The notes below the pieces were generated by a model. It saw nothing but the letters and a program-made list of their open reading frames with translations, was not told where the DNA came from and made no database searches. The position numbers and the translations under genes were made by a program. Shown piece by piece: positions 1-64,000 of a stretch of 64,000 nucleotides of DNA; positions within the stretch are counted from its first letter, which is position 1, and each line of letters begins with the position of its first letter. The DNA comes from Escherichia phage RB43: the sequence record NC_007023.1. One strand, 5' to 3'.

Positions 1-17
1 TTTCGTATCTTCTAATT

Positions 18-422
18 TCATTTCATATCCCATAATTCATATTGTGCGCGAAGGATAGCGTACAGGCTACCTATGTGGATCGTGTCTACCGGACACTGGA
101 ACATATCACTACGCATCATGTTAAACTCAATATCGTTCTGTTCAACGAAGTTGCCGATCATTGATGTCCAGCCCATCACCAGGTTATAGCCGTCCTCCGA
201 TAACCCGTAAGCCAGCTTAACCATGATACAGCGTTTATCAGCCAGTTCTACGCGCATATGGGTACTGCTATGCGTGACCTTGCTGGGGAATCTGCGGAAC
301 ATCTTGGTAAGGAGTTTAGCCGTTTCAATATTGAACGCCAGTTCTTGATCCTTACTAACCTGATTATCATGACGACGATCCAGGTATTTTTTCATCTTAG
401 GGTTAGTGTTCACATGTTGCAT
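18..422 (-). CDS. hypothetical protein (134 aa)
   Basis: ORF in co-oriented minus-strand early-gene block; no recognisable motif. Confidence 0.45.
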   Translation of the reverse strand: MQHVNTNPKMKKYLDRRHDNQVSKDQELAFNIETAKLLTKMFRRFPSKVTHSSTHMRVELADKRCIMVKLAYGLSEDGYNLVMGWTSMIGNFVEQNDIEFNMMRSDMFQCPVDTIHIGSLYAILRAQYELWDMK

Positions 423-595
423 AATGTATCCTTAAAACGTTCTTTTCCAGTGCCATTGCATGAACTGCATTTTGGCGATCCGTGGTTATCATACCGACCC
501 GAACCGTTACATGCAAGACATTTCCGTAATTTCCAACCATACACGAACCGCATATAGTAATCGGTTCGTGCGGCTTTGCGTTCGTGGAAGTTCAT
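410..595 (-). CDS. small Cys-rich zinc-ribbon-like protein (about 61 aa)
   Basis: Two CxxC pairs (CLACNGSG...CSSCNG); ATG at 595 overlaps upstream stop (ATGA); ORF-track N-extension trimmed. Confidence 0.4.
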   Translation of the reverse strand: MNFHERKAARTDYYMRFVYGWKLRKCLACNGSGRYDNHGSPKCSSCNGTGKERFKDTLCNM

Positions 596-798
596 ACTTT
601 GCTGTAAACCTGAACCAACCACATTTCGATGTTCGGCGCGTAAGTAACGTTTACCATCGGCATAGTGCGGTATTTGTAAGCGGCTTTGTATGCTTCCAGT
701 TCGGTCGCAACACAGAAAGAGAAACCGTTGTCATAACGTTCTGCGTTAGCAACTTCACAACCAACAACAGCAGCAATGTTTTTGTTCATGTTCATGAT
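592..798 (-). CDS. hypothetical small protein (about 68 aa)
   Basis: ATG at 798 preceded by AAGGAAAA; translation MNMNKNIAAVVG... Confidence 0.4.
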   Translation of the reverse strand: MMNMNKNIAAVVGCEVANAERYDNGFSFCVATELEAYKAAYKYRTMPMVNVTYAPNIEMWLVQVYSKV

Positions 799-842
799 GA
801 TTTTCCTTTCTCTGTTTCGTTTCGATGTGTGTAATATAACAA

Positions 843-868
843 AGACCCTGCACGGATGCAAGGGCTTT
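843..868 (-). terminator. terminator-like hairpin (CCCTGCA-CGGA-TGCAAGGG)
   Basis: GC hairpin just downstream of a minus-strand stop; near-identical hairpin at 4890-4911. Confidence 0.35.
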
Positions 869-875
869 AATGAAA

Positions 876-1176
876 TTATTTCGATTCTTTTGGCAATTGT
901 TCGATAATCGATTGAGTTTGTTTAAGTTCTTCACTCAAATTATTTCGATATGTAGCAAGTTCGCGGATTCTCGCGTTCGCATATGTGATGACCCTTTCCT
1001 CAGTCACCGCATAATGATAACCACCATTAGAAGTAAGTTCCAAACGGTAATTATCCCCCGTTAGGTACTTTGATATGCTGGTACTGTAAAAATACCTTTA
1101 CTGCTTCCAGAAGATTATAGTCTTCTTTACCGATAATAAACTGGTTCGGTTCCATTTCTTCAATATCAGGATTCAT
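876..1176 (-). pseudogene. hypothetical ~100-aa protein gene needing a 1-nt frame change at a C5/G5 run (1055-1059)
   Basis: ATG at 1176 (ATGA overlap with upstream stop) gives 41 codons then TAA; downstream frame stays open to 876 with no ATG; joining restores one ORF. Confidence 0.4.
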
Positions 1177-1709
1177 TTTGTAGCCTTATACATTTCAATT
1201 ACGCGTTTCATGTGCTCTTGTGATTGAGGCACACCAGCGAAGTTCAGTTTAATAAAGAATTCAAGACGATCTTTTTTATTGCATTCATCCAGCCCCAGGG
1301 CAGGTAATGACAGGTTTTCAAAGGCGCGTTGTTCGTGTCGCTGCATATCGTCCCAGAACAGACGGGAACCATCCGGCATAGGAATCCCTATCTCACCTTC
1401 ATAAACCTTGATGATCGTCGTCAATCGTTGTTTGCCGTCGATTACTTCGACCCAGTGAGATTCGTTAAACTCGCTATCAACAGCGATCGCGATAATACCG
1501 CAAGGGAACCCAGTGATCAAAGTTGTCAAGAATTCATCTTGTTCTTTCTGCGTCCACACATAAGGGCGCTGATAGGATGGATTCAGATCCAGATCCTTAT
1601 TTTTCCACCAGTGAATATAACTTCCAACAATGATCGCATGTTCACGGCTTCTGAAAGTTATCTGTTCGCGAATCCGGTTTCTTGCCGGAATATCATCTTT
1701 ATTAGACAT
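1173..1709 (-). CDS. DUF262 / ParB-like NTPase-domain protein (GmrSD N-terminal domain family), standalone
   Basis: Motifs SYQRPYVW...LITGFPCGIIAI...VIDGKQRLTT match the DUF262 signature; no nuclease domain follows. Confidence 0.6.
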   Translation of the reverse strand: MSNKDDIPARNRIREQITFRSREHAIIVGSYIHWWKNKDLDLNPSYQRPYVWTQKEQDEFLTTLITGFPCGIIAIAVDSEFNESHWVEVIDGKQRLTTIIKVYEGEIGIPMPDGSRLFWDDMQRHEQRAFENLSLPALGLDECNKKDRLEFFIKLNFAGVPQSQEHMKRVIEMYKATK

Positions 1710-2040
1710 GTTTGACTACCCACATCAATAAACCAGCATTGATAATAGCAAAAGTAGTACAAATCGCAGCATAAACACGCGCATTATGAACGTAGGTTTT
1801 CAGTTCTGCGATCTCTTGATCCTTTTCACTTTCGAACTCTTCACGGGTTCCGTAGTAACCAGGATCAGCAGGAGTAGCAACGCGCACAGCATCTTTTTCG
1901 AATAATGTCGATTTACCATGATCAGGCCCAACAACACCCAAAATGTCACCACGGTCGGTGTTAACGATTCCGTGTGTTCCGGCTTTGGCAAATTTACAAT
2001 CTTTGATTGTGACTACACGATCGCCAGCTTTGTAATTCAT
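1702..2040 (-). CDS. hypothetical protein with C-terminal hydrophobic helix (112 aa)
   Basis: ORF; C-terminus AAICTTFAIINAGLLMWVV is hydrophobic. Confidence 0.45.
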   Translation of the reverse strand: MNYKAGDRVVTIKDCKFAKAGTHGIVNTDRGDILGVVGPDHGKSTLFEKDAVRVATPADPGYYGTREEFESEKDQEIAELKTYVHNARVYAAICTTFAIINAGLLMWVVKHV

Positions 2041-2054
2041 AATATATCCTCAAA

Positions 2055-2068
2055 GGGGCCGAAGCCCC
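2055..2068 (-). other. intergenic GC hairpin (GGGGC-CGAA-GCCCC)
   Basis: Perfect 5-bp stem between two minus-strand ORFs; weak U-tract, so attenuator or processing site rather than strong terminator. Confidence 0.3.
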
Positions 2069-2325
2069 TATTTCGCTTTCTGTTGGAGGTACTCTAACAG
2101 TTTACCTTCTTCCTGCAAAGCAGAAACTTTATTCAGCTTTGCAATGTTCTGGAAATCAGATTGATCGGAATACTCCCAAACACCATCATCAGCAATAATT
2201 GCACCTGCTGATTCTCCGGTATGTGGATTGCGAGTCAATGCCAGCCCCAGGGGATGCAGGATCTCTTTATTGATTTTCCAGAGCAACCCCATTTCAGACA
2301 GAGTATTGAAATCGACGGTTTTCAT
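2068..2325 (-). CDS. hypothetical protein (85 aa)
   Basis: ORF in co-oriented block, overlapping stop/start with neighbours. Confidence 0.45.
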   Translation of the reverse strand: MKTVDFNTLSEMGLLWKINKEILHPLGLALTRNPHTGESAGAIIADDGVWEYSDQSDFQNIAKLNKVSALQEEGKLLEYLQQKAK

Positions 2326-2708
2326 TTTGCAATAATGCCGAAAGCAAGCAAACCACCGCGATGATCGTTATCCGCACTCTCCTGGAAGAAAAAGTATTCA
2401 TCACCGGAAATACTGGTAACACGAACACCTTCTTTCAGATACGGTAACAGATACAGAGGGATCAGCATGATTTCTAAATCATCGCTCCATTTACGGAACC
2501 CCAGATTTTTCATTTCTTCCATCGTCAGGTCATTAGGATCGACGGGTTCAAAATCAGGTGATGCCTGGAGTCGTCCAGGAAGTGAACGTATATGGTTGAG
2601 AGCAAATTCTTCTCCCCATGACTGATACGCGATAGGTTCAGCGGCACGGGTTGCAGTAGCCAACAGAATCATTTGGCAGATTTGGAAAGTCGTTGCTTTT
2701 GTTTTCAT
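2322..2708 (-). CDS. hypothetical protein with hydrophobic N-terminus (128 aa)
   Basis: N-terminus MKTKATTFQICQMILLATATRAA resembles a signal peptide. Confidence 0.45.
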   Translation of the reverse strand: MKTKATTFQICQMILLATATRAAEPIAYQSWGEEFALNHIRSLPGRLQASPDFEPVDPNDLTMEEMKNLGFRKWSDDLEIMLIPLYLLPYLKEGVRVTSISGDEYFFFQESADNDHRGGLLAFGIIAK

Positions 2709-3118
2709 GATGTATATCCCACAAGTTTAGTAAGGAGGTGTCCCATAGTCTTACGCGCATGATCGCGGATTTCGCTATAAGGAACATATTTGAAACCGTC
2801 CATTTCTGTAATGGTTCGACCGTTCTTCACGAACGTTGACGCACAGAAACATTTATCGGCTTCGGGGTAATTATCGCCTTTGTAGATGAACAATGCAAGT
2901 TTTTTCTTACTTGTATAATCCAAAACACCCAGGCTGATCAGTTGGTCAGGACGCACTTCGAAACCAGTTTCTTCGAAGCATTCGCGAATAGCAGCATCAT
3001 ATGGGCTTTCACCCTTTTCTACATGCCCCTTTGGAATATCCCAGTGGGGCGTTTCGGTAGCGTGACCCATTAGAATACTGCCGTTATTCAGAAAGAGAAT
3101 ACCAGCAGATAATTCCAT
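2705..3118 (-). CDS. nudE: NUDIX hydrolase
   Basis: Nudix box GHVEKGESPYDAAIRECFEETG (Gx5Ex7REUxEExGU). Confidence 0.8.
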   Translation of the reverse strand: MELSAGILFLNNGSILMGHATETPHWDIPKGHVEKGESPYDAAIRECFEETGFEVRPDQLISLGVLDYTSKKKLALFIYKGDNYPEADKCFCASTFVKNGRTITEMDGFKYVPYSEIRDHARKTMGHLLTKLVGYTS

Positions 3119-3354
3119 TATGCGTTTCCTGAACTAAATTTCTCGTCGTATGCGGAAAGCGCATTATCTGCACGTTTTTTCGCTTCTGTATGTCCACGGC
3201 TATCATTGATACCGCGACGATACATTTCGATCCAGAAAGAACGTCGAGTATCTTCGTTCATTTCGGTCAGTTTAATATCGCGAAATACGTTTTGTTCTTT
3301 GATCAGTCGTGCCAGTTCAGCATCTTGTTCAGTTCTTGATAGTACAGTGTTCAT
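3118..3354 (-). CDS. hypothetical protein (78 aa)
   Basis: ORF in co-oriented block. Confidence 0.4.
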   Translation of the reverse strand: MNTVLSRTEQDAELARLIKEQNVFRDIKLTEMNEDTRRSFWIEMYRRGINDSRGHTEAKKRADNALSAYDEKFSSGNA

Positions 3355-3375
3355 AGTTCACCTATTTCTTTCAGT

Positions 3376-3603
3376 TCAGTTTTCAGTTTTTCGAGGAGTG
3401 GATTGGTATTGGATTTGTGAATCACTCAACCGCGCATAGAACAGAGTACGGGTTTCGTTGATTTCAGACAATACCTCTTGATCGAGTTTTTCGATACCCG
3501 CACCGAATGCCATTTGAAACAGAGTTTCAGCAGTTTGCGCGAATCCGTGTTGAAACATTCGATCGAATTTTGGTTCGTATTGTATTAAACGGACACTAGC
3601 CAT
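3376..3603 (-). CDS. hypothetical protein (about 75 aa)
   Basis: Internal ATG chosen to avoid long overlap with 3596-3889 ORF. Confidence 0.35.
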   Translation of the reverse strand: MASVRLIQYEPKFDRMFQHGFAQTAETLFQMAFGAGIEKLDQEVLSEINETRTLFYARLSDSQIQYQSTPRKTEN

Positions 3604-3889
3604 AATATTCTTCGTAATCCTCACAATCTGGGAGGTATGTTTCGCAGAACATACAGAGTGTGAAAAATGCGGTTTGGCGAATGCCTGGGTTATCCGGTAG
3701 ATACATCCAGAATGTGTTTGCAAACACAATGAACGTTTTCAGATTTTCAACGGTTACTTCGCTGATACCATCATAACCAGATTGCGCGATCGCTCGCTCC
3801 AGAGGAACAGGATATTGCTGGCAGTAGTCAGCGTAATGTTCACTCGTTACAAGGTCATTAGCGACCTTCACTAAATTGGTGATTTTCAT
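3596..3889 (-). CDS. hypothetical protein (97 aa)
   Basis: ORF in co-oriented block. Confidence 0.4.
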   Translation of the reverse strand: MKITNLVKVANDLVTSEHYADYCQQYPVPLERAIAQSGYDGISEVTVENLKTFIVFANTFWMYLPDNPGIRQTAFFTLCMFCETYLPDCEDYEEYYG

Positions 3890-4152
3890 TCAATATACCC
3901 CCAGCGAATCATAATATTATTGTCATCGGCAGGACCGTATACCGAAGGGTACGGATAAACTTCTGCTTTATAAAGATACACGATAGAATGCTTACGCATT
4001 TCATTGATAATATCGCTAAACGTACCTACTGATGTTTTTAGAGGCAGTGCCATTGGATTATCGCTGGTTTCTACTGTTGCTATCGGTCCATCAACCAGGA
4101 TAACACGAACTATCGTATGTTCGGTCAAATAAGCATATATTTTGTTTTTCAT
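3886..4152 (-). CDS. hypothetical protein (88 aa)
   Basis: ORF in co-oriented block. Confidence 0.4.
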   Translation of the reverse strand: MKNKIYAYLTEHTIVRVILVDGPIATVETSDNPMALPLKTSVGTFSDIINEMRKHSIVYLYKAEVYPYPSVYGPADDNNIMIRWGYIE

Positions 4153-4469
4153 GCTTTTACGTATTCCACTTTAACAGGTTTTGCGACAAGGCGGTCTTTG
4201 GTGTAACCTTGCCCGTTACAGATATCACACACGTACTTGATATCTTCCATTTGGTCAACCCATCCAGAATCAGGCAAGCCAGAAGGATATGTGTTAACAC
4301 GGCGCACAACATATCCCTTACTTTCGCATTTCGGGCATTTGTGGGGATATTTTGATTTCAGTTCATTGGAGATCTGACGCAGCGTTTTCTCACCGCCGAG
4401 AACGGCGCACATGTGTTCGAGATCTGGAATTCTTAAATCAGCAGCCGTAACCAGGTTGAACTTTGACAT
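4149..4469 (-). CDS. zinc-ribbon protein (about 106 aa)
   Basis: CPKC...CDIC motifs; internal ATG (MSKFNLV...) preferred over ORF-track start. Confidence 0.4.
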   Translation of the reverse strand: MSKFNLVTAADLRIPDLEHMCAVLGGEKTLRQISNELKSKYPHKCPKCESKGYVVRRVNTYPSGLPDSGWVDQMEDIKYVCDICNGQGYTKDRLVAKPVKVEYVKA

Positions 4470-4479
4470 AATATATTTC

Positions 4480-4620
4480 TCACTTAAAGAATTTTTTGAT
4501 GAAAGATAGGAACAAGCCACCACCGAACATGATCCAGTAACCAGCACCATCGCCATGAAACAAGACATAGACGGCAACACCGTAACAAAATAGTTCTGCA
4601 ATGTTCAGTAAGTTTCTCAT
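4480..4620 (-). CDS. small hydrophobic membrane peptide (46 aa)
   Basis: Strong SD AAGGAGGAAGG before ATG; MRNLLNIAELFCYGVAVYVLFHGDGAGYWIMFGGGLFLSF; below ORF-track size cut-off. Confidence 0.4.
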   Translation of the reverse strand: MRNLLNIAELFCYGVAVYVLFHGDGAGYWIMFGGGLFLSFIKKFFK

Positions 4621-4709
4621 ACCTTCCTCCTTTGTCTACACCAGGTATTTTACCAGAATATAGACCATAGTCAACAACAAAGTTTTATCAACAATACGAT
4701 CGCCTGTCA

Positions 4710-4850
4710 TTAGTAGTCTCCCATAGGTTGAGAAGATGCGACACTCAGAACTTTGAAAGTGCATTTGTTCCACTCACAATAAGTTTTTGCACAGTGAACG
4801 CTACCTTTCATAACAAACCCATTTGAGAAAATAAGCCAGTACAGTTTCAT
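4710..4850 (-). CDS. small protein (about 46 aa)
   Basis: AAAGGAG SD before ATG at 4850. Confidence 0.3.
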   Translation of the reverse strand: MKLYWLIFSNGFVMKGSVHCAKTYCEWNKCTFKVLSVASSQPMGDY

Positions 4851-4885
4851 GATTGTCTCCTTTGTTTCAACACCCCCAATATAGC

Positions 4886-4917
4886 AAAAGCCCCTGCACG
4901 AATGCAAGGGCTTTTTT
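4886..4917. terminator. rho-independent terminator (GCCCCTGCACGAATGCAAGGGGC plus T-run)
   Basis: Hairpin 4890-4911 flanked by A-run and T6; follows stop of minus-strand gene 4917-5453. Confidence 0.45.
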
Positions 4918-5453
4918 CAAATACTTTTCAACATGCGTAGTTGAGGTGGACAATCTGGGGAAGCAATCAGGCGATCCAAGCGCGACATAACGCGACGGTA
5001 GCCGTCATACTCGAACTTGATTTTAGGCGGTACATAGTTAACGTTGATTGCGTTTCTCGCGTTAATGTTCGCCTCATACTCAGGGATCACGGTGCGCAAG
5101 CGTAACGCAATCACTGGCTTTTCTTCTTCGAACAATTGGACAGTACAAACACAGGCAAACACTTTACCGTTAACGCGACGGTATGCGATAAGCTCCCGTG
5201 CTCCACCACCTTTAGTTTGTACTGCGTGATACAGAACGTTACACGAATAATGTTTTGCAAGGCTATGCAAAATGTCACGGTACAACTCAAAATCTTTTTT
5301 GATTGATGCAGAGCGATCGATAAAACGGTCTGCAATATGATCTCGCGTTGCCGATACCTTGACGGTATAGAAATCGCCCAACACCATATTAAACAAGTCG
5401 TTTACTTCTTTGCGTACATCGTTGATACGTGACATTAATCGTGTTCTGTTCAT
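4917..5453 (-). CDS. hypothetical protein (178 aa)
   Basis: ORF immediately downstream of 57B homolog. Confidence 0.5.
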   Translation of the reverse strand: MNRTRLMSRINDVRKEVNDLFNMVLGDFYTVKVSATRDHIADRFIDRSASIKKDFELYRDILHSLAKHYSCNVLYHAVQTKGGGARELIAYRRVNGKVFACVCTVQLFEEEKPVIALRLRTVIPEYEANINARNAINVNYVPPKIKFEYDGYRRVMSRLDRLIASPDCPPQLRMLKSI

Positions 5454-5456
5454 AAA

Positions 5457-6080
5457 TCACCCATTATGTTTAAAGTATTCGATCTGACGCAGACGTTTTT
5501 CTGCTGCATCTTTCGAATCATATTCACCAAGTTCTTTCGTGCGGTCCTGATTGAGTATAACCCATTTATCGCCGCGCTGTTCGATGTGCTCCGTGATATC
5601 TTCAACAGTCTTATCGAGATCCAACGATTCAGCATCTTCCTCGATAATAGTCAAATCAACAGGCAGTGTCAACAGCCTTTTCACTCCGCTGATATCTTCT
5701 ATGCGGGAATCATACGCAAGCGTAACATGCGGTTTGTAATCGTCGAAATCATACGTTGCTCCGGCATCCATCGCATCTTTGAAACGGCTATGCAGATAAT
5801 CAGACTCCAGAACACCAACGATTGTATTACCATATTTCGTGTCCCACTTTTCGACATCAACCAAACGGGCAGGTTCAGAGATACCGGACGCAGGGAACAA
5901 ATCAACCGTTTTGCGGCTATACACAATCGTTGTATGCAGTTTTGCAGCAGAAACAGGATTCTCTACACCCAGAAGTTTTTGCACCTGTGCAAGCGCTTCA
6001 CAGGAAGCCTGATCGAACTTCGCACACATATACACACCTGGATCTTTCACAGGTTTTGCAACTTCAAGAAAACTTTTCAT
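5457..6080 (-). CDS. 57B: 2H phosphoesterase, T4 gene 57B / Acb1-like
   Basis: Two H-x-T/S-x motifs (HTTIVYS, HVTLAYD); position next to 57A and gene 1 as in T4; GGAG SD before ATG. Confidence 0.6.
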   Translation of the reverse strand: MKSFLEVAKPVKDPGVYMCAKFDQASCEALAQVQKLLGVENPVSAAKLHTTIVYSRKTVDLFPASGISEPARLVDVEKWDTKYGNTIVGVLESDYLHSRFKDAMDAGATYDFDDYKPHVTLAYDSRIEDISGVKRLLTLPVDLTIIEEDAESLDLDKTVEDITEHIEQRGDKWVILNQDRTKELGEYDSKDAAEKRLRQIEYFKHNG

Positions 6081-6091
6081 GTGTACTCCAA

Positions 6092-6116
6092 ATAAAAAAG
6101 GGGCTTTCGCCCCTGA
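6092..6116 (-). terminator. rho-independent terminator (GGGGC-TTTC-GCCCC)
   Basis: Hairpin 6100-6114 followed on minus strand by U-run; between 57A and 57B. Confidence 0.5.
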
Positions 6117-6138
6117 TGGTTAAACGCCTAAGCGTTAA

Positions 6139-6420
6139 TTATGCCTTTGAGCGGTCGATCGCTTCGTCGTCTGCTTTCGCTTCATCAGCTTCTGGAAGCA
6201 GTGCTTTGATAGCACCGATCAGAGCATCAGCGGATACGCCCTGGGAACCGTCGATTTCCAACAGTTGACAAATCTGGCCTACCAGTTGGCGATGATTGGT
6301 CAGCTCTTGTTCTTTACCCTGAATGATTTCATTCAGATCGAAAACACGCGCTTTCAGGATCAGTACATCGTTTTGCAGTTGCTGGGTTTGATTTTGGGTT
6401 TGTTCAGTCATTTTATACAC
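6139..6420 (-). CDS. 57A: gp57A-like tail fibre assembly chaperone
   Basis: Small coiled-coil protein (MTEQTQNQTQQLQNDVLILKARVFDL...) beside gene 1 as in T4. Confidence 0.5.
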   Translation of the reverse strand: MYKMTEQTQNQTQQLQNDVLILKARVFDLNEIIQGKEQELTNHRQLVGQICQLLEIDGSQGVSADALIGAIKALLPEADEAKADDEAIDRSKA

Positions 6421-6422
6421 TC

Positions 6423-7085
6423 TTAAAAGTTAATTACACTAAGCACGTTAGCTTTCAATTCACTAAGCGTACCATTATTTAGGATGATAATATCAGTTGG
6501 TTGAGGGTTCAAACCTTTCTCAGTTGAATGGCTGTCATCCTCTCCGGTTTTCTCGTTCGATGAATACGAACTTAGGCCCCGAACTTGCTCAGGTATTTTA
6601 TATTCATGTTTTTGTCGAACATCCGTAATGATAAAGTTATCTTTATCGGAACGCAACATTTTCTTCAATACAATATCGACCCATACAATATCGTTATGAT
6701 TACACACGATATCAGTACCGAAAACCTGCATCAGTCGGCGTATTGTCCAGGGCTGTGTATTGGTTCTACAGATTTCATATACTGCTGTATCAACAGCACC
6801 AAGCCAATAGCCCCGCTTCTCTAACCGCTTAACCCCGAAGTCGAAGACTTTTAGTGCATCTTCGTTAGACATCAACAGGGGCGCTTCTCGATCGCCTGTA
6901 TAGAATGGGTTGGTTTTAGTCAGTTCACGCAAGTAACGGTTTCCCGATTCCTTCATCCCGTCCGACAGAATACTTTTGATCTCGTCAGCGAGCGCGAACG
7001 CTTCGACGTTTTGATAGTCATCTAAAACGAACTGGGTAGCGGTGTCTTTACCCGTTCGTTTTTTACCACAAATGCAATAAATCAT
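6423..7085 (-). CDS. 1: deoxynucleoside monophosphate kinase
   Basis: P-loop GKKRTGKDT; RRLMQVFGTD, ITDVRQKHE, NNGTLSEL match T4 gp1. Confidence 0.85.
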   Translation of the reverse strand: MIYCICGKKRTGKDTATQFVLDDYQNVEAFALADEIKSILSDGMKESGNRYLRELTKTNPFYTGDREAPLLMSNEDALKVFDFGVKRLEKRGYWLGAVDTAVYEICRTNTQPWTIRRLMQVFGTDIVCNHNDIVWVDIVLKKMLRSDKDNFIITDVRQKHEYKIPEQVRGLSSYSSNEKTGEDDSHSTEKGLNPQPTDIIILNNGTLSELKANVLSVINF

Positions 7086-7087
7086 TG

Positions 7088-7621
7088 TTATTTTTTCCGT
7101 GGAGTCGGCACGATTACCTTTCCGTCAATTTCAATCTCCATATATGCGAAGTTGAACATAGCCATACAGGAAACGGCTTCATCCGAATCATTAGTGTACA
7201 TAAGCTCAAGCTCTCCCAGGTTGGAGGGCCAAGCACCATAAAAGCGAAATGTCGCCACAGTTTTTGATTGCGAGTTATCCAGGATATGCAAAGCCATTGC
7301 CTGTTGTGATTCACTCCATCGAATAGATTCGAAGGTGTTAAAATCGACGGTTCCAAGCATCCATAGGTAAACACCAAGATAGGATCGCAATTCTTCATCA
7401 ACAGCAAACCGAATAGTTAACGGATCGAACTCCATTGCTGAACCAGGGATCTTACTACGGATCATTGGGTTCAAGGGTGCATCCGTAATCGGTATTTTGA
7501 TAGATGGTAGTGTAACACCCTGAACCTGTAGTTTCAACCCTTTCATGTAATCATTATCAGGAATGTCTAAAAGAAAGTTGGTTGGTGAAATTTGGTTCAG
7601 GATCATAGCAGTTGTATTCAT
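7088..7621 (-). CDS. 3: tail completion / sheath stabiliser protein gp3
   Basis: 177 aa; tube-like fold pattern paralogous to gp19; T4 synteny (1-3-2-4-53-5). Confidence 0.65.
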   Translation of the reverse strand: MNTTAMILNQISPTNFLLDIPDNDYMKGLKLQVQGVTLPSIKIPITDAPLNPMIRSKIPGSAMEFDPLTIRFAVDEELRSYLGVYLWMLGTVDFNTFESIRWSESQQAMALHILDNSQSKTVATFRFYGAWPSNLGELELMYTNDSDEAVSCMAMFNFAYMEIEIDGKVIVPTPRKK

Positions 7622-7661
7622 AACATGATCTCCGTTTATAGATATTTATAACCAAGACCGT

Positions 7662-7829
7662 GAGCGAAGCGAACACACGAACGAAGTGAGTGTTTGGTAA
7701 CTCAACTACAGAACTACATAATTATATTTTAATATTTTATATATAGAGAAAAATGTAGTTTTTGGTATACTTTTTGTACAGATGTTAACTATCCGTCTTC
7801 GCTTCGCTTGACGGAACTCGCTTCGCTCG
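7662..7829. repeat. dyad-symmetric intergenic element, copy A
   Basis: Arms GAGCGAAGCGAA...CGAACGAAGTGAGTG / CTCGCTTCGCTCG around a 57-bp core (7712-7768) identical to 42423-42479; core is itself palindromic (AACTACAT...ATGTAGTT). Confidence 0.75.
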
Positions 7830-7903
7830 TAACCTTGAAAAAGTTATTGATCAATTCAATAAATAGGTATATCATACCCATACTTTCAAAAGAGATTGAA
7901 AAC

Positions 7904-8512
7904 ATGAAATCATTCAAAGAACTTATTTCTGAATCTGTTCAGAACAAAAAATTTGCAAAGACAGTTGATCTGGTTGACCGTGGTAATGCTTCAAAAGGTC
8001 AGATCGGTTTCTTACACTTCGCACATGGTGCTGACTACGATGTGTATGCTCCTGATTCTCACGATCTGGCTTACTTCGGTAAAGGCGTTGTTCGTTTGAA
8101 AGGTAAAACCACTGGCAAAACTCAGGCTGCTTATGTTGACTGGGCGAAAGGCACGGTTTCATTCTACAGCGGTGATCCTGCTGATGACCTGAAATTTGAC
8201 AAGCCAGCAAAATTCAAAGGTGCTTCCCTGTACAAAGAAGCGGAAGAGAACATTGATCTGTATAACCAGTTAGCGGAAGATTTCGAAATCGATCTTCCTC
8301 TGGATGAAGCGCTGGTGAAAGGCGGGATCTATAAACTGCCGAGTAACGATATGCACTTGCTGTATACCGGACGCACCAAAACCAAACCAACTGGGGAATA
8401 TGCGGTATTCACTGTTGTTGATGCTTCTGGTAAACCTCGTCTGGTATCCGGCGCACGATTCACCCAGGAATACAAAGGCGACGTAGTAGCCAAACTGGAA
8501 AAAGTCAAATAA
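7904..8512 (+). CDS. internal-protein-like protein with capsid targeting sequence (about 203 aa)
   Basis: N-terminus MKSFKELISE matches T4 CTS consensus MKTYQEFIAE; + gene inside minus-strand block; ATG at 7904 preferred over ORF-track start 7808. Confidence 0.6.
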   Translation: MKSFKELISESVQNKKFAKTVDLVDRGNASKGQIGFLHFAHGADYDVYAPDSHDLAYFGKGVVRLKGKTTGKTQAAYVDWAKGTVSFYSGDPADDLKFDKPAKFKGASLYKEAEENIDLYNQLAEDFEIDLPLDEALVKGGIYKLPSNDMHLLYTGRTKTKPTGEYAVFTVVDASGKPRLVSGARFTQEYKGDVVAKLEKVK

Positions 8513-8516
8513 AAAT

Positions 8517-8547
8517 AAAGCCCCTTCCTTTCGGTTGGGGCTTTTTG
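8517..8547. terminator. bidirectional rho-independent terminator
   Basis: AAAGCCCCTTCCTTTCGGTTGGGGCTTTTT; identical hairpin at 43536-43557. Confidence 0.6.
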
Positions 8548-9402
8548 TTAATATCTGTTCCAGACTTTTTTTGCCGAGAACGGTTTTCCTTTCGACACAA
8601 ACGCCTGTGTAGGCAACCAGACAGCTTTAGCCCAATCTTTCGGGGCTATTTCTGCAAGTGGTGAACGCAAATGGGCTGGTAGGTAGACTTTGATCATTTG
8701 ATCAGCCCCGCGCATTCCTTTTACGTTGTTCCAGTTGATTTTCAATCTGGTTTTGTTTGAAAGGCGATCCGTAGATCCGTAACCGCGTTTCAAGAGTTCT
8801 TCTAAGAATTCCTGTCGTGCTTTCGGTGGCGCATAGTGCAAGTTCAATCCATATAGAACCACGTTACCCGCTTTAGAACGTCCTGAACCCAGGAAGATGA
8901 TTAGCGGGAACCGATCCCAGTACGGTAGGGTGTCTTTATACTTCGCGTCATACACGAACGTATACAGGCGACCTGTTGCTGGTTTCGCTACCCTGTGCGT
9001 CTTGATACTGGTTTTGATGAAGTCACCAAACCATTCAGTCGATTCTTTCTGACGTTTCGCAGCGGGAACACCAACTGTAATTTTCCTTAAACTGTTTCGG
9101 AAATCGTTGATGATGTCAACCGTATGTTTTTTGCGATAGTCGTTACGTTTTCGTCGGGCTTCGGTTTCTGCCGTGCGTCGTGCGATTTCGTCATCAATTT
9201 GCTGTTTGTAACGGTGCATCGACTTCGTGAACGTCGCATATGCAATTCCGTTATCGTCTGCGAATTTTTTGGCTGTCATGCCTTTTAATTTTGCGCGTCG
9301 GAATTTAATACCAATCTCAACCCATTCCCCCAGCTTTCGCTTCGGTGGCGGTTTTGGCTTATCTTCTTCTGCGATGATCTCGAATTCAAATATAAAGCTC
9401 AT
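8548..9402 (-). CDS. 2: DNA end protector protein gp2
   Basis: 284 aa, basic; position between gp3 and gp4 as in T4. Confidence 0.6.
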   Translation of the reverse strand: MSFIFEFEIIAEEDKPKPPPKRKLGEWVEIGIKFRRAKLKGMTAKKFADDNGIAYATFTKSMHRYKQQIDDEIARRTAETEARRKRNDYRKKHTVDIINDFRNSLRKITVGVPAAKRQKESTEWFGDFIKTSIKTHRVAKPATGRLYTFVYDAKYKDTLPYWDRFPLIIFLGSGRSKAGNVVLYGLNLHYAPPKARQEFLEELLKRGYGSTDRLSNKTRLKINWNNVKGMRGADQMIKVYLPAHLRSPLAEIAPKDWAKAVWLPTQAFVSKGKPFSAKKVWNRY

Positions 9403-9423
9403 AATTCCCTCCGTTTAGGGTAT

Positions 9424-9891
9424 TTATTGCCCTTTCCATCCGAACACACGTTTTAACGTATCTTCTGTGATGATTTTAAATTCCCAGCCCTTTTGCTTCG
9501 CTGCTGTGTTCGCTGCTTTCCATTTGTCAATGTTCACTGCATAAGTATACAGGGCATCGACAAATTTCTTTTTGTTGTGAACATTATTGTTCGCTGGTTT
9601 AGGCGGGGGCAATGTTTCTTTCATTGGCTTGACTTCCCATAGGTAAGTAACGCCATTATCCATTTCAACATAAAAATCCATGAAGTAACGCCGTCTTTTA
9701 CCGTCTGCGTTGCTGAAATATGGGATCACTACCTCTTCACTGTTCCAGCGTTTTACATGCGGGTTTCTATCAAGCCAGTTCATGATGTATTTTTCCCAGC
9801 TTGAACGATACGTTATCTTTCGCGGATCGCCTTTATATTTTGATATGTTCTGGGGCATAAAAGACCCCTTGTACGTCTGTCTTCCAGCCAT
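9424..9891 (-). CDS. 4: head completion protein gp4
   Basis: 155 aa; MAGRQTYKGSFMPQNISKYKGDP...SEEVVIPY resembles T4 gp4; synteny. Confidence 0.65.
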   Translation of the reverse strand: MAGRQTYKGSFMPQNISKYKGDPRKITYRSSWEKYIMNWLDRNPHVKRWNSEEVVIPYFSNADGKRRRYFMDFYVEMDNGVTYLWEVKPMKETLPPPKPANNNVHNKKKFVDALYTYAVNIDKWKAANTAAKQKGWEFKIITEDTLKRVFGWKGQ

Positions 9892-9935
9892 TATAGATCC
9901 TAAATATAGTAAACATTAGATAGGGGAAATTACAA

Positions 9936-10490
9936 ATGTTATTTTCGTTCTTTCCACCAGTTGATTACAACGGTACACCAACTACTGATATCTTTCGTGA
10001 TTATCGTTTTTACTTTAATCGTGTGATCAGGAATTATAAGCCGCGTACATATCAACTGACAGGTTCATTAAGACCTGAACAATTAGCTGAAACGCTATAC
10101 GGAAACCAACAATATTATTGGGTTATCCTGATGCTCAATGACAACTATGACCCGTTTTATGGTTGGATCACAGATCAGGAAACAGCTTATCAATGCGCTG
10201 TTCAACGTTATTCAAAAGTAGGTGGTGAGCAGGTTCTTTATCACATGGATGGGAAAAACAACCGATATTACAATCTGGTTGAAGATCCTAACAACCCTGG
10301 TCATTGGTATGACAAAGGTGATAAAGACATGCGTTATTTGCAGTATCAGGGAACATTAGTCCCTATTGATATTTATGAAGACGCAGTGTTGAAAAATGAA
10401 TCAATGCGAACCATTAAGATTATTAACCCTTCGGATATTCAATCGTTTGTAAGCGATTATATCAAGGAAATGGAAAAGGCAAACACATGA
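9936..10490 (+). CDS. 53: baseplate wedge protein gp53
   Basis: MLFSFFPP...TDIFRDY...NDNYDPFYGWIT...WYDKGDK...IKII matches T4 gp53. Confidence 0.85.
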   Translation: MLFSFFPPVDYNGTPTTDIFRDYRFYFNRVIRNYKPRTYQLTGSLRPEQLAETLYGNQQYYWVILMLNDNYDPFYGWITDQETAYQCAVQRYSKVGGEQVLYHMDGKNNRYYNLVEDPNNPGHWYDKGDKDMRYLQYQGTLVPIDIYEDAVLKNESMRTIKIINPSDIQSFVSDYIKEMEKANT

Positions 10491-12256
10491 AATACGGTGG
10501 AAACCCATATTCCCCTTTCTTCGAAGGGGTGGTCGAAAATGTCGATGATCCTCGTTATCTGGGGCGCGTACAAGTTCGTGTGTTCGGTGAACATCCGGCA
10601 CAGAAACAAAAATCTGAAACTATCGGTATTCCGGTAGAAGAATTGCCGTGGATGATCCCTATCCAGGACATCACAAGCGCTGCTGTATCGGGTGTGGGTT
10701 TCTCTCCTACTGGTATCGTAAGGGGTAGCTTCGTTGTAGGTTACTGGCGTGATAAATGGCATCAGGACGGGGTTATATTAGGAACCTATGCAGGACAGTA
10801 CACAGAAAAGCCGGATACGCAGAAAGGCTTCTGTGACCCTCTGGGTGAATATCCACGTTATGTGGGTAACGATGTCAACGTTCTGGCTCGTGGTGGTTTA
10901 GACGGTAAAACATCGTCAAGTGTTGTTATCCGTGATGCAAACAGCACACTCGCTGTTAATCCAGACGATAGGCCGTTAGATGAAATTCCAGAAGATAACC
11001 GACCGGATACTGGGGGCTTTACAATTGAAAAAATGATCCGTGGTGATGAAGGTATTCGATTGACATGGTATTATGATGTCAAAGGGTATACCATCGGGAT
11101 TGGACACTTTTTCTTAACCGCTCCACAAGGTACAGATCCAGCAGTTGTTAACGCAGCGTTATCTAAACAAATTGGTAGAACTGTTACGGGTGTTCCTGGA
11201 TCAATCACAGCAGAAGAAGCGGGTGTTTTATTCCAGCAAGATTTGGCTAAAGTTCGTAACGATATTCAGAATAACAGCAAAGTTCGTGAAGTTTATGTTG
11301 GGTTAAATCGCCCACGTCAAATGGCGATCGAAAACATGTGCTTCCAGATGGGTGTTGGTGGTGTCGCCAAATTTACGAATGCTCTTGCAGCAATGAAAGC
11401 ACAGGATTGGAAGACAGCCTATAATGAGTTGCGAAATTCAACATGGGCTAATCAAACTCCTGGGCGTTCTTCGCGCGTATCTAAAATCGTGTTGACAGGA
11501 AACCTTGAATCATATGGTGTTATGGTTCCAGATCCAGAAGGACGCAGTTTAAGTGCTGCTTTTTCTGGTGTTGTTTTGCAAACTGATTCAAACCCAGAAG
11601 ATCCGTTTGTTCCTGGCGATACTCGCGTAATGTTCGAAGAACCGAAATCATCGTATAACGCATCATATCCATATAACATGGTATTTGAATCACGTTCAGG
11701 GCATATTCAGGAATTCGATGATACACCAGGTTATGAACGATATAACCGAGTACACCCAGCAGGAACATATGAAGAAATTCGACCTGATGGAACCCGCGTT
11801 GTTAAAATAGTTGGTGATGATTATCTTATTGTTCAACAGGGCAGAAAGGTAAACATCAAAGGCAATTTACAAGTGGTAATTGAAGGTGACGCGTTCATTT
11901 ACAATATGGGTAACGTTCAACAGACTGTTGACGGAAACGTGACTGAGTTTGTACGCGGAAATGTTAACCAGACTGTCGAAGGTGAATACGTTGGACGCAT
12001 TAAGGGCAACGCTGAATTGACTGTTGAAAAAGATGCTACCGTAAACGTTGACCAGAATTTAATGGCTAACGTTAAACAAAACGCAACTGTTCACGTCACA
12101 GAGGATGCACTTGTTACCGCGAAAAACGCAATGATGGATATTGAGCAAGATTTCGATCTTAACGCAGAAAATATCACAATGGTTGCGCGAACAAATACAT
12201 TCATCGATTCCGGTTCTCTGACTAAGATAACTGGTGGAACGGTTCAGGTGGGTTAA
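10487..12256 (+). CDS. 5: baseplate hub subunit and tail lysozyme gp5
   Basis: N-terminal OB region, lysozyme motif GYTIGIGHF, C-terminal beta-helix VxGxxxxx repeats. Confidence 0.9.
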   Translation: MKYGGNPYSPFFEGVVENVDDPRYLGRVQVRVFGEHPAQKQKSETIGIPVEELPWMIPIQDITSAAVSGVGFSPTGIVRGSFVVGYWRDKWHQDGVILGTYAGQYTEKPDTQKGFCDPLGEYPRYVGNDVNVLARGGLDGKTSSSVVIRDANSTLAVNPDDRPLDEIPEDNRPDTGGFTIEKMIRGDEGIRLTWYYDVKGYTIGIGHFFLTAPQGTDPAVVNAALSKQIGRTVTGVPGSITAEEAGVLFQQDLAKVRNDIQNNSKVREVYVGLNRPRQMAIENMCFQMGVGGVAKFTNALAAMKAQDWKTAYNELRNSTWANQTPGRSSRVSKIVLTGNLESYGVMVPDPEGRSLSAAFSGVVLQTDSNPEDPFVPGDTRVMFEEPKSSYNASYPYNMVFESRSGHIQEFDDTPGYERYNRVHPAGTYEEIRPDGTRVVKIVGDDYLIVQQGRKVNIKGNLQVVIEGDAFIYNMGNVQQTVDGNVTEFVRGNVNQTVEGEYVGRIKGNAELTVEKDATVNVDQNLMANVKQNATVHVTEDALVTAKNAMMDIEQDFDLNAENITMVARTNTFIDSGSLTKITGGTVQVG

Positions 12257-12258
12257 TC

Positions 12259-14331
12259 ATGATCATGGATTATGAATCAATAATTGATGGTATTATGCAA
12301 GATTTTCAGCATCCGTGTGATGCTGAAATACCTGCTGGATCGTACAGGCGTATTATCTGGCAGGGACACACAGAAGATTACCCCGCTGTTGGGGTAGAAT
12401 GGGATACAGAAATCATTCCGATCGGGACGCATCTTTACACGCAATCCCCGTTTGGACAGAAAAGCGATCCGCTTCCGGTTGTCAACTCCCCAGGTACAGA
12501 TCCGGGTACTGGGGAAGCAACAGGGATTCTCGTTGCTAAAATTGGTTATTATTTCGCTACTCAACAAGAAATTGATGACTATATCACCTCTATCGGGGCT
12601 ACTAAGCTCGCAGGTAATGATTGGTATGGTGCGGATCTGACAAAAGCGAACCTGTTCAAAAACCCAGGCGAACTTGCAATGTACAAGGTCGAGAACTCAG
12701 GCGGTTATCTACTGACTTCTGGCCCACAATGCGATCAGCGTATCAGACAGGCGTATAATAGCGACACAGGCGCGTTTACAAGCGTTGATTACTATTGGAA
12801 TGGTAATCGTATTGCCTACATGAAACATGACGACACAGGGGCGCACAATTGCAAATACGTGGGTATGGTGGTTAACACCAACGCAGACACAAGCATTCCC
12901 CCTGTACCTCCGGCTATGCCGTCAATTTACGGGGCATTGCCTAGCGAAATTTCAATGATGCGCTCCGGTTTGGGTTGTCTTCCTGCAACGGTAGGTTTTG
13001 CGTACACGAATATCAGTGATGCAATGCTATCCGCATGGAACGAAACGCGCAAGTCGTTTAAGCTCGTGTTTGATATGCTTACGGGTATCACTAAAACGGG
13101 TTCCGGTGGTATCTCCACGATGTACGATGGTTTGTCTATCGCAATGGAGGAAATCACAGCGGGTGCTCTTGCGTTGTCACAGCAAGCATGGCAAGCCGCA
13201 ATTAAGGTGTTCAAAGATATTATGTCTTCTGCGTTAAACATCGTAGGTGGTGCGTGGAACATGATAATGAGTTTTTTACCAACTGTTACGATTCTGGGTG
13301 TTTCAATAAACATCTATGATCTGATTTTCGGTGATAACTCAGTGCAGACACTGAAAGATTCATTCCAGGCGATCATTGATGCTGGTACAGAAACCTATGA
13401 GAACGTCATAAACGCAATATACAGCGCTATAGGCAGTGCATACAATTATACCGTTGAATATGTCAAGGCTGGCGCTCGCGACCTCGTGGATGCTTGCAGT
13501 ACGCTTTTTGACTGGTGTATTACCATGTTTCAAAATGGTTGTGTTGCTCTGGTGGATCTGTATGGGCGAATAATGCAAATCTGGGCTATGCCTCCAACGG
13601 TTCCAAACCCTTTATGGGCTGCTGTTCTGGCTATCCGTAACATTATGATGCAGATCAAGCCGCTTGATGTGATCCTGGGTGGAAACTTCCCTGGGTTTAC
13701 GGCAATGGATTTGTACCAAATGGCACAGGAGAAGGTGAAAGAGTTTATCGATCAGTCGTATGCGCAAATACGCGTGTATTATGAACAGGTGAAGGATCTG
13801 ACTAGCACGTTGACTACACAGACACAAGAAAGGGATGCGATTAAACGCAAGTTCGATCAATACCTTAACTGGATGTGGGGCGCTGTTACAGATGCTGCTA
13901 CCGCTGCATATCAGGCTGCATTAGATGCTGCAAACGAGGCAATCGAGCAAACCAAAGCGCTTATCGCTGGCGTTAAAGCACAGATAGCCGCTCTACAGGA
14001 CGCGATGAAAGATACGTACAGCCTTGCGATGGAAGAACTTAAAAAACTTCCTTTGATGCAGCAGATTAATGAATTCTTAGGCTTCTGTGGGATTGCTTTT
14101 GATGATCTGCTGAAAACCTATGATAACGCGGTTACTGGGGCGAAATCATTATATAAAAACTTTGTTGACAGTTCCCGATCGTTTAAGGATACATGCAAAG
14201 TCATATATAACCAGATATGCACACTTGCTCTAAGTAAGGTGACTCAATACGTGAATAAACTGTTGTCTTTAATCGGACTCGCGATCACTTTTGCGTCAAT
14301 TAATATCTGCGTCCCTATGATTCAACTATAA
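12259..14331 (+). CDS. hypothetical 690-aa protein at the gp5-gp6 junction (helical, coiled-coil, hydrophobic segments)
   Basis: Long ORF tightly coupled to gp5 stop; no PAAR-like or other recognised motif. Confidence 0.6.
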   Translation: MIMDYESIIDGIMQDFQHPCDAEIPAGSYRRIIWQGHTEDYPAVGVEWDTEIIPIGTHLYTQSPFGQKSDPLPVVNSPGTDPGTGEATGILVAKIGYYFATQQEIDDYITSIGATKLAGNDWYGADLTKANLFKNPGELAMYKVENSGGYLLTSGPQCDQRIRQAYNSDTGAFTSVDYYWNGNRIAYMKHDDTGAHNCKYVGMVVNTNADTSIPPVPPAMPSIYGALPSEISMMRSGLGCLPATVGFAYTNISDAMLSAWNETRKSFKLVFDMLTGITKTGSGGISTMYDGLSIAMEEITAGALALSQQAWQAAIKVFKDIMSSALNIVGGAWNMIMSFLPTVTILGVSINIYDLIFGDNSVQTLKDSFQAIIDAGTETYENVINAIYSAIGSAYNYTVEYVKAGARDLVDACSTLFDWCITMFQNGCVALVDLYGRIMQIWAMPPTVPNPLWAAVLAIRNIMMQIKPLDVILGGNFPGFTAMDLYQMAQEKVKEFIDQSYAQIRVYYEQVKDLTSTLTTQTQERDAIKRKFDQYLNWMWGAVTDAATAAYQAALDAANEAIEQTKALIAGVKAQIAALQDAMKDTYSLAMEELKKLPLMQQINEFLGFCGIAFDDLLKTYDNAVTGAKSLYKNFVDSSRSFKDTCKVIYNQICTLALSKVTQYVNKLLSLIGLAITFASINICVPMIQL

Positions 14332-14334
14332 ATA
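14327..14334 (+). promoter_or_regulatory. T4-type late promoter box TATAAATA
   Basis: Exact TATAAATA about 20 nt upstream of gp6 ATG. Confidence 0.4.
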
Positions 14335-14354
14335 CCCGATAAAGAGGGGTAATA

Positions 14355-16269
14355 ATGGCTACCGTAAAGAAACAAATTAATCAGATCCCCGATATTTTTG
14401 TCGGGGCTACTTTTGATGAAATCAAATCGGAGTTTGATTAACTGGCTCCGAGGTCAGGACGAATTCAAAGATTATGATTTCTCTGGCTCGCGTATGAACG
14501 TGCTTGTTGACCTGCTGTCTTACGCGACATTGTATATTCAACAGATGGGTAACAGTGCTCTATTCGAATCATTTATTCGAACTGCGGCGCTTCGTAGTTC
14601 TGTTGTGCAACATGCTCAGGATTTTGGTTATATGCCGGATTCCCGTACTGCTGCAAACACTTCGATTCTGATTACAGCAAATAACCCACTGAACCCAACT
14701 TCAATTCGTATTCCTCGTGGTACGAAATTCATTGGTACAGTAAAAGATACGAACAGCTTCCCGTTTGTTGTGTCTGATGACGTTGTAATCGTTCGTGATA
14801 AAGATAACAACTATGTGTCGATGCTGAATATCGTACAGGGGCGTTTGGTTCGTACCGAAGTAATCTATGATGGTTCTACTATCCTGATCCGAGATCCGAA
14901 CATTGACCGTAGTCAGGTTCGAGTGACGATCAACGGCGCACAGTGGGACGATTGGACAAACGAAAGTATCGTTAACGCAACGGGCGCAAGTACCGTTTTC
15001 TATATGCGTGAAACGGTAGACGGACATACAGAGGTTTATTTCGGTGAAGGTGAGACAAGTCAACAGGTCGCGGGTGGTGCTCTTACCGCTGACTATATCG
15101 GGGGCTTGAAACCTGCAAACGGTTCTGTCGTTGTTATTGAATACATTTCAACCAACGGCGAAGAAGCAAACGGTGCTGAAAACTTTGTTTACGTGGATAC
15201 GTTGACAAACATCAGCATTACAAGTATTGTTGAGAACCCGACCAACTCTGCTGATTATGTCGGTGCTGATGGTGGTGGTGAACCGGAAGACATTGAACGA
15301 ATTCGAGAATTAGCCCCGATCATGCGTGAAACGCAGCGTCGTTGTGTTACTGCATCGGATTACGAATCATTCCTGTCGCATCGTTTCGGCTCTGTGATTC
15401 AGGCGGTTCAGTGCTTTACCGATAGTGAAAAACCTGGATATGCGTTCATCGCGGTTAAACCGAAATCAGGGTTGCGCCTAACCTCAGTACAGAAAGAGGA
15501 TATGCAAAACTATCTGGCTAAGTATAACCTTGCGACAATTACGCCGTCGATTCTCGACCCTAACTATCTGTATATCGTACAAAGCATTAAAGTCACGTAT
15601 GATATCAGTAAGTTAATCGAGTCAGAAGAATGGCTACGTGGTCAGGTTATCAATGAAATTGACAAGTATTACACTGATAACGTTGAAATTTTCAACAGAT
15701 CATTCAGTAAATCGAAGATGTTGACTTATGTCGATAACGCTGATGTGTCAATCATTGGTTCCTCTGCGACGATTAGCCTGTTGCGTGAACTGGATAACTA
15801 TTACAGTGCGCCGATGTCTGGTATTCACTTCTTAAACCAGGTTGCGTCAAGATCTGTTATTTCTAACGGGTTCAAATATACCAACGCAGATGATGATTCA
15901 TATGATGTGCGCTATGCGTCAACTGATATGGATACATCGACCGGACGTGCTAAGATTGTAATTGGCCCGTTTAAAGATGGTGATATTGCGATAACTCCGT
16001 ATGCTGGTAACGATTTTGATAAATACCCAGGGGTGACAGACAGAACGAAATACTATGAGGTTGGCTATATCGAACATTATAGCGATTTCATCAGCTTCGA
16101 TCTGGGTGTGCTTAACGTCCCAGCAGAACGCTTTAGCGCTGCATATATCGAACTGACTGCAAAACCATTGGAAGAAACCATTTTTACTCGTGATGGTTCT
16201 CTGATTGTATTTGAAAATGACCTTCGTCCTCAGTATACCACGCTGACGATGAATCCAATCAGTCAATAA
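14355..16269 (+). CDS. 6: baseplate wedge protein gp6 (needs +1 frame change near codon 26)
   Basis: ATG 14355 with AGAGGGG SD encodes MATVKKQINQIPDIFVGATFDEIK (matches T4 gp6 N-terminus) then TAA at 14439; rest of gp6 is in +1 frame from about 14434. Confidence 0.85.
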
Positions 16270-16274
16270 TTTTA

Positions 16275-16302
16275 ACCCCTGTCTTATGGCAGGGGTTTTT
16301 TG
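16275..16302 (+). terminator. terminator-like hairpin (CCCCTG...CAGGGG plus T-run) between gp6 and gp7
   Basis: 6-bp GC stem followed by TTTTTTGTTT. Confidence 0.45.
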
Positions 16303-16347
16303 TTTGCTAAATATGGGATATAAGTAACGCAAATTTGGAGAAACATA

Positions 16348-19300
16348 ATGATTAAAGCGCCATCAATTACCAGTTTGCGCGTTGATAAACTGGCTGCTAA
16401 CTTCGTTTATTTGAAGTGGGATAGCGTCGGCATGGATTTTTACTATGTCGTAGAAATGGCTGAAACTCGCGGCGCGGGTGGTGCAGTGATTCCAGATGCG
16501 GATTTAACATGGTTTCAGTTAGGCTATGCTTATGCGAACGAATGGTTCTCTACTGCTGTGCAGCCTAATAGCTTCTATAAATTCCGTATTAAGGTTACGC
16601 ATCAGGGCTTTGAACCGTCTGATTGGGTTTACAGTGATGAACTCTGGACATTCACTCTCAACGCCTACGCATATTCAACCATGCGAGAATTTACACCGAG
16701 TGACGCATTTATAAACGAAAAATTCGCTAAAAACAATCAGAACTATGTGAACTTTAACAATGATGTGATCATGGCAGCGCTGATGAAAGAAGACTTTGTT
16801 TTCTCTCCGCTGTATACGGACGTATCCCAGATCAGTGATAAAATTCTTACTCAGGAAAACTATCACGAGATACAGGATCATATTGAACACGTTTGTAATG
16901 ACATTAACAGAACGTTTCTGGTTGCGTCAAATGGTTTGTTATACCTGTTCGAACGTTTTCAGAACATGGCTAAGGTATCCAATGACAAGGGCCAAACATG
17001 GCATTACTACAAAGCGTTTAACGACCGCGTAGGAAACCCTGTAGCGCGTTCTATCGCGTACCAAAGCACAAACACAACTTACGTATTGGGTTACGATCGT
17101 ATCTTCTACGGGCGCACCTCAACGGATATTCGCTGGTCTGCTGACGATGTGCGATTCTCTGCTGACGATATCACCTTTACAAAACTGGGGAACCAGACAG
17201 GGTTAGATTTTGATGTTGACTCATACAATACCTTTGCAAAACTTCCTGGTGATGTATCGAAATATGCAGAAGCAATGGCATGTTCCGACGATTGGCTTTA
17301 TGTTGCAGCGAAAAACATAGTTCGTCGTATTGCTCTGAAACAAACACCGATCGACACCGATCCGAGTTCTCCAACTTTTGGGGAAAAGATTTTCGACGAA
17401 ACAAGCTATACCATTGTTCCAGGCAATGATAAAATTGTTGTTAAGAAAATGGATGTGATGGACAGCAAACTTTACGTGCTCGTTACAGGCGAAGTTAAAG
17501 TTGCTCTGCAAGATCCAACAAAACCGGAAAACGTAGTTCCTTCTGTTGATTCTGGTGTGTATCAGTGGCAAGAAGACACTAAAACCTTTGTGCGCCTGTA
17601 TGGGAACACTGAGGAAGAACGTTTCTTCATTGAACATGAATACACCAATATGTCAACAAACGGAAAAGAAATTTATATTTCTGTTGCCAACTACAAATAC
17701 CCAGGAACTTTGCCAGATCCTGAACTGCTGATAACTAATCCTGAATTGGTTGCTGCTGTTAAGTATGATTTGCGTCCTGGCTATACTGCTAGTCTGTCTA
17801 TCAACTTTGCTACTATTCGAGCAAATATTGATGATCCGACCGTGTGGAAATTCGGCGCACAGGAATACTACAACGAGGCAAATTATAGCTGGTTCTTCCG
17901 TGATTCTGTTCGTACATGGATCACGAATGATAACCGTCCGTTGGTTGTGTATCCGAAAATTGTATATGAAATGGTAACTGATACCGCTGGACCTTCTTCT
18001 ACGTTGCGCGTCAACAAAGAGGTGTGGGATCGTGGACATGTTACAATTTACATTAACAACATTAAATTTACCGGATTTACCAAATACACTAACGGTGTGT
18101 TGTTGTATAAAAGTTCTGGTGAAATTATCGGGTTCTTTGAACTGAGTTACCGCGCTCGTGATAGCCTTACGATTTTCTGGAAACCAGATAACACATTACT
18201 GATTGCGGATCTTATTCAGCAGGAAAGGGAACAACCTTATGTACCGGATTTGTCGCCCGGTTTGATTGATCCTGATTTAAGCCATATGATTACTCGCTTT
18301 GCACCACAAAGCTATCTGGATCAGGAATATTTCGAGAAGTTTGGTGAATATTATTTGCAGTTCGTTTCGTTGGGTGAAAACACCTACTATAACAAATTGC
18401 TGAACCTTATCAGGAACAAATATCCACGCGAGAAGAACTGTGTTGAATATTTGTGGTCGGAAGTAAACCGACGCAATATCTATCTGGATAAAACGAAGCG
18501 TGATCAAGTTGTGCGATTCTTTGAATCCCGTGCGAGTGATTTTTACTCCACGAAAGGTATCGAGGCAAGTTATAAATTCCTGTTCAAACTGCTGTACAAC
18601 GAAGACGTATCCGTAGAAATCGAGAGTTCAAACACTCTGGAATATGATATACTGGTTTCTTCGACTAACATCAGTCAGGACATTGTAGGGCGCACGATTT
18701 ATACACCAACAGCAAGAGCAAACGTGACATATATCGAACGTGATTATGAAGACGGGCAATTGCGATGGTCTATGACTCTGCATAACGTGATCGGTAACTT
18801 CCTTGAAGGACAGGTTGTTAAGTCAGAAAAGACTAATTTCACGGGTAGTATTCTGCGTGGTGTTCGTGGTAAGCAAATGGCGAACAACTCGATCGACTAT
18901 TTCAACCGTGGGCGTTCATACTACGTGATGAAAATCCGTTCAAACCTTCCGGCTTCTCGTTATAAAGATGACGTGTTGCGGTTTGTGCATCCGGTAGGTT
19001 TTGGCTTTATCGGGATCACTATGCTGACGGTGTTCATTAACTCCGGTTTGTCGATGACCCATAGTGAAACAATCATTGATATCCTCCGAAACTATCGCTT
19101 TGATAGCGGATATCCTAAGTATTGGCCCGATCGTGTTGCACGTCTTGACGGTAACGGAAACCAGACATTTGACCTTGTAACAGGTGAAGCATTATATGAA
19201 CCACACCCTAAAGCGGGGCAACCGTTCGATGTTCCACCACAATATGACATTGATGAACAACCGTTAAACGGTGTTTTGCCGTCTGCGCGTCGATTCGATC

Positions 19301-19431
19301 AAAGTCCTCTGTTCGATAGTTCAGCGGTTAAATACTCTCAGTTCCGTAACTTAGTGGAAAAACGATTGAAAGACGATGCGGGTAATCCTCGTGATCCGAA
19401 TCCACCGACTCAGAGAAAGGTAGGAAAATAA
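16348..19431 (+). CDS. 7: baseplate wedge protein gp7
   Basis: 1027 aa; size and synteny with T4 gp7. Confidence 0.9.
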   Translation: MIKAPSITSLRVDKLAANFVYLKWDSVGMDFYYVVEMAETRGAGGAVIPDADLTWFQLGYAYANEWFSTAVQPNSFYKFRIKVTHQGFEPSDWVYSDELWTFTLNAYAYSTMREFTPSDAFINEKFAKNNQNYVNFNNDVIMAALMKEDFVFSPLYTDVSQISDKILTQENYHEIQDHIEHVCNDINRTFLVASNGLLYLFERFQNMAKVSNDKGQTWHYYKAFNDRVGNPVARSIAYQSTNTTYVLGYDRIFYGRTSTDIRWSADDVRFSADDITFTKLGNQTGLDFDVDSYNTFAKLPGDVSKYAEAMACSDDWLYVAAKNIVRRIALKQTPIDTDPSSPTFGEKIFDETSYTIVPGNDKIVVKKMDVMDSKLYVLVTGEVKVALQDPTKPENVVPSVDSGVYQWQEDTKTFVRLYGNTEEERFFIEHEYTNMSTNGKEIYISVANYKYPGTLPDPELLITNPELVAAVKYDLRPGYTASLSINFATIRANIDDPTVWKFGAQEYYNEANYSWFFRDSVRTWITNDNRPLVVYPKIVYEMVTDTAGPSSTLRVNKEVWDRGHVTIYINNIKFTGFTKYTNGVLLYKSSGEIIGFFELSYRARDSLTIFWKPDNTLLIADLIQQEREQPYVPDLSPGLIDPDLSHMITRFAPQSYLDQEYFEKFGEYYLQFVSLGENTYYNKLLNLIRNKYPREKNCVEYLWSEVNRRNIYLDKTKRDQVVRFFESRASDFYSTKGIEASYKFLFKLLYNEDVSVEIESSNTLEYDILVSSTNISQDIVGRTIYTPTARANVTYIERDYEDGQLRWSMTLHNVIGNFLEGQVVKSEKTNFTGSILRGVRGKQMANNSIDYFNRGRSYYVMKIRSNLPASRYKDDVLRFVHPVGFGFIGITMLTVFINSGLSMTHSETIIDILRNYRFDSGYPKYWPDRVARLDGNGNQTFDLVTGEALYEPHPKAGQPFDVPPQYDIDEQPLNGVLPSARRFDQSPLFDSSAVKYSQFRNLVEKRLKDDAGNPRDPNPPTQRKVGK

Positions 19432-20423
19432 TGGCTCAACAAAACATCTACCGTGCGGTAGTAACAGGAAAATTCCGCACGGAAAACATGATGAACTTTC
19501 GTGATATGATCGGGGATGACCCCGATCACAACTCGATTTATATGTCAATCGGGAGAACTGAACAATGGGCTGATAACGAATCAGATCCTGAATTCGCTCC
19601 CCCGTATCCAAACGATGATACAGATGGTATTGTTGATATGTGGACGCATATGATCGGGGCGACAAAAGTTCCTGGCGAAATGATTGATGCAATCGTTCCG
19701 CGTAAAGATTGGGGCGATACTCGCTATCCAAACCCTAAAATATTCTATGTGAATGATATCGTGGTTGTCAACTCCGCACCTTACAACCGTACTGACTACG
19801 GGAAAGGATGGATGATTTACCGCGTTGTAGACGTTCCTGATATTGGTTCTTGTTCTATTTCCAGTATCACAGGTAAAGTCGAATGTGTGCGCATTGGTGG
19901 TATCTGGACACCGACCCATGAATCTGTTGAACCTCCACGCGGAGAAGCAAACGGAATTGATATGGGCGACGGGTACAAGTGGGAATATCTTTATACGATC
20001 CCGCCTGATGTCGTTATCAACCGATGCACAAACGAACATATCGTTGTTCCGTTCCCTGATGAACTGGAAGAAGATCCGGTACGCTGGGGTTATGACAACG
20101 TGATCAAATGGTATCCAGATATGTATGATCTGGTGTTCCGTATGAAAGTTCATTCAATGCGATTCCGTGCGTATATGGATTCTCTATTTTTCCCGCAAGC
20201 CTCGCTACCTGGCAACCGTGGATTCCGTCAAATCAGCGTGATTGTTAACCCGCTGTTGAAAAAGGCGCAACCAACAGACCCAGAAGTGAAAGCAACCGGA
20301 CAATTCTATACAAAGGATCAATTCGAACTGGATTCTGGACAGATGATCTATATGGAAAACAGACAACCGATTATTCGATCCCCAGATCAGACCGAAGAAG
20401 TCAGTATTATTTTCGAATTCTAA
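19431..20423 (+). CDS. 8: baseplate wedge protein gp8
   Basis: Extensive match to T4 gp8 (YRAVVTGKFRTE..., IVPRKDWGDTRYP, GYKWEYL, MIYMENRQPII). Confidence 0.9.
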   Translation: MAQQNIYRAVVTGKFRTENMMNFRDMIGDDPDHNSIYMSIGRTEQWADNESDPEFAPPYPNDDTDGIVDMWTHMIGATKVPGEMIDAIVPRKDWGDTRYPNPKIFYVNDIVVVNSAPYNRTDYGKGWMIYRVVDVPDIGSCSISSITGKVECVRIGGIWTPTHESVEPPRGEANGIDMGDGYKWEYLYTIPPDVVINRCTNEHIVVPFPDELEEDPVRWGYDNVIKWYPDMYDLVFRMKVHSMRFRAYMDSLFFPQASLPGNRGFRQISVIVNPLLKKAQPTDPEVKATGQFYTKDQFELDSGQMIYMENRQPIIRSPDQTEEVSIIFEF

Positions 20424-20433
20424 GGAAACCATA

Positions 20434-21297
20434 ATGGCATATCAAACAGGTAAAAAATTAATTGACGTGGGGCAGATCGGCAACCCGTCAACTGGTGACC
20501 CGCTGTATGACGGCGGTGTTAAACTTAACGAAATCATCACCAACGTGTATAATGCGTTCGGTGATGTGCGTTTGCTGACTGCAAATGATGGTGTTGGTAC
20601 AATGCTGCTTCATGCAACTGGATATTTCCAGAAGTTGCCAAGAACGTATTATTCAGCAAACCCGATCGAACTGGGTTCATTGCATGATATGGATACAGCA
20701 ACAGGGCCAATTACGGTTGTTCTTCCGTCTGGTAAGGCTGGCGAAGGGTGCTATTTCATAAATAGTAACGGTAGTATTTCTGTTGATCGTCCTGTTGTAT
20801 TTCGTCCTCAAGTAGGCGATAACATCAAAGGGGTTAAGGATCAGCTTTATATCACTTCTCCTTACACCCAGATTAAATTATGGTGTGTGAAGAAAGAAGG
20901 TTCAGTAACCACATGGGATTATTCAGTCGAATCTATGTTCGGCTCTAAAACAATGCCCGTGGATACTACCAAACTAATTTTGAAAGCATCACCGACCGCA
21001 ATTCCTTTATTCGGTTACAGTGAATTCAGCGGGGCTAAGTTGCTAGTATATGCTGAAAATATGACAGGTACAGTCAACAAAATGGCTGAACTTCTCCTGT
21101 CTGTGGATCGTATCGCAAGGGGCGTATATTCTACGGAATATGCTGTACTGAAAAATAGCGATGATGACATGTATTCACTTACTTTCACTGTCGGTGCTGG
21201 TGACATTGTATATGCAAACGTCCAATCGGTACTCGAAGATCGAATTAAGTTCTCGATTAAAGCGGTTGACACCATTAAATCAGGGATCGCAGCATGA
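20434..21297 (+). CDS. 9: baseplate wedge tail fibre connector gp9
   Basis: 287 aa; synteny and size. Confidence 0.85.
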   Translation: MAYQTGKKLIDVGQIGNPSTGDPLYDGGVKLNEIITNVYNAFGDVRLLTANDGVGTMLLHATGYFQKLPRTYYSANPIELGSLHDMDTATGPITVVLPSGKAGEGCYFINSNGSISVDRPVVFRPQVGDNIKGVKDQLYITSPYTQIKLWCVKKEGSVTTWDYSVESMFGSKTMPVDTTKLILKASPTAIPLFGYSEFSGAKLLVYAENMTGTVNKMAELLLSVDRIARGVYSTEYAVLKNSDDDMYSLTFTVGAGDIVYANVQSVLEDRIKFSIKAVDTIKSGIAA

Positions 21298-23111
21298 AAC
21301 AAGAAATTATTATTGGTAACGTGGTTGATGATGGCGCTGGCGATTACTTACGCCGTGGTGGTCAGAAAACAAACGCGAACTTTACCGAACTATACGAAAA
21401 GCTGGGTGATGGGGAGATCCCACACCCAGCGGGTGCATGGAAAACACATTCAGCACCGACTCTGAACCCGATTTTCGGTGATTCATGGGCGCTGAATACC
21501 AGCAACAACCGTATTACTGTAAACCTCCCTAAAGGCGGCGTAGGCGATTATAACAAGGTTATTCGTCTGCGTGACGTATGGAGTAAATGGGCTGTAAACA
21601 ACGTCCGTATTGTTCCTGCAACTGGTGATACCATCAAAGGATCACCAACTTACAAAGAACTGTACAAAGATTTCATGGATGTTGAGTTAGTTTATTGTGC
21701 GCCTGGTCGTTGGGAATATGTCGAAAACAAACAGGTTGACAAAATCACAACTTCCGATCTGGCTACTGTAGCAAAAGAAACATATATTGCTACACAAGGA
21801 CAGACAGATTTCCCGAATGTGTTTGGCCCTGGTAACTCGTACAACGTCCGTGCTCTGGAAGTTTACTATCGTGGTAACTTGCTGTACATCGACGACAAAA
21901 ACGGATTTGTTGAAGCAAACAGCGATTATGGTTCACCTGGTACAAACCCTGGAGAATTGATTGACCTTGATGGTACTAACATACGCCTTAAACGTCCGTG
22001 TAACGCTGGAGACACGCTTCAATTCGTAACCTATATGGATGGTATAGCGACATGGCGATCGACGTATGAGGCGCATACTATGCGCGTATACAACACGGGT
22101 GATACTGAACTGGTAAGCGTACCTGGTGAAATCTGGGTTGGCAACCTTGCAACCAAAAAAGAATTTACCACTGCTGAATTCGGGATCAGTTCTCGTGTAT
22201 TGATTAATCCGAACTCTTTCGAACTGCTGTTGAACGGTCGCCAACTTGTTAAAGCAGGTGACGCGGATCTTCCTACATTCGTGTGTGAAGGGGCAGAAGG
22301 TTATGATGAAGATAGCTGTTTAGCTAACTCCGGTGCGTGGGTTCCTTCTGGACAGGACTACAGTTTGATCTTTGTTGATTCCATTGTAACAGGTATCAAA
22401 TTCAGTCAACCTCTTGAAAGTCGCGATGTTGTTACGATCCGTTGGTTCAATAACGATATCGGAACTGTAATGGAATGGGAAGGTGTTGGCGGTATTAAAG
22501 AGCATACCGATAAAATCTATCTGAACAACGAAGAAGAGTTAACCCTAGTTGGACGGATTGAATATACCGACTATAACAACCCGTCGCAGAAAACGATGCG
22601 TAAAATTACGGAACCTTTCAGCGGTCGATTGCTGGATCTGCAAGCGTTTTTTGATGTGATTCATCCGATCGGGACGATCTACGAAAACGCGCATAACGAC
22701 GCAAACCCAGGCGAATACATGGGCTTCGGTATCTGGAAACGGTACGCAGAAGGTCAATTTATCGCTGGTTGGACAACTGATGCAGCAGATAGCGATTTTG
22801 GTTTAAACAACAACGATTTGGATGGTTCTGGACAGCCTACACACACAGCAGGTGGTTCTGGTGGTGAACGTGGTTATGAAATTCATCCGATCAACGTTCC
22901 ACAAATTGAATCAACCGATAAAGTTCTGATTAAGGACGACAACGGGATCATTATCATTGGTGGCTGTCAGGTTGACCCAGATGCAACAGGGCCAGGATAC
23001 ACTAAATACCGTGAGGATGTATTGAAAGTAAATCAGGGTAACACTACCCCAGATAAACTTAAAACGCTCCCTCCGTATATTACTGCACATCGCTGGATAA
23101 GGGTAGCATAA
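21294..23111 (+). CDS. 10: baseplate wedge subunit and tail pin gp10
   Basis: 605 aa; synteny and size. Confidence 0.85.
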   Translation: MKQEIIIGNVVDDGAGDYLRRGGQKTNANFTELYEKLGDGEIPHPAGAWKTHSAPTLNPIFGDSWALNTSNNRITVNLPKGGVGDYNKVIRLRDVWSKWAVNNVRIVPATGDTIKGSPTYKELYKDFMDVELVYCAPGRWEYVENKQVDKITTSDLATVAKETYIATQGQTDFPNVFGPGNSYNVRALEVYYRGNLLYIDDKNGFVEANSDYGSPGTNPGELIDLDGTNIRLKRPCNAGDTLQFVTYMDGIATWRSTYEAHTMRVYNTGDTELVSVPGEIWVGNLATKKEFTTAEFGISSRVLINPNSFELLLNGRQLVKAGDADLPTFVCEGAEGYDEDSCLANSGAWVPSGQDYSLIFVDSIVTGIKFSQPLESRDVVTIRWFNNDIGTVMEWEGVGGIKEHTDKIYLNNEEELTLVGRIEYTDYNNPSQKTMRKITEPFSGRLLDLQAFFDVIHPIGTIYENAHNDANPGEYMGFGIWKRYAEGQFIAGWTTDAADSDFGLNNNDLDGSGQPTHTAGGSGGERGYEIHPINVPQIESTDKVLIKDDNGIIIIGGCQVDPDATGPGYTKYREDVLKVNQGNTTPDKLKTLPPYITAHRWIRVA

Positions 23112-23773
23112 TGACACAATTTATTTCAAAGACAAGGGAGGGGGCGAAAGTCCCTTCCCGTGAAGCAGACTTTTTGCAATATGAAATGGGTACTAAAGAC
23201 CCTCTTATCGGTGGTAAACGTACTATCGGTGGTGCAAACGTCGATCAGCTTCGTAAAGGGGTAGATTATCCCAACGTGCAATCAGCAATCGATGACCTGT
23301 ATACTCTGTCTCAACAGATCCCGATCAACGGGGTTATCATGATGACAGAAGACAGTCCTCCGACCGCTGTTCAGCAGGTAGAGACTATAACTTTTGATGG
23401 TACTGTACAAAACACAGATCCAGACCAGACAAAAGCAACAATTCATGTTTATGGATTCCCGTTCGTGTTCGATAACACAACGAACGCATCAACCGTATGC
23501 GAAACAGTCTACAACAAGTTTACTGAATTTGTCAATGACGAAAAATATTTCGATCTGGTAACTCGCAAGGGCTTGAACGGTGAAATTCTGGAAGTTCGGT
23601 TTATTGATTGTGTTCCGCATCCGGTAACAAATACTACTGAAAACGGAATATCTATGGTAGGAACAATCGATGTACAGGCACGATCTGGTTACGGTACGTG
23701 GTCGAAACTGGGTGAGGTGGATCTTGCTGTAACTCCGGCAGTTCCAATTTTCTACTTTAAACGTATTGCGTAA
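23111..23773 (+). CDS. 11: baseplate wedge subunit and tail pin gp11
   Basis: 220 aa; synteny and size. Confidence 0.85.
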   Translation: MTQFISKTREGAKVPSREADFLQYEMGTKDPLIGGKRTIGGANVDQLRKGVDYPNVQSAIDDLYTLSQQIPINGVIMMTEDSPPTAVQQVETITFDGTVQNTDPDQTKATIHVYGFPFVFDNTTNASTVCETVYNKFTEFVNDEKYFDLVTRKGLNGEILEVRFIDCVPHPVTNTTENGISMVGTIDVQARSGYGTWSKLGEVDLAVTPAVPIFYFKRIA

Positions 23774-23782
23774 GGATAACCA

Positions 23783-25174
23783 ATGAGTAACAACACAATT
23801 AACCACGTAAGCGATGCGTCCGTTTACGTGACTTTTGATCCGGCAGGTACGCAATGGCCCTCGACTTTCGTCAACGTACAGCAAGCATTAGCCTCTATAG
23901 GCCCGTGGGCGCGTACTGATGTTGGTTTGCCTAACGCGGCTCCTGGTATGCGTGGTATTGCTGCTATTGCTACCGAGGCGATGATTGACGCAGGGACAGA
24001 CAACGAAACGATCGTTACTCCTGCATTGCTGGCATATCGTTTACAAAATCCTCATGCGTCACAAACCGTTTGGGGATATACCAAATACGCAACTGATGCG
24101 GAAGCGGTTGATGTCGCAAACGATCTGGTTTCATTAACTCCGCGTTCGATCAATGTGGTTTTCAATACCAGACACGCATCAGAAACCGTGTGGGGTTCTT
24201 CTAAACTGTCAACGACAGCACAGGCAACAGCGGGTACTGATGATACAACCTCAATGACACCATTGAAGGTAAAACAAGCAATCTCTGCTCTGGTTCCGGT
24301 ACAATCCAACGCAACAGAAAGCGCGTTCGGTTTGGTTCAGTTGGCTACGGTTTCAGAAGTCCGCGCGGGTACTATTCGCGACGGTTTCGCAATTTCACCG
24401 TATACGTTTATTCGTCTGAATGCAACAGAAAGCGATCTGGGTATTGTTCGCCTAGCAAGTCAGGCAGAAGTAAACGCAGGAACTGATGATACCAAAGCCG
24501 TTACCCCGTTAAAACTGGCTAACCTTAAAGGCTCCGGTGGTTCTTTCGGTTTGGTTAAATTATCAACAGAAGTAAACGCAGGGCTGGCTAACACTGCTCT
24601 TTCTGCGGGTGCTAACGTAGTACCGAGCAACCGTGACAGCGCTATCACTGGTGGTGCATTGTATCAGGGTTCAGTTGCTGCTGCTAATAAATACCAGACA
24701 CATAGCGATATCGAAGCATCGTTACCGATTGGCTGTATGATGATGGCTGCATTTAACTCCGATTACGGAAACCTGTGTATTGCCAACGGTCGCGGGATGT
24801 ATACATACGAATACCCTGAACTGTTTGCACTTATAGGTTATACGTATGGCGGTAGTGGTAACATTTTCAACCTTCCCGATATGCGAGGCGTGGTTGCTCG
24901 TGGATTTGATGCGGGACGTGGTTTAGACCCAGGTCGCGGTTTTGGTACATACCAGCATCACGAAGTACAGTCACATGAACACCCTCTGCAAATGATCTAT
25001 CAGTCTGGTGGTAACTTACCATCATGGCAGTGTGTTTATGAACTGCGTACTGCGGAGAAAAACGACCAGCAATTATACTGGCCTGATCCTTCACTCAGTA
25101 AAGCAATGGCTGTTGGCGGCAACGAAACGCGAATGAAGAACCTTGCGATCAACTATGTAATTCGAGTACGATAA
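23783..25174 (+). CDS. 12: short tail fibre protein gp12
   Basis: Repeats (SQTVWGYTKYATDAEA, SETVWGSSKLSTTAQATAGTDDT, SAFGLVQLAT, GSFGLVKLST) and C-terminal His-rich site HHEVQSHEH. Confidence 0.85.
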   Translation: MSNNTINHVSDASVYVTFDPAGTQWPSTFVNVQQALASIGPWARTDVGLPNAAPGMRGIAAIATEAMIDAGTDNETIVTPALLAYRLQNPHASQTVWGYTKYATDAEAVDVANDLVSLTPRSINVVFNTRHASETVWGSSKLSTTAQATAGTDDTTSMTPLKVKQAISALVPVQSNATESAFGLVQLATVSEVRAGTIRDGFAISPYTFIRLNATESDLGIVRLASQAEVNAGTDDTKAVTPLKLANLKGSGGSFGLVKLSTEVNAGLANTALSAGANVVPSNRDSAITGGALYQGSVAAANKYQTHSDIEASLPIGCMMMAAFNSDYGNLCIANGRGMYTYEYPELFALIGYTYGGSGNIFNLPDMRGVVARGFDAGRGLDPGRGFGTYQHHEVQSHEHPLQMIYQSGGNLPSWQCVYELRTAEKNDQQLYWPDPSLSKAMAVGGNETRMKNLAINYVIRVR

Positions 25175-25186
25175 AGGGGTTAATCC

Positions 25187-27475
25187 ATGATTTCAAAACT
25201 TAACCCGTTACCAAAGATCCCGTTTGTTGATGGTGTCCCTTCGGACACCACACAAACCCCGATCAACTGGATAATTAACGGCGAAACTCTCGATGGTGCT
25301 AAAACCAAAGTCACTAACGAGGGTTCTTTAAACAGGTGCGGTGTTCTGGTACAAAAGAACGCGGTGCAATTAGAAACCAACACCATTACACAGACTGCAA
25401 AAATCAACGAAGTTATCGATCAGGTTAACCTCATTAGTGAAAACCTCGCGGCTATTTCTGATGAAAGCGTGATTGACAAACTGGATCAGGTTGTTGCTGA
25501 TGTAGAAGTGTTGAAAGTTGATATGACTGCGGTTCAAGGTTCTACTGCAAGCAATACCCTGAAAATCCAGGATCTCGATAAAGAGATCGGGACGTGGGAC
25601 GCTTCAACAGATCCTAAACACCGTACCATTCGAAAAGATATTATTTTCCTGAAAGGGGAAATGGGTGCGTACCCTGGGTTTAACGAAAACGGCGACGTAG
25701 ATCCGACATCAACGGGTTCCGGCATGAAATACAAAATCATGACGAACGCGCAAGCGATTTCGATTCATGAAGGACGTATTACGCGCCTTGAAGATGATTG
25801 GGCTAACTCAGACGTAGGTCATTTAACTGATGAAGTAACCGATCTGCGTAACGAAATGGGGCCAAAACATTTAGCGACATTTGAATCTGTATATGTTCGC
25901 CTGAACACTATCGGTACTGAGATCACTGGTATCAATTCCGAACTAACCAGCATCAACCAATATATCGGTCGTACTGGCACGGGTGGAACTGGTAGTATTT
26001 CTGCGCGTATGACTACGGCAGAATCGAATATCGCAACCCTGCAAACGCAGATGAATGATTCTGCTACTGGTGTATTACCTCGCGTAATTTCTTTGGAAAA
26101 TGCTGTCGGTAACTCTCAGATCCCTGGTAGTATTCGTTACGACATCAGCGCAATCAAACGTGACATCGGTGATATCAACATGATCGTCGGTGAATCAAGC
26201 GATGATGGTCTTCGTGGGGAAATGGCTCAGGTTATGACCGATATCGGTACTGATTCACAGCCTACGAGCATCAAAGGCCGTTTGCTGAACGTTGAGAACA
26301 CCCAACGTGACGATCATCAGAAACTGATTGACGTTGAATCTGTTGTTGGTAATACTTCAAGTGGACTCGTTGCGGCTAATATCGCGATGGGTAAAGCTGT
26401 TTACGGTGATGCAACGAGTTCTGATCCATTCCTGAAAGACGGTATTCAGAAAACAGCGCGTGACAGTAAAGCGGCTATCGGTGTAAACACAACCGGATCT
26501 GAAACAGGGATCTATAAACTGATTTCGGATTTGACTGCTCGTGTTGCTGCACTTGAAAGCGGTACTGGTGGCGAACTTGAACAACGTGTTTCTGATTTGG
26601 AAACCAATAAAGCATCGCATCAGGACGTTGCAAACGCATTGGTTCCGTATATTACCGAAGCGGAAGCAGATGTTAAGTACGAACCGAAGAAAATTCCGTT
26701 ATCGTTTACGCAAAACCTTGTTGGGCGTGGCGATTATATCGAAGGTGATGACATTTCTTTCATGGTTACGGTAACAGGTGGTAAACTGCCTTATGTCTAC
26801 CAGTGGAAGAAAGGAACCGCTGATGTAGGTACTAACGCATCGAGCATTCTGATCCAAAGCATTACCTCTGCCGACGCTGGCGTGTATAAAGTTGTTGTTA
26901 CCGATGCAGACAACACCGTAATTACTTCTGACGAAGTGACGGTTGCTGTTTATCCGGTTCCTCAGTTTGATACTAACCTGGCTGACAAATCGGTGGTTGA
27001 CGGTGATCCTCTGACTCTGGAAGTTGTATACAGCGGTGGTAAACCTCCGTACACTTACGAATGGTTCAAAGATAACTCTGTTATCTCTGGGGAAACATCA
27101 GCAACATTTACCAAATCTGCTGTTACAAGCGCTGATGCTGGTGAATACTATGTTTCTGTAACTGACGCAATGAACAACCAAAACGATTCAGTGAAAGCAA
27201 CCGTGACTGTAACACCTCGTCCGGCTCTTGCATTCACTACGGATCTGAGTGCTACTAAATCATACAGCACAGGTGCTAACATGGATCTTGCTGTTGTCGT
27301 GACTGGTGGTAAAACACCATATACGTATAAATGGTTTAAAGACACTGCGGAAATTTCCGGTCAGACAGGTGCAAGCCTTACCACTGTAGCAGAAGATGGG
27401 GTGTATAAAGTCGAAGTGACGGATGCACTAACGACTAAAATCACATCAACTGAATGCACGGTAACTGTGGCATAA
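25187..27475 (+). CDS. wac: fibritin (neck whisker) with C-terminal triple Ig-like domain array
   Basis: N-terminus LPKIPFVDGVP...NEGSLNR like T4 wac; coiled-coil middle; C-terminus has three repeats with PYxYxWxKD...SADAGxYxVxVTD; no foldon. Confidence 0.8.
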   Translation: MISKLNPLPKIPFVDGVPSDTTQTPINWIINGETLDGAKTKVTNEGSLNRCGVLVQKNAVQLETNTITQTAKINEVIDQVNLISENLAAISDESVIDKLDQVVADVEVLKVDMTAVQGSTASNTLKIQDLDKEIGTWDASTDPKHRTIRKDIIFLKGEMGAYPGFNENGDVDPTSTGSGMKYKIMTNAQAISIHEGRITRLEDDWANSDVGHLTDEVTDLRNEMGPKHLATFESVYVRLNTIGTEITGINSELTSINQYIGRTGTGGTGSISARMTTAESNIATLQTQMNDSATGVLPRVISLENAVGNSQIPGSIRYDISAIKRDIGDINMIVGESSDDGLRGEMAQVMTDIGTDSQPTSIKGRLLNVENTQRDDHQKLIDVESVVGNTSSGLVAANIAMGKAVYGDATSSDPFLKDGIQKTARDSKAAIGVNTTGSETGIYKLISDLTARVAALESGTGGELEQRVSDLETNKASHQDVANALVPYITEAEADVKYEPKKIPLSFTQNLVGRGDYIEGDDISFMVTVTGGKLPYVYQWKKGTADVGTNASSILIQSITSADAGVYKVVVTDADNTVITSDEVTVAVYPVPQFDTNLADKSVVDGDPLTLEVVYSGGKPPYTYEWFKDNSVISGETSATFTKSAVTSADAGEYYVSVTDAMNNQNDSVKATVTVTPRPALAFTTDLSATKSYSTGANMDLAVVVTGGKTPYTYKWFKDTAEISGQTGASLTTVAEDGVYKVEVTDALTTKITSTECTVTVA

Positions 27476-27481
27476 TTTAAC

Positions 27482-27503
27482 AAGGGGCGCAAGCCCCTTT
27501 TGA
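27482..27503 (+). terminator. rho-independent terminator (GGGGCGCAAGCCCC plus T4)
   Basis: Hairpin after wac stop; same hairpin at 63675-63688. Confidence 0.5.
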
Positions 27504-27510
27504 GGATCAT

Positions 27511-28434
27511 ATGATTACGAACAATCCTGAACAATTGAAGGATGAAATTCTTCGTCGTCTGGGCGCACCAATCATCAAAATCGAAATCACACAAGACCAG
27601 ATTTACGATTGCATTCAACGCGCACTGGATCTGTATGCGGAATATCACTACAACGGAACAAACAAAAGTTACATTATCCTTACGTTAGGCGAAGACAACC
27701 CGCGAAACGTATTTGATTTGAGTAAAGAACATATTTTCGCGGTTACAAAAGTATTGCGTACAAATATCGGTTCATTGGTTTCTATGGACGGTACAGCGGT
27801 TTATCCGTGGTTTACTGATTTCCTGATGGGGCTTACTGGTGGTTCTCTGGGCGGTCGCTGTGCATCAAGCGTGTACGGTATGAATGCATATGGCGCGGAT
27901 CTGGGGTATTTTACACAGATGATGTCATATCAACGTTCAATGCAAGAGTTGCTGGCTCCATTACCTGATTACTGGTACAACGATGACACTGGTCAGTTTT
28001 GTGTATGGGGTAAAGTCAACAACGGTGATATTATTGTCATTGAAGTGATGGTAAGATCCTTTGTCGATGTTCCTAGTGCCGTAGGAAGCGTTGCAGGATA
28101 CGCTACAGCGGGTTCTAACGCAGTAGAAGACCAATCCATAGCCGACATCTACGATAACCCGTATAACGCGGTTGTGGGCGGTGTACGAGCGGGACAGGGT
28201 ACAACTGTTACTGGTGGAACCTCTGCATATAACAACCGTTGGGTAAAAGACTACTCAACCGCGCTGGTAAAAGAAATCAACGGGCAAATTCTGGCTAAGT
28301 TTCAGGGTATGCAATTGCCTGGTGGTGTTGCTCCAGATGGAACACGACTGATTCAGGAAGCGGAAACCAAATTACAAGGATTGCGCGACGAACTGATTTC
28401 TATGTCTGACGCAGTTCCTATTATTATGGTGTAG
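27511..28434 (+). CDS. 13: neck protein gp13
   Basis: 307 aa; synteny after wac. Confidence 0.85.
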   Translation: MITNNPEQLKDEILRRLGAPIIKIEITQDQIYDCIQRALDLYAEYHYNGTNKSYIILTLGEDNPRNVFDLSKEHIFAVTKVLRTNIGSLVSMDGTAVYPWFTDFLMGLTGGSLGGRCASSVYGMNAYGADLGYFTQMMSYQRSMQELLAPLPDYWYNDDTGQFCVWGKVNNGDIIVIEVMVRSFVDVPSAVGSVAGYATAGSNAVEDQSIADIYDNPYNAVVGGVRAGQGTTVTGGTSAYNNRWVKDYSTALVKEINGQILAKFQGMQLPGGVAPDGTRLIQEAETKLQGLRDELISMSDAVPIIMV

Positions 28435-28442
28435 GGGGAATA

Positions 28443-29189
28443 ATGCAAAACTGGGATGAAAGTTTATTCGCTCAGTTGTCAACGGGGGAGGGAGTCGATC
28501 GCAACTTAAAGGATCAAGTCACTAACCCGTATGTAAACTGGTACAAATATAACCCAACACAACAGCTACATGATTCACTTACAGCAGAATCAATCCAGAT
28601 GAAATCACCTGATATGTATTATGTCAGACGTGAATTTGTGAATATAGATAAAATTCTGGGTGAAGACCGAGAGTCTAAATTCACGAAATCGTGGAAGATC
28701 GCTGCATATATTGAATCATATGCTAACTATGAAGGACAGCGGGACTTCTTTAGCAAATTCGGGTTGAGTTCTAACGACGAAATGACGCTGGTACTAAATC
28801 CGCGTTTATTTGCACATCAAACTGATGGTGGTATTCCGGTGCTGGGGGATTTGGTTTATTTCCCAATGGATAACAGCTTGTTTGAAATTACATGGGTGGA
28901 AGCAGATCCGTTCTATCAGTTCGGTGATCGTCCTCAACGTAAAATCAACCTGGCTAAATTCATCTACACGGGCGAAGAATTGGCTCCTGAATTGCAGCGA
29001 AACGAAGGAATCCATATCGAACCTGATGCAGAACTGGATCTTGAACCTATTCGAAATCTTGACGGGCTGGCAGATATTAACATTGAACAGTACGAAGAAG
29101 ACAAAGAATTTGAAAGAGAAGGTGACGAGTTTATCGAATCTTTTGATGTTGTCAACGGTCGCGGTTCTCCGTTTGCTACACTGCCCTAA
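28443..29189 (+). CDS. 14: neck protein gp14
   Basis: 248 aa; synteny. Confidence 0.8.
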   Translation: MQNWDESLFAQLSTGEGVDRNLKDQVTNPYVNWYKYNPTQQLHDSLTAESIQMKSPDMYYVRREFVNIDKILGEDRESKFTKSWKIAAYIESYANYEGQRDFFSKFGLSSNDEMTLVLNPRLFAHQTDGGIPVLGDLVYFPMDNSLFEITWVEADPFYQFGDRPQRKINLAKFIYTGEELAPELQRNEGIHIEPDAELDLEPIRNLDGLADINIEQYEEDKEFEREGDEFIESFDVVNGRGSPFATLP

Positions 29190-29261
29190 ATACAAATAGG
29201 GGAAACCCTATATATGTTGGGGTGTATGGTGAAAACCTGCACCCGATTCAAAGAGGATCTT

Positions 29262-29876
29262 ATGATATACACAAAACTTAAAGAATGGTTGCCTCATGAT
29301 CTATACGTTGAGTATGTTGATATCATAACGGCTTCACCAAAAACAGAATACACAGAAAAACATCATATATTACCACGATCGCTATTTCCTGAATTTGAAA
29401 ACGACCCAGACAACTTAGTAGAACTTGATGTGATGAAGCATTTGATGGCTCATAGGACATTAGCAAAAACCAATGACCATAAAATGATTCTCGCGTTTTT
29501 CATGATGTTCACCTACGAACATAAACGTTATTCTACATTGTCAGAACAGGAACAACAATTTATTCTTGAAGAAAAGACAAAAGCCCGTGAAGCAATGCGT
29601 GTTGTTAAAAAAGAACAGATGAAAGGTAAATATGATGGTGAAAACAACCCATTTTACGGAAAACGACATACTGATGAATTTAAGAAAATGATGGGTTCTG
29701 TGCATAAAGGTAAGAAGTTATCACCAGAACATTTAGCAAATCTCGTTGCCGCACACAAAGGCAAAAAACGAGAAAAAGTAAAATGCCCCCATTGTGGGAT
29801 AATGTGCGCCGCTAATACAGCAAAGCGCTGGCACTTCGATAACTGTAAGTCTGGACTTGTCCAGCAGGGGGATTAG
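29262..29876 (+). CDS. free-standing HNH homing endonuclease (NUMOD3-type repeats)
   Basis: EKHHILPRS HNH core; NPFYGKRHTDEFKKMM and HKGKKLSPEH repeats; C-terminal CPHC; inserted between gp14 and gp15; ATG 29262 with AAGAGGA SD. Confidence 0.7.
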   Translation: MIYTKLKEWLPHDLYVEYVDIITASPKTEYTEKHHILPRSLFPEFENDPDNLVELDVMKHLMAHRTLAKTNDHKMILAFFMMFTYEHKRYSTLSEQEQQFILEEKTKAREAMRVVKKEQMKGKYDGENNPFYGKRHTDEFKKMMGSVHKGKKLSPEHLANLVAAHKGKKREKVKCPHCGIMCAANTAKRWHFDNCKSGLVQQGD

Positions 29877-29927
29877 AAAATTTTCGGATATTGGTATAAT
29901 AGTTCGCTGCGTAACTATATCGTTCTT

Positions 29928-30703
29928 ATGGGACAATTGTTTAACCATGTTCAAGTTAAACGAGTGCGTGGCGAACAAGAAAAATTCATTAAGGTTCCGA
30001 TTACCTATGCTTCAAAAGAGAAGTTTCTCGCTTCCATGAACAAACTCAACTACACGTTGAGTCAGGAAAACGTAGCGAAAACGGAAACCATTTTACCGCG
30101 AATGAATCTATCACTGGTGGACCTGCAATATAACGCAATTCGTAAAACCAGTATCGCGGTTAACCAGAAAATGTCGCAGTTACAAGCACCGCGTAAAACG
30201 ATCACACAGTTTAACCCTGTGCCATATCGTCTAATCTTTGAACTGGGTGTGTACACTCGTTACGAAGACGATATGTTTCAGATCGCAGAACAGATTTTGC
30301 CTTATTTTCAACCGCATTTCAACTGCAAGATTACCGAACTGCATAAGAACGAAATCAAAGTTGACCGAGACATCAAAATTAGTCTCCAATCGGTTGCACC
30401 AGATACAACGTTTGAAGGTGATGTTACCCAGCGCCGACACGTTGAATGGTCTTTCATGTTTGAATTACAGGGTTATCTGTACCCGCCTGTGACTGATGTC
30501 AAAGGTGAAATCAGAACAGTATACACGGATTTCTTTGCAAATATGAACCCACTGGACAAGGATAACTTTGAATCAGTGGACAGTCAAGCAGATCCGGTTG
30601 ATTTACCGCTTCAAGATTATACAGGCGAAGAATACATTCAGACTTATTCGCGCAACACGCCGATCCCGTCTGGTGATGAACCTCCGAAGCCGAGGGGAAC
30701 ATA

Positions 30704-30704
<1 letters not shown>
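29928..30704 (+). CDS. 15: tail sheath stabiliser / tail terminator gp15
   Basis: KFIKVPITYASKE, TILPRMNL, YTRYEDDMFQIAEQILPYFQPHFN match T4 gp15. Confidence 0.85.
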
Positions 30705-33038
<2,334 letters not shown>

Positions 33039-33055
33039 ATTAGAGGAAATCTATA

Positions 33056-35050
33056 ATGGCTTTACAATCTCCAGGTATTGAAACCAAAGAAACATCGGTA
33101 CAATCTACCGTTGTTCGAAATTCAACTGGTCGCGCTGCCATTGTTGGTAAATTTTCATGGGGGCCAGCTTATCAGATCCGTCAGATTTCTAATGAAGTCG
33201 AACTGGTAAACTATTTTGGTGCTCCAGACAACCTAACCGCTGACTATTTCATGAGTGCTGTTAACTTCTTGCAGTACGGTAATGATCTCCGTCTGGTTCG
33301 TGTTGTTGATAAAGATGCCGCAAAAAACGCAAGCGCAATTTTTAACCAGATTAAAACAACTATCGCATCACAGGGTTCTAACTATAACGTTGGCGACGTG
33401 ATCAAGGTAAAATATAGCAACACCGTAGTAGAAGAAAACGGTAAAGTAACTCAGGTTGACAGTAACGGTAAGATCCTTGCGGTAACTATCCCCAAGCGAA
33501 AAAAATCGTTGCTCGTGCTAAACAGATCGGTACTTACCCAGATATTTCTACTGGTTGGAACTACTGAAATTGTTTCTCAGTCTTCCGGTGTATCTGCGTC
33601 AATCACGATCGATGGTATCGAAAGCGATTCTGGGATCACTCTGTTGAACCTGGACATTGCAAAAGAAACCATTCAGGGAACTTCGTTCCAGACGCTGACC
33701 CAGAAATATCAGATCCCGTCTGTTGTGGCTCTGTATCCTGGTGAACTGGGTTCTACTGTACAGGTAGAGATCATTTCCAAAGCTGCTTACGACACTGGCG
33801 CTATGATTTCCGGCTATCCTTCTGGGATCTCCGTTAAAAACAGCGGTCGTTCTGTGATGACCTATGGTCCACAAACCGATAATCAGTACGCTTTTGTTGT
33901 GCGTCGTGGTGGTATTGTACAAGAATCTTTCATCGTGTCAACCGATAAAACCGATAAAGATATCTATGGCGTAAATATCTACATGGATGACTTTTTCGCG
34001 AACGGTGGTTCTCAGTACGTATTCGGTACTTCTATGAACTGGCCTAAAGGTTTCTCCGGTATTCTGGAATTTGGCGGCGGTCTGTCTTCAAACGACACCG
34101 TAGGCGCTGATGAACTGATGACGGGTTGGGATATGTTCGCAGACCGCGAAGCCTTACACGTTCCGCTGCTGATTGCAGGTGGCTGTGCTGGTGAAAGCGT
34201 GGAAATCGCTTCTACTGTTCAGAAACATGTTATTTCAATCGGTGATGAACGTCAAGACTGTACGGTTTTCGTATCGCCTCCGCGCTCTCTTCTGGTTAAT
34301 ATTCCGCTGGCAACTGCGGTTGATAACATCGTTGAATGGCGTACTGGTTATAAAATCAGTGGTGGTACTCCGGTAGACAATAACCTGAACGTAAGTTCAA
34401 GCTATGGCTTCCTGGATGGTAACTATAAATATCAGTATGATAAATACAATGACGTGAACCGTTGGGTTCCGCTGGCAGGTGATATCGCTGGCCTGTGTGT
34501 TTACACTGATAGCGTTGCTAACCCGTGGATGTCTCCGGCTGGTTATAACCGTGGTCAGATCCGTAACTGTATTAAACTGGCTATTGAACCGCGCACAGCA
34601 CACCGTGACGCGATGTATCAGGTTCAGATTAACCCGGTAACTGGTTTTGCAGGTGGCTCTGGTTTCGTTCTGTACGGTGATAAAACACTGACTAGCGTTC
34701 CAAGTCCGTTCGATCGCATAAACGTTCGTCGCTTGTTCAACATGATCAAGAAAGACATTGGCGATAATGCGAAATACAAACTGTTCGAAAACAACGACGA
34801 TTTCACCCGTGCTTCGTTCCGTATGGATACTGGTCAGTACATGACGAATATTCGTGCGCTGGGTGGTTGCTATGATTACCGTGTAATCTGCGACACCACG
34901 AACAACACACCAGACGTAATCGATCGTAACGAGTTTGTAGCGACTGTTTACGTGAAACCGCCTCGTTCTATCAACTACATCACTCTGAACTTCGTAGCAA
35001 CGTCTACAGGTGCGGATTTCGATGAATTGGTAGGCCCACAAGCCGTATAA
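33056..35050 (+). CDS. 18: tail sheath protein gp18 (about 22-codon segment out of frame relative to T4)
   Basis: Strong match to T4 gp18 throughout except codons at 33494-33562, where the alternative frame gives the conserved AKKIVARAKQIGTYPDISTGW. Confidence 0.9.
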   Translation: MALQSPGIETKETSVQSTVVRNSTGRAAIVGKFSWGPAYQIRQISNEVELVNYFGAPDNLTADYFMSAVNFLQYGNDLRLVRVVDKDAAKNASAIFNQIKTTIASQGSNYNVGDVIKVKYSNTVVEENGKVTQVDSNGKILAVTIPKRKKSLLVLNRSVLTQIFLLVGTTEIVSQSSGVSASITIDGIESDSGITLLNLDIAKETIQGTSFQTLTQKYQIPSVVALYPGELGSTVQVEIISKAAYDTGAMISGYPSGISVKNSGRSVMTYGPQTDNQYAFVVRRGGIVQESFIVSTDKTDKDIYGVNIYMDDFFANGGSQYVFGTSMNWPKGFSGILEFGGGLSSNDTVGADELMTGWDMFADREALHVPLLIAGGCAGESVEIASTVQKHVISIGDERQDCTVFVSPPRSLLVNIPLATAVDNIVEWRTGYKISGGTPVDNNLNVSSSYGFLDGNYKYQYDKYNDVNRWVPLAGDIAGLCVYTDSVANPWMSPAGYNRGQIRNCIKLAIEPRTAHRDAMYQVQINPVTGFAGGSGFVLYGDKTLTSVPSPFDRINVRRLFNMIKKDIGDNAKYKLFENNDDFTRASFRMDTGQYMTNIRALGGCYDYRVICDTTNNTPDVIDRNEFVATVYVKPPRSINYITLNFVATSTGADFDELVGPQAV

Positions 35051-35096
35051 CGTCAAGGGGGCTGAAAAGCCCCCATAAATAATCCGAGGTTAAAAA

Positions 35097-35582
35097 ATGC
35101 TTACTGACATTTTACGTGCCTTTGAATCCGGCGATTTCGCACGTCCGAACTTGTTCGAAGTAGAGATCCCGTATCTGGGCAAAAATTTTAGATTCAAATG
35201 TAAAGCGGCAACCATGCCAGCGGCTACAGTTGAAAAAGTTCCCGTAGGCTACCAGAACCGCAAAATAAACGTTGCTGGCGACCGTACCTATGACGATTGG
35301 ACAATCACAATCTATAACGATGACGCGCATAATACGCGTGATGCCCTGGTAGCATGGTCAAACATGATGCACGGAATGGGTGATCAGATTAGTGGTGATA
35401 TTCCAGCGAACTACAAGAAAACCGCTACGGTTAAACAGAAAAACCGTAACGATGAAATTACCGCTGAACATACCATTCATGGCCTTTTCCCGACCAACGT
35501 TGGTGAAGTAACCCTTGATTGGGACAGCAACAACGAAATCTCAACCTTTGAGTGTACGTTTGCGCTGGATTGGTGGGAATAA
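35097..35582 (+). CDS. 19: tail tube protein gp19
   Basis: 161 aa; synteny after gp18. Confidence 0.9.
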   Translation: MLTDILRAFESGDFARPNLFEVEIPYLGKNFRFKCKAATMPAATVEKVPVGYQNRKINVAGDRTYDDWTITIYNDDAHNTRDALVAWSNMMHGMGDQISGDIPANYKKTATVKQKNRNDEITAEHTIHGLFPTNVGEVTLDWDSNNEISTFECTFALDWWE

Positions 35583-35587
35583 AGAGT

Positions 35588-35595
35588 TATAAATA
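35588..35595 (+). promoter_or_regulatory. T4-type late promoter box TATAAATA
   Basis: Exact TATAAATA upstream of gp20, followed by a hairpin. Confidence 0.45.
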
Positions 35596-35636
35596 CAGGG
35601 GTAGCAATACCCCTATCATTATTTTTCGGAGTTACT

Positions 35637-37211
35637 ATGAACTTTTTGGGCTTTGGCAATGTACTTAGCTTTTTCAAGAATTTCGCCCGTGAGGATGAAA
35701 TTGAACTTGAACAGCAATTAAAAAATGATACAGGTTCGGTCGCGCCTCCTAAAAATAATGATGGTGCATATGAAATTGAAACCGACCTGAATAACCAGAA
35801 ATATGCTGGTGTATTTCAGCAGTTTTATTCTGGACAAGATCCGGCGATTCAGAACAAAGAACAATTAATCAATACCTATCGCGGTATCATGTCTTATCCA
35901 GAAGTTGAAAACGCTGTTTCAGAAATTATTGACGATGCGATCGTTAATGAACAGGGTAAAGATATCATTACAATGGATTTGGCTAAGACTAATTTTAGTA
36001 AAGCAATCCAGGATAAGATCGTTGAAGAGTTTGACAACGTTCTAAATATCTATGACTTTGATAACATGGGCGCTCGCTTGTTCCGTGATTGGTATGTGGA
36101 TTCTCGAATCTACTTCCATAAAATCATGCACAAAGACGAGTCCAAAGGTATCCGTGAATTGCGCCAACTTGATCCGCGCTGCATGGAACTGATCCGCGAA
36201 TCTATCACAGAAACCCTTGACGGTGGCGTGAAAGTATTCCGTGGTTATCGCGAATTTTTTGTGTATAGCGCACCGAAAGCGGGCTATACATACAACGGGC
36301 AGATCTACCAGGCTAACCAGAAAATTAAAATCCCGCGTTCCGCTATCGTGTACGCACATTCTGGTCTGGAAGATTGCAGCAACAACATTATCGGATATCT
36401 GCACCGCGCTGTCAAGCCAGCAAACCAATTACGTTTGTTGGAGGATGCGATGGTCATTTACCGCATCACCCGCGCACCTGAACGCCGTGTGTTCTATATC
36501 GACGTAGGTCAGATGGGTGGCAACAAAGCTACACAGTATGTAAATAACATTGCACAGGGGCTTAAAAACCGCGTTGTGTACGATGCTCGCACGGGTACTG
36601 TGAAGAACCAGCAAAACAACCTGTCTATGACAGAAGATTACTGGTTGATGCGTCGTGACGGTAAAGCGATCACAGAAGTTTCTACACTGCCTGGCGGTCA
36701 GAACTTCTCTGATATGGACGATATCAAATGGTTTAACCGTAAGCTCTATGAAGCACTGCGTGTGCCGTTAAGCCGTATGCCTCGCGATGATGGGGGTATG
36801 CAAATTGGTGGGGGTGGTGAAATCACCCGTGATGAACTGAAATTTAGTAAGTTTATCCGCACACTGCAAATTCAGTTCAGCCCTGTGCTTTCCGATCCGT
36901 TAAAAACTAACCTGATCGCGAAGAAAATTATCACAGAGGATGAATGGGAAGAAAACGTAAGTAAAATTTCGTTTGTATTCCAGCAAGATTCATATTATGC
37001 CGAAGTTAAAGACATCGAAATACTTGAGCGTCGTCTGAATCTAATGTCTCAGGTTGAAGGTGTGGTCGGGAAATATGTCTCCCATAAATACATTATGAAA
37101 GAGATTCTTCGAATGTCCGACGAGGATATTGATGAACAGGCGAAACTGATCGAAGAAGAATCTAAAGAAGAACGTTTTAAAAATCCAGAAGCGGAAGAGG
37201 AAAACTTTTGA
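35637..37211 (+). CDS. 20: portal vertex protein gp20
   Basis: 524 aa; SGLEDC..IIGYLHRAVKPANQLRLLEDA, RITRAPERRV, TEDYWLMRRDGKA match T4 gp20. Confidence 0.9.
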   Translation: MNFLGFGNVLSFFKNFAREDEIELEQQLKNDTGSVAPPKNNDGAYEIETDLNNQKYAGVFQQFYSGQDPAIQNKEQLINTYRGIMSYPEVENAVSEIIDDAIVNEQGKDIITMDLAKTNFSKAIQDKIVEEFDNVLNIYDFDNMGARLFRDWYVDSRIYFHKIMHKDESKGIRELRQLDPRCMELIRESITETLDGGVKVFRGYREFFVYSAPKAGYTYNGQIYQANQKIKIPRSAIVYAHSGLEDCSNNIIGYLHRAVKPANQLRLLEDAMVIYRITRAPERRVFYIDVGQMGGNKATQYVNNIAQGLKNRVVYDARTGTVKNQQNNLSMTEDYWLMRRDGKAITEVSTLPGGQNFSDMDDIKWFNRKLYEALRVPLSRMPRDDGGMQIGGGGEITRDELKFSKFIRTLQIQFSPVLSDPLKTNLIAKKIITEDEWEENVSKISFVFQQDSYYAEVKDIEILERRLNLMSQVEGVVGKYVSHKYIMKEILRMSDEDIDEQAKLIEEESKEERFKNPEAEEENF

Positions 37212-37459
37212 TGAAAGAATTTATCGAAGCAATCAAAAGCGGCGATCTGGTGGAGGCTAAAAAGCAATTTTACTCCATCATGGAAGACCGTACCGAAGCC
37301 CTTCGCCAAGAAATGCGCGTTGAAATTGCAGAAGCAGTACGAATCGAAGGTGAAACCGACGAAGACGACAGCGACGACGACAAAGACGACAAAGAAAATG
37401 GCGACGGCGACAAAGAAAAAGACAAAAAGCCGTCTGATAAAGACGACAAAGACGAATAA
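37208..37459 (+). CDS. 67: prohead core protein gp67
   Basis: 83 aa, acidic tail; position after portal. Confidence 0.75.
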   Translation: MMKEFIEAIKSGDLVEAKKQFYSIMEDRTEALRQEMRVEIAEAVRIEGETDEDDSDDDKDDKENGDGDKEKDKKPSDKDDKDE

Positions 37460-37471
37460 GAGGTGTAAATA

Positions 37472-37879
37472 ATGCAACTCGAACTCGAAGAAATTAGTGT
37501 TGAAGAACTCGAACCCCATTTAACCGAAGCGAAAGCCCGTGTTGATATTCTGGGGATCGATGAAGCCACTATTAAGATCATCGAAAATTTGGCGGTCGAT
37601 GAACCTCATTTAGCACTTGCGATGATGTCCATTGTCGAGGGTTTGAGTTTAGATGAAGTCATTGTTAAACACGTTGATTCTCGTGGTAATGTTGAGCGTC
37701 GAAAAGACCGCAAAACCCGTGAACGTAACGCGTATCAAACAACTGGCCTTACTAAGTCTCAACGTCGCCAAATCGCGCGTCGTGCTATGAAAACGAAACG
37801 TGCAAATCCTTCTATTACAACCCGCGCACAACGTAAGCGCAAAAAAGCGCTCCGTAAACGCGCCGCATTGGGGCTATAA
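37472..37879 (+). CDS. 68: prohead core protein gp68
   Basis: 135 aa, basic C-terminus; synteny. Confidence 0.75.
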   Translation: MQLELEEISVEELEPHLTEAKARVDILGIDEATIKIIENLAVDEPHLALAMMSIVEGLSLDEVIVKHVDSRGNVERRKDRKTRERNAYQTTGLTKSQRRQIARRAMKTKRANPSITTRAQRKRKKALRKRAALGL

Positions 37880-37881
37880 AT

Positions 37882-38529
37882 ATGAATGAATCCCAACTCA
37901 ATGAAAACGGCGATATGCTGCTAATCGAGGAATGGGGTTTACCTTGTGCGGATATTTCTGATTCTATTTTGGAATCGGTCGGAACGTCGAAAGACGGTAA
38001 ACTTAGGATTGAAGGTATTTTCCTGCAAGCCGAAAAAGTTAACCGAAATAAACGACTGTATCCGAAAAAAGTATTAGAAGAAGCAGTAAATGACTATATC
38101 AGAACTCAGGTTAATACCCGTCAAGCTCTGGGTGAAATGAATCACCCGCCGCGACCGAACGTCGATCCGCGTAATGCTTGCATCCTCATTGAAAAAATGT
38201 GGTGGAAGGGTAATGACGTTTGGGGCCGTGCTGTTGTTGTCGAAGGTGACAATGGTGATGGTGATAAACTTGCAGCGTTAATTCGTGCTGGTTGGGTTCC
38301 TGGTGTTTCTTCTCGCGGATTAGGTAAACTTGCCGATTCTGGTAAAGGTTACGGTATCGTACAAGAAGGTTTTAAATTGGCAGTAGGTGTTGATGTTGTT
38401 TGGGGGCCAAGCGCTCCAGATGCTTACGTTAAGCCAATTACCGAATCTCAGCAGACAAAACCGCTTGTTGAGAATATTAGTGCTGATGACGCTTTCAGAA
38501 AACTTTCTGAACGTTTGAAAGGTCTATAA
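37882..38529 (+). CDS. 21: prohead core protease gp21
   Basis: NRNKRLYPK, NHPPRPNVDP, MWWKGNDVWGRA, GWVPGVSSRGLG match T4 gp21. Confidence 0.9.
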   Translation: MNESQLNENGDMLLIEEWGLPCADISDSILESVGTSKDGKLRIEGIFLQAEKVNRNKRLYPKKVLEEAVNDYIRTQVNTRQALGEMNHPPRPNVDPRNACILIEKMWWKGNDVWGRAVVVEGDNGDGDKLAALIRAGWVPGVSSRGLGKLADSGKGYGIVQEGFKLAVGVDVVWGPSAPDAYVKPITESQQTKPLVENISADDAFRKLSERLKGL

Positions 38530-38532
38530 ATA
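38525..38532 (+). promoter_or_regulatory. T4-type late promoter box TATAAATA
   Basis: Exact TATAAATA about 28 nt upstream of gp22 ATG. Confidence 0.45.
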
Positions 38533-38559
38533 ATATCATATCAAACAGGAAACTTAGAA

Positions 38560-39348
38560 ATGCTAAAAGAACAACTGTTGGCAGAAGCCCAGAACCTGGA
38601 TACCCCAGTTGAGTTAGACAGCATTTTCGAATCAGTTGAACTTTCTGATGAAGTGAAAGCGAATTTCACCACTGTATTCGAACAAGCTGTAAAAGCAAAC
38701 GCTGTTAAACTCGCTGAATCCCATATCAATCAGATCGCGGAACGTTCCGACGAATTGGTTGAAGCCCAGGTTGCCGAAAAAGCTGGCGAAATCGAAACAC
38801 GACTGTACGAAGATGCAAATAAATACTTCGACCACATCGCGCAAGAATGGCTCTCTGAAAATAAAGAAGCCGTATCCCGCGATATTAAGGCCGACCTATT
38901 CGAATCTCTGGTTACTGGCATGAAAGAATTGTTCGTTGATCACAACGTAATTATTCCAGAAGCCCAGGTTGATGTTGTTGCAGAACTCGAAGATGAACTG
39001 ACCGAAAATCAGCAGGAAGTTAAACGCCTGTTCGAAGCAAATCAGGCTCAGGCTAAAGAGATCGCCAACATGAAACGCGATACCATCGTTTCAGAAAAAA
39101 CCAAAGATTTAACTGAATCTCAGGTTGAGAAAGTTCACAATCTGATCGAAGGTTTGGAATATTCCGACAAGTTCGAATCCAAACTGACCGCAATTGTCGA
39201 AATGGTAGCGACTAAAGCGGAAAAACAGGTTGACGAGAGTACCACTACTCAGACAACCAAAGACGATTTTGTTCCGGTGAATGAAAACACTCCGGCAGAG
39301 AAATCGAAGATCAATAAATATGTTGAAGCGGCTAAACGCCTTTCCTAA
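38560..39348 (+). CDS. 22: prohead core scaffold protein gp22
   Basis: 262 aa acidic coiled-coil; synteny. Confidence 0.8.
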   Translation: MLKEQLLAEAQNLDTPVELDSIFESVELSDEVKANFTTVFEQAVKANAVKLAESHINQIAERSDELVEAQVAEKAGEIETRLYEDANKYFDHIAQEWLSENKEAVSRDIKADLFESLVTGMKELFVDHNVIIPEAQVDVVAELEDELTENQQEVKRLFEANQAQAKEIANMKRDTIVSEKTKDLTESQVEKVHNLIEGLEYSDKFESKLTAIVEMVATKAEKQVDESTTTQTTKDDFVPVNENTPAEKSKINKYVEAAKRLS

Positions 39349-39369
39349 TCTTTTATAAGGTAAGAAACA

Positions 39370-40944
39370 ATGTCTAAGAAAAACGAATTGATGGAAAAAT
39401 GGAACGATCTTCTGGAATCTCAGGAAGGTTTACCGGATATCGCTACCAAATCCAAAAAACAACTGGTTGCTGCCATTCTGGAAGCCCAGGAAAAAGACGC
39501 TGAAACCGATCCGGTTTATCGCGACGAAAAAATCGTGGAATCCTTCGGTGGTTTCCTGGCCGAAGCAGAAATTGCTGGCGACCACAACTATGACCAGACT
39601 AACATCGCGTCTGGTAAATCCAGCGGTGCTATCACCAACATCGGTCCTGCTGTAATCGGTATGGTTCGCCGTGCGATCCCTAACCTGATTGCATTCGACA
39701 TTTGCGGTGTTCAGCCTATGACTGGCCCTACTGGTCAGGTGTTCGCTCTCCGTGCTGTCTACGGTAAAGATCCTCTGGCTGGCGGTACTCCGGCAGATGT
39801 TCGTGAAGCGTTCCATCCGATGTTTGCCCCGGATACCATGTATTCTGGTGAAGGTGCTCACACCGCATTCGCGAAAATCACCACTGGTACAGCGATCGCT
39901 ACTGGCGCTATCGTATACCACATTTTCCAGGAAACTGGTATTGCATACTTCCAGAACGTTACCTCCGGCAACGTGACTGTAACTGGTGCTGATCCGGCTG
40001 CTCTGGATGCTGCTGTAATCGCAGAGAACGAAAAAGGTACTCTGGCTGAAATCTCTGTTGGTATGGCTACCAGTGTAGCAGAACTGCAAGAGAACTTCAA
40101 CGGTTCTAGCGCTAACCCGTGGAACGAAATGGCTTTCCGTATCGACAAACAGGTTATCGAAGCCCGTAGCCGCCAACTGAAAGCACAGTATTCTGTTGAA
40201 CTGGCACAGGATCTTCGCGCTGTTCACGGTATGGATGCTGACGCAGAACTGTCTGCAATTCTGGCAACTGAAATCATGCTGGAAATCAACCGCGAAATCG
40301 TTGATCTGATCAACTATACCGCTCAGGTTGGTAAATCTGGTTTCACCCAGACCGTAGGCTCTAAAGCTGGTTCCTTCGACTTCCAAGATCCGGTAGATAT
40401 TCGCGGCGCTCGTTGGGCTGGTGAAAGCTACAAGGCTCTGCTGATTCAGATCGACAAAGAAGCAAACGAAATCGCACGTCAGACAGGCCGTGGTGCTGGT
40501 AACTTCATCATCGCTTCCCGTAACGTGGTTTCCGCTCTGGCTCGTATCGACAGCGGCATCACTCCGGCAAGTCAAGGTCTCCAGAAGACTCTGAACGTTG
40601 ATACCACGAAAGCAGTATTCGCTGGTGTTCTGGGTGGCACTTACAAAGTGTACATTGACCAGTACGCACGTCAGGATTACTTCACCGTTGGCTTCAAGGG
40701 CGACAACGAAATGGATGCTGGTATCTACTACGCGCCATACGTTGCACTGACCCCGCTGCGTGGTTCTGATCCGAAGAACTTCCAGCCAGTAATGGGCTTC
40801 AAAACTCGTTACGGTATCGGTATCAACCCGTTTGCGAACTCTCGCTCTCAGGCTCCGGCAGATCGTATCACCTCTGGTATGATCAGCAAAGAAATGTGCG
40901 GTAAAAACGCATACTTCCGTAAGGTCTGGGTTAAAGGTCTGTAA
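39370..40944 (+). CDS. 23: major capsid protein gp23
   Basis: Near-colinear with T4 gp23 (GPAVIGMVRRAIPNLIAFDICGVQPM, DAGIYYAPYVALTPLRGSDPKNFQPVMGFKTRYGIGINPFA). Confidence 0.95.
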   Translation: MSKKNELMEKWNDLLESQEGLPDIATKSKKQLVAAILEAQEKDAETDPVYRDEKIVESFGGFLAEAEIAGDHNYDQTNIASGKSSGAITNIGPAVIGMVRRAIPNLIAFDICGVQPMTGPTGQVFALRAVYGKDPLAGGTPADVREAFHPMFAPDTMYSGEGAHTAFAKITTGTAIATGAIVYHIFQETGIAYFQNVTSGNVTVTGADPAALDAAVIAENEKGTLAEISVGMATSVAELQENFNGSSANPWNEMAFRIDKQVIEARSRQLKAQYSVELAQDLRAVHGMDADAELSAILATEIMLEINREIVDLINYTAQVGKSGFTQTVGSKAGSFDFQDPVDIRGARWAGESYKALLIQIDKEANEIARQTGRGAGNFIIASRNVVSALARIDSGITPASQGLQKTLNVDTTKAVFAGVLGGTYKVYIDQYARQDYFTVGFKGDNEMDAGIYYAPYVALTPLRGSDPKNFQPVMGFKTRYGIGINPFANSRSQAPADRITSGMISKEMCGKNAYFRKVWVKGL

Positions 40945-40957
40945 TCGACTTTACACT

Positions 40958-40990
40958 AAAAGGCAACCTACGGGTTGCCTTTTTTGTTTG
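40958..40990 (+). terminator. rho-independent terminator (GGCAACC-TACG-GGTTGCC plus T-run)
   Basis: Perfect 7-bp stem and TTTTTTGTTT after gp23 stop. Confidence 0.7.
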
Positions 40991-41037
40991 TGTAAATAGA
41001 TACAGGTAAAACACCATATAATTCAGGAACCATAGAA

Positions 41038-42360
41038 ATGAGTGATAAACACTACACAATTCACAAGTTGATGCGTCAGTCTACGCTTCCGTCTGGTAAA
41101 CGCGAAAAGGTTATCAACGAAGCAACAGGCACGACAGATATCAACGTACAGAACACGCGCCCAGAACTGGTTTCTTTAACTCGCGCCGTGAACAACCTGA
41201 TCTATCATGAACTGGTTGCAGTACAAGAAACTGATTTACCAGTAGCAACGCTTTTTGGTGTTCGTTATCGTAACCCTAACGGCGATATGACTTTCTCCAG
41301 CGCTGCAACCTATTCAGGCCGAATTTCAGGGCGTACAGGCATCGATGATATCGATCTGGCTAAAGCATACGTTAAGGGTGATTTATTCAAGCACGATGTC
41401 ACTGACGTTGTTTATGAGGTTATCGCACCGATTACGCTAAACACCCTGGATACTGACAAAGACACCGCACTGATGAAAGGTGTTTTCCAAAGTAAAATTC
41501 GTCTGGTGAGTGAAGCCGCTGATACATCGAAATACGAAACAAGCGAAGATATCGCATCAACTTCGTTCCAGATGGATCGCTGGAATATTCCGGTACGCTC
41601 TCGTAAGTTTAAAACCGAAATGACGGTTGAACTTATACAGGATCTGGAAGCAAACCAGTTTGAAGCAGATGGGGTTATCGAGGATATTCTGGGTACTGTT
41701 GCCAGTGAAGAAGTTAACAAAGATATCATCCAGACTCTGATCACCGTATCTAAGCGTTATAACGTTAACGGTGTTGTGACTGACGGTATTTTTGATGCTA
41801 CCACGTCTTACACTGCTGCTGATGCTCCGGCATTAGGCCGTATGCTGTATCAATTAGCGTGTGAAATGGGGCAGGAAATGAATAAAACCACTTCATTTGA
41901 TGCTACCTACGTCCTTTGCTCTGCTCGCGTCACAGGCATTCTGGCTGCGTCTGGTTGGATGACCGAAACTGACGAACAACACCCGCTGGCAACTGGTAAG
42001 CTACAGAACGGTTATTATGTCTATACAGACACGAACACCCCGTTTGATTATCTGCTGACAGGCTGTAAGTACGATCTGGGTGATATGGACCATGTTGGTT
42101 CTCTGTTCTTCACTCCGTACACCGAAGCCGACGAAGCAGGTTCAATCAAGGTATCCGTAGATCCGGCATCACTGCAACCGAAAGTAGCAATTCTGATGCG
42201 TTACGGTTTGTCTGTGAACCCGTATACAACTGAAACCGATTCTGATCGCCTGATCAAAGGTGACGATTGGTCTAACCTCGCAGGTAAATCTAAATTGAGT
42301 CAGATCGTAGGTGTTAAATTACCTACCTGGGTTAATCATGTTTTGAGAAGACCATTATAG
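41038..42360 (+). CDS. 24: head vertex protein gp24
   Basis: 440 aa; gp23-like fold motifs (VELIQDLEANQFEA, SLQPKVAILMRYGLSVNPYT). Confidence 0.9.
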   Translation: MSDKHYTIHKLMRQSTLPSGKREKVINEATGTTDINVQNTRPELVSLTRAVNNLIYHELVAVQETDLPVATLFGVRYRNPNGDMTFSSAATYSGRISGRTGIDDIDLAKAYVKGDLFKHDVTDVVYEVIAPITLNTLDTDKDTALMKGVFQSKIRLVSEAADTSKYETSEDIASTSFQMDRWNIPVRSRKFKTEMTVELIQDLEANQFEADGVIEDILGTVASEEVNKDIIQTLITVSKRYNVNGVVTDGIFDATTSYTAADAPALGRMLYQLACEMGQEMNKTTSFDATYVLCSARVTGILAASGWMTETDEQHPLATGKLQNGYYVYTDTNTPFDYLLTGCKYDLGDMDHVGSLFFTPYTEADEAGSIKVSVDPASLQPKVAILMRYGLSVNPYTTETDSDRLIKGDDWSNLAGKSKLSQIVGVKLPTWVNHVLRRPL

Positions 42361-42384
42361 TAATAAAGATCAACAAGGTCAAAT

Positions 42385-42543
42385 GAGCGAAGCGAATTTT
42401 CACGAACGAAGTGAGTGATAGGAACTACATAATTATATTTTAATATTTTATATATAGAGAAAAATGTAGTTTTTGGTATGGTTTTTAACCAGATGTAAAC
42501 TAACATTCACTCACTACGTTCGTTCATGTACTCGCTTCGCTCG
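42385..42543. repeat. dyad-symmetric intergenic element, copy B
   Basis: Same arms and identical 57-bp core (42423-42479) as copy A; arms form an imperfect ~34-bp inverted repeat. Confidence 0.75.
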
Positions 42544-42548
42544 TAAAT

Positions 42549-42576
42549 TTGACTTCTTGATCATAGTGGTTATAAT
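42549..42576 (+). promoter_or_regulatory. sigma70-like promoter (TTGACT-16-TATAAT) upstream of uvsY
   Basis: -35 TTGACT 42549-42554, -10 TATAAT 42571-42576. Confidence 0.4.
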
Positions 42577-42599
42577 GATTCTTTGTTTTGAGGTGATAC

Positions 42600-43022
42600 A
42601 TGACTGAACTAAAACTTGAAGATTTACAGGCTGAACTCGAACAGGATATGTTGATTGATCCTCTGAAACTACAGAGTGAATCAGCAGACATTCCGAAGAT
42701 TTGGTCAAAATGGCTTCGATATCATTCGAATGCTAAGAAAAAACTGATCCAGCTACAGGCCAGGAAAGAAGCAGATGTTAAAGAACGTCTTCTGTATTAC
42801 ACTGGACGGCATGAGACTGAAATGACTGATGTCATTTACACAGGTTCAGGTGAAATTAAGATTGCGATCAATGGTGATCCGAAAATTGTTGAGGTTAACA
42901 AGCTGATCCAGTATTTCGAATTGATTGCAGAATTCACCAGCAAAGCGCTGGACATTGTTAAGAACAAAGGATATTCTATCAAAAATATGTTGGAAATCCG
43001 AAAACTTGAGAGTGGTGCATAA
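42600..43022 (+). CDS. uvsY: recombination mediator UvsY
   Basis: LEDLQAELEQDMLIDPLKLQ, YSKWLRYHS, RLLYYTGR, AFEAG-like C-terminus match T4 UvsY. Confidence 0.85.
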   Translation: MTELKLEDLQAELEQDMLIDPLKLQSESADIPKIWSKWLRYHSNAKKKLIQLQARKEADVKERLLYYTGRHETEMTDVIYTGSGEIKIAINGDPKIVEVNKLIQYFELIAEFTSKALDIVKNKGYSIKNMLEIRKLESGA

Positions 43023-43023
43023 A

Positions 43024-43215
43024 ATGTCAAATCAATTTGAAAGCCAGCACGACGCTAAATGCGTGGTGTGCAAACGTCCAATGGTAACAGCTACTGGGTT
43101 TGTTACCGAATCCGGTCCCGTTTGTGGTCCTATCTGTGCTCAGTATCTGATTGAGCGTGATAAATCTGGACTGAACGAAGCCGACGATCTGAACGAAGTT
43201 CAAATGTTGCTGTAG
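43024..43215 (+). CDS. uvsY.-2-like small Cys-containing protein (63 aa)
   Basis: ATG 43024 just after uvsY stop; CVVCKRP...CGPIC. Confidence 0.5.
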   Translation: MSNQFESQHDAKCVVCKRPMVTATGFVTESGPVCGPICAQYLIERDKSGLNEADDLNEVQMLL

Positions 43216-43532
43216 GTGGGAATATGAACACGGAAGATGTTGACTTTTTCGACGAAAGGCCGGATCTGATTGATTCCGGTTGTTTCGAAGATGAACACCC
43301 AGATTTTTAATCAGTAAATAGATGTGTACCCCTTGTTGGGCTTGGGCTTGCCGTATGGCGTACCCATTTGCGCCGTCCGATAGAATTTACTTTCGGCGGG
43401 GTGATTGGTAAAATACCTTCGAGTAAAGGCCAGTGAATAGTAATTCGGAATAGTACCGCACCGAAATAAATAAATGTACTTCCTCGCGGTTCTGTTATGC
43501 CGCTGTTTATATGACTGCGGTTATATAAAATT

Positions 43533-43566
43533 AAAGCCCCTTCCTTTCGGTTGGGGCTTCTTTTTT
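43533..43566. terminator. bidirectional rho-independent terminator
   Basis: AAAGCCCCTTCCTTTCGGTTGGGGCTTCTTTTTT; hairpin identical to 8520-8541. Confidence 0.6.
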
Positions 43567-43795
43567 AGAACTTCTCTTCTTCTCCGGTTTCAAGTTCGGC
43601 TTTGAGTTCTTCACGCCGTCCCTTGATCGCGTCACGCATTGAAATGTCATCGGATGCTGCAACTTCAACTTCCTTGACCCGCGTATTGTAATACTTTTCC
43701 AACTCTTTCAAACCGTCCAATGTACGGCACGAAGCAACTTTATTCATGAAATCATCAATTGCGGCTTCGTTAACGAATTCAGTAAAACTTTTCAT
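43565..43795 (-). CDS. small capsid-targeting-sequence protein (76 aa)
   Basis: N-terminus MKSFTEFVNEA matches T4 CTS; GAGG SD; co-transcribed downstream of uvsW. Confidence 0.55.
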   Translation of the reverse strand: MKSFTEFVNEAAIDDFMNKVASCRTLDGLKELEKYYNTRVKEVEVAASDDISMRDAIKGRREELKAELETGEEEKF

Positions 43796-43804
43796 CTTAA
43801 CCTC

Positions 43805-45304
43805 TTAAATTTCTACCTGTTTGATCACGTAGTCGAATCGTTCTTCATTGTAGATCCGCACACGTTCCATAGCATGTTTCATGCCGTAGTTAGTTGCACT
43901 ATATTTATTTTTGGCTGTCTTCGACTTCGCCAGCGTTGCCAGGTTATCGACGATATCCCATACAGTAGCCAGCGCTTTCGAACCATGCTTACGCAACACG
44001 CGCCCGATCGACTGCTTAACAACAACGGCAGATTTGCAAGGGTGTGCAAAAATGATGTGATGCAGGTTCTTGATTGAAATACCTGTACTCAGTACCCCGA
44101 TCGAACCGATTACAATCAAACCCTTTGTTGATTCCGCAATCTTTTTCATTTCGTTGCGGTCGTCAATGTCCGTATCGCCGTTGATCAACACAACGTTGTC
44201 ATAAACCTTGCTCAACTTCTCGTACAGCCATTTTCCGTGTTCTTTATACCGGAACATCACGAATGTGTTTTCGTTCTTCTCACGGGCTAATTTAAGCGCT
44301 AATTTTAGAATCCATGCGTTGCGCCGTGTATGGCTTGTAACGTACTTGATTTCTGTCTGGTAGTCCGCACCTTTTAACTTCTTAACCTCTTCTTCTTTGT
44401 ATCGAAGAAAGATTGTGTTAATTTTCAGGTTGGTGACTTGTCCATCATCCATCAAACGACGCGTATCAACTGGTTTAAAGACTTTACCGAACGCACCGAT
44501 GTATTGCATCATGTTCGTTTTCCCTTCTTTCAGGGAACCGGATAACCCCAGTTTGAAAATGCACTGATCCATTGTGTCGATAATCTTTTTGATGCTCAAC
44601 CCTGTTGAGAGGTGGCATTCATCAACCATCAGGCACATGAACTGCTGGAACCACTCAGCAGGCATTTTAACCGCTGATTGCCAGGTTGAAACATAGATTA
44701 GCGCGTTGCTGTTCTTAGCAGTACCGGAACGAATACCCAGCATTGCCGATTTCGGAAACAGTCGATAGTTTGCGATGTCCTCGATCATTTGGTCAACCAG
44801 CGCCGTAGTTGGAACGATAATCAGCACTTTACCGCTGTAATGTTCCAGACACCAACGGGAGATAAGACCCTGAATCAGTGATTTACCCGCTGACGTTGGC
44901 AGGTTCAGAACACCTCGACGGTTTTTGATACCGTGGAATACGGATTCGCGTTGATACCAGTAAGGATCGATCTTTTTGTCGCCGTCATAAACTGGATGCT
45001 CGTTTACCCACTTGTCAAAATCTTCTTGCGTGATATCCTCTGTCTCGTGGATCTTCGGATCTACCCAGATTGAATACCCGCGCGATTCTGCGAATTTTGC
45101 TACCAGATAGGCTAATCCATACGGGAGTTTTCCGTTGTAGTCCATCAGGTAAATGTACCCGTTCCATCCACCATATTTGTACTTGTTTTGGTACTGATAG
45201 CCTGGAGGCTGGAATGAAAAATAGTCACGCAGTTCATAGACAATGTTTGCTTCTGCCTGAATCTGTACGTGGCTTGTGTTTAAATATTTGACTTCAATAT
45301 CCAC
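43805..45304 (-). CDS. uvsW: DNA/RNA helicase UvsW
   Basis: LNLPTSAGKSLIQ (Walker A), MVDECHL (DECH box), GRVLRKHGSKALATVWD; near-colinear with T4 UvsW. Confidence 0.9.
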   Translation of the reverse strand: MDIEVKYLNTSHVQIQAEANIVYELRDYFSFQPPGYQYQNKYKYGGWNGYIYLMDYNGKLPYGLAYLVAKFAESRGYSIWVDPKIHETEDITQEDFDKWVNEHPVYDGDKKIDPYWYQRESVFHGIKNRRGVLNLPTSAGKSLIQGLISRWCLEHYSGKVLIIVPTTALVDQMIEDIANYRLFPKSAMLGIRSGTAKNSNALIYVSTWQSAVKMPAEWFQQFMCLMVDECHLSTGLSIKKIIDTMDQCIFKLGLSGSLKEGKTNMMQYIGAFGKVFKPVDTRRLMDDGQVTNLKINTIFLRYKEEEVKKLKGADYQTEIKYVTSHTRRNAWILKLALKLAREKNENTFVMFRYKEHGKWLYEKLSKVYDNVVLINGDTDIDDRNEMKKIAESTKGLIVIGSIGVLSTGISIKNLHHIIFAHPCKSAVVVKQSIGRVLRKHGSKALATVWDIVDNLATLAKSKTAKNKYSATNYGMKHAMERVRIYNEERFDYVIKQVEI

Positions 45305-45375
45305 TATGATTACCCTATGTACAAAGTATATAGGTATTTATTGCCTAAATATTGAATAAACACTGGAGATAGACA

Positions 45376-46296
45376 ATGAAAATTGATTACGAATTGGTAG
45401 AAGGGTTCCGTGCTCTGCCTACTAAAGAACAGAAAGGCGCACTGGCTGACTACGCTCAAAGCACCTTTGAAGTAAAATTGAACAAACAAAAATCATTCGA
45501 TAACATGCTGGCTGATCTGGAAGCTGCTGTACCAGCGGAAGAAGAAAAACCGGAACTGCTGATTGATTCCCCAGAATCCGCGATCGTTTCGTACACTGGT
45601 AGCGTTGCAATGGATGAACCTGTTGTTAACGCTCCGAACATTCCTGATGTTGTTGTCGATGTGTCGCAGGACTTTATGGATTACGTCAAAGACGTTGCGC
45701 CGGAAGTGGCTGATCAGATTAAATTAGTCCCTGATGTTGTTGTCGATGTGTCGCAGGACTTTATGGATTACGTCAAAGACGTTGCGCCGGAAGTGGCTGA
45801 TCAGATTAAATTAGTCCCTGATGTTGTTGTCGATGTGTCGCAGGACTTTATGGATTACGTCAAAGACGTTGCGCCGGAAGTGGCTGATCAGATTAAATTA
45901 GTCCCTGATGTTGTTGTCGATGTGTCGCAGGACTTTATGGATTACGTCAAAGACGTTGCGCCGGAAGTGGCTGATCAGATTAAATTAGTCCCTGATGTTG
46001 TAGAAGCGTCTGTAACCGCTTCTGACGAGTCCAAAGCTGATATGGCATGGTTGGACGGGTTTAGCCCTACAATCGTTCTGATGGGGCGTAGCGCTCGTTC
46101 TAACGGCTATTATACGTGTCCCTGGTGGATCTACGATTGGATTAAGAAAAATCCAGATTGGTACAAAGATCCTGACCAGTGTCCACACTACAGCGCACGG
46201 GATACCCTGAAATCGCTGGTGTACTACATCAAACGTGATGGTCAAGTTACTGTGCGTGAAACGCGCAACAGCAGTTTCGATACCTTCAAATTTTAG
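45376..46296 (+). CDS. hypothetical protein with 4 identical 29-aa repeats and C-terminal PWWIYD domain
   Basis: 306-aa ORF; repeat PDVVVDVSQDFMDYVKDVAPEVADQIKLV x4; C-terminal YYTCPWWIYDWIKKNPDWY. Confidence 0.6.
   Translation: MKIDYELVEGFRALPTKEQKGALADYAQSTFEVKLNKQKSFDNMLADLEAAVPAEEEKPELLIDSPESAIVSYTGSVAMDEPVVNAPNIPDVVVDVSQDFMDYVKDVAPEVADQIKLVPDVVVDVSQDFMDYVKDVAPEVADQIKLVPDVVVDVSQDFMDYVKDVAPEVADQIKLVPDVVVDVSQDFMDYVKDVAPEVADQIKLVPDVVEASVTASDESKADMAWLDGFSPTIVLMGRSARSNGYYTCPWWIYDWIKKNPDWYKDPDQCPHYSARDTLKSLVYYIKRDGQVTVRETRNSSFDTFKF
45643..45990 (+). repeat. perfect tandem repeat, 4 x 87 bp (plus 11-bp partial fifth unit)
   Basis: Units at 45643, 45730, 45817, 45904 identical by eye; in-frame inside CDS. 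Confidence 0.9.
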
Positions 46297-46317
46297 CACT
46301 TTTTGCTAAAAATCTGG

Positions 46318-46346
46318 TTGACTCGTACCCCGCTTTAAAGTATATT
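46318..46346 (+). promoter_or_regulatory. sigma70-like promoter (TTGACT-17-TATATT)
   Basis: Upstream of ORF 46397. Confidence 0.35.
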
Positions 46347-46396
46347 TGTACTCGAAGGCGGGGGAAAGGCTCTCGCAGTGAAAGAAGGAAAGCAAA

Positions 46397-46714
46397 ATGA
46401 AAAACGAAATGATGAAAAATGCTTATTATCCGGTTTTGTTTGTTTGGGGCGGGGAAAAAGTTAAAACTATCGTTAATTCACAAGCTCCGTATTACACTGT
46501 AGGTGAAGCACTTCGTCACGCCGCCGAAGCTGATTATCCGGTATCATTTGAACCTGGTTATGCTCGTTGGAACGGTTCTAAGTGGGTTGCTGATAGCTGG
46601 GACAACTACGAAGAATCAAGAATGGAACATGATCCTGATTATGTTTCTCGCCAGATGGAAGCGCACATGATTGCAGACCGTCGCCTCGATAATGAAGCTC
46701 GCGGATTCTGGTAA
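46397..46714 (+). CDS. hypothetical protein (105 aa)
   Basis: ORF with GAAGGAAAG SD. Confidence 0.5.
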   Translation: MKNEMMKNAYYPVLFVWGGEKVKTIVNSQAPYYTVGEALRHAAEADYPVSFEPGYARWNGSKWVADSWDNYEESRMEHDPDYVSRQMEAHMIADRRLDNEARGFW

Positions 46715-46720
46715 AATTTA

Positions 46721-46745
46721 AGGGGGCGAAAGCCTCCTTTTTTAT
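46721..46745 (+). terminator. terminator-like hairpin (GGGGGCGAAAGCCTCC plus T-run)
   Basis: Imperfect GC stem followed by TTTTTTAT. Confidence 0.4.
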
Positions 46746-46787
46746 AGGTGAATAATGAATAAATAAAATCATGAATGTCTGAAAGAT

Positions 46788-47324
46788 TTGTCAGATGGTA
46801 AAGAAATCGAGAACGTTATATTCCTCGATATTGACGGCGTGTTAAATAATATGCGCTCTATGAAATTCGGTGAACATATGGACATCGAATGTGCGCGACA
46901 TCTACGCCGGATCGTCAACCATGCAAATTGTGATATCGTTGTTTCTTCAACGTGGCGCATTGGGAACACGACACACACCCTACGCGAAATCCTGTACCCC
47001 TGGGGCTTGTATCGCGTTATCGGTCGAACCTGTAGCAACATGGTTGGTAATTGTGTGCGTGGTGATGAAATAAAGGCGTGGATCGATACGTTCGGATGTA
47101 AGAACTACATGATCCTTGATGATGATTGTGATATGTTGCCAGAACAAAAAGATCACTTCGTCAGAACAGATCCTGAAATCGGGCTTACCGAAGAACAATC
47201 AACCTTTGCGATCCGCAATATATTTGGAGTAACAACCCCGTTTTGTCCTGAATGCAACGGCTATGGGCGCGTGAACCAATACGATAAATGCGGTAGCTGT
47301 AACGGTAAAAAATTGCGTCTATAA
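46788..47324 (+). CDS. HAD-superfamily phosphatase-like protein with C-terminal zinc ribbon
   Basis: FLDIDGVLNN (motif I), ILDDD, CPECNGYG...CGSCNG; start ambiguous (TTG 46788, or ATG 46775 if A3 run 46782-46784 is read as A2). Confidence 0.5.
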   Translation: MSDGKEIENVIFLDIDGVLNNMRSMKFGEHMDIECARHLRRIVNHANCDIVVSSTWRIGNTTHTLREILYPWGLYRVIGRTCSNMVGNCVRGDEIKAWIDTFGCKNYMILDDDCDMLPEQKDHFVRTDPEIGLTEEQSTFAIRNIFGVTTPFCPECNGYGRVNQYDKCGSCNGKKLRL

Positions 47325-47327
47325 ATA
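47320..47327 (+). promoter_or_regulatory. T4-type late promoter box TATAAATA
   Basis: Exact TATAAATA about 19 nt upstream of ATG 47346. Confidence 0.4.
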
Positions 47328-47345
47328 CAGAAAAACTAAGAGGTT

Positions 47346-47855
47346 TCAATAATGGCTACTGAAAAATGGACTACGGTTCACCCTATCCCGTGGCGTAACA
47401 CCAGCTTTACCTATCTTCCGTGGTGGATCTATGATATCATCGTTGCTGCTAATACGGCAGGTGGAGATTGGCGTGATTACGCAGAAGAAAAATATGCGAA
47501 AGAATTCGTCACGCTGAAACAAGCATACATCGACTAGACCGATGTTGATTTCATCGAATCTCGCAACGGCTACCTGTACAAACTCAGTGATTTTACTCCG
47601 GCTGATCCGGTTGTTACTATCACCCCGAAAACTGCCCCTGCTGATTTTAAAGTAGGCGATCCTGACCTTGCTGCAACCGATCTGTTTACTATCGATCCGA
47701 GCGGTACGGCTATGACTCTGACTGTGGATTCCTCTGGTCATGCGTCGATCGTTGGCGGTAAACTCCATGCTATAAGCGCTGGTGATGTTGTTGTAACGGC
47801 GACCTCCGGTTCTGTTACTGCAAACCTGACTGTAAATGTTAAAGTTGCTCCATAA
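47346..47855 (+). CDS. late gene: PWWIYD N-domain plus Big_2-type Ig-like domain, interrupted by in-frame TAG (47535-47537)
   Basis: 61-codon ORF ends at TAG; same frame continues 106 codons with ...TVDSSGHASIVGGKLHAISAGDVVVTATSGSVTANLTVNV and no start codon of its own. Confidence 0.5.
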
Positions 47856-47870
47856 CTAAGAAGGTAAAAC

Positions 47871-48371
47871 ATGCTTCTATTCGAATTCAATGATGTATTC
47901 GCGAAGTTTAGTGATGCAATTCAGGCAAAATTCGGCAAACGTCCCGAAAACATGACAGAAACAGAATACAATACTGCTGTTTCGTCCCTGGTTCGTACAG
48001 ATTTCTATGAAAAGCTGGCGATCGAGGTGTTGGGCTGGGACATGATGAAATGGGGTATGACTTATCGCGATCGCGAAGTTGGTTTCATTCTCGTCAATGA
48101 GGTTAAAAGCCCTCTGTGGGTAAACAACCAAAAAGTTGCATACATGGATAAGGTGTGTGCGGAAATGGGTATTGTGCGTCTGGATTTCTGGACGTGTAAG
48201 GATCTGAATGAACTGAAAGGTCATGCTTATCGTTGCCCTCTGATTTCTCGCAATGAGAAACATCGTCAAGCATGGGATAGCGCTGGCAAGTATCGCAGTG
48301 TATATCTGAATGATGACATGAACATCACTATTCAGGATGTGAACCGCGCCTTTGCGGATTACACACCATAA
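47871..48371 (+). CDS. hypothetical protein (166 aa)
   Basis: ORF with GAAGG SD. Confidence 0.5.
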   Translation: MLLFEFNDVFAKFSDAIQAKFGKRPENMTETEYNTAVSSLVRTDFYEKLAIEVLGWDMMKWGMTYRDREVGFILVNEVKSPLWVNNQKVAYMDKVCAEMGIVRLDFWTCKDLNELKGHAYRCPLISRNEKHRQAWDSAGKYRSVYLNDDMNITIQDVNRAFADYTP

Positions 48372-48379
48372 ACAAAAAA

Positions 48380-48408
48380 GGGAACCGCAATGGTTCCCTT
48401 TCTTTTTA
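48380..48408. terminator. bidirectional terminator (GGGAACCGCAATGGTTCCC plus T-run)
   Basis: 8-bp stem between convergent genes. Confidence 0.5.
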
Positions 48409-48867
48409 CAGCTTTCTAACTTCTTTCAACGCTTCTTCTTTGCTACCAACGAAGAGGATCGCTTTTCCTCCCGCTTTCCTGAAAGGTAGTACCGCTTTCG
48501 CTCTGTCATCGAACAGTACACCCTGACCTGCATAGGCTGCTTTTTCGCCGCTGCTTTTGGTGTAGTGGAATTCAGGCAGATATCCTAACAGTTTAACAAG
48601 CGCTTTGCGTTTTTGTTCTGCAACTTCTTCGGAATTGTATTTACCGACACTGGTCAAGATCGCAACCTCGCCTAATGTTCTCATATGGCAGAACAGCGCA
48701 ACACCTTCTTCAATCGGTTTTAAATTTTCGTAGAAGTCGGTTTTAGATATTGCCTCTTTTGCCTTTTTGAGTTCATCCTGTGGCATTCTTGCTGGATCAC
48801 CATACATCGGTATGAAAGAACCTTCCCAATCAAACAGTACACCATCCATATCAAAGAAAAATTTCAT
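48406..48867 (-). CDS. HAD-superfamily 5'-nucleotidase-like protein
   Basis: FDMDGVLFDW motif I; internal ATG (MKFFFDMDG...) preferred to avoid overlap with 48917-49750. Confidence 0.55.
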   Translation of the reverse strand: MKFFFDMDGVLFDWEGSFIPMYGDPARMPQDELKKAKEAISKTDFYENLKPIEEGVALFCHMRTLGEVAILTSVGKYNSEEVAEQKRKALVKLLGYLPEFHYTKSSGEKAAYAGQGVLFDDRAKAVLPFRKAGGKAILFVGSKEEALKEVRKL

Positions 48868-48916
48868 ATCAATTCCTCGCTTTGTGTGTGCATCATATTC
48901 ATATATGTTCTCATTG

Positions 48917-49750
48917 TCAACCCCATGTATCGGTTTTGGGTGCGTATGCTGCAACTTTAGCAACCAATTCCTTATCAAGCTGGTCAATAGATTTCTGTGC
49001 TTTACCTTTTGACTTAACTTTGATGTAGTTAGACTTGACAACAAACATACCGCCTTTGTCAGATTTTTTGATCTCGCTATCGATACCAACTTTGTTAAAG
49101 CTGATCCAGATATCACCATCCATATACTGTTTCAGTGAATCGCCCATGTTCAGGATCTTAGCCATAGTAAGAGCGGCCCCTTCGTGGGTATCCATGAGGA
49201 TCTCTTTAGGAACCACACGGTCACGTTTCAGGTTCTGCTGCATAGCAATATGAACATCGTTCATTACCCAAACGATATGGATGTTTTCTTTATGGTATCC
49301 CAGCGTTTCAACGTCACGGGCAATGCTTGCCAGCTTGCTCATGCTTTTTAGGGTAACGTCGAAAATCAGGTTTGGTTTGCGGTCTTCTGGTGCTGCTGCA
49401 ATACCAGCATAAACACGCGCCTGGTTTTTGTTGGATACGTTGAAAACGTCTGCGATCACATGATGCAGGGTTGCCACGTTATCCGGGTTTTTCAGGTTCA
49501 TGGTTTTAACATCATGACCAGTTTTAGCTTTGATTTCTGCCGCCAGTTTGGTGCTACCCATTACCAGCTTTTTCAGTGCGTCAACGTCCAGTGTGATTCC
49601 TTCGATACCTAACAGTTTTTCGAGGGTAAAACCTTTACCGGAACCCGCACCGCCAGCCAGGATCACAACCTGACCAAATTTAGGATATGCCTTGCCGCCA
49701 AACGTAATCAACGCTTCGTCAAGGGATACAAAGTCTTTGAATGATTTCAT
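48917..49750 (-). CDS. capsid-targeting-sequence protein with P-loop kinase-like domain
   Basis: N-terminus MKSFKDFVSLDEA (CTS-like) followed by Walker A VVILAGGAGSGKGFT. Confidence 0.6.
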   Translation of the reverse strand: MKSFKDFVSLDEALITFGGKAYPKFGQVVILAGGAGSGKGFTLEKLLGIEGITLDVDALKKLVMGSTKLAAEIKAKTGHDVKTMNLKNPDNVATLHHVIADVFNVSNKNQARVYAGIAAAPEDRKPNLIFDVTLKSMSKLASIARDVETLGYHKENIHIVWVMNDVHIAMQQNLKRDRVVPKEILMDTHEGAALTMAKILNMGDSLKQYMDGDIWISFNKVGIDSEIKKSDKGGMFVVKSNYIKVKSKGKAQKSIDQLDKELVAKVAAYAPKTDTWG

Positions 49751-49782
49751 CTTAGAACTCCAGGGTTATTTTAATATATTTA

Positions 49783-49812
49783 TTGACACCGTTTATTGGT
49801 TGGGTTTATAGT
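49783..49812 (+). promoter_or_regulatory. sigma70-like promoter (TTGACA-18-TATAGT)
   Basis: In divergent intergenic region upstream of ORF 49863. Confidence 0.4.
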
Positions 49813-49862
49813 GAAGTTGTTCGACGGATAAGCCGGAAGAACTTAACCATAAGGTAAACATC

Positions 49863-50783
49863 ATGAAACTTGAATTAAACCGCTTCATCAAAGCCGCTGC
49901 TGCTGGCGACCAGTCAAAATACAAATCCCGTCGCGATACCCTGATTGACGATTTCTGTAATCTGCTGGGGTTCAAGCGCTGGCATACTCCGTCTATGCGT
50001 CCAGACTGTGATCCAAAATGGGATTACTTCAAATGGACTCCCCGCGATCGTGGTTATGTCGATAACGTCCGCGTAATGACATTCACTCATATGTACGCAA
50101 ATGCAATAATAGAAGTTGCCAAACGTAATAATTCTACGTACCCGAACGGGTGGAAGGTTGCAGAAGTCATTGAAACCCTGATGCAACTGCGCCGTGAATA
50201 TAAAGCTGGAATGATGATGCAACTGCGCCGTGAATATAAAGCTGGAATGATACGTAAATTGGAAGAACAATCCGAAAGACATGAATATAAAGAATGGTCT
50301 ATCGTCGCAAAATATCTGCTGAACATCACCTATTCGGTTTTCTGTCGCTTCGGAACAAAAGAAATCGGGTTCGGTTCTCATGATATCATTGCAGAAGCCC
50401 GTCATCGCCTGACATACGCGATCCTGAAAATTCAAAATTCCGGTGGTCTTGTTCTGGCTGCATTCTGTGATGAAATTGTGTACTACGGCGATCAGGTTGA
50501 AGTTGAAGGTGTTCACCACGAAAAATTCAACAAACTTGTGTTCGGACAATATAACAGCTATTCATACGGAAACGATATCCGCGTGATGATGCACCCGCGT
50601 ATTATGCTGGATATGGAAGGGTGGGAACCTGGACACGGGATCGGTGATATCGAAAGCCAGCGTGAACGCCGTGTTCGTTCTGTCGCAAAAGCTCGCGAAT
50701 TGATGACGGGTAGCCTTACTGATTACCTGTTCAGAACAAAAGAAGACGTTGAAAAAGAATTTGTTGACTTGTCGGGCGAATAG
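49863..50783 (+). CDS. hypothetical protein (306 aa) containing a 36-bp tandem duplication
   Basis: ORF; MQLRREYKAGMM / MQLRREYKAGMI duplicated in frame. Confidence 0.55.
   Translation: MKLELNRFIKAAAAGDQSKYKSRRDTLIDDFCNLLGFKRWHTPSMRPDCDPKWDYFKWTPRDRGYVDNVRVMTFTHMYANAIIEVAKRNNSTYPNGWKVAEVIETLMQLRREYKAGMMMQLRREYKAGMIRKLEEQSERHEYKEWSIVAKYLLNITYSVFCRFGTKEIGFGSHDIIAEARHRLTYAILKIQNSGGLVLAAFCDEIVYYGDQVEVEGVHHEKFNKLVFGQYNSYSYGNDIRVMMHPRIMLDMEGWEPGHGIGDIESQRERRVRSVAKARELMTGSLTDYLFRTKEDVEKEFVDLSGE
50181..50252 (+). repeat. tandem duplication, 2 x 36 bp (35/36 identical)
   Basis: ATGCAACTGCGCCGTGAATATAAAGCTGGAATGAT(G/A) repeated head to tail. Confidence 0.85.
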
Positions 50784-50819
50784 CGATAAGCTGTAATCAC
50801 TGAAAACAAGGAGATAACC

Positions 50820-51138
50820 ATGAATACCATTCACTGCCGCAAAGAGTTCGTTGAGTTCTATCACGGATCATGTACTGCTGCCGGAATCGAAAGGCATGTT
50901 GTTACCTCCTTGTGCGTCTGAAACTCTGTCAGAGAAAGGCAGAAAGAAAAACTTAGACCGTGTTTTCTTCACCGCTGATATAGGTTTAGCCCGTATCTAT
51001 GCTGGAAGGGCTGCACGGTCAATCGGTGGTGATCCGGTACTGTATCGGGTTGTGTGTCCAGTTGACGCGGTATGTATGAACGACGACAAAGGCGCGAGTG
51101 TTTATCATGCTGCATGGGCTTTTTGTGAGGAAATATAA
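50820..51138 (+). pseudogene. small Arr-like (F-Y-H-G motif) ADP-ribosyltransferase-fold candidate; needs +1 frame change
   Basis: ATG 50820 with strong SD AAGGAGATAACC gives MNTIHCRKEFVEFYHGS... then TGA after 33 codons; +1 frame continues ...RVFFTADIGLARIYAG...LYRVVCPVD to 51138; A3 run at 50890-50892. Confidence 0.4.
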
Positions 51139-51275
51139 TGGAAATTTTGGTTCCTTTACTTGTTATTATGTTTATCGTGGTTTGGGTTATTGGTCCACTC
51201 ATTTTCATAGGTTATATCCTTTCAGAACACCAAAAATTTAACGAATGTTTGCGAAAAGGAATAAAATATGAATGA
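51138..51275 (+). CDS. small hydrophobic membrane peptide (45 aa)
   Basis: ATG overlaps upstream stop (TAATG); MEILVPLLVIMFIVVWVIGPLIFIGYIL. Confidence 0.35.
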   Translation: MEILVPLLVIMFIVVWVIGPLIFIGYILSEHQKFNECLRKGIKYE

Positions 51276-51435
51276 TCGTGTTTTAGCAATTCTCGTTTTC
51301 CTTCTGGGGTATCGGGTTGAGGTGTTCGGTGGACACATGATGCTTAATGGTGACTTGACCGCAATTTGGATGGTTGCTGTTGGTGTTATGTTCACTTTCT
51401 TATCATTTGCGATTGTCAACGAGGCTACCCAATGA
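51268..51435 (+). CDS. small hydrophobic membrane peptide (55 aa)
   Basis: MNDRVLAILVFLLGY...IWMVAVGVMFTFLSFAIV; overlaps neighbours. Confidence 0.35.
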   Translation: MNDRVLAILVFLLGYRVEVFGGHMMLNGDLTAIWMVAVGVMFTFLSFAIVNEATQ

Positions 51436-51758
51436 AACTATTTCATGTAGTGTATAGCGGTATGGTTAATGTTGATGTTCCCTTGCTTTCCGTCGAAACG
51501 ATTGATACACTCGAAGGGAAGATCGGAAAACGTTTTAAAACTACCGTATCCGAAATCAGTACGGTGTTTGTTGACCATCCGTCAGATCTGGAAAATTTAA
51601 TCAACACTCTCGATGATTTACAAATCCCGTTTGCGGAAATTTTTCATCATCAATCGGGGCTGTATCTGATTGTGACATTTGTTCTAAAAAATGTTGACAG
51701 CAGAAATCCAGAAGTGCTAGATTTTATCCGTAACATTGATTCAAACAAAGGAAAGTGA
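51432..51758 (+). CDS. hypothetical protein (about 108 aa)
   Basis: ATG 51432 (ATGA overlap) preferred over ORF-track start. Confidence 0.45.
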   Translation: MKLFHVVYSGMVNVDVPLLSVETIDTLEGKIGKRFKTTVSEISTVFVDHPSDLENLINTLDDLQIPFAEIFHHQSGLYLIVTFVLKNVDSRNPEVLDFIRNIDSNKGK

Positions 51759-52099
51759 TTATGAAAATCGTTCAGCGTAATATCAGCGAAGTTAGCCAGG
51801 AAGAAAAAGTTCAGATCCATTTCAAATTCAATGATCTGAAACGTGGTTATGCAGAAATTGCCCGTGTTCATAAGTTGGACAATGGCGACATTTATATGAT
51901 TGTCCAAGAAATTGAACGAATCCGCGCTTTCCGTGCCGAAAACCCGAAAGTAAAACGTGTTCTTCGTCGTGTGTATGTGAATAAACATCGTAAGGCTGCG
52001 AAACCAGTTAAACCAAAACGCGAACCGCGTCCAGACAACAAACGCAAAGCAATTAACGGTGCTATGGCGCTGGCTTTCCAGGAAGCAGGTTTAGTGTAA
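51755..52099 (+). CDS. hypothetical basic protein (114 aa)
   Basis: Lys/Arg-rich C-terminus; possible nucleic-acid binding. Confidence 0.5.
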   Translation: MIMKIVQRNISEVSQEEKVQIHFKFNDLKRGYAEIARVHKLDNGDIYMIVQEIERIRAFRAENPKVKRVLRRVYVNKHRKAAKPVKPKREPRPDNKRKAINGAMALAFQEAGLV

Positions 52100-52108
52100 G
52101 GGGTTAAC

Positions 52109-52636
52109 ATGAGTCGTAGAAATATGGAACGCTGGAATACTATTGTAACCAGCAGTATCAAACCAGTTGCGCCAGCGTTCAAGGAAGTTGTAGAAGAAAC
52201 TCCAGTTAAAACACAGACTGTTGTATCTTTGTGTGAAGAAGATTTAGAGCACCGTCGCCGTGCGAATCAAATTGAATTCGATCTGCGTATTGCCCGTTCA
52301 TACAACAGTAAAAACGATGATGCGCGTAGCCGTAACCTGCAATTTGCTCTTACGTTGAGCGATTGGACTGTGTTAATGAGTCAAACTACTTGTGCGTATT
52401 CCGGTAAGGTGTTTAGCACTCGCGGAGACAGCCCGAACTCTCGAACGATGGAACGTATTAACCCGATGTTGGGTTATACCCCAGAAAACACGATCGCAGT
52501 GACAAAAGCCGCTAACAGTGAAAAATCATCACTTGATGCGTTCATGAAGGGTTCTGTAATCCTTCCTGAAGTAAAACTGAAATTGTTACGCAAAGCCGCG
52601 TACCAAATTGAAAAACAATTGAAAATTAAAGGTTAA
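52109..52636 (+). CDS. hypothetical protein (175 aa)
   Basis: ORF upstream of rnlB. Confidence 0.5.
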   Translation: MSRRNMERWNTIVTSSIKPVAPAFKEVVEETPVKTQTVVSLCEEDLEHRRRANQIEFDLRIARSYNSKNDDARSRNLQFALTLSDWTVLMSQTTCAYSGKVFSTRGDSPNSRTMERINPMLGYTPENTIAVTKAANSEKSSLDAFMKGSVILPEVKLKLLRKAAYQIEKQLKIKG

Positions 52637-52640
52637 TATT

Positions 52641-53684
52641 ATGTTTGTGAAATATTCTTCTCTTACGAACCATTATGAAGGTAAATTCATCAATGGTGTG
52701 ATCATGAATGGTTTGACGGGCGGTGTGTGGGTTGCTCGTGAAAAGATCCACGGTGCTAACTTTAGTCTGATTACTTCTGACGGCGAAAGGGTTATTCCGG
52801 CAAAGCGTAGCGGTGAAATCCTTCCTACTGAACAGTTTTACGGTTGCGAACCTGTTGTTGCCCGATATGCCCCAGCAATCCGCAAACTGTGGGATGTCAT
52901 CAATACCGCACAACAGGTTAGCGGGATTTACGTTGATTCTCTGGTAATTCAGGTGTATGGTGAATTTGCGGGGCGCGGTGTTCAGAAAGATGTTGATTAC
53001 GGTGAAAAAGATTTCTACGTGTTCGATATCCGCGTAAATGGTAAATTCCTGCATGATAACATCGTTGCGGTGTATGCAAAAACTGTTGGCTTGAAAATGG
53101 CCCCGCTGTTAGCATACGGTACTTTTGACGAGATCCGAGCACTTCCGATCACGTTTGATTCAGTGGTTAACCTGGCGAACTCCGGCGCGATTCCTGCACA
53201 TAACGGGGTTGAACCTGAATTCAAAAACTTCATGACGCTGAAAGATGGTGAAGGTGAGAACATCGCAGAAGGTTTTGTTATGAAGCCCGTACACCCTGCT
53301 TTCATGCCGAACGGTGAACGTGTTGCAATTAAATGCAAAACGACGAAGTTTAGCGAGAAGAAAAACAAACAAGCGAACCGCTTCAATGCTCCGGCTGAAC
53401 TGTCGGAAAATGATAAAGTTAAACTGGATGTGTTCACCTGCTACCTGACAGAAAACCGCGTTAAAAACGTCCTGTCTAAAATTGACAGCACGAACCTTAC
53501 CGCGAAAGACTTCGGTCGCGTCATGGGGCTGACTGTACAGGATGCTCTTGAAGAAATCGAACGCAACTACGGACCGTTTATCGAACAGTTTGAAAACCCG
53601 ACGCTGGCGAAGAAAACTTTCACCAACGAAGCCTCAAGCCTGATTCGTACAAACTGGGGCGCAATCCTGAACAATGAATTTTAA
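52641..53684 (+). CDS. rnlB: RNA ligase 2
   Basis: VAREKIHGANFSL (ligase KxHG motif), VAIKCKTTKFSEKK, GRVMGLTVQDALEE match T4 Rnl2. Confidence 0.85.
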   Translation: MFVKYSSLTNHYEGKFINGVIMNGLTGGVWVAREKIHGANFSLITSDGERVIPAKRSGEILPTEQFYGCEPVVARYAPAIRKLWDVINTAQQVSGIYVDSLVIQVYGEFAGRGVQKDVDYGEKDFYVFDIRVNGKFLHDNIVAVYAKTVGLKMAPLLAYGTFDEIRALPITFDSVVNLANSGAIPAHNGVEPEFKNFMTLKDGEGENIAEGFVMKPVHPAFMPNGERVAIKCKTTKFSEKKNKQANRFNAPAELSENDKVKLDVFTCYLTENRVKNVLSKIDSTNLTAKDFGRVMGLTVQDALEEIERNYGPFIEQFENPTLAKKTFTNEASSLIRTNWGAILNNEF

Positions 53685-54257
53685 AACTGTTCTCGAAAAC
53701 GCAAAAACGGCTACCCTGATCGGTAGCCGTGAACCCCCCGAACGTATAGCAAACATCGCTATCAAGATCGGACGGCATTAAGTGATCGAGACATTTTAGC
53801 TTATTCTGGTGGTGCTCCTGGAATGGATAGCCATTTCTTGTTTGACTACGCACCAGAAAGACGGCGCATAATTCTCCCTGAAAACGGTTTTAACGGGCTT
53901 TACTCGAATGGTATGGATATCATCGACTATAACGAGTTAGACACGTACAAAGCCGCTGACGAAGCGAGAAAGGTAGCTGGGAACTTCGATTACCAAAATG
54001 AATGGACACAAAGGCGTTATGCGAGAAATGCAGTTCAGATATTGCGCGAAAATTTAGACAGCCCGACTGACTTCGTGTTATTTTGGGCTATCGAAAAGGA
54101 TTTTTGTGTCAAGGGCGGTACGGCTATCGCAACACGCCTTGCACGATTATACGGTGTTCCCAGTTTCAACCTGTGGAAAGAAAACGTATTGAATGATGTT
54201 TGTGATACTTTGGGGATTAATATCAAACCTCCAACTTTGGATTTTCTCTGGTGCTAA
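53674..54257 (+). pseudogene. DprA/SLOG-like (Rossmann) protein candidate; needs 1-nt frame change near C6 run 53734-53739
   Basis: ATG 53674 gives MNFKTVLENAKTATLIGSREPP... then TAA; adjacent frame continues ...DILAYSGGAPGMDSHFL... to 54257. Confidence 0.4.
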
Positions 54258-54323
54258 CTCCCGAACAATCACGTAATTACGAACGCCTCTCAGTTGAAGA
54301 GGCACTTAAAAAGGTTAAGAACA

Positions 54324-54527
54324 ATGGTAGAGATCAACGGAATCGGGGTGAACCCGAACGCATTAATTTCAAAGAACGATCCTCGTTGCGGTCGTAGTCC
54401 TACGCTGGCAGAACGTGCGCGTAAGCTGGTAGAGGAAACAAACGGCAAGATGTTTGAAACATGCCGTGAAGAAATCACCCGCAACATTCTAAGTTTTCCA
54501 ACAAAACAATCATACACGTTGATATGA
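54324..54527 (+). CDS. hypothetical protein (about 67 aa)
   Basis: Internal ATG with AAGG SD preferred over ORF-track start. Confidence 0.35.
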   Translation: MVEINGIGVNPNALISKNDPRCGRSPTLAERARKLVEETNGKMFETCREEITRNILSFPTKQSYTLI

Positions 54528-54745
54528 AACGTTTTGTTGGTACGACGATGGGGCAAGAATGCACCAAACGTGCGTTTGATATGATCGGGGAATGGCTGAC
54601 CGAAGAAGGTTTAACCTATGAAACCCAAGCGGTAAGAACGTCTGCCGCAATACAATATGCAATGAGTAACCGCCGTATTTCAGGAAACGCCCCTGTAACT
54701 GAAAGAACTGGGTATAGCGAATACACGTATTTCATCACCTGGTAA
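54524..54745 (+). CDS. hypothetical protein (73 aa)
   Basis: ORF with overlapping start/stop. Confidence 0.4.
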   Translation: MKRFVGTTMGQECTKRAFDMIGEWLTEEGLTYETQAVRTSAAIQYAMSNRRISGNAPVTERTGYSEYTYFITW

Positions 54746-54832
54746 AAAAGTTTGAAATAGTTGTTGACGGGAGTTCTGATTATGATAAGATAGCTCCCGT
54801 AGACAAGACAACTAACCCAGAAGGAAAACATC

Positions 54833-55090
54833 ATGGAAATCAAATTAATCCCTACTTGCGCTGGTTACTGCTTGGCACTGAACGGTGTAGCAAACAACGG
54901 CAAAGGCTTACGGGCTAACGTTGAAGCAATGCTGAATGAACTGGCGTTGCGGAGTGAACCTGGGATGCAGTATGAGTATGATGACGTTGCAACCAGCGTT
55001 AAAATCTCTAATCTGGTGATGAATGGTGTTGACTGTGCGGGTGGTGGGATTGCTACATCGACTATGCAGACAATCGGGTTTTCTTACTGA
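54833..55090 (+). CDS. hypothetical protein (85 aa)
   Basis: ORF with GAAGGAAAA SD. Confidence 0.4.
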   Translation: MEIKLIPTCAGYCLALNGVANNGKGLRANVEAMLNELALRSEPGMQYEYDDVATSVKISNLVMNGVDCAGGGIATSTMQTIGFSY

Positions 55091-55109
55091 CCAGCAACTA
55101 AGGAATGTT

Positions 55110-55520
55110 ATGAAAGATTATATTTCAGAAGCAGAAGCGCTTGAAGAAAGCGGTTTTCAAGTCACCATTGACGATGAAGAAGATGGTGGCTATGATGGCG
55201 GTGTTATGTGGGGGCTTAAACGTCCACAACGTAAAACCCCTGTTCAATATTCTGATGGTTCAGTAAGATACGAAACGGTTGTTAAAGAAGTAAACGGGCG
55301 CGTCATTACGTCCGAACGGCAGAAGGACATTAAACAATTGTATGATGTCGCAAAAGCCGCTAAAGTAGGAACCGAGATTGTTTGTCCGGTGTGCAAAGAG
55401 AAACACAAGAAGACGACCTATCATAAGGTGTTCTGCTCTAATGGCAAAAAATCCAGGAAAGACTGCAAGAGTAAATACTGGAACACGATTCATCCTGAAC
55501 GTTTGGATCGTATCTTTTAA
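55110..55520 (+). CDS. hypothetical protein with C-terminal Cys/His cluster (about 136 aa)
   Basis: ATG 55110 with AAGGA SD; CPVCKEKHKK...HKVFCSNGKKSRKDC. Confidence 0.45.
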   Translation: MKDYISEAEALEESGFQVTIDDEEDGGYDGGVMWGLKRPQRKTPVQYSDGSVRYETVVKEVNGRVITSERQKDIKQLYDVAKAAKVGTEIVCPVCKEKHKKTTYHKVFCSNGKKSRKDCKSKYWNTIHPERLDRIF

Positions 55521-55542
55521 TCAAAACGTGGAGTACGTTTAA

Positions 55543-56973
55543 ATGCAAACTTTTAATGAACTGAATAGCATCATCACCTCAACCGATTCCTACAAAGTGT
55601 CTCACTGGATGCAGTATCCGCAAGGCACTGATGCAGCGATGTTCTATATCGAATCTCGCGGTGGTAAATTTGATGAAGTAGTAACCGCTGGCGTTAACTA
55701 CGTTGCGCGGGTTCTCGCTGAACCAATTACCATGAAGCAGGTTGAGTTAGCGCGGGTACTTTACCGTAAACACTTCGGAAAAGAGATCTTTAACTACGAA
55801 GGGTGGAAAAAGATTGCTGAACTGGGTTACACCCCTGTAATTTTCCGTGCGATCCCAGAAGGTACGGTGTTCCGGGAAAAATGCCGTGCGACTGTGTACG
55901 CCGAAAACGAATTCTCGTGGCTGGCTGGGTGGCTGGAGACAATGACGATTCGCGGTATTTGGTATCCGTCATCTGTAGCAACGCTATCGCGTGAGTGTAA
56001 AAAGGTTCTGGCACACTACCTGGATATGACTTCTGACCTTACTGGCGAAGCATATAACATCACACTGGGTACACGTCTGCATGATTTTGGGGCGCGGGGC
56101 GCGACCTCTGCTGAATCTGCTGGCATTGGTGGGCTGGCACACCTTTATAACTTCATCGGCACTGATACCGTAGAAGGGATGATTATGGCAATCAGCCTCT
56201 TTGCGGATTATCAAACACTGTTTGATGAAGTTGAAAACGTAGAAGTAGCTGGGGTTTCCATCCCTGCTCGTGAGCATTCAACTACGATTTCCTACGGTAA
56301 AGAAAACGAAGACGAAGCATATAAAAACAGCATTGAAATGTTCGGTGATGGGTTCTACGCTTGCGTATACGATTCATGGGACTACAAAGCCGCTGTTGAC
56401 CGGATCGATAGTTATAAAGAGAAAATCATTGCATCTGGCGGTGTGTTGGTAGTGCGTCCAGACTCAGGGGATATGATAGACAACATCATGTACACCTTGC
56501 GCAAACTGGGGCAAATCTTCGGATATACTGTCAACTCCAAAGGGTACAAAGTTCTTCATAACTCTGTTCGTATCATCCAGGGTGACGAGATCCACGGGCC
56601 TGAAACAATCAACCGTGTATTAAGCTGGATGGAAGCGAACAAATGGTCGAGCGAAAACATTGCGTTCGGTATGGGTGGCGGTTTGCTGCAAGAAGTTACC
56701 CGCGATACCCAGAAATATGCTGAAAAACTTTGCGCTATCCGTATCAACGGTGTGTGGAAAGGCGTTTACAAATGCCCGAAAGGTTCGGAATGGAAAAAGA
56801 GCAAGAAAGGTTTATTGATGACCATCACTAACGGGATGGAATTCAAGACAATCGATTCTCTCGAAGAATCTATTCCTGCTGGGTGGTTTGATGCGATGGT
56901 AACTTATTATGACAATGGTTATCTGAACAAAACTGACACTTTAGGGGAAATTCGTGAGCGTAGCCGGATTTAA
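55543..56973 (+). CDS. nadV: nicotinamide phosphoribosyltransferase (NAMPT)
   Basis: TDSYKVSHW, GTRLHDFGARGATS, VVRPDSGD, IQGDEI, FGMGGGLLQ are NAMPT signatures. Confidence 0.85.
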   Translation: MQTFNELNSIITSTDSYKVSHWMQYPQGTDAAMFYIESRGGKFDEVVTAGVNYVARVLAEPITMKQVELARVLYRKHFGKEIFNYEGWKKIAELGYTPVIFRAIPEGTVFREKCRATVYAENEFSWLAGWLETMTIRGIWYPSSVATLSRECKKVLAHYLDMTSDLTGEAYNITLGTRLHDFGARGATSAESAGIGGLAHLYNFIGTDTVEGMIMAISLFADYQTLFDEVENVEVAGVSIPAREHSTTISYGKENEDEAYKNSIEMFGDGFYACVYDSWDYKAAVDRIDSYKEKIIASGGVLVVRPDSGDMIDNIMYTLRKLGQIFGYTVNSKGYKVLHNSVRIIQGDEIHGPETINRVLSWMEANKWSSENIAFGMGGGLLQEVTRDTQKYAEKLCAIRINGVWKGVYKCPKGSEWKKSKKGLLMTITNGMEFKTIDSLEESIPAGWFDAMVTYYDNGYLNKTDTLGEIRERSRI

Positions 56974-57262
56974 TATCCGCGCCAACGATAACGGATCTGT
57001 AATCTTCTATAACAATCAGCCCCTTGTTGCTCGCAAGGGGCTTTTTTGTAAGTTAGTTGGGTATGGGTTCAAGTTGGAACAGGTGGATAATGCAACACTA
57101 AAAGAGATCGTGCGCATAGCCTATCTCCTGAAAGATAAGAAAGATGAACATAAGGCGGTTGCAATGCTGGAGAAATTGGGAGAAAATCATTGCTTCATCA
57201 TAAATCGTGGATACAAATACGATACAATCGCTTTATTTGAAAAAGGGCTTAGTGAACTATGA
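56954..57262 (+). CDS. hypothetical protein (102 aa)
   Basis: ORF between nadV and dam; start codon uncertain (GTG). Confidence 0.35.
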   Translation: MSVAGFNIRANDNGSVIFYNNQPLVARKGLFCKLVGYGFKLEQVDNATLKEIVRIAYLLKDKKDEHKAVAMLEKLGENHCFIINRGYKYDTIALFEKGLSEL

Positions 57263-58110
57263 ATTATTTGGGTGTGATACCTTACACGGGCAACAAACAG
57301 GATCTATTGCATAAGTTGTTTGAACTGTTTCCCGACCACCGACACTATCGTAGATTTGTCGATTGCTTCTGTGGTGGATTGAGCGTGTCGTTAAACGTTC
57401 CCAAACCAGTTCTAAGCAACGATTTCGATAAGACACTGATTGATGTATATAAGGTTCTTAAACGCGCTCCTGATCTCTCAGAGGTGCGAGAATTGATTGC
57501 TAAGAAGGGACTGAACAAAGAAAACAAAGATGCGTACCTGGCTTTTCGTGAAGAATACAACCAGCATCGCGATCCGCTGTGGCTGTACGTTCTGATCCTT
57601 CATTCATTCAGCAATGTCAACCGCACCAATGAGAAGGGAGAGTTTAACGCGCATTTTGGATACCGGACGATAAACGCATCAACGGTTAAGCGCTTTGAAC
57701 ACTTCAAGGCAAACGTAGCCGGAATTGAATTCACTTCTGGTTCTTACTCTGATATTGAAATCAGGGACACCGATTTTGTATACTGCGATCCTCCGTACCT
57801 GATTACGGATGCGGTGTATAATAAATTCTGGAATGCTGATCGCGAACGCGAGTTATACGCATTTCTTGACTCGCTTAACGAGCGGGGCATTTGGTTTGGA
57901 TTGTCCAACGTGACACACCATGCCGGAAAACAAAACGATATCCTGATTGAATGGATGAAGAAATACACCGTTCACAACCTGGATAAAAAGTATCTGTTAG
58001 GCCAGCATACAGAATCCTATGAGCAAAACAAAACTCAGGAGGTGTACGTGTGCAACTATCAGAAACGTGATGTAAATACATTCCCCTTAACACTCGATGA
58101 TTTAATGTAG
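57259..58110 (+). CDS. dam: DNA adenine methyltransferase
   Basis: Motif I DCFCGGLSV and motif IV DPPY. Confidence 0.85.
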   Translation: MNYLGVIPYTGNKQDLLHKLFELFPDHRHYRRFVDCFCGGLSVSLNVPKPVLSNDFDKTLIDVYKVLKRAPDLSEVRELIAKKGLNKENKDAYLAFREEYNQHRDPLWLYVLILHSFSNVNRTNEKGEFNAHFGYRTINASTVKRFEHFKANVAGIEFTSGSYSDIEIRDTDFVYCDPPYLITDAVYNKFWNADRERELYAFLDSLNERGIWFGLSNVTHHAGKQNDILIEWMKKYTVHNLDKKYLLGQHTESYEQNKTQEVYVCNYQKRDVNTFPLTLDDLM

Positions 58111-58116
58111 GTTAAC

Positions 58117-58389
58117 ATGTTTAAAATTTATGGTTATATTCCATCCGTTTATAATTGCGCTCCATGCCTGAACTGTAAGCGACTGCTGGACGCGAAAAAA
58201 CATGAATATGAATTCGTATCCGTTGCCGATTCCAAAGGCGAAGACGGGAAGCCGATCCTGAATGAATCGGTGATTGACGAACTCGAAGGACTGTTAGGAA
58301 CACGCCGGATGACCATGCCTCAGATTTTCCATGACGGGAAACACATTGGCGGGTTTGACCAACTTCGGGATTACGTTCGCACCCTGTGA
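58117..58389 (+). CDS. nrdC: thioredoxin/glutaredoxin
   Basis: MFKIYGY, TMPQIF, HIGGFDQLRDY match T4 NrdC. Confidence 0.8.
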   Translation: MFKIYGYIPSVYNCAPCLNCKRLLDAKKHEYEFVSVADSKGEDGKPILNESVIDELEGLLGTRRMTMPQIFHDGKHIGGFDQLRDYVRTL

Positions 58390-58408
58390 TAAATAATGAC
58401 ACCTTACT

Positions 58409-58906
58409 TTGAATGGTGTTATTATGCTGACGAAACGAATTACCAAAAAAGATTACCCCTCAATCAAGCAAGCTCTCTTTGACAAACAAGGGGGCTGCTG
58501 TGCTTTATGCAAGCGTCCTTTAGAGGGAGACATTGAAAAACATCACCTCGATCATGACCATGCTTTAGACGGCGAAAACGCCGGACGTGTGCGCGGCCTA
58601 CTGTGTAACCTATGCAACGGTACAGAAGGTATTGTAAAGCACAAATTTAACCGATCCGGTCTTGTGTCTCGTGATGTTGATTATATTGTCTGGTTGGAAA
58701 ACCTGCTTGCATATCTGAAACAAGATTATTCCGAAAACCGTATTCATGACAAATTCATACCAGATAAGGTAAAATGGTTTTCAAGACTTACCAAACCTGA
58801 TATGATTGCCGAAATGGTTTCTATGGGCTTCGAGTACGCCGAAAAAGACGAACGCAAAGCCTTAACCGCAAAATATAGAAAGCAATTAATGAAGGCAACG
58901 AAATGA
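58409..58906 (+). CDS. 49: endonuclease VII (Holliday junction resolvase)
   Basis: CALCKRPLEGDIEKHHLDHDHALDGENAGRVRGLLCNLCNGTEGIVKHKFNRSG near-identical to T4 gp49 motifs. Confidence 0.85.
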   Translation: MNGVIMLTKRITKKDYPSIKQALFDKQGGCCALCKRPLEGDIEKHHLDHDHALDGENAGRVRGLLCNLCNGTEGIVKHKFNRSGLVSRDVDYIVWLENLLAYLKQDYSENRIHDKFIPDKVKWFSRLTKPDMIAEMVSMGFEYAEKDERKALTAKYRKQLMKATK

Positions 58907-59409
58907 ATGAAAAATATACGGAACTTGATGAACTTCTCAAGTGCGTAAGTGTAGACATTTGTAGCGGTGTTGTTACGTGGACTAAGCCAACAAACCGAAA
59001 AATTTGTATAGGCCAATCTGCTGGTGTTGTTGATAAAAACGGGTATACTGTTATCGGGTTCAAAGGGAAGAAATTCTTCCGACACCACGTTATATGGTAT
59101 GCGATTCATGGTACACTACCAGAAAAACCGTATGTTATTGATCATGTTCACGGAGTTGAACGTGGCGATGGGGTTTCGAACCTACAAAAGATTACACAAC
59201 AACAAAACATCATGAAGAAAAAGGTTCAGAGAAATAATAAATCTGGACATAAAGGCGTACATTGGTGCAACACATACAACAAATGGGTTGCAAAAATAAA
59301 GTTCAATGGAAAATCAATTTATATCGGAGAGTATGACGATTTGAATGATGCTATCAACGCAAGAATTCGCAAATCTCAAGAACTCTTTGGTGAGTTTGGA
59401 GAAATATAA
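58903..59409 (+). CDS. HNH homing endonuclease with AP2-type DNA-binding domain
   Basis: HNH core IDHVHGVERGDGVSNLQKIT; AP2-like SGHKGVHWCNTYNKWVAKIKFNGKSIYIGEYDDLNDAINA; inserted between gene 49 and nrdD. Confidence 0.7.
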   Translation: MNEKYTELDELLKCVSVDICSGVVTWTKPTNRKICIGQSAGVVDKNGYTVIGFKGKKFFRHHVIWYAIHGTLPEKPYVIDHVHGVERGDGVSNLQKITQQQNIMKKKVQRNNKSGHKGVHWCNTYNKWVAKIKFNGKSIYIGEYDDLNDAINARIRKSQELFGEFGEI

Positions 59410-61532
59410 TGCTTGTAGAAAAACGCGACGGCAAAACCGTTGATTTTGATAAAGAAAAAATCCGTATTGCTGTAGAAAAAGCTGGCGGGACTATGACGGA
59501 TGCTGATGCCGCAATCATGCTGGTTCAGTACAATCAGATCCGCGATGGTAGCGCAATGAAGATCGCCCGTATCCAGGAACTCGTTGAAGAATCCCTGATG
59601 AAAACGAACCCAGCGGTCGCCCGTGCATACATCGAATATCGTCACGATCGCGATATTGCCCGTGAACAGAAAAGTAAGCTGTTCAAAGATATCTCCGGTA
59701 TGGTGAATCTGTCCAACAAAGAGATCACCAACGAGAACGCGAACAAACACGCAAGGGTATTCCCGACACAGCGCAATTTGCTGGCGGGTATTGTAGCGAA
59801 GCATTTCGCCCGTAATCATATCCTTCCGAAACATATCGTAGAAGCGCATGACTCCGGCGACATCCACTATCATGATCTGGATTACAGCCCGTTCACGCCA
59901 TACACAAACTGCTGTCTGGTGGATTTGAAAGGTATGCTGGCTAATGGCTTCAAGATGGGTAACGCAGACATCGAACCCCCGAAATCAATCGGTGTTGCGA
60001 CTGCTCTTATGGCACAGATCACCGCACAGATTGCTTCTCACCAGTACGGCGGGACAACCTTTGCAAACGTGGATAAAGTGCTGGCTCCGTATGCAGAAAT
60101 GACATATGAAAAGCATGTTAAGGATGCTAAAAAGTATAAAATTTCGTTAGATCGTACATATGCGATGGAAAAGACTGAAAAAGATGTGTTTGATGCTTTC
60201 CAATCGTATGAATACGAAGTTAACACGCTGCATACTGCCAACGGACAAACACCTTTCGTTACTATTACTTTCGGTACTGGTACGGGAATGTTTGAACGGA
60301 TGATCCAGAAAGCTATTCTGAAAAACCGTATCCGTGGCCTGGGTAAAAAAGGTATTACTCCGGTATTCCCTAAACTGGTTATGTTCATGGAAAAAGGCAT
60401 TAACCTTGATCCAGAGGATCGCAACTATGACATCAAACAACTGGCTCTGGAATGCGCTTCAAAACGTATGTACCCAGATATCATTAGTGCATATAATAAC
60501 CGTCGCATCACTGGTTCTAGCGTTCCTGTATCTCCTATGGGTTGTCGCAGTTTCCTTAGTGTGTGGCATGATGATAACGGTAATGAAGTTCTGGATGGAC
60601 GTAATAACCTGGGTGTGGTGACAATCAACCTCCCGCGTATTGCTCTTGAAGCACAATCGCAGGAAGATGAAGACGCACATGACGCATTCTGGCGTATCCT
60701 TGATGAACGTCTGGAACTGTGCTTTGAAGCCCTGATGACTCGCATCGATAGCCTACGCGGTGTTAAAGCCAGTGTAGCCCCGATCCTGTACACGGAAGGT
60801 GCATTCGGTGTTCGTCTGAATCCTGATGATGAAATCCTGGAACTGTTCAAAAATGGGCGTAGCTCTATCAGTCTGGGTTATATCGGATTGCATGAAACGC
60901 TGTTAATGTTCGGCTCCGGTCAACATCCGTTCGATCGTATTGGCTCTCAAAATGTGGGTAAACTGATTCTGGAATATCTACGCGCCGCGACCGAGGCATG
61001 GAAAAAGAAAACTGGATTTGGTTTCAGTCTGTATTCAACCCCTGCCGAATCTCTCTGCCATCGCTTCTGTAAGCTGGACTTTGAGAAGTTCGGGAGTGTG
61101 AAAGGGATCACGGATAAAGGCTGGTACACAAACAGTTTCCATCTGGACGTAGACCGCACAGTGACACCGTTCGAGAAAATCGACTATGAAGCCGATTATC
61201 ATTACATTGCATCTGCTGGTCATATCAGTTATGTCGAATTCCCTGATATGAAAAACAACCTGCAAGCCCTGGAAAAAGTCTGGGATTATGCAATGGAAAA
61301 ACTGGACTATTTCGGAACTAACCTTCCGGTCGATAAGTGCTTTGAATGTGGTGCTGATGATGAATTCACTCCTACAGAAGACGGTTTCCACTGTAAACAT
61401 TGTGGTAATCACGATCCGGCAAAAATGAGCGTTACACGCCGTACATGCGGTTATCTGGGTGCTCCTGCTGTCCGTGGTTTCAACGAAGGTAAGAACAAAG
61501 AAATGATGCACCGCACTAAGCATCAAAATTAA
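59409..61532 (+). CDS. nrdD: anaerobic ribonucleoside-triphosphate reductase
   Basis: ATP-cone N-terminus, C-terminal CxxC pairs and glycyl-radical motif RRTCGYLG; uninterrupted. Confidence 0.9.
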   Translation: MLVEKRDGKTVDFDKEKIRIAVEKAGGTMTDADAAIMLVQYNQIRDGSAMKIARIQELVEESLMKTNPAVARAYIEYRHDRDIAREQKSKLFKDISGMVNLSNKEITNENANKHARVFPTQRNLLAGIVAKHFARNHILPKHIVEAHDSGDIHYHDLDYSPFTPYTNCCLVDLKGMLANGFKMGNADIEPPKSIGVATALMAQITAQIASHQYGGTTFANVDKVLAPYAEMTYEKHVKDAKKYKISLDRTYAMEKTEKDVFDAFQSYEYEVNTLHTANGQTPFVTITFGTGTGMFERMIQKAILKNRIRGLGKKGITPVFPKLVMFMEKGINLDPEDRNYDIKQLALECASKRMYPDIISAYNNRRITGSSVPVSPMGCRSFLSVWHDDNGNEVLDGRNNLGVVTINLPRIALEAQSQEDEDAHDAFWRILDERLELCFEALMTRIDSLRGVKASVAPILYTEGAFGVRLNPDDEILELFKNGRSSISLGYIGLHETLLMFGSGQHPFDRIGSQNVGKLILEYLRAATEAWKKKTGFGFSLYSTPAESLCHRFCKLDFEKFGSVKGITDKGWYTNSFHLDVDRTVTPFEKIDYEADYHYIASAGHISYVEFPDMKNNLQALEKVWDYAMEKLDYFGTNLPVDKCFECGADDEFTPTEDGFHCKHCGNHDPAKMSVTRRTCGYLGAPAVRGFNEGKNKEMMHRTKHQN

Positions 61533-61539
61533 TCAAAAA

Positions 61540-61568
61540 GCCCCTTGCGAAAGTGAGGGGCTTTTGTT
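61540..61568 (+). terminator. rho-independent terminator
   Basis: GCCCCT...AGGGGC hairpin plus TTTTGTT after nrdD. Confidence 0.6.
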
Positions 61569-61603
61569 ATATTACACATACCGAAACGATGGAGGATGAA
61601 AAG

Positions 61604-61837
61604 ATGAAACTGACAAGAAAAATGACTGATGTTGTTGGGTGTGCATTCGCTTTGGGTTATGAAGTGAAAAATCATCCTACTCGTATTGAGATCATCAACC
61701 CTATCAAGGGTCGCGCGGGGTTGGTTCTGTGTGAAGATGGTACAGCATATCGTAATGATGTTCAGTTGGATCTGGCTATCGCTCTGCGTACCGCAAAACA
61801 AATGAAAGACGTGCTTATAGCAGGTGCTAAAAAATAA
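61604..61837 (+). CDS. hypothetical protein (about 78 aa)
   Basis: ATG 61604 with GGAGGA SD preferred over ORF-track start. Confidence 0.4.
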   Translation: MKLTRKMTDVVGCAFALGYEVKNHPTRIEIINPIKGRAGLVLCEDGTAYRNDVQLDLAIALRTAKQMKDVLIAGAKK

Positions 61838-61847
61838 GGGTTATATT

Positions 61848-62325
61848 ATGTACTGGACAAAAGACAAATTCGTGTTTCGTGATGATGAAAGTTTTGGCAC
61901 GGTATACCGAAATTTAGCTTTGCGTGGTAGTGCTTTATCACCAAATCAACTATCGTCTGTTGTAATGCCGATAAAGGTTACTCACTGTGACCGTTTTGGT
62001 GTCAATGGTCTTGTTGATTCCGCTGGCACTTCCTGGTATTCGAACTGTTCTTATCTGTTAGACAACAACGATCGTGATCTCTTCAAGAAAGCTGTCCCAG
62101 TTGTTAAGAAGTCAAGAATCTGGATGTTCAAAACTTCTGGACTGTGCGCATCTTCTGGGACGAGTTTACGTTAATGGAAAACTGGTCACAAAACAGGGTG
62201 ATCTTGAAAAATATCTTCGTAAACAACGTGAAGTTGCGTTGAAAGAAACAGAAAAAACAGTCAATCGGTTGACCAAATCGTTAGCCGAAGAAACAAAAAA
62301 TCTGAAACTGTTACGGGGTGAATGA
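61848..62325 (+). CDS. hypothetical protein; two overlapping frames joinable at A4 run 62130-62133
   Basis: Frame 1 from ATG 61848 ends 62174; frame 2 (62074-62325, coiled-coil-like) overlaps. Confidence 0.3.
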
Positions 62326-62564
62326 TGTTTCCATTAAAAGCGCGTGTTCGCAACAAAACAGGAACACAGGAATGGATGGAATGTATACGGGAAACAAAAC
62401 ATTTCTACATTTCTCAGGCAGTGGACAACAACGGAAAGAACATCCGTTATAATAAAGTTGGTGGTAAACGTGTGGGTATGGATCAATATCTCCAGGTTGG
62501 TACTGTTCGGCCTGTCAACGTTCCATTTGATTTAAGAATTCCTAACGGTAAACCTGTGATATGA
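62322..62564 (+). CDS. hypothetical protein (80 aa)
   Basis: ORF with overlapping start/stop. Confidence 0.4.
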   Translation: MMFPLKARVRNKTGTQEWMECIRETKHFYISQAVDNNGKNIRYNKVGGKRVGMDQYLQVGTVRPVNVPFDLRIPNGKPVI

Positions 62565-63070
62565 TCGGGAAAATCCTTGATATCCTGTTTCCCTCCCGTG
62601 TACGTGAGCGGGAGAAACAACAACAATTCGACGACATGTTAGAAGAAGTTATGTTCAATTCTTTTATGATGTGGAAGAAAAAACGCGAAGACGAGAAGCA
62701 CCCAAACGCACAAATGGCAAAGGGTGTTTCTAAATGCGCGGTTGGTCGTTACTGGGTTGAAAAAGATTATATTGATCTGATAGGCGCTATAGCTCCTGGG
62801 GTAACGCTGGAAGACTTTTCCCGTGCAACGGGGCGTTCGTATACTGGCTGCATCAATCGTCTGCGTATGCTGTCTATAGTGGTGCGTAGCAAGAATTACG
62901 GATATCGTGATGTTATCCGTCCGGTGATTCCGGTAAGCCGATTAAAAATTCACACGGCTAACGGAAAAAGACTTGACCTGACGGATGAAATGTGTAGAAT
63001 AGGCTATATCAGAGAGGGGAAAGTGTTAAAAGCCCCTGAATGGCTCACTAAACAATTTGAAATAAGGTAA
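62561..63070 (+). CDS. hypothetical protein (169 aa)
   Basis: ORF. Confidence 0.5.
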   Translation: MIGKILDILFPSRVREREKQQQFDDMLEEVMFNSFMMWKKKREDEKHPNAQMAKGVSKCAVGRYWVEKDYIDLIGAIAPGVTLEDFSRATGRSYTGCINRLRMLSIVVRSKNYGYRDVIRPVIPVSRLKIHTANGKRLDLTDEMCRIGYIREGKVLKAPEWLTKQFEIR

Positions 63071-63074
63071 TCAC

Positions 63075-63667
63075 ATGATTAAGAAAATATTTTCGTTCCT
63101 CAACAACAAAGTAGAAACCGTCATCGAGCAAAACACCTCCCCAGAGGACGCATGGCGTAGCGCTGCACGTATCCTGATCAAGAGATTGACCGTCTGCAAC
63201 ATACCCGCATCACGGCTGCTCATGAGATCGCGAAACTAAGCAAAAAAGTTGTTGAGCACAAAGCTCTGCATGAAAGCAAAGAAGCAGAAATCAAAAAACT
63301 GCTGGCTGCTTCTCAGGAAGTTTCAAACAGTCATTACATTCTGGCACTGCAACACCGCAATATCTGGCAGGGGTTGAAAGAAAAGATCAATGAACTGGCA
63401 GAAATGAACAAACAGATCGATCTGTCTGTTGTTGAACTCGATAAAAAACTGGCTGATGTCAAAATGAACCTGGAAATTATCGAACTGAACAAACAGACTG
63501 AAAGCCTGGGTCTGACTGTGCCGGAAGATGTGATTGCAAGCGTGGGTCATACCTCCGTGAACGTCGATACTATCGTAACGAAGATTGATGTTCTGCTGGG
63601 TGGTAAGAACGCCGCCTCCGTGACTTCCGCTGATGTAAGTGCATACATCGAAGCCCTGAAAGCATAA
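63075..63667 (+). pseudogene. hypothetical coiled-coil protein; needs frame change between 63161 and 63237
   Basis: ATG 63075 frame stops at 63237; long downstream coiled-coil frame is open from 63161 with no ATG. Confidence 0.35.
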
Positions 63668-63672
63668 TGAGG

Positions 63673-63694
63673 AAGGGGCGCAAGCCCCTTTTTG
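63673..63694 (+). terminator. rho-independent terminator (GGGGCGCAAGCCCC plus T5)
   Basis: Same hairpin as after wac. Confidence 0.5.
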
Positions 63695-63697
63695 CCT

Positions 63698-63895
63698 ATG
63701 TATTATATTGAGCGTGATGAATTCGATAATTACTTTGTTGTTGATACTGTCCGTATGATTCATGAACCTCTGCCGTTGACTTGGTACTATTTGACCGAAT
63801 CTAAAAGGAAGAGATCGCGAATCAAGTTTACAGAGATGCGCTGTATGCGAAAACCGATATCAAAAGCGCGGCAATACAATCCAAATGTGAATTGA
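63698..63895 (+). CDS. hypothetical protein (about 65 aa)
   Basis: ORF; no clear SD. Confidence 0.3.
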   Translation: MYYIERDEFDNYFVVDTVRMIHEPLPLTWYYLTESKRKRSRIKFTEMRCMRKPISKARQYNPNVN

Positions 63896-64000
63896 TGAAA
63901 GCCCAAACAACAATCAATGTTAGTAGACTTCTTGTTGATGGCAATCAACCGTTTGGTTATAATTGTATAGAAGATGCTTATACAAAAGAGGATGAAAAAA

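What the first reader, a model, noticed from the sequence alone, without database searches (positions are those of the whole stretch)
14424..14441. Essential baseplate gene gp6 needs a +1 frame change after codon 24
ATG 14355 with a good SD encodes MATVKKQINQIPDIFVGATFDEIK, which matches the T4 gp6 N-terminus, then reaches TAA at 14439. The rest of gp6 is in the +1 frame. Dropping one T from the TTT at 14433-14435 gives EIKSELINWLRGQ, colinear with T4 EIKQNLIEWLNGQ. Either a homopolymer indel error or, less likely, a programmed +1 shift.
Basis: seen in the sequence. Interest (0 to 1): 0.5.

Follow-up and report, generated by a model that had tools for sequence, protein, structure and literature searches.

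The report
One-base sequence error splitting gp6
The apparent frameshift near the start of the essential baseplate gene 6 of phage RB43 comes from a single extra G that only this sequence record carries, so it is almost certainly a data error rather than unusual biology.

Summary
The window is the original 180,500-bp record of coliphage RB43 (Pseudotevenvirus). The ORF break is real in the text: ATG 14355 opens a 28-codon ORF ending at TAA 14439-14441, and the rest of gp6 runs in the +1 frame to 16269.

The cause is not a T of the TTT run. It is an extra G at 14432 (TCG GA[G] TTT G). Two records of the re-sequenced RB43-GVA, plus GuL6 and Miller, read TCG GAT TTG ATT AAC (S-D-L-I-N) and encode an intact 637-aa gp6. 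All 60 listed near relatives are one base shorter than the window over the matched span. Deleting G 14432 gives a protein identical to RB43-GVA gp6, which aligns to T4 gp6 without a gap across the site.

The same 64 kb holds 22 more one-base indels against RB43-GVA. All 23 are private to the window and all lie in genes that are intact in RB43-GVA. No +1 slippery site is present, and no frameshift is conserved in any relative examined.

Verdict: this is a sequencing, cloning or assembly artefact. The deposited 617-aa gp6, which starts at ATG 14416, is a mis-annotation that follows from it. Interest is low.

The parts
14327..14334 (+). TATAAATA, which matches the T4-type late-promoter consensus. 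It overlaps the stop codon (14329-14331) of the upstream 690-aa ORF.
   Evidence: Read directly from the sequence. The consensus is from established knowledge of T4 late transcription. Function was not tested.
14344..14349 (+). Shine-Dalgarno GAGGGG, 5 nt upstream of the true gp6 start codon.
   Evidence: It is invariant in RB43-GVA, GuL6 and Miller. Miller annotates an RBS here.
14355..14431 (+). True 5' end of gene 6: codons 1-25 plus the first two bases of codon 26 (MATVKKQINQIPDIFVGATFDEIKS + GA-).
   Evidence: Identical to RB43-GVA and GuL6 apart from one synonymous site. Homologous to the T4 gp6 N-terminus.
14432..14432 (+). The extra G, the single base that breaks the frame. It is absent from RB43-GVA (two records), GuL6 and Miller, and every listed near relative is one base shorter over the matched span.
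   Evidence: Removing it gives a protein 100% identical to CCK74050.1.
14433..16269 (+). Remainder of gene 6: the third base of codon 26 through the stop at 16267-16269. In window numbering this is the +1 frame relative to ATG 14355.
   Evidence: All five gp6 Pfam domains are present.
14439..14441 (+). Premature TAA in frame 0. It is a consequence of the extra G and not a real stop codon of the gene.
14416..16269 (+). The CDS as deposited for this record: gp6 of 617 aa, AAX78728.1 / YP_239182.1, starting MKSNRSLINW. Its first six residues are out-of-frame sequence, and the 20-residue shortfall reflects the missing true N-terminus.
   Evidence: An exact-sequence look-up finds this product in NCBI, on one contig of 180,500 bp. 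Its Pfam Gp6-like_1st match lacks profile positions 1-6.

Best explanation
The G at window position 14432 is a spurious base in this particular database record, the first RB43 genome of 180,500 bp. That genome was obtained by plasmid-library shotgun sequencing with PCR gap closure. The base arose from a base-calling, cloning or assembly error. The phage's real gene 6 is one uninterrupted ORF, 14355-16269 minus that G. It encodes an ordinary 637-aa T4-type baseplate wedge protein gp6 and is translated conventionally from ATG 14355. No recoding takes place. The deposited 617-aa gp6 starting at ATG 14416 is a gene-finder's workaround for the error.

Shown: the base is private to this record, and removing it restores the conserved protein.
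Inferred: the base is an artefact rather than a mutation in the stock that was sequenced.
For: 1. Two records of the re-sequenced same phage (RB43-GVA, HE858210.2 and HE981739.1) are identical to the window across 14250-14750 except that they lack this G. They annotate one 1,914-nt CDS.
2. GuL6 (97% identity) and Miller (93%) also lack it. In all 60 listed megablast hits the matched span is exactly one base shorter than in the window.
3. Deleting G 14432 gives a 637-aa protein 100% identical to RB43-GVA gp6. That protein aligns to T4 gp6 without a gap across the site.
4. A tblastn search with the first 80 residues finds 1,865 phage records, and 1,729 of them cover at least 80% of the query as one place. 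All 40 listed rows are single in-frame pieces spanning residue 26, out to cyanophages.
5. Over the whole 64 kb the window differs from RB43-GVA by 23 one-base indels and 14 substitutions. All 23 indels are private to the window: GVA, GuL6 and Miller (wherever Miller aligns) share the other state. All 23 lie inside CDSs that are intact in RB43-GVA (GuL6 and, where alignable, Miller share the undisrupted sequence state at each site), including dNMP kinase, the gp18 sheath, gp24 and NAPRTase. The RB43-GVA lineage has 0 private indels and 2 private substitutions. This lopsided, indel-rich pattern is typical of record error and not of evolution.
6. RB43-GVA derives from the same original RB43 stock (PMC3157838).
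7. The first genome came from shotgun plasmid libraries plus PCR gap closure, and ORFs were called mainly with GeneMarkS (PMC1524935).
8. The exact +G sequence has no match in 2.9 million viral contigs. The two contigs that match the two-state pattern both carry the state without the G.
Against: - No raw reads or traces of the original project could be examined, so a genuine mutation in the DNA preparation that was sequenced is not formally excluded.
- This insertion, unlike most of the other 22 indels, does not extend a run of the same base. A simple homopolymer miscall therefore does not explain it. A cloning-selected mutation or a miscalled peak has to be assumed.
- RB43-GVA was propagated separately for about 20 years, so some real differences between the stocks do exist. 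Examples are the gp38 Q100R change and the two GVA-private substitutions.
Confidence: 0.93

Rival explanations
1. The extra G is a real mutation in the stock that was sequenced. gp6 is then made from an internal start (ATG 14416 or TTG 14398) as a protein lacking about the first 20 residues, and the phage tolerates this. Alternatively, the DNA came from a mixed population carrying a defective variant.
For: The +1 frame is open from 14365 and holds ATG 14416, which the depositors used. The stocks have separate histories. The insertion is not a homopolymer-length change.
Against: - ATG 14416 has only a GGGG about 11 nt upstream and TTG 14398 has no SD.
- The missing residues are conserved as far as cyanophage gp6: tblastn alignments begin at residues 4-12.
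- The missing residues run into the Pfam Gp6-like_1st helical domain, which starts at residue 19.
- In gp6-type wedge proteins the N-terminal helix-turn-helix builds the (gp6)2-gp7 core bundle (PMC10457771, for the XM1 homologue). Gene 6 is essential in T4 (established knowledge).
- A real origin would also have to apply to the 22 other private frameshifting indels in the same 64 kb, which is not credible for a viable phage.
Confidence: 0.05
2. This is a programmed +1 ribosomal frameshift. Ribosomes starting at ATG 14355 slip +1 within UCG GAG UUU GAU UAA, and full-length gp6 is made by recoding.
For: The short zero-frame ORF ends in a stop only 3 codons after the point where homology changes frame. 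A GGAG lies directly upstream of UUU.
Against: - No relative has the frameshift, and neither does the same phage re-sequenced. A programmed site would be conserved.
- There is no usable slippery codon. UUU to UUG mismatches at the third base and is followed by the ordinary codon GAU, not a stop or rare codon. GAU before UAA cannot re-pair on AUU (sequence reading).
- The GGAG abuts UUU with no spacer, unlike the 3-nt spacing in prfB (established knowledge), and its last G is the inserted base itself.
- Any product would carry SE(F/L)... in place of the conserved SDL.
Confidence: 0.01
3. The window is correct, and RB43-GVA and the relatives carry a one-base deletion error.
For: None beyond formal symmetry of a pairwise difference.
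Against: More than 60 records from many laboratories and platforms share the state without the G. That state gives an uninterrupted ORF colinear with T4 gp6.
Confidence: 0.01

Closest known systems
T4 gp6 baseplate wedge protein (PDB 5HX2/5IV5; Pfam Gp6-like_1st, Gp6_2nd, Gp6_C-I, C-II, C-III)
   Same: The repaired gene encodes a 637-aa protein that aligns end to end with T4 gp6 (E = 1.2e-245). It has all five gp6 domains. It sits in the conserved order gp53-gp5-(690-aa ORF)-gp6-gp7-gp8.
   Different: Nothing of note. As written in this record the gene carries a one-base insertion in codon 26.
Indel errors in early Sanger shotgun phage genomes, with the truncated-start annotations that follow from them
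   Same: The change is a single-base indel private to one record. It is absent on re-sequencing and is accompanied by many other private indels, mostly run-length changes. The gene finder picked the next ATG downstream.
   Different: This particular insertion is not a run-length change (GA[G]TTT).
prfB-type programmed +1 ribosomal frameshifting (CUU UGA C with an upstream SD-like element)
   Same: A short zero-frame ORF ends in a stop, the product continues in the +1 frame, and there is a GGAG nearby.
   Different: There is no re-pairing-competent slippery codon next to a slow codon, the SD spacing is wrong, and the frameshift is not conserved in any homologue.

Membership tests
T4 gp6 baseplate wedge protein family | Full-length sequence homology to T4 gp6 | tested here: met
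T4 gp6 baseplate wedge protein family | The gp6 domain set (N-terminal helical domain, domain II, C-terminal domains I-III) | tested here: met
   all five Pfam families score well above their cut-offs. The deposited 617-aa version loses profile positions 1-6 of the helical domain.
T4 gp6 baseplate wedge protein family | Position in the baseplate gene block between gp5 and gp7 | tested here: met
   colinear relatives annotate gp53, gp5, a hypothetical protein, gp6, gp7, gp8 and so on.
Programmed +1 ribosomal frameshift (prfB type) | A P-site codon whose tRNA can re-pair in the +1 frame, directly followed by a stop or rare codon | tested here: not met
   the zone is UCG GAG UUU GAU UAA. UUU is followed by GAU. 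GAU, which precedes UAA, cannot re-pair on AUU.
Programmed +1 ribosomal frameshift (prfB type) | An SD-like stimulator about 3 nt upstream of the shift codon | tested here: not met
   GGAG (14429-14432) abuts UUU with no spacer. Its last G is the base absent from all relatives.
Programmed +1 ribosomal frameshift (prfB type) | The frameshift is conserved among homologous genes | tested here: not met
   none of the 61 near relatives appears to have it (the 60 listed are each one base shorter than the window; the four aligned lack the G), and none was seen among the distant records examined. The same phage re-sequenced also lacks it.
Programmed +1 ribosomal frameshift (prfB type) | A trans-frame protein product | not testable with these tools
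   Needs mass spectrometry of virion gp6.
Sequence-record indel artefact | The state is private to one record and absent from an independent sequence of the same organism | tested here: met
Sequence-record indel artefact | The same record has an excess of other private indels that disrupt conserved genes | tested here: met
   23 of 23 indels are window-private and all lie in CDSs. RB43-GVA has no private indels.
Sequence-record indel artefact | Raw reads or traces do not support the base | not testable with these tools
   The original traces are not available here.

The most novel reading that the evidence does not exclude
The extra G is genuinely present in the RB43 stock that was sequenced. 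That stock nevertheless makes functional baseplates, either through low-level non-canonical +1 frameshifting at GAG-UUU-GAU-UAA or by using an N-terminally truncated gp6 started at ATG 14416. The second route would mean the conserved N-terminal strand and helix start of gp6 is dispensable for (gp6)2-gp7 core-bundle assembly.
Probability: 0.03. Interest if true: 0.45.

Novelty: not a real feature. Interest (0 to 1): 0.05.

Why it matters
The value is mainly data hygiene. The reference-style RB43 protein YP_239182.1 / AAX78728.1 (617 aa) has a wrong start and six wrong N-terminal residues. The correct gp6 is the 637-aa CCK74050.1. The same 64 kb of this record holds about 22 other private one-base indels and two private nonsense substitutions, which corrupt or locally scramble at least 15 other genes. 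Anyone using this record for comparative genomics, for structure modelling of the baseplate core bundle, or for scans for recoding events should use RB43-GVA instead. If the base were real it would be a modest curiosity about gp6 N-terminal function or +1 recoding, but the evidence is strongly against that.

Tried and rejected
It needs an extra substitution relative to RB43-GVA and gives E26 where the five intact relatives read all have D26.
- Programmed +1 frameshifting is rejected, because there is no slippery or slow-codon motif and no conservation.
- The terminator-like hairpin at 14387-14406 was considered as a frameshift stimulator and rejected. It lies upstream of the site and is equally present in relatives that have no frameshift.
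- Retrieving the original record's own annotation by accession (NC_007023, AY967407) failed, because it is not in the collections. The deposited product was recovered through an exact-sequence look-up instead.
- The exact pattern without the G could not be sent to the contig collections. A window-derived two-state pattern was used instead. It gave two viral contigs, both without the G, and no metagenome hits.
- The 695-aa proteins sharing gp6's 90% cluster were checked and are homologues of the upstream ORF, not of gp6.

Full report
**What is in the sequence.** Window 14355-14441 reads ATG GCT ACC ... AAA TCG GAG TTT GAT TAA. This encodes MATVKKQINQIPDIFVGATFDEIKSEFD followed by a stop at 14439-14441. 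The SD GAGGGG lies at 14344-14349, 5 nt upstream of the ATG. The +1 frame is open from 14365 and runs to the stop at 16267-16269. The ORF lister reports it from TTG 14398 as 623 aa.

**Identity of the window.** A megablast search with 14250-14750 finds 61 phage records. The best two are records of Pseudotevenvirus RB43 isolate RB43-GVA (HE858210.2 and HE981739.1), at 99.8% identity. Next come Buttiauxella phage GuL6 (97%), Citrobacter phages KKP_3664 and Miller (95% and 93%), and many Enterobacter, Cronobacter and Klebsiella pseudotevenviruses (about 85%).

An exact-sequence look-up shows that the product starting at ATG 14416 (617 aa, MKSNRSLINW...) is AAX78728.1 / YP_239182.1, 'gp6 baseplate wedge subunit [Escherichia phage RB43]', on a contig of 180,500 bp. 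The window is therefore the first published RB43 genome. Its annotators, who used GeneMarkS (PMC1524935), started gp6 downstream of the break.

**What the extra base is.** I aligned window 14340-14480 with both RB43-GVA records, GuL6 and Miller. There is one gap column: the window has G at 14432 (TCGGA[G]TTTGATT) where all four others have TCGGATTTGATT or the near-identical TCCGATTTGATT and TCCGATTTAATT.
- The relatives read TCG GAT TTG ATT AAC, which is S-D-L-I-N, and annotate one 1,914-nt CDS.
- Deleting G 14432 from the window gives a 637-aa protein 100% identical to RB43-GVA CCK74050.1.
RB43-GVA, GuL6, Maroon, the leB-group phages and a further Logan-derived sequence all have D there.
- The error sits in codon 26, not after codon 24, and it is not a homopolymer-length change.

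**Is the frameshift found anywhere else?** In all 60 listed megablast hits the matched span in the record is exactly one base shorter than in the window, for example 501 against 500, 498 against 497, 484 against 483 and 378 against 377.

A tblastn search with the first 80 residues of intact gp6 against 50,697 phage records finds 1,865 records. Of these, 1,729 cover at least 80% of the query as one place. All 40 listed rows, from RB43-like phages through T4 (66% identity) to cyanophages (36-42%), are a single in-frame piece spanning residue 26.

The exact +G sequence has no match in 2.9 million viral contigs. A window-derived pattern that allows either state matched two contigs, both 32 nt long and therefore without the G. 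A metagenome scan found nothing.

**The record as a whole.** I aligned the entire 64-kb window to RB43-GVA. They differ by 23 one-base indels, 14 substitutions and a tandem-repeat copy-number difference. Each difference was polarised against GuL6 and Miller.
- All 23 indels are private to the window. RB43-GVA agrees with the outgroups every time.
- 12 of the 14 substitutions are also private to the window.
- RB43-GVA has no private indels and 2 private substitutions.
- All 23 indels lie inside CDSs that are intact in RB43-GVA.

The affected CDSs include dNMP kinase (three insertions over 16 codons), the gp18 tail sheath (three insertions over about 22 codons), gp24 (codon 430 of 432), NAPRTase (three deletions), NudE and several small ORFs. 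Most of the indels lengthen or shorten a run of the same base.

RB43-GVA descends from the same original RB43 stock (PMC3157838). One lineage showing 23 frameshifting indels in coding sequence and the other showing none is not a plausible evolutionary outcome for a viable lytic phage. It is the expected signature of base-calling, cloning or assembly errors in an early plasmid-shotgun and PCR-gap-closure project (PMC1524935).

**Why gp6 was not caught (inference).** Four of the five multi-indel clusters are frame-neutral (+3, +3, -3 and 0). The uncompensated indels lie in small hypothetical ORFs or very near gene ends. This looks like survivorship under ORF-guided finishing, in which errors that visibly broke a large known gene were fixed and the rest were not. 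The gp6 error lies only 26 codons into the gene and is followed by a usable ATG, so a near-full-length 617-aa gp6 could still be called.

**Function of the affected segment.** Intact gp6 aligns to T4 gp6 (PDB 5HX2, 5IV5 and others), residues 6-637 to 12-660, with E = 1.2e-245 and no gap at the site. Pfam places the 'Gp6-like_1st' helical domain at residues 19-92. The break is therefore inside this domain, and the deposited 617-aa protein loses its first six profile positions. In gp6-type wedge proteins the N-terminal helix-turn-helix forms the (gp6)2-gp7 core bundle (PMC10457771, describing the XM1 homologue and citing T4). Gene 6 is essential in T4 (established knowledge). A truncated gp6 is therefore unlikely to work. 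In addition, ATG 14416 has only a poorly spaced GGGG upstream and TTG 14398 has no SD.

**Programmed +1 frameshifting.** Homology confines any shift to UCG GAG UUU GAU UAA.
- UUU to UUG mismatches at the third base and is followed by GAU, an ordinary codon.
- GAU, the codon before UAA, cannot re-pair on AUU.
- The only SD-like element, GGAG, abuts UUU with no spacer, and it is completed by the very base that relatives lack.

With no conservation in any relative as well, this reading is rejected.

**Conclusion.** The feature is an artefact of this record. The real gene 6 of RB43 is 14355-16269 minus G 14432, and it encodes an ordinary 637-aa gp6. I put the artefact at about 0.93, a real mutation in the sequenced stock at about 0.05, and recoding at about 0.01. 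The decisive tests are re-sequencing of the original stock across 14380-14480, inspection of the original traces, and mass-spectrometric detection of the junction peptide SDLINWLR.

Noticed in passing
window 1055; 3000/3007; 3395; 6548/6575/6596; 33493/33499/33559; 42326; 50893; 53775; 54519; 55042; 55869/55876/55887; 62106/62130; 63180; 63803: There are 22 further one-base indels relative to RB43-GVA. All are private to the window (GuL6 and Miller agree with GVA) and all lie inside CDSs that are intact in RB43-GVA, including dNMP kinase, the gp18 sheath, gp24, NAPRTase and NudE. Four of the five multi-indel clusters are frame-neutral and scramble 3-22 codons locally.
   Followed up: yes
window 46765 and 47537: Two window-private substitutions create stop codons. 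TTA becomes TAA at codon 4 of the CDS matching GVA 142080-142649. TAT becomes TAG at codon 62 of the hoc-like capsid decoration gene (GVA 142677-143180). These are probably further record errors, but a real amber mutation in a non-essential gene is not excluded.
   Followed up: partly
window 45643-46001: A perfect 87-bp (29-codon) tandem repeat is present in 4.1 copies in the window but as a single unit in RB43-GVA and GuL6. It is in frame within the gene annotated in relatives as minor capsid protein / prohead protease inhibitor. It is either a recent real amplification or an assembly artefact.
   Followed up: partly
window 14327-14334: TATAAATA, the T4 late-promoter consensus, sits directly upstream of the gp6 SD and overlaps the stop codon of the upstream ORF.
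   Followed up: no
window 14387-14406: An 8-bp-stem hairpin, CCCCGATATTTTTGTCGGGG followed by a T-rich tail, was flagged as terminator-like. It lies inside the first 20 codons of gp6 and is invariant in RB43-GVA, GuL6 and Miller. Its significance is unknown, and it may simply reflect the conserved peptide IPDIFVG.
   Followed up: no
window 12259-14331: A 690-aa ORF between gp5 and gp6 has no Pfam match. It is conserved (81% identity) in related phages, where it is variously named hypothetical protein, 'baseplate hub structural protein' or 'tail length tape measure protein'. Its 695-aa homologues are lumped into the same 90% protein cluster as gp6 despite having no similarity to it, which is a database quirk.
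   Followed up: partly
window 20377 and 29807: These are the only two differences where RB43-GVA, not the window, carries the derived state: Q instead of R in gp8, and a TGA stop instead of TGC at 29807. They are candidates for genuine mutations of the GVA lineage.
   Followed up: partly

What the first reader, a model, noticed from the sequence alone, without database searches (positions are those of the whole stretch)
27484..27497. Reused terminator hairpins at distant loci
GGGGCGCAAGCCCC plus T-run occurs after wac and again at 63675-63688. CCCTGCACG(G/A)ATGCAAGGG occurs at 846-864 and 4891-4910. With the 8520/43536 pair, that makes three terminator families each present twice, suggesting short regulatory cassettes spread by recombination.
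Basis: seen in the sequence. Interest (0 to 1): 0.25.

Follow-up and report, generated by a model that had tools for sequence, protein, structure and literature searches.

The report
Reused transcription terminator hairpins in phage RB43
The repeated hairpins are real but ordinary: they are the transcription stop signals (some doubling as early promoters) of the T4-like phage RB43, and they look alike mainly because this phage builds its terminators from a very small set of stems and loops.

Summary
The window is phage RB43 (GenBank AY967407 coordinates minus 96000). All three hairpin pairs are present as described and sit at gene boundaries. Five of the six were already predicted as rho-independent terminators in the 2006 RB43 genome paper.

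The three "families" have different explanations.
- **GGGGC-GCAA-GCCCC pair:** coincidence within a small vocabulary. Ten RB43 sites share this stem, with loops UUCG x4, GAAA x2, GCAA x2 and two others. Relatives carry GAAA at the second site, so the identity rests on one base change.
- **846/4892 pair:** these work on the minus strand and belong to a family of about 14 composite terminator/early-promoter cassettes. This is the PeSL class (promoter-early stem-loop, PeSL) already described in other T4-like phages. Here the recombination idea has support.
- **8517/43533 pair:** a bidirectional terminator at convergent gene junctions. It includes the known conserved terminator next to uvsW.1 and is invariant in all relatives examined.

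The one unexplained point is that this last hairpin, with its 2x2 U·U/A·A internal loop, is far more conserved than neighbouring terminators. It also recurs in unrelated phages.

The parts
27484..27497 (+). C1: GGGGC-GCAA-GCCCC hairpin plus UUUU. It lies 9 nt after the wac stop codon and 14 nt before the gene 13 start. Intrinsic terminator or attenuator.
   Evidence: -14.2 kcal/mol. TransTerm 'wac-->13' at 123484-123497 in Nolan 2006. Annotated as a terminator in phage Miller.
63675..63688 (+). C2: the same 14-mer plus UUUUU, after gene e.6 in the variable nrdD-nrdG region.
   Evidence: TransTerm 'e.6-->RB43ORF267w' at 159675-159688. Miller and Lw1 orthologues have a GAAA loop.
6100..6113 (-). 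C3: GGGGC-GAAA-GCCCC plus U-run, at the 57B / RB43ORF197c boundary on the minus strand. RB16 and Lw1 have a UUCG loop on the same stem.
   Evidence: TransTerm site at 102100-102113.
2055..2068 (-). Another member of the same stem class: GGGGC-UUCG-GCCCC plus UUU.
   Evidence: TransTerm site at 98055-98068.
825..875 (-). A1: PeSL-type cassette. The hairpin at 846-864 reads CCUUGCA-UCCG-UGCAGGG on the minus strand. A -35-like CTTGCA lies in the 5' arm, followed by a 17-nt spacer and TGtTATATT at 833-842. The ATG is 50 nt after the hairpin.
   Evidence: Early promoter Pe:96875 at 96825-96875 in Nolan 2006. The hairpin differs in every relative and homology breaks here.
4870..4921 (-). A2: PeSL-type cassette. 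The hairpin at 4890-4911 reads GCCCUUGCA-UUCG-UGCAGGGGC, followed by TGcTATATT at 4878-4887. The ATG is 39 nt after the hairpin.
   Evidence: -20.2 kcal/mol. TransTerm site at 100890-100911 and early promoter Pe:100921 overlap here. Annotated as a terminator in Miller.
61530..61580 (+). Third PeSL-type cassette in the window, after nrdD. GCCCCUUGC-GAAA-GUGAGGGGC at 61540-61561, followed by TGtTATATT. An RB43-only 77-aa ORF is inserted directly after its leader.
   Evidence: TransTerm site at 157540-157561 and early promoter Pe:157530.
8517..8543 (.). B1: bidirectional terminator, AAA-GCCCC-UU-CC-UUUC-GG-UU-GGGGC-UUU. It lies between ORF200w (+) and gene 2 (-).
   Evidence: -16.9 and -16.4 kcal/mol on the two strands. 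TransTerm bidirectional site at 104520-104541. Annotated on both strands in Miller. Identical in four phages.
43533..43559 (.). B2: the same 27-mer, between the uvsY/uvsY.-2 unit (+) and uvsW.1 (-). This is the bidirectional terminator conserved across T4-like phages.
   Evidence: TransTerm site at 139536-139557. Noted in the text of Nolan 2006. Architecture conserved in T2, JS98, STP4-a and Roth19.
7655..7860 (+). R_a: a repeated, inverted-repeat-flanked element of about 190 nt holding a predicted late promoter. It lies upstream of ORF200w, the unit that ends at B1.
   Evidence: Late promoter Pl:103713 in Nolan 2006.
42384..42552 (+). R_b: second copy of the R element, between gene 24 and uvsY. 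The unit it heads ends at B2.

Best explanation
These are the transcription stop signals of phage RB43. They are short G/C stems capped by very stable four-base loops (GNRA or UNCG type) and followed by a U-run, placed just after stop codons. RB43 builds nearly all of them from two stems (GGGGC/GCCCC and GCCCC/GGGGC) and a few loops, so exact repeats of 14-20 nt are expected without any transfer. That accounts for the wac/e.6 pair.

The 846/4892 pair works on the minus strand. It belongs to a family of about 14 composite cassettes. In each, the terminator hairpin of one early gene carries the -35 region of the next early promoter, which is completed by a TGnTATATT -10 element and a conserved leader. 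This is the PeSL class. Its members share about 100 nt, and recombination or indels occur beside them.

The 8517/43533 pair is a two-way terminator (A-run, hairpin, T-run) at junctions where genes converge. One copy is the ancient uvsW.1 terminator. The other copies probably arose when rightward transcription units were moved or inserted during rearrangement of the Pseudotevenvirus genome.

Shown here: sequence, position, folding, conservation and overlap with published predictions. Inferred: actual termination and promoter activity, and how the copies arose.
For: **Identity and position**
- The window is RB43.
- Hairpins with a T-run are about 50 times denser in intergenic DNA than in coding DNA.
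- All hairpins fold stably, with z-scores from -2.6 to -5.3.
- TransTerm terminators published in 2006 coincide with five of the six sites and with the 6100 site.
- The Miller record annotates terminators at five of the six orthologous sites.

**Small vocabulary**
- GGGGC-N4-GCCCC occurs at 10 sites, with loops ttcg x4, gaaa x2, gcaa x2, gtaa and tttt. Eight of the 45 possible pairs are identical.
- The GCCCC-gaaa/tttc-GGGGC duplex occurs at 5 sites.
- Among relatives, loops change while stems are kept: GCAA/GAAA at C2, GAAA/UUCG at window 6100, GAAA/UACG at genome 142050. The gene 23 terminator shows a compensatory stem change.

**PeSL family**
- Fifteen candidate sites were aligned, about 14 of them convincing. 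The convincing ones have a stop codon 5-21 nt upstream (101 nt at one site), an A-run, a stem containing CTTGC, a 17-18 nt spacer, TGnTATATT and an ATG 39-50 nt downstream.
- Published HMM early promoters overlap A1, A2 and the nrdD cassette.
- The PeSL concept and its association with indels are described in PMC2839356 and PMC4122927.
- Nine of 62 homology breakpoints lie within 40 nt of one of 15 hairpin sites, against 1.2 expected at random.
- An RB43-only ORF is inserted directly after a PeSL leader.

**Hairpin B**
- Both copies lie at convergent junctions and fold equally well on both strands.
- The uvsW.1 bidirectional terminator was already reported as conserved in T4 and five other genomes.
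- A third copy in Lw1, CfP1 and a 174-kb KP15-like phage lies at the gene 25 convergent junction.
Against: - No transcript data were available, so termination and promoter activity are predictions.
- The tool's sigma-70 scan does not flag the PeSL promoters, because CTTGCA matches TTGACA at only 3 of 6 positions.
- The strong preference for two stems out of 32 possible G/C-only 5-bp stems could itself reflect copying or gene conversion rather than selection. Whole-loop swaps such as GAAA to UUCG at window 6100 are more easily explained by templated exchange than by four point changes.
- The breakpoint enrichment is confounded, because indel ends naturally fall between genes, where hairpins sit. 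The three relatives are also not independent.
- Generic terminator function does not explain why hairpin B is invariant, including its mismatches, while neighbouring terminators vary.
Confidence: 0.75

Rival explanations
1. All three families are short mobile regulatory cassettes copied between loci by recombination or gene conversion.
For: - T4-like phages recombine intensely, and PeSL-mediated shuffling is documented in relatives.
- Stems are concentrated in two types.
- Whole-loop swaps occur on a constant stem at window 6100 and genome 142050.
- The gene 25 site carries the long B hairpin in Lw1, CfP1 and a KP15-like phage, but the short GCCCC-TTTC-GGGGC form in RB43.
- Homology breakpoints cluster at hairpins.
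Against: - For the C and B pairs, similarity ends exactly at the functional A/T runs, with no flanking homology or target duplication.
- C2 differs from its orthologues by a single loop base.
- The B 22-mer also occurs in phiEco32-like phages, in unknown viral contigs and in bacterial assemblies, including an Ekhidna chromosome and a Shiella scaffold. Transfer from RB43-like phages to these is implausible.
Confidence: 0.2
2. Hairpin B is not just a terminator. It is a sequence-specific element, such as a protein or RNase recognition site or a recombination/unit-boundary signal, and its 2x2 internal loop is functionally required.
For: - It is invariant over 22-27 nt at both loci in four phages whose flanks are 81-95% identical, while other terminators vary.
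- The AA-CC-loop-GG-AA core is kept in T2, JS98 and Roth19, and STP4-a has GA in place of the first AA. The outer stem differs between genera (GGCCC/GGGCC or GCCCC/GGGGC) but stays paired.
- Perfectly paired analogues give 0 and 1 IMG/VR loci, against 32 for the mismatch form.
- It occurs in bacterial genomes at 8 loci (two of them on one phage-derived contig), against about 0.07 expected.
- Each of the three R promoter elements heads a rightward unit that ends in a B-type hairpin.
Against: - Karamvirus, Aeromonas phages 25 and 65 and Cronobacter phage S13 have unrelated perfect hairpins at the same junction.
- RB43 itself replaced the third copy with a short perfect hairpin.
- Most of the 32 loci are related T4-like phages, so the counts are inflated by common descent.
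- Tandem U·U mismatches cost little stability, so the form may simply be a neutral, easily reached design.
- No candidate binding partner was identified.
Confidence: 0.15
3. The repeats are chance matches with no function.
For: None beyond the short length of the 14-mer.
Against: - Zero matches in 100 shuffles for each motif.
- All copies are intergenic and lie next to stop codons.
- The sites are conserved in relatives.
Confidence: 0.01

Closest known systems
Intrinsic (rho-independent) terminators of T4-like phages, as predicted for RB43 by Nolan et al. 2006 (PMC1524935)
   Same: G/C stem, stable tetraloop and U-run after stop codons. Five of the six hairpins, plus the 6100 site, have the same coordinates as published TransTerm predictions. 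The uvsW.1 bidirectional terminator was singled out there as conserved in T4 and five other genomes.
   Different: In the text and supplement read, that paper lists coordinates only. It does not note that identical sequences recur, nor that early promoters and terminators overlap at the same sites.
PeSLs (promoter-early stem-loops) of RB49/phi1, T4/PST and KVP40/nt-1 (Arbiol 2010, PMC2839356; Comeau 2014, PMC4122927)
   Same: - Composite cassette made of an A/T-rich region, a stem-loop, a sigma-70-like promoter, a Shine-Dalgarno sequence and a start codon.
- G-run/C-run stems.
- A stem-loop that overlaps the -35/spacer region.
- Many copies, conserved over about 100 nt.
- Location among small ORFs of unknown function and next to indels.
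   Different: - The RB43 set has its own consensus: CTTGCA in the stem and a TGnTATATT extended -10 element.
- In the two PeSL papers read, RB43 is mentioned only in passing, for the gene 43 locus.
- Mini-circle formation and reporter activity were not tested here.
UUCG and GNRA stable tetraloop hairpins, first noticed in T4 mRNA (reviewed in PMC4371310)
   Same: The loops used are UUCG, UCCG and UACG (UNCG class) and GCAA, GAAA and GUAA (GNRA class).
   Different: The only addition is genome-specific usage statistics.
Moron-like promoter-gene-terminator units of lambdoid phages
   Same: ORF200w is a single rightward gene set among leftward genes. It has its own upstream promoter element (R) and its own terminator (B1).
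   Different: - The ORF is conserved across the genus, and no compositional anomaly was tested.
- Nolan 2006 argued that most novel ORFs of T4-like phages are not moron-like.

Membership tests
Intrinsic terminator | G/C-rich stem-loop that is stable on the transcribed strand | tested here: met
   -12.6 to -20.2 kcal/mol, with z-scores from -2.6 to -5.3. Family A pairs fully only on the minus strand, where a G·U pair becomes a C·A mismatch on the plus strand.
Intrinsic terminator | U-run immediately 3' of the stem | tested here: met
   The run is 4-6 T in most cases. It is weaker at C1 (TTTT) and A1 (TCTTTGTT).
Intrinsic terminator | Located just downstream of a stop codon, in the sense orientation | tested here: met
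   Hairpins lie 5-21 nt after stop codons, and all exact copies are intergenic.
Intrinsic terminator | Transcripts actually end there | not testable with these tools
   Needs Term-seq, 3' RACE or a reporter assay.
Bidirectional terminator (B1, B2) | A-run, hairpin and T-run at a convergent gene junction, stable on both strands | tested here: met
   (-16.9/-16.4 and -17.5/-18.2 kcal/mol). TransTerm strand '.'.
PeSL (family A) | Sigma-70-like early promoter with 17 +/- 1 spacing | tested here: inconclusive
   CTTGCA, a 17-18 nt spacer and TGnTATATT are present, and published HMM promoters overlap the sites. The generic consensus scan does not call them, because the -35 matches at only 3 of 6 positions.
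PeSL (family A) | Stem-loop adjacent to or overlapping the promoter, preceded by an A/T-rich tract and followed by a Shine-Dalgarno sequence and start codon | tested here: met
   The ATG lies 39-50 nt after the hairpin in 13 of 15 aligned sites.
PeSL (family A) | Multiple dispersed copies conserved over about 100 nt | tested here: met
   about 14 copies. Subsets share the upstream ATAGCACTTTTTGTTAAAGAA and the leader ACACACATCGAAACGAAACAGACAAAAGGAA.
PeSL (family A) | Association with indels or replacements between close relatives | tested here: met
   (the A1 junction and the ORF262w insertion). Confounded by intergenic location.
PeSL (family A) | Recombination between copies that yields mini-circles | not testable with these tools
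   Needs inverse PCR on infected cells or virions, as in PMC2839356.
Mobile repeat (MITE/REP-like) for families B and C | Homology extending beyond the functional hairpin, terminal repeats or target-site duplication | tested here: not met
   Similarity ends at the A/T runs.

The most novel reading that the evidence does not exclude
The 22-nt hairpin GCCCC-UU-CC-UUUC-GG-UU-GGGGC (A·A version on the other strand) is a sequence-specific boundary element rather than a generic terminator. Its 2x2 internal loop is under selection across T4-like genera, it recurs in unrelated phages, and in Pseudotevenvirus it is paired with the triplicated R promoter element to delimit rightward transcription units.
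Probability: 0.15. Interest if true: 0.5.

Novelty: new member of a known kind. Interest (0 to 1): 0.22.

Why it matters
The main value is as a calibration case. Exact reuse of 14-27 nt hairpins in a phage genome need not mean mobile cassettes, because terminators are drawn from a tiny design space.

The analysis adds a catalogue of about 14 PeSL-type terminator/promoter cassettes for RB43. This extends a known mechanism of modular gene shuffling to the genus Pseudotevenvirus.

The unusually rigid conservation of the uvsW.1-type bidirectional hairpin, and the triplicated R element, are small leads. Either could be tested with standard transcript mapping.

Tried and rejected
- **Rfam:** a scan of the whole window at gathering thresholds gave no family.
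- **Generic promoter/terminator scan:** on window 1-10000 it found the 6100 and 846 hairpins but not the PeSL promoters. Its totals were not above shuffles, so it is uninformative for enrichment. I used my own genome-wide scan instead.
- **Degenerate IMG/VR pattern:** About half of the sampled hits were terminator-like.
- **PHROG search of flanking genes:** every match was to a family of unknown function. It did show that ORF200w is C-terminally truncated in RB43, and that the 99-aa gene upstream of A1 resembles the C-terminal part of a 304-position PHROG profile.
- **Microhomology at the ORF262w insertion:** there is a 9-nt GTTATATTA repeat, but Miller retains the leader, so it does not explain the junction.
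- **T4 genome review (PMC150520):** not held in the library.
- **Window ORF coordinates:** several failed to translate, because the window differs from HE981739 by small indels.
- **Rejected readings:** chance, and a MITE-like mobile repeat for families B and C.

Full report
**Identity of the window.** The region 24000-32000 matches phage RB43 (Pseudotevenvirus, a T4-like myovirus) at 100%. The whole window aligns to HE981739.1 95598-159337 at 99.9%, with small indels. Published RB43 coordinates show that the window is AY967407 minus 96000: the TransTerm site 'wac-->13' at 123484-123497 is window 27484-27497, and 'e.6-->ORF267w' at 159675-159688 is window 63675-63688. I loaded three things:
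- the complete RB43 genome;
- the window-equivalent regions of Miller, RB16 and Lw1;
- short uvsW.1 regions from eight more distant T4-like phages.

**Observation.** Shuffles give zero expected matches.
- GGGGCGCAAGCCCC has a one-mismatch relative at 6100-6113 on the minus strand.
- The 8520/43536 pair is identical over 27 nt.
- Genome-wide, the three motifs have seven exact copies, all intergenic. This includes a third copy of the 846/4892 motif outside the window.
- A scan for G/C stems followed by a T-run finds 66 strand-specific hits in the 4.8% of the genome that is intergenic and 25 in the coding 95.2%.

Enrichment at gene boundaries is therefore strong.

**Prior knowledge.**
- Nolan et al. 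2006 (PMC1524935) predicted 45 terminators in RB43. Five of the six hairpins, plus the 6100 site, are on that list with the same coordinates. B1 and B2 are marked there as bidirectional.
- The same paper calls the bidirectional terminator downstream of uvsW.1 a striking example conserved in T4 and five other genomes.
- The Miller GenBank record annotates terminators at five of the six orthologous sites.

**Family C (27484 and 63675).**
- The stem GGGGC/GCCCC with a four-base loop occurs at ten RB43 sites. On the sense strand the loops are UUCG x4, GAAA x2, GCAA x2, GUAA and UUUU, so 8 of the 45 possible pairs are identical 14-mers.
- The mirror design, GCCCC-GAAA/UUUC-GGGGC, occurs at five sites.
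- Similarity between the two GCAA copies ends at AAGGGGCGCAAGCCCCTTTT, which is the functional unit.
- At the second site, Miller and Lw1 have GAAA, so the RB43 identity with the wac terminator rests on one A-to-C change inside a GNRA loop. RB16 lacks the locus.
- Other orthologous terminators behave the same way. Loops move among stable classes: GAAA/UUCG at window 6100 and GAAA/UACG at genome 142050. Stems are kept or change compensatorily, as at the gene 23 terminator in RB16.
- UUCG and GNRA loops are the classic extra-stable tetraloops, and UUCG was first noticed in T4 mRNA.

I conclude that this pair is a coincidence within a narrow vocabulary. Short-patch conversion between same-stem terminators cannot be excluded, and it would most easily explain the whole-loop swaps.

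**Family A (846 and 4892).**
- Both sites lie between co-directional minus-strand genes.
GCCCUUGCA-UUCG-UGCAGGGGC pairs fully with one G·U pair (-20.2 kcal/mol).
- Aligning 15 such sites genome-wide (about 14 are convincing) shows a fixed layout:
  - a stop codon 5-21 nt upstream (101 nt at one site);
  - an A-run;
  - a stem containing CTTGC(A);
  - a 17-18 nt spacer;
  - TGnTATATT;
  - an ATG 39-50 nt after the hairpin.
- Subsets also share an upstream block (ATAGCACTTTTTGTTAAAGAA) and a leader (ACACACATCGAAACGAAACAGACAAAAGGAA).
- Nolan's HMM early promoters Pe:96875, Pe:100921 and Pe:157530 fall exactly on A1, A2 and a third in-window cassette at 61540-61561. At the latter two sites they overlap TransTerm terminators.
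- This is the PeSL architecture of Arbiol 2010 and Comeau 2014. PeSLs are composite promoter/terminator cassettes with G-run/C-run stems, often lying between the -35 and -10 elements. They are conserved over about 100 nt and are associated with ORF indels.
- RB43 is mentioned in those papers only in passing.
- The generic sigma-70 scan does not flag these promoters, because the -35 matches TTGACA at only 3 of 6 positions. Promoter activity therefore remains a prediction.

**Evidence for plasticity at these sites.**
- At A1 the hairpin differs in each relative. RB16 has GCCCTTGTA-ttac-TGTAAGGGC, and Miller and Lw1 have GCCTCTTGC-aat-GCAGGGGC, while the downstream promoter and leader are conserved.
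- Nucleotide homology to Miller and Lw1 ends at the A1 hairpin. The upstream gene is 99 aa in RB43 and 319 aa in Miller and Lw1.
- After the nrdD cassette, RB43 alone carries a 77-aa ORF inserted directly behind the leader.
- Overall, 9 of 62 homology breakpoints lie within 40 nt of one of 15 hairpin sites, against 1.2 expected for random positions. This test is confounded by intergenic location and by the relatedness of the three comparators.

**Family B (8517 and 43533).**
- Both copies sit at convergent junctions: ORF200w(+)|gene 2(-) and uvsY.-2(+)|uvsW.1(-). Both fold equally well on either strand, as GCCCC-UU-CC-UUUC-GG-UU-GGGGC or GCCCC-AA-CC-GAAA-GG-AA-GGGGC.
- The 27-mer is identical at both loci in RB43, Miller, RB16 and Lw1, although flanks are 81-95% identical. 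On the upstream side homology stops right at the hairpin.
- The exact 22-mer is found in 32 IMG/VR loci. It occurs three times per genome in Lw1, CfP1 and a 174-kb KP15-like phage. The third copy is at the gene 25 convergent junction, where RB43 has the short form GCCCC-TTTC-GGGGC.
- It also lies at the uvsW.1 site of 167-172-kb T4-like phages, at a convergent junction in phiEco32-like podoviruses, and in several unknown viral contigs.
- In 596 Gb of bacterial and archaeal genomes it occurs at eight loci, against about 0.07 expected. Two of these are a Pseudotevenvirus contig in a Flagellimonas assembly. Others include an Ekhidna chromosome and a Shiella scaffold.
- At the uvsW.1 junction the internal-loop architecture is kept in several genera. 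T2 has GGCCC-AA-CC-aaaaa-GG-AA-GGGCC, JS98 has GGCCC-AA-CC-tttc-GG-AA-GGGCC, STP4-a has GCCCC-GA-CC-acaa-GG-AA-GGGGC, and Roth19 is identical to B.
- It is not kept in Karamvirus, Aeromonas phages 25 and 65, or Cronobacter phage S13.
- The perfectly paired analogues give 0 and 1 IMG/VR loci.

The terminator reading is solid, and a duplication tied to rearrangement is plausible. In T4, uvsY follows gene 25 in one unit (my own knowledge). In RB43 that unit is split, and both ends carry a B-type hairpin in relatives. The rigid conservation of all 22 positions, mismatches included, is not explained by generic termination.

**Side observation.** A roughly 190-nt element, R, with long inverted-repeat arms and an invariant A/T-rich core occurs exactly three times in each of 62 Pseudotevenvirus records. 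None of the listed copies is annotated as a feature.
- It overlaps Nolan's late promoters Pl:103713 and Pl:32617.
- Each copy heads a rightward unit that ends in a B-type hairpin. R at 32.2 kb leads to the gene 25 junction, R at window 7655-7860 leads to B1, and R at 42384-42552 leads to B2. This fits the idea of reused promoter and terminator modules bounding units.

**Verdict.**
- Nothing here departs from known kinds of elements.
- The RB43 PeSL catalogue, the invariance of B and the R element are modest additions.

Noticed in passing
window 7655-7860 and 42384-42552; also HE981739 32163-32340 (L001): A triplicated element, R, of about 190 nt. It has an invariant core (GAACTACATAATTATATTTTAATATTTTATATATAGAGAAAAATGTAGTTTTTGGTATG) inside long inverted-repeat arms (TGAGCGAAGCGAA... 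/ ...CTCGCTTCGCTCG). It occurs exactly three times per genome in 62 Pseudotevenvirus records and is not annotated as a feature in any listed record. It overlaps published late-promoter predictions, has no Rfam match, and folds at -48 to -62 kcal/mol. It could be a late-promoter cassette, a replication origin (T4 oriF lies at uvsY) or a structured RNA.
   Followed up: partly
window 45730-45914: A tandem repeat with a period of about 87 bp. The window carries extra repeat copies relative to isolate HE981739, as shown by overlapping 98-bp self-hits.
   Followed up: no
window 63074-63667, about 876-1175, and elsewhere: The window differs from HE981739 by about 23 small indels. Several ORFs that are intact in HE981739, such as e.6 (197 aa), are frameshifted or split in the window sequence. 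These are either sequencing errors in the older record or real isolate differences.
   Followed up: no
window 57019-57041: A PeSL-like hairpin, GCCCCTTGT-tgctc-GCAAGGGGC plus TTTTTT. It lies inside annotated coding sequence, where the nicotinamide phosphoribosyltransferase gene and the next ORF overlap. The downstream ORF start may be mis-annotated.
   Followed up: no
window about 7904-8512 (ORF200w): This rightward ORF, set between leftward genes 3 and 2, is 202 aa in RB43 but 261-263 aa in Miller, RB16 and Lw1. The deletion of roughly 180 nt ends at the left edge of hairpin B1. The protein matches phrog_7322, of unknown function.
   Followed up: partly
L167 and L171 (NZ_JBHSCL010000010.1, Flagellimonas marina, 178,077-bp contig): A contig in a marine Bacteroidota genome assembly carries both the B1 and B2 contexts of a Pseudotevenvirus and has the size of a whole phage genome. 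It is probably phage contamination of the assembly.
   Followed up: no
window 40954-40971 (HE981739 136550-136567; gene 23 terminator) and L007 41774-42412: RB16 has a homing-endonuclease gene inserted about 30 nt downstream of the gene 23 terminator. Its terminator also shows a compensatory stem change and a UACG-to-UUCG loop change relative to RB43.
   Followed up: partly

What the first reader, a model, noticed from the sequence alone, without database searches (positions are those of the whole stretch)
29262..29876. HNH homing endonuclease inserted between neck gene 14 and tail terminator gene 15
T4 has genes 14 and 15 adjacent. Here a free-standing HNH gene with NUMOD3-type repeats occupies the junction inside the conserved late operon. 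It is a mobile insertion that may bias inheritance of flanking structural genes in mixed infection.
Basis: partly seen in the sequence, partly recalled or inferred. Interest (0 to 1): 0.45.

Follow-up and report, generated by a model that had tools for sequence, protein, structure and literature searches.

The report
Mob-type homing endonuclease gene in RB43
The window is phage RB43, and the flagged ORF is an intact selfish nuclease gene of the well-known T4 Mob/HNH type lodged between genes 14 and 15; it is already catalogued, but relatives show that it comes and goes, sits on a recombination boundary, and usually travels with an ATT in place of the ATG start of essential gene 15.

Summary
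The window is phage RB43. ORF 29262-29876 (+) encodes 204 aa and lies between gp14 (28443-29189) and gp15. It belongs to the T4 Mob family: PHROG 655, 28% identity to T4 MobE, and one NUMOD3 match. The residues invariant across 48 family members (H34, H35, N51, H60, H64) and a C-terminal CPHC...RWHFDNC motif are all present. It is free-standing, with no Rfam match. The site is polymorphic. Miller has the gene, while CfP1 of the same species has an empty 79-nt spacer. RB16 and Lw1 carry an unrelated CapR-domain ORF (PHROG 'endonuclease') there. Two Klebsiella phages keep only deletion remnants. Orthologues at 46-89% identity occupy the same junction in Slopekvirus, Jiaodavirus, Acj9 and metagenomic contigs. 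dN/dS is about 0.10. Two extra points emerged. The gp15 frame really begins at 29880, where most gene-bearing alleles have ATT; every empty site has ATG (one metagenomic contig with a 178-nt spacer, which I did not examine, has GTG). A roughly 12-kb block that is 99.5-100% identical among RB43, RB16, Miller and CfP1 ends at this junction. The core finding is already known: a mob-like ORF is reported for RB43, and Miller's copy is annotated MobE. Cleavage and homing are untested.

The parts
29262..29876 (+). Mob-family HNH homing endonuclease gene (204 aa plus TAG stop)
   Evidence: ORF; PHROG 655 at 1e-46 and NUMOD3 at 1.5e-6; 28% identity to T4 MobE; dN/dS about 0.10; AF2 model mean pLDDT 90.6.
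29361..29453 (+). HNH catalytic stretch: H34, H35 ... N51 ... H60 ... H64
   Evidence: These residues are invariant in the 48-sequence alignment A2. The family profile aligns this stretch to solved HNH domains. The AF2 secondary structure is strand 31-35, strand 52-56, helix 57-68, i.e. beta-beta-alpha.
29634..29693 (+). NUMOD3 DNA-binding motif (aa 125-144)
   Evidence: Pfam PF07460, 28.4 bits against a cut-off of 20.4.
29784..29846 (+). C-terminal CPHC-x10-RWHFDNC zinc-finger-like motif (C175-C195)
   Evidence: C175, P176, C178, R189, H191, D193 and C195 are conserved in at least 90% of A2. RB43-GVA carries a nonsense change inside this motif.
29245..29259 (+). Small predicted hairpin GAUUC-AAAGA-GGAUC holding the endonuclease Shine-Dalgarno (AAGAGGA, 29251-29257)
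   Evidence: RNA folds. An equivalent CCUCU-UCA-AGAGG hairpin is predicted in Taquito and RB16, but not in KLB25, so this is tentative.
29196..29244 (+). Two strong intergenic hairpins (29196-29211 and 29220-29244) that belong to the host 14-15 spacer, not to the inserted gene
   Evidence: They are present and fold equally well in the empty-site phage CfP1 (z about -4.3 to -4.6).
29249..29885 (+). Segment that replaces the empty-site sequence AAACCCATACAGGAAAATAAAATGTTT of CfP1
   Evidence: Alignments of RB43, Miller and CfP1. The left edge lies at 29249-29253. The last 15-20 nt still resemble the empty-site SD and spacer, with substitutions that include G to T at 29882.
29880..30704 (+). Gene 15 (tail sheath stabiliser) read from its true first codon, ATT at 29880-29882; SD-like AGGGGGA at 29866-29872
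   Evidence: Translation from 29880 aligns residue-for-residue with T4 gp15 from residue 1 (PDB 3j2m/4hud, 7.6e-86). The Pfam match for the ATG-29928 version starts only at profile position 14. Codon 1 is tabulated across relatives.
28443..29189 (+). Gene 14 (neck protein), the upstream flank
   Evidence: PF11649 at 6.5e-87 and PHROG 679.
17180..29926 (.). Block 99.5-100% identical to Miller and CfP1 (and to RB16 as far as 29176); its right edge lies at the nuclease cassette
   Evidence: Sliding identity and mismatch maps. There are 46-70 differences in 12.7 kb, against 668-710 in the next 12.6 kb.

Best explanation
ORF 29262-29876 is a functional, free-standing homing endonuclease gene of the T4 Mob family. 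It has an N-terminal HNH nuclease, a NUMOD3 DNA-binding motif and a C-terminal zinc-finger-like motif. It sits in the gene 14 / gene 15 spacer of phage RB43.

Inferred mechanism, by analogy with T4 MobE:
- The gene has no exact-consensus late promoter nearby, so it is probably transcribed with the late neck/tail genes.
- Its ribosome-binding site may be partly masked by a small hairpin.
- In a cell co-infected with a relative that has an empty 14/15 spacer, the enzyme nicks or cuts that genome at or near the spacer and the start of gene 15.
- Recombinational repair from the endonuclease-bearing genome then copies the gene, and some flanking DNA, into the cut genome.

Shown here: identity of the family, an intact motif, purifying selection, site-specific presence/absence, decay remnants, and coincidence with a recombination boundary. 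Inferred only: enzymatic activity, the target site and the homing itself.

I further propose that the G-to-T change making gene 15 start with ATT is linked to the cassette because it lies in the target and protects carriers from cleavage. Gene 15 would then be initiated at AUU.
For: - Family: PHROG 655 at 1e-46 and NUMOD3. The best T4 match is MobE, between nrdA and nrdB.
- Motif: H34, H35, N51, H60 and H64 are invariant in 48 homologues. The family profile hits solved HNH domains. 27 of 48 members reach Pfam HNH.
- Free-standing: no Rfam family matches.
- Polymorphism: Miller (present) and CfP1 (empty) belong to one species and have 99-100% identical flanks. Other empty sites are seen. Internal-deletion remnants lacking the HNH motif occur in phi1_146002 and Fraggle.
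- Site fidelity: every homologue of at least 46% identity whose context I checked lies between gp14 and gp15. These are KLB25, KP182, MY742, L014, L015, L117 and Acj9. More distant homologues lie elsewhere.
- Selection and transfer: dN/dS is 0.09-0.11. Between RB43 and KLB25, dS of the gene is 0.97 against 2.1-2.3 for gp14 and gp15.
- Boundary: the near-identical block ends 47 nt into gene 15 against Miller and CfP1, and 12 nt before the gp14 stop against RB16.
- ATT link: codon 1 of gp15 is ATT in RB43, RB43-GVA, Miller, Taquito, KLB25, L014, both remnants, KP182, L117 and Acj9. It is ATG in all empty sites, including KP1079, a 97.8%-identical empty relative of KP182.
- Precedent: MobE is promoterless, nicks the 5' part of the downstream gene in the endonuclease-less phage, and recombination points map within the first 189 nt of that gene (PMC2790892).
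Against:
- The protein on its own does not reach the Pfam HNH threshold; it has LFPEFEND where most relatives have GGxD.
- The SD-masking hairpin is weak and is not predicted in KLB25.
- The 12-kb block has the same left edge in all three cross-species comparisons, and CfP1 carries the block without the gene. The block exchange therefore cannot be attributed simply to this endonuclease.
- MY742 and L015 carry a 46-51% identical homologue with a normal ATG on gene 15, so ATT is not obligatory.
- The sister isolate RB43-GVA has a premature stop in the gene, so it is dispensable in the laboratory.
Confidence: 0.85

Rival explanations
1. The RB43 copy is an inactive relic: a former homing endonuclease gene that is decaying and no longer cuts DNA or moves.
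For: RB43-GVA carries TGC to TGA at 29807, truncating the zinc-finger motif. Remnants in phi1_146002 and Fraggle show that decay happens at this site. The protein alone misses the Pfam HNH threshold.
Against: The window's ORF is full length with every family-invariant residue. It is identical to Miller's copy. dN/dS against Taquito and KLB25 is about 0.10. The AF2 model is confident, with mean pLDDT 90.6.
Confidence: 0.08
2. The gene is ancestral at this position and was deleted in the relatives that lack it, so it is not an insertion or a mobile element.
For: Deletion remnants prove that loss occurs. Homologues are at the same site in several genera.
Against: Empty sites in several divergent phage groups share short spacers of 13-80 nt with ATG. 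They show no residual endonuclease sequence detectable by tblastn. At most 10 of 151 Jiaodavirus-type records span the gene. Between RB43 and KLB25 the gene's dS is less than half that of its flanks. Pseudotevenvirus and Slopekvirus empty sites share a conserved non-coding AACCCATACAGGAAAA that gene-bearing alleles lack.
Confidence: 0.04
3. It is a domesticated HNH protein serving the phage, for example as an accessory to the terminase genes 16 and 17 just downstream, as in HK97-like cos phages (from my own knowledge), or as a weapon that excludes competing phages without moving itself.
For: It lies two genes upstream of the terminase genes. It is under purifying selection. Homing endonucleases are implicated in partial exclusion of T2 by T4 (PMC2993671).
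Against: It is absent from same-species and many other relatives that package normally. It is truncated in viable RB43-GVA. Its architecture is that of the T4 Mob endonucleases. Exclusion of competitors is a by-product of homing, not an alternative to it.
Confidence: 0.03

Closest known systems
T4 MobE (free-standing HNH homing endonuclease between nrdA and nrdB)
   Same: It shares PHROG 655 and is the best T4 match at 28% identity over 88% of the protein. The domain order is the same: HNH, NUMOD3, then the C-terminal CPHC...RWHxDxC motif. Both are wedged between two conserved genes of one operon with no exact promoter consensus of their own (PMC2790892). MobE acts on the 5' part of the downstream gene, and here the mosaic boundary lies 47 nt into the downstream gene.
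   Different: The locus differs: neck/tail genes rather than ribonucleotide reductase genes. This protein has LFPEFEND where MobE has GGSDD after the His-His, so it misses Pfam HNH, which MobE reaches. It has one scored NUMOD3 and is shorter (204 against 232 aa). It is accompanied by a non-ATG start on the downstream gene. Its activity is untested.
Hef and SegH, which replace mobE and mobC in T4 relatives (Sandegren et al. 2005, cited in PMC2988022)
   Same: Endonucleases of different classes target the same gene or occupy the same gap. Here the 14/15 gap holds either the Mob-type HNH gene or, in RB16, Lw1 and others, a CapR-domain ORF that matches a PHROG annotated 'endonuclease'.
   Different: The locus and the second occupant are different. 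The two cassettes here share the same 5' leader, TCTTCAAAGAGG, up to the start codon, which suggests one replaced the other in place. I did not check whether this was described for Hef or SegH.
Aeh1 mobE and the T4 intron endonucleases, regulated by an RBS-sequestering hairpin
   Same: A small hairpin that includes the SD is predicted directly upstream of the start codon in RB43, Taquito and RB16. The precedent is reviewed in PMC2988022.
   Different: The stem is only 5 bp and is absent in KLB25. No exact late promoter lies inside it, only TACAAATA at 29191. Regulation is therefore conjecture.
Nuclease genes at boundaries of genetic exchange / 'HEG islands' (Barth et al. 2023, PMC10448857)
   Same: The cassette sits at the edge of a block that is 99.5-100% identical between genomes otherwise 83-95% identical.
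   Different: That study centred on ICP1-like phages and on T5orf172 and AP2-HNH genes. It mentions neither RB43 nor this site.

Membership tests
T4 Mob-type free-standing HNH homing endonucleases | Detectable sequence homology to T4 Mob proteins | tested here: met
   PHROG 655 at 1e-46. tblastn to T4 gives 28% identity over aa 18-196 at E 1e-11, landing on the ORF between nrdA and nrdB, which is itself assigned to phrog 655.
T4 Mob-type free-standing HNH homing endonucleases | HNH (beta-beta-alpha-metal) motif with His-His, Asn and His intact | tested here: met
   H34, H35, N51, H60 and H64 are invariant in 48 homologues. The profile aligns them to HNH domains of 6me0, 6ghc and Cas8f-HNH. The strand-strand-helix pattern appears in the AF2 model.
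T4 Mob-type free-standing HNH homing endonucleases | NUMOD3-type DNA-binding module and C-terminal Cys/His motif | tested here: met
   PF07460 scores above its cut-off. CPHC...RWHFDNC is conserved in at least 90% of the family.
T4 Mob-type free-standing HNH homing endonucleases | Free-standing: intergenic, not inside an intron or intein | tested here: met
   It lies between the gp14 stop and the gp15 start. No Rfam family, and so no group I intron, matches.
T4 Mob-type free-standing HNH homing endonucleases | Presence/absence polymorphism at a fixed site among close relatives | tested here: met
   Miller against CfP1, KP182 against KP1079, and many others.
T4 Mob-type free-standing HNH homing endonucleases | Site-specific nicking or cleavage of the endonuclease-less allele | not testable with these tools
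   This needs purified protein or in vivo mapping. A candidate target (AACCCATACAGGAAAAnnAAAATGTTTGG) is inferred.
T4 Mob-type free-standing HNH homing endonucleases | Motif-dependent super-Mendelian inheritance in mixed infection | not testable with these tools
   Support is indirect only: lower dS than the flanks and position at an exchange boundary.
Pfam HNH (PF01844) | Score above the gathering threshold | tested here: not met
   There is no HNH hit for this protein at E up to 0.1. 27 of 48 aligned homologues and T4 MobE do hit. The miss reflects the LFPEFEND replacement of GGxD, not loss of catalytic residues.
Intron-encoded HNH endonucleases (I-HmuI type) | ORF embedded in a self-splicing group I intron | tested here: not met
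   No intron model matches, and the flanking genes are separate cistrons. No PDB sequence or fold hit to I-HmuI was obtained.
Terminase-associated HNH of cos phages | Conserved partner of the terminase and required in all relatives | tested here: not met
   It is absent from many close relatives with the same genes 16 and 17.

The most novel reading that the evidence does not exclude
The start codon of essential gene 15 is part of the homing site. The cassette-linked ATG-to-ATT change (TTG in the RB16-type cassette) would be the immunity mutation that stops carriers, and decayed ex-carriers, from being cut. A selfish nuclease would thus have locked a virion gene into AUU initiation across several phage genera, and every current annotation of gp15 that I inspected in these genomes starts 15-28 codons too late.
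Probability: 0.3. Interest if true: 0.55.

Novelty: already known. Interest (0 to 1): 0.33.

Why it matters
The gene itself is ordinary. T4-type phages are full of Mob and Seg endonucleases, RB43's mob-like ORF was reported in 2006 and 2010, and Miller's copy is annotated MobE.

What the comparison adds is one natural locus that shows the whole life cycle of a free-standing homing endonuclease:
- empty site;
- intact gene;
- deletion remnants;
- replacement by an unrelated nuclease-like ORF.

The locus also sits on a recurrent boundary of genetic exchange in the structural-gene region. The linked ATT start on gene 15 is a concrete, cheaply testable lead. It bears on where the enzyme cuts, and on how a selfish element can alter expression signals of an essential neighbour. 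It also points to a systematic annotation error, the truncated gp15 start, in these genomes.

Tried and rejected
- **PDB sequence search.** A search with the single protein gave only noise, with E above 1.
- **Paralogues.** A search for paralogues in the 64-kb window found none.
- **Promoters.** The exact late-promoter consensus TATAAATA is absent between 14327 and 34424. One-mismatch sites exist, including TACAAATA at 29191, but I could not validate them. The sigma-70 scan and terminator scan showed nothing above shuffled expectation.
- **IMG/VR scan.** A scan with a conserved gene 15 20-mer returned only four loci, so I sampled empty sites with a gp15 protein scan instead.
- **Identity of the HEG between RB43 and Miller.** I considered treating the 100% identity as separate evidence of recent transfer. 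I rejected this because it is what the surrounding near-identical block predicts: about 2 differences are expected in 665 nt.
- **The 12.7-kb block as a co-conversion tract.** I considered attributing it to this endonuclease. I rejected that as unproven, because CfP1 carries the block without the gene and RB16 shares the same left edge.
- **dN/dS on the first 16 codons of gene 15.** I considered this as proof of ATT initiation. It is weakened because the divergence may pre-date the arrival of the cassette in each background.
- **Coverage gaps.** Gaps against relatives at about 43.0-43.5 kb and 50.0-50.7 kb were checked for ORFs only, with no domain search, and gave no sign of another nuclease gene.

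Full report
**1. What is there**

The window is phage RB43. Bases 28443-30704 match both RB43-GVA records with one mismatch and match Citrobacter phage Miller at 96.8%. On the + strand the gene order is:
- wac, 25187-27475;
- gene 13, 27511-28434;
- gene 14, 28443-29189;
- the flagged ORF;
- gene 15;
- gene 16, 30704-31240;
- gene 17, from 31203.

The flagged ORF runs from ATG 29262 to TAG 29874-29876 and encodes 204 aa. An AAGAGGA Shine-Dalgarno sits 4 nt upstream of the start. The longer ORF call from 29214 runs through two intergenic hairpins that are also present in relatives lacking the gene. Only short ORFs of 47-81 aa, none of which I examined, lie antisense to the gene, and no Rfam family matches.

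**2. What the protein is**

- It matches PHROG 655 'homing endonuclease' at 1e-46 and Pfam NUMOD3 at 1.5e-6, with one scored unit.
- tblastn against 50,697 phage records finds 698 with a match. The best T4 match, at 28% identity, falls on the ORF between nrdA and nrdB, which is mobE.
- In an alignment of 48 homologues, H34, H35, P38, N51, H60, H64 and L67 are invariant. C175, P176, C178, R189, H191, D193 and C195 are conserved in at least 90%.
- A profile of that alignment hits solved HNH domains over exactly the His-His...Asn...His stretch: a group II intron maturase (6me0, 2.6e-5), McrA (6ghc, 2.2e-4) and Cas8f-HNH.
- 27 of the 48 members reach Pfam HNH. The RB43 protein alone does not. It has LFPEFEND where most relatives have GGxD.
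- The AlphaFold model is confident (mean pLDDT 90.6) and shows strand 31-35, strand 52-56 and helix 57-68 around those residues.
- Fold searches of the whole elongated model against the PDB were uninformative.

**3. Is it an insertion, and is it mobile?**

The 14/15 junction has at least four states among relatives.
- *Gene present:* RB43, Miller, KKP_3664, Taquito, Dev_CS701, KLB25 and others.
- *Empty:* CfP1, IME-CF2, GuL6, phi5, EkoM5VN and others, with a 58-81 nt spacer.
- *Different occupant:* RB16, Lw1, leE, Cronuts and others carry a different 241-aa ORF. It has CapR zinc-finger domains and matches phrog_681 'endonuclease'.
- *Remnants:* phi1_146002 and Fraggle keep the first 22 codons and the last 35-57 codons but have lost the HNH motif.

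Miller (present) and CfP1 (empty) belong to one species and are 99-100% identical for kilobases on both sides. They differ here only in this way: AAACCCATACAGGAAAATAAAATGTTT in CfP1 is replaced in Miller by CAAAGAGGATCTT-[ORF]-TAGAAAATTTTC.

Every homologue of 46% identity or more whose context I examined lies between gp14 and gp15. These are Slopekvirus KLB25, Jiaodavirus KP182, Enterobacter phage MY742, Acinetobacter phage Acj9 and four metagenomic contigs. More distant homologues sit elsewhere. Among 151 records matching the KP182 junction, at most 10 span the gene.

The gene is under purifying selection, with dN/dS of 0.09-0.11 against 0.01-0.04 for gp14 and gp15. Between RB43 and KLB25 its synonymous divergence (0.97) is less than half that of the flanks (2.1-2.3). 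These are the expected signatures of a site-specific homing endonuclease gene that spreads horizontally, persists under selection, and decays after fixation.

**4. Effect on gene 15**

ORF callers start gp15 at ATG 29928, and Pfam then aligns it only from profile position 14. The frame is open back to 29877. Translation from 29880 gives IFGYWYNSSLRNYIVLMG..., which aligns from residue 1 of T4 gp15, MFGYFYNSSFRRYATLMG... (PDB 3j2m/4hud, 7.6e-86).

The state of codon 1 across relatives is as follows.

| Junction state | Genomes | Codon 1 of gp15 |
|---|---|---|
| Mob-type gene, intact | RB43, RB43-GVA, Miller, Taquito, KLB25, L014, KP182, L117, Acj9 | ATT |
| Mob-type gene, remnant | phi1_146002, Fraggle | ATT |
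| Mob-type gene, 46-51% identity | MY742, L015 | ATG |
| RB16-type ORF | RB16, Lw1 | TTG |
| Empty site | all examined, including KP1079 (97.8% identical to KP182) | ATG |

In MY742 and L015 the ATG overlaps or abuts the endonuclease stop codon. One further contig, L110, has a 178-nt spacer with no match to this endonuclease and a GTG start; I did not examine its spacer for other ORFs.

KP182 has no ATG at codon 17, so initiation there must use the ATT or a nearby TTG. An AGGGGGA lies 7 nt upstream of the ATT in RB43.

I infer that gp15 initiates at AUU in these phages. The annotated gp15 starts that I inspected for such genomes are truncated.

The synonymous-only differences across the 16 upstream codons fit this reading. 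They are not decisive, because they may pre-date the cassette's arrival in each background.

**5. Recombination boundary**

RB43 is 83-95% identical to Miller, CfP1 and RB16 over most of the window. From about 17,180 (832 nt into gene 7) to the 14/15 junction it is 99.5-100% identical to all three. Miller against RB16 shows the same block with the same edges.
- Against Miller and CfP1, the first right-hand mismatch is at 29,927, which is 47 nt into gene 15 and just past the endonuclease gene.
- Against RB16, mismatches begin at 29,177, which is 12 nt before the gp14 stop and just before the RB16-type cassette.
- Differences number 46-70 in the 12.7-kb block, against 668-710 in the next 12.6 kb.

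The nuclease cassette therefore marks a recurrent boundary of exchange, as described for other phages (PMC10448857; one search shows that paper does not cover this case). I do not attribute the whole block to this enzyme. CfP1 carries the block without the gene, and the left edge is shared by all pairs.

**6. Mechanism proposed**

The model follows T4 MobE. That enzyme is promoterless and is co-transcribed with the upstream gene. It nicks the 5' region of the downstream gene in the endonuclease-less phage. Its recombination points map within the first 189 nt of that gene (PMC2790892).

The RB43 enzyme would be made from late read-through transcripts. There is no exact TATAAATA between 14327 and 34424, although a one-mismatch TACAAATA lies at 29191. 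Its SD may be partly masked by a 5-bp hairpin, which is predicted in RB43, Taquito and RB16 but not in KLB25.

The enzyme would cut empty alleles near the spacer and the gene 15 start. Pseudotevenvirus and Slopekvirus empty sites share a conserved non-coding AACCCATACAGGAAAA followed by AAAATGTTTGG. Carriers lack the first element and carry T for G in the second. That makes this stretch the best candidate target, and the ATT a candidate immunity change. All of this step is inference.

**7. Comparison with what is known, and novelty**

Nolan et al. 2006 report a mob-like ORF in RB43 (PMC1524935). Petrov et al. 2010 list one mob-like HNH and three HNH-AP2 genes for RB43 (PMC2993671). Miller's copy is annotated 'MobE mobile endonuclease, contains NUMOD3'. 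Different endonuclease classes targeting one gene is also a known pattern, as with MobE and Hef on nrdB (PMC2988022).

The finding as stated is therefore correct but already known. The following points were not found in my searches of the held paper library, which covers only part of the literature:
- the catalogue of states at this locus;
- the shared 5' leader of the two cassettes;
- the cassette-linked ATT or TTG start of gene 15;
- the coincidence with an exchange boundary.

They are modest, testable additions rather than a new kind of system.

Noticed in passing
window 29880-29927: The gene 15 frame begins at ATT 29880, not at ATG 29928. ATT accompanies this endonuclease lineage in several genera. 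Empty sites have ATG and RB16-type cassettes have TTG. Annotated gp15 starts in the carrier genomes I inspected are 15-28 codons short.
   Followed up: yes
window 29807: The sister isolate RB43-GVA (HE981739) differs from the window by a single base in 28443-30704. C to A turns Cys182 (TGC) into TGA, truncating the endonuclease inside its zinc-finger-like motif. That record annotates the CDS as ending there.
   Followed up: partly
window 17180-29926: A roughly 12-kb block (3' part of gene 7, genes 8-12, wac, 13 and 14) is 99.5-100% identical among RB43, RB16, Miller and CfP1, with the same left edge in all three cross-species comparisons, while the flanks are 83-95%. The left edge is 832 nt into gene 7. 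A published Jiaodavirus has a homing endonuclease upstream of gene 7 (PMC9960720), but I did not look for one here.
   Followed up: partly
window 24817-25148: Inside that block RB43 alone has a divergent patch of 27 differences in 330 nt, with the same 96.4% identity to all three relatives. It lies at the 3' end of the short-tail-fibre gene 12, just upstream of wac.
   Followed up: no
window 25187-27475: The whisker protein (wac) is 762 aa. A Fibritin_C match at aa 373-489 is followed by a C-terminal extension with two or three Ig-like and SprB-repeat matches, which T4's 487-aa fibritin lacks (the T4 length is from my own knowledge).
   Followed up: no
L003 2268-2310 vs L005 2268-2305: The RB16-type nuclease-like cassette and the Mob-type cassette share the same leader, TCTTCAAAGAGG..TTTATGATAT, right up to the start codon, then become unrelated. 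This suggests in-place replacement of one gene by the other.
   Followed up: partly
window 29851-29864: There is a palindrome CTGGAC-TT-GTCCAG at the 3' end of the endonuclease ORF, just before the gp15 SD. The arms are conserved while the centre varies (TT, GC, GA, AA). In contig L014 it is replaced by a different inverted repeat, CTGCT-TAAAC-AGCAG.
   Followed up: no
window 29187-29198: The gp14 stop codon is embedded in an (C/T)ATAAATA-like or TACAAATA string in several genera. This is one mismatch from the T4 late-promoter consensus and may be a late promoter for the endonuclease and gene 15.
   Followed up: no
L110 around 2201: One metagenomic T4-like contig has a 178-nt gp14-gp15 spacer with no match to this endonuclease and a GTG start on gp15. 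It may be an older remnant or another junction state.
   Followed up: no
L118 2501-3103 (Acinetobacter phage Acj9): The annotated Acj9 Mob-like ORF runs past the usual C-terminus into gene 15 and ends ...SLHCFDG, which suggests a lost stop codon or a frameshift. Gene 15 there also has ATT at codon 1.
   Followed up: no
window 38000-41000: A second block is nearly identical (99.2-99.6%) to Miller but less so to CfP1 and RB16. It is another mosaic segment whose edges I did not examine for nuclease genes.
   Followed up: no

What the first reader, a model, noticed from the sequence alone, without database searches (positions are those of the whole stretch)
33494..33562. Tail sheath gp18 has a 22-codon segment out of frame relative to T4
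In the annotated frame this segment reads KRKKSLLVLNRSVLTQIFLLVG, which has no counterpart in T4. The alternative frame over the same nucleotides reads AKKIVARAKQIGTYPDISTGW, matching T4 AKIIAKAKEVGEYPTLGSNW. A 1-nt loss near 33494-33496 and a 1-nt gain near 33559 would produce this. Either paired sequencing errors or a true compensated frameshift in a surface-exposed sheath insertion domain.
Basis: partly seen in the sequence, partly recalled or inferred. Interest (0 to 1): 0.5.

Follow-up and report, generated by a model that had tools for sequence, protein, structure and literature searches.

The report
Sequencing-error frameshift patch in RB43 gp18
The odd 22-amino-acid stretch in this phage's tail sheath protein comes from three extra single bases found only in this one database record, almost certainly sequencing errors, so it is a database-quality problem and not biology.

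Summary
Codons 147-168 of the tail sheath gene (33056..35050, +) read KRKKSLLVLNRSVLTQIFLLVG, while another frame of the same bases reads ..KKIVARAKQIGTYPDISTGW, which matches T4 gp18 residues 148-168. Against every relative the window has three 1-nt gains: CCC->CCCC (33490-33493), A6->A7 (33499-33505) and GGACT->GGAACT (33558/9). The gene is therefore 1995 nt instead of 1992.

The window is the original 180,500-bp phage RB43 record (protein AAX78742.1/YP_239196.1). Two independent RB43-GVA genomes, GuL6, RB42 and all other cluster members listed carry the unshifted, invariant SEKIVARAKQIGTYPDISTGW. Codon usage inside the segment fits the native frame, not the annotated one.

Over the whole 64 kb the window differs from RB43-GVA by 23 one-base indels and 14 substitutions. 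All 23 indels are private to the window, nearly all lie in or beside short homopolymers, and they are strongly clustered. Three other clusters also restore the frame (nudix, dNMP kinase and NAPRTase-like genes).

Verdict: base-calling or finishing errors that escaped checking because the ORF stayed open. A true compensated frameshift is very unlikely (about 4%). Interest is low, apart from flagging a faulty reference record.

The parts
33056..35050 (+). Tail sheath gene 18 as it stands in this record: 1995 nt, 664 aa. It is identical to AAX78742.1/YP_239196.1 of phage RB43.
   Evidence: All 40 relatives listed span 1992 nt.
33490..33493 (+). First extra base: a C4 run where RB43-GVA (two records), GuL6 and RB42 have C3. 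The reading frame is shifted from here.
33499..33505 (+). Second extra base: an A7 run where all relatives have A6. The shift becomes +2.
33494..33559 (+). Out-of-frame stretch. It is annotated as KRKKSLLVLNRSVLTQIFLLVG (22 aa); the native reading in relatives is SEKIVARAKQIGTYPDISTGW (21 aa).
33558..33559 (+). Third extra base: GGAACT where all relatives have GGACT. The frame is restored (net +3).

Best explanation
The 22-codon patch is an artefact of this particular database record, the original 2005-era RB43 genome of 180,500 bp. Three single bases were over-called within 66 nt, each duplicating the neighbouring base (CCC->CCCC, A6->A7, A->AA). Together they add exactly one codon, so the ORF stays open and the error was never flagged by ORF-based checking. 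The real phage protein almost certainly reads ...AVTIPSEKIVARAKQIGTYPDISTGWTTEIV..., as in its sister isolate and all relatives.

Shown: the three insertions; that they are private to this record; that the DNA's codon usage fits the native frame; and that the same record carries 20 more private 1-nt indels with the same character.

Inferred: that these are base-calling or finishing errors rather than mutations, and that frame-preserving clusters survived because frame-breaking errors in recognisable genes were noticed and fixed.
For: 1. Identity of the record. The exact 664-aa protein is AAX78742.1/YP_239196.1 of RB43, seen on a single 180,500-bp contig and in no other assembly.

2. Relatives. 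Two independent RB43-GVA genomes are identical to the window across the whole gene except for these three bases. GuL6 (98.8%) and RB42 gene 18 (94.8%, a separate gene 18 record, AB062697) share the GVA state. All 14 other cluster members listed show an invariant SEKIVARAKQIGTYPDISTGW; 13 are 663 aa and one is 669 aa. No record among 50,697 phage records matches the 121-nt region better than 97.5%.

3. Codon usage. The segment scores -10.2 bits in the annotated frame and +15.5 bits in the native frame.

4. Whole-window census against RB43-GVA: 23 one-nt indels and 14 substitutions in 64 kb. With GuL6 as outgroup, 23 of 23 indels (binomial p = 2e-7) and 12 of 13 polarisable substitutions are private to the window.

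5. Mutation spectrum. The indel:substitution ratio is 23:12, against 111:2304 for natural GVA-GuL6 divergence (odds ratio 40, Fisher p = 7e-22).

6. Error-like signatures. Ten of 11 insertions duplicate an adjacent base. All six deletions at 53774-55886 lose a T from a G-T(n)-G context. The four deletions at 62105-63802 shorten A runs.

7. Clustering. Eight neighbouring pairs of indels lie within 66 nt of each other, where about 0.5 would be expected from an even spread. Three more frame-restoring clusters exist: 2999/3007 in the nudix gene, 6548/6575/6596 in the dNMP kinase gene, and 55868/55875/55886 in the NAPRTase-like gene.

8. History. RB43-GVA is a recent laboratory derivative of the same RB43 stock (PMC3157838). 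It shows only 1-2 private changes over the same 64 kb.
Against: No reads or traces are available, so a real mutation in the stock that was sequenced cannot be formally excluded. Enrichment of frame-restoring clusters (4 of 5) would also be expected under biological selection. Domain I of gp18 protrudes from the sheath and makes no inter-subunit contacts, so a damaged domain I might be tolerated.
Confidence: 0.93

Rival explanations
1. This is a true compensated (+1, +1, +1) frameshift allele carried by the RB43 stock that was sequenced. The virion sheath would then really carry 22 unrelated residues in the outward-facing domain I, tolerated because that domain makes no sheath-sheath contacts.
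For: The ORF is intact. [quoted passage not shown] Triple same-sign frameshifts can restore function, as in the classical T4 rIIB genetics (Crick et al. 1961, from my own knowledge).
Against: It requires three independent insertions within 66 nt of an essential gene, with no other change in 1995 nt. The first insertion alone would truncate the protein. The allele is absent from the sister isolate and from all relatives. The native 21-aa segment is invariant among relatives down to about 90% nucleotide identity, so it is under constraint. The same record would also need about 20 further real 1-nt indels, including a frameshift after codon 25 of baseplate protein gp6, while the sister stock accumulated 1-2 changes. 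Domain I binds the baseplate and the retracted long tail fibres, so it is not functionless.
Confidence: 0.04
2. This is a finishing or editing artefact rather than pure base-calling noise. One or two miscalled bases broke the ORF, and a human finisher or assembly editor accepted a further ambiguous peak nearby because it reopened the frame.
For: Four of five indel clusters in the window net to a multiple of three. For clusters of unrelated errors the chance of that is about 0.05 (my estimate from a 1/3 chance per cluster).
Against: The same enrichment follows from passive survivorship, in which only frame-breaking errors in recognisable genes get rechecked. There is no documentation of such editing, and many uncorrected frame-breaking indels remain in small ORFs. 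This is a sub-variant of the artefact explanation, not a biological rival.
Confidence: 0.03
3. Programmed translational recoding: ribosomes slip on the C4 and A7 runs and again at GGAAC, and so make the native protein from this mRNA.
For: An A7 run is a potentially slippery sequence (my own knowledge).
Against: It would need three separate -1 slips within 22 codons. Relatives need no recoding because their runs are one base shorter and in frame. There is no significant RNA structure (z = -0.92) and no Rfam family in the gene.
Confidence: 0.003

Closest known systems
T4 gp18 tail sheath protein, domain I (residues 98-188; PDB 3FO8/3FOA/3J2M)
   Same: The window protein is collinear with T4 gp18 over residues 1-660 (E about 1e-265). 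The affected stretch corresponds to T4 148-168, inside the outward-protruding domain I.
   Different: In this record those 21 residues are replaced by 22 unrelated, largely hydrophobic residues because of the frame shift. In every other member of the RB43 group the stretch is conserved.
RB43-GVA gp18 (CCK74064.1 / CCL97681.1) and the Pseudotevenvirus tail sheath proteins (GuL6, RB42, Miller, RB16 and others)
   Same: RB43-GVA is 100% identical to the window at every nucleotide of the gene outside the three inserted bases.
   Different: These genes are 1992 nt and 663 aa, against 1995 nt and 664 aa in the window. Their segment reads SEKIVARAKQIGTYPDISTGW.
Crick-Brenner triple (+++) frameshift combinations in T4 rIIB (1961; from my own knowledge)
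   Same: Three +1 insertions close together restore the downstream frame and leave a short missense stretch between them.
   Different: Those were real, acridine-induced and genetically selected mutations in a tolerant region. Here the pattern is confined to one database record that carries many other indels of the same kind.
Homopolymer-length miscalls in draft or early shotgun genome records
   Same: Single-base gains and losses lie in or next to short runs, are spatially clustered, are private to one record, and show an indel:substitution ratio 40 times that of natural divergence.
   Different: Nothing is different in kind. The only notable point is that the cluster happens to preserve the ORF of an essential, well-known gene in a RefSeq reference genome.

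Membership tests
T4-type contractile tail sheath protein (gp18) | Full-length collinear sequence homology to T4 gp18 | tested here: met
   residues 1-660 match residues 1-656 of chains 3j2m and 9mkb, E about 1e-265.
T4-type contractile tail sheath protein (gp18) | Gene order: terminase large subunit (gp17), then sheath (gp18), then tail tube (gp19) | tested here: met
   One search lists ORFs 31203..33038, 33056..35050 and 35097..35582. The collinear GuL6 genes are annotated terminase large subunit, tail sheath and tail tube.
Sequence-record artefact (base-calling or finishing error) | The variant is private to one record and absent from independent sequences of the same phage and of its relatives | tested here: met
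Sequence-record artefact (base-calling or finishing error) | The same record shows an excess of similar single-base indels, polarised to that record, at homopolymers, clustered, and with an abnormal indel:substitution ratio | tested here: met
   23 of 23 indels are private to the window; odds ratio 40, p = 7e-22.
Sequence-record artefact (base-calling or finishing error) | Underlying reads or traces are of low quality or contradict the consensus at these positions | not testable with these tools
   No reads are available.
True compensated frameshift mutation | The allele is reproducibly observed in independent sequencing of the stock or of its descendants | tested here: not met
   The RB43-GVA genomes (two records) lack it. 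The exact protein occurs on one contig only. The very stock that was sequenced could not be examined.
True compensated frameshift mutation | The background mutation spectrum of the lineage is compatible with natural evolution | tested here: not met
   Indels to substitutions are 23:12 in the window-private set, against 111:2304 for natural divergence.
Programmed ribosomal frameshifting | A slippery site plus stimulatory structure, conserved in relatives that need the shift | tested here: not met
   Relatives are in frame without any shift. Fold z-score is -0.92. There is no Rfam match.

The most novel reading that the evidence does not exclude
The RB43 stock that was sequenced really carried a triple +1 compensated frameshift in gp18. 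If so, a viable T4-type phage tolerates replacement of 21 conserved residues in sheath domain I by 22 unrelated, hydrophobic residues. That would be a natural repeat of the Crick-Brenner '+++' experiment in an essential structural gene.
Probability: 0.04. Interest if true: 0.45.

Novelty: not a real feature. Interest (0 to 1): 0.08.

Why it matters
There is no biological novelty here. The practical value is for curation. The record appears to be the RefSeq reference genome of RB43 (protein YP_239196.1); that RB43 is the name-giving phage of the genus Pseudotevenvirus is from my own knowledge. In these 64 kb alone it carries at least 23 probable single-base errors.

- Four genes contain hidden missense patches: gp18, the dNMP kinase (gp1), the nudix hydrolase and the NAPRTase-like protein.
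- About ten genes are truncated or split, including gp6 after codon 25.
- One gene has a spurious amber codon.

Anyone using this record for structural modelling of the sheath, for core-genome or selection analyses, or as a mapping reference would inherit these errors. RB43-GVA (HE858210) is the better reference.

Tried and rejected
1. Exact-pattern scans for the window-specific allele (ATCCCCAAGCGAAAAAAATCGTTGC) found nothing in viral contigs, metagenome contigs or genome contigs. My positive control, a 25-28-nt string shared by the window and its relatives, also found nothing in any of the three. Those collections evidently hold no close relative with this exact stretch, so the negatives are uninformative.

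3. The original records NC_007023 and AY967407 are not in the annotated collections, so I could not see how the depositors annotated the broken genes.

4. Literature searches for a published statement about errors in the RB43 sequence found none. PMC3157838 gave only the history of the RB43-TLS and RB43-GVA stocks.

5. Programmed frameshifting and a structured RNA element were considered and rejected.

6. I did not run structure prediction of the shifted against the native protein. The corrected sequence is not admissible to that tool, and the result would not discriminate error from mutation.

Full report
**What is in the sequence**

The window holds a 1995-nt ORF at 33056..35050 (+) that encodes a 664-aa protein. 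The protein is collinear with T4 gp18 tail sheath over its whole length: it matches residues 1-656 of PDB chains 3j2m and 9mkb with E about 1e-265. It sits between a terminase large-subunit ORF (31203..33038) and a tail-tube ORF (35097..35582). Those two names come from the collinear genes of phage GuL6.

In the ORF's frame, 33494-33559 reads KRKKSLLVLNRSVLTQIFLLVG. In the alignment to the closest solved sheath protein the match line is almost empty over exactly these residues, while both flanks are highly conserved. The frame that starts at 33493 reads QAKKIVARAKQIGTYPDISTGWNY and then a stop.

**Is it more than chance?**

Three tests say yes.

- The 24-residue alternative-frame peptide, searched blind against all 177,635 distinct PDB sequences, returns T4-type gp18 chains as five of its six hits. 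The aligned position is the collinear one, T4 148-168 (AKIIAKAKEVGEYPTLGSNWT), with best E 0.05 for a 24-mer.
- The annotated-frame peptide returns nothing.
- A codon-usage log-odds score, trained on the window's other long ORFs, gives -10.2 bits for the annotated frame between the second and third breakpoints. In 600 windows of the same length elsewhere in the gene it never drops below +0.5 (mean +10.5, sd 2.8). The shifted frame scores +15.5, against a maximum of +5.1 for that frame elsewhere.

So the DNA evolved to be read in the other frame.

**What exactly differs**

A megablast of the gene against 50,697 phage records finds 292 relatives. In all 40 records listed, the match spans 1992 nt, not 1995. 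I aligned the window with the two RB43-GVA genomes (HE981739, HE858210), with GuL6 (98.8% identical) and with the separate RB42 gene 18 record (AB062697, 94.8%).

The only differences between the window and RB43-GVA in the whole gene are three inserted bases:

| Position | Relatives | Window |
|---|---|---|
| 33490-33493 | CCC | CCCC |
| 33499-33505 | A6 | A7 |
| 33558/9 | GGACT | GGAACT |

The native reading is ...AVTIPSEKIVARAKQIGTYPDISTGWTTEIV.... The events are +1, +1, +1, for a net gain of one codon.

**Which record this is**

The exact 664-aa sequence is AAX78742.1 / YP_239196.1, 'gp18 tail sheath monomer [Escherichia phage RB43]'. It is found on a single contig of 180,500 bp and in no other assembly. 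The other 14 cluster members listed all read SEKIVARAKQIGTYPDISTGW without a single substitution; 13 of them are 663 aa and one is 669 aa. No record matches the 121-nt region 33470-33590 better than 97.5%, which corresponds to the three gaps.

**The decisive context: a whole-window census**

I compared all 64 kb with the corresponding part of RB43-GVA (HE858210.2 94500-161000). Identity is 99.9%, with 37 differing columns: 23 one-base indels and 14 substitutions. There is also one tandem-repeat copy-number difference.

- **Polarity.** With GuL6 as outgroup, all 23 indels and 12 of the 13 polarisable substitutions are private to the window. RB43-GVA has one private substitution, at 20377. The difference at 29807 has no GuL6 counterpart. 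The binomial p for 23 of 23 is 2e-7.
- **Spectrum.** The window-private indel:substitution ratio is 23:12. Natural divergence between GVA and GuL6 over the same region shows 111 gap events to 2304 mismatches. The odds ratio is 40 and Fisher p = 7e-22.
- **Signatures.** Ten of 11 insertions duplicate the adjacent base. All six deletions between 53774 and 55886 remove a T from a G-T(n)-G context. The four deletions between 62105 and 63802 shorten A runs.
- **Clustering.** Eight adjacent pairs of indels lie within 66 nt of each other. About 0.5 such pairs would be expected for 23 events spread evenly over 64 kb (my estimate).

Besides gp18, three more clusters restore the frame and leave a hidden missense patch:

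| Window positions | Events | Gene | Native reading | Window reading |
|---|---|---|---|---|
| 2999 / 3007 | -A, +T | nudix hydrolase | AHI | SPY |
| 6548 / 6575 / 6596 | +T, +G, +T | dNMP kinase (gp1), minus strand | YLSKFGAKFVFIERE | IPEQVRGLSSYSSNEK |
| 55868 / 55875 / 55886 | -T, -T, -T | NAPRTase-like | VPVKNAV | FREKCR |

The remaining indels truly break frames:

- gp6 after codon 25 (14432);
- the last two residues of gp24 (42325);
- about eight small hypothetical ORFs.

**Interpretation**

According to PMC3157838, RB43-GVA is a laboratory derivative of the same RB43 stock, propagated separately for about 20 years. One branch shows 1-2 changes in 64 kb. The other shows 35, two thirds of them single-base indels at short runs, clustered, and including frameshifts in essential structural genes. 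That asymmetry is not a plausible mutational history. It is what base-calling errors in thinly covered stretches of an early shotgun assembly look like.

The gp18 patch is simply the member of this population that falls in a famous gene. It survived because three over-calls happen to add one codon and leave the ORF open. Four of the five multi-indel clusters are frame-neutral. This fits a filter in which frame-breaking errors in recognisable genes were noticed and fixed while frame-neutral ones were not. That step is an inference. Deliberate frame 'repair' during finishing is a possible variant that I cannot separate from it.

**Rivals**

- **A real compensated triple frameshift** cannot be formally excluded without reads. 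Domain I of gp18 (residues 98-188) protrudes outward and makes no sheath-sheath contacts, so damage might be tolerated. It does, however, bind the baseplate and the retracted long tail fibres (PMC3004832). This reading requires three independent insertions within 66 nt and no other change in 2 kb. It also requires a lethal first step, and it requires accepting the other 20 indels as real. I give it about 4%.
- **Programmed recoding** is rejected. Relatives are in frame without it, three slips would be needed, the region has no significant RNA structure (z = -0.92), and there is no Rfam hit.

**Comparison with the known, and novelty**

The gene is an ordinary member of the T4-type sheath family. 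The anomaly belongs to the well-known class of homopolymer miscalls in database records. It formally resembles the Crick-Brenner '+++' combinations of T4 rIIB (my own knowledge), but here it is confined to one record. It is not a real biological feature.

Its value is curatorial. The record's RefSeq protein YP_239196.1 carries a wrong 22-residue stretch, and the genome carries at least 23 probable single-base errors in these 64 kb. RB43-GVA is the better reference.

**What led nowhere**

- Exact-pattern scans of the viral, metagenome and genome contig collections were uninformative, because even a pattern shared with relatives found nothing.
- The original record is not in the annotated collections.
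- No paper in the library comments on errors in the RB43 sequence.

Noticed in passing
window 6548, 6575, 6596 (gene 6423-7085, minus strand): A second '+1, +1, +1' cluster sits in the dNMP kinase (gp1) gene. Window-private insertions of T, G and T replace the native YLSKFGAKFVFIERE with IPEQVRGLSSYSSNEK and add one codon. GVA and GuL6 agree against the window.
   Followed up: yes
window 55868, 55875, 55886 (gene 55543-56973, +): A '-1, -1, -1' cluster sits in the NAPRTase-like gene. Three T's are lost from G-T(n)-G contexts within 18 nt, so VPVKNAV becomes FREKCR and one codon is lost. The change is private to the window.
   Followed up: yes
window 2999 / 3007 (gene 2705-3118, minus strand): A compensated -A / +T pair, 8 nt apart, lies in the NudE-like nudix hydrolase gene and changes AHI to SPY. 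It is private to the window.
   Followed up: yes
window 14432 (gp6 region 14355-16269, +): A window-private +G shifts the baseplate wedge protein gp6 out of frame after codon 25. The mechanical ORF in the window therefore starts only at 14398 (TTG, 623 aa), against 637 aa in RB43-GVA.
   Followed up: partly
window 47537 (gene 47352-47855, +): A G in the window, where GVA and GuL6 have T, turns TAT into TAG (amber) at codon 62 of the Hoc-like capsid decoration gene. A second private substitution lies 28 nt upstream at 47509. This is probably another record error.
   Followed up: partly
window 45643-46001 (ORF 45376..46296, +): A perfect 87-nt (29-codon) tandem repeat is present in 4.1 copies at 100% identity, inside the gene whose GuL6 homologue is annotated 'minor capsid protein, prohead protease inhibitor'. 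RB43-GVA has about 1.1 copies (219 aa against 306 aa). This is either a real copy-number expansion or an assembly artefact, and it remains unresolved.
   Followed up: partly
window 29807 (GVA CDS 124802..125395, corresponding to window 29214-29807): The window has TGC where RB43-GVA has the TGA stop codon of a 197-aa gene lying between gp14 and gp15. This gene has no counterpart in GuL6, so it may be a mobile insertion. The direction of the change could not be polarised.
   Followed up: no
window 1055, 3395, 42325, 50893, 53774, 54518, 55041, 62105, 62129, 63179, 63802: Eleven further window-private single-base indels break or alter small hypothetical ORFs and change the last two residues of gp24. 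Deletions at 53774-55886 are all T's flanked by G. Deletions at 62105-63802 are all A-run contractions. This suggests region-specific and strand-specific base-calling artefacts.
   Followed up: partly
window 20377: This is the only difference where RB43-GVA, not the window, is the odd one out: GVA has A, while the window and GuL6 have G. It lies in the baseplate wedge gene corresponding to GVA CDS 115019..116011. It is a candidate genuine mutation of the GVA lineage.
   Followed up: no
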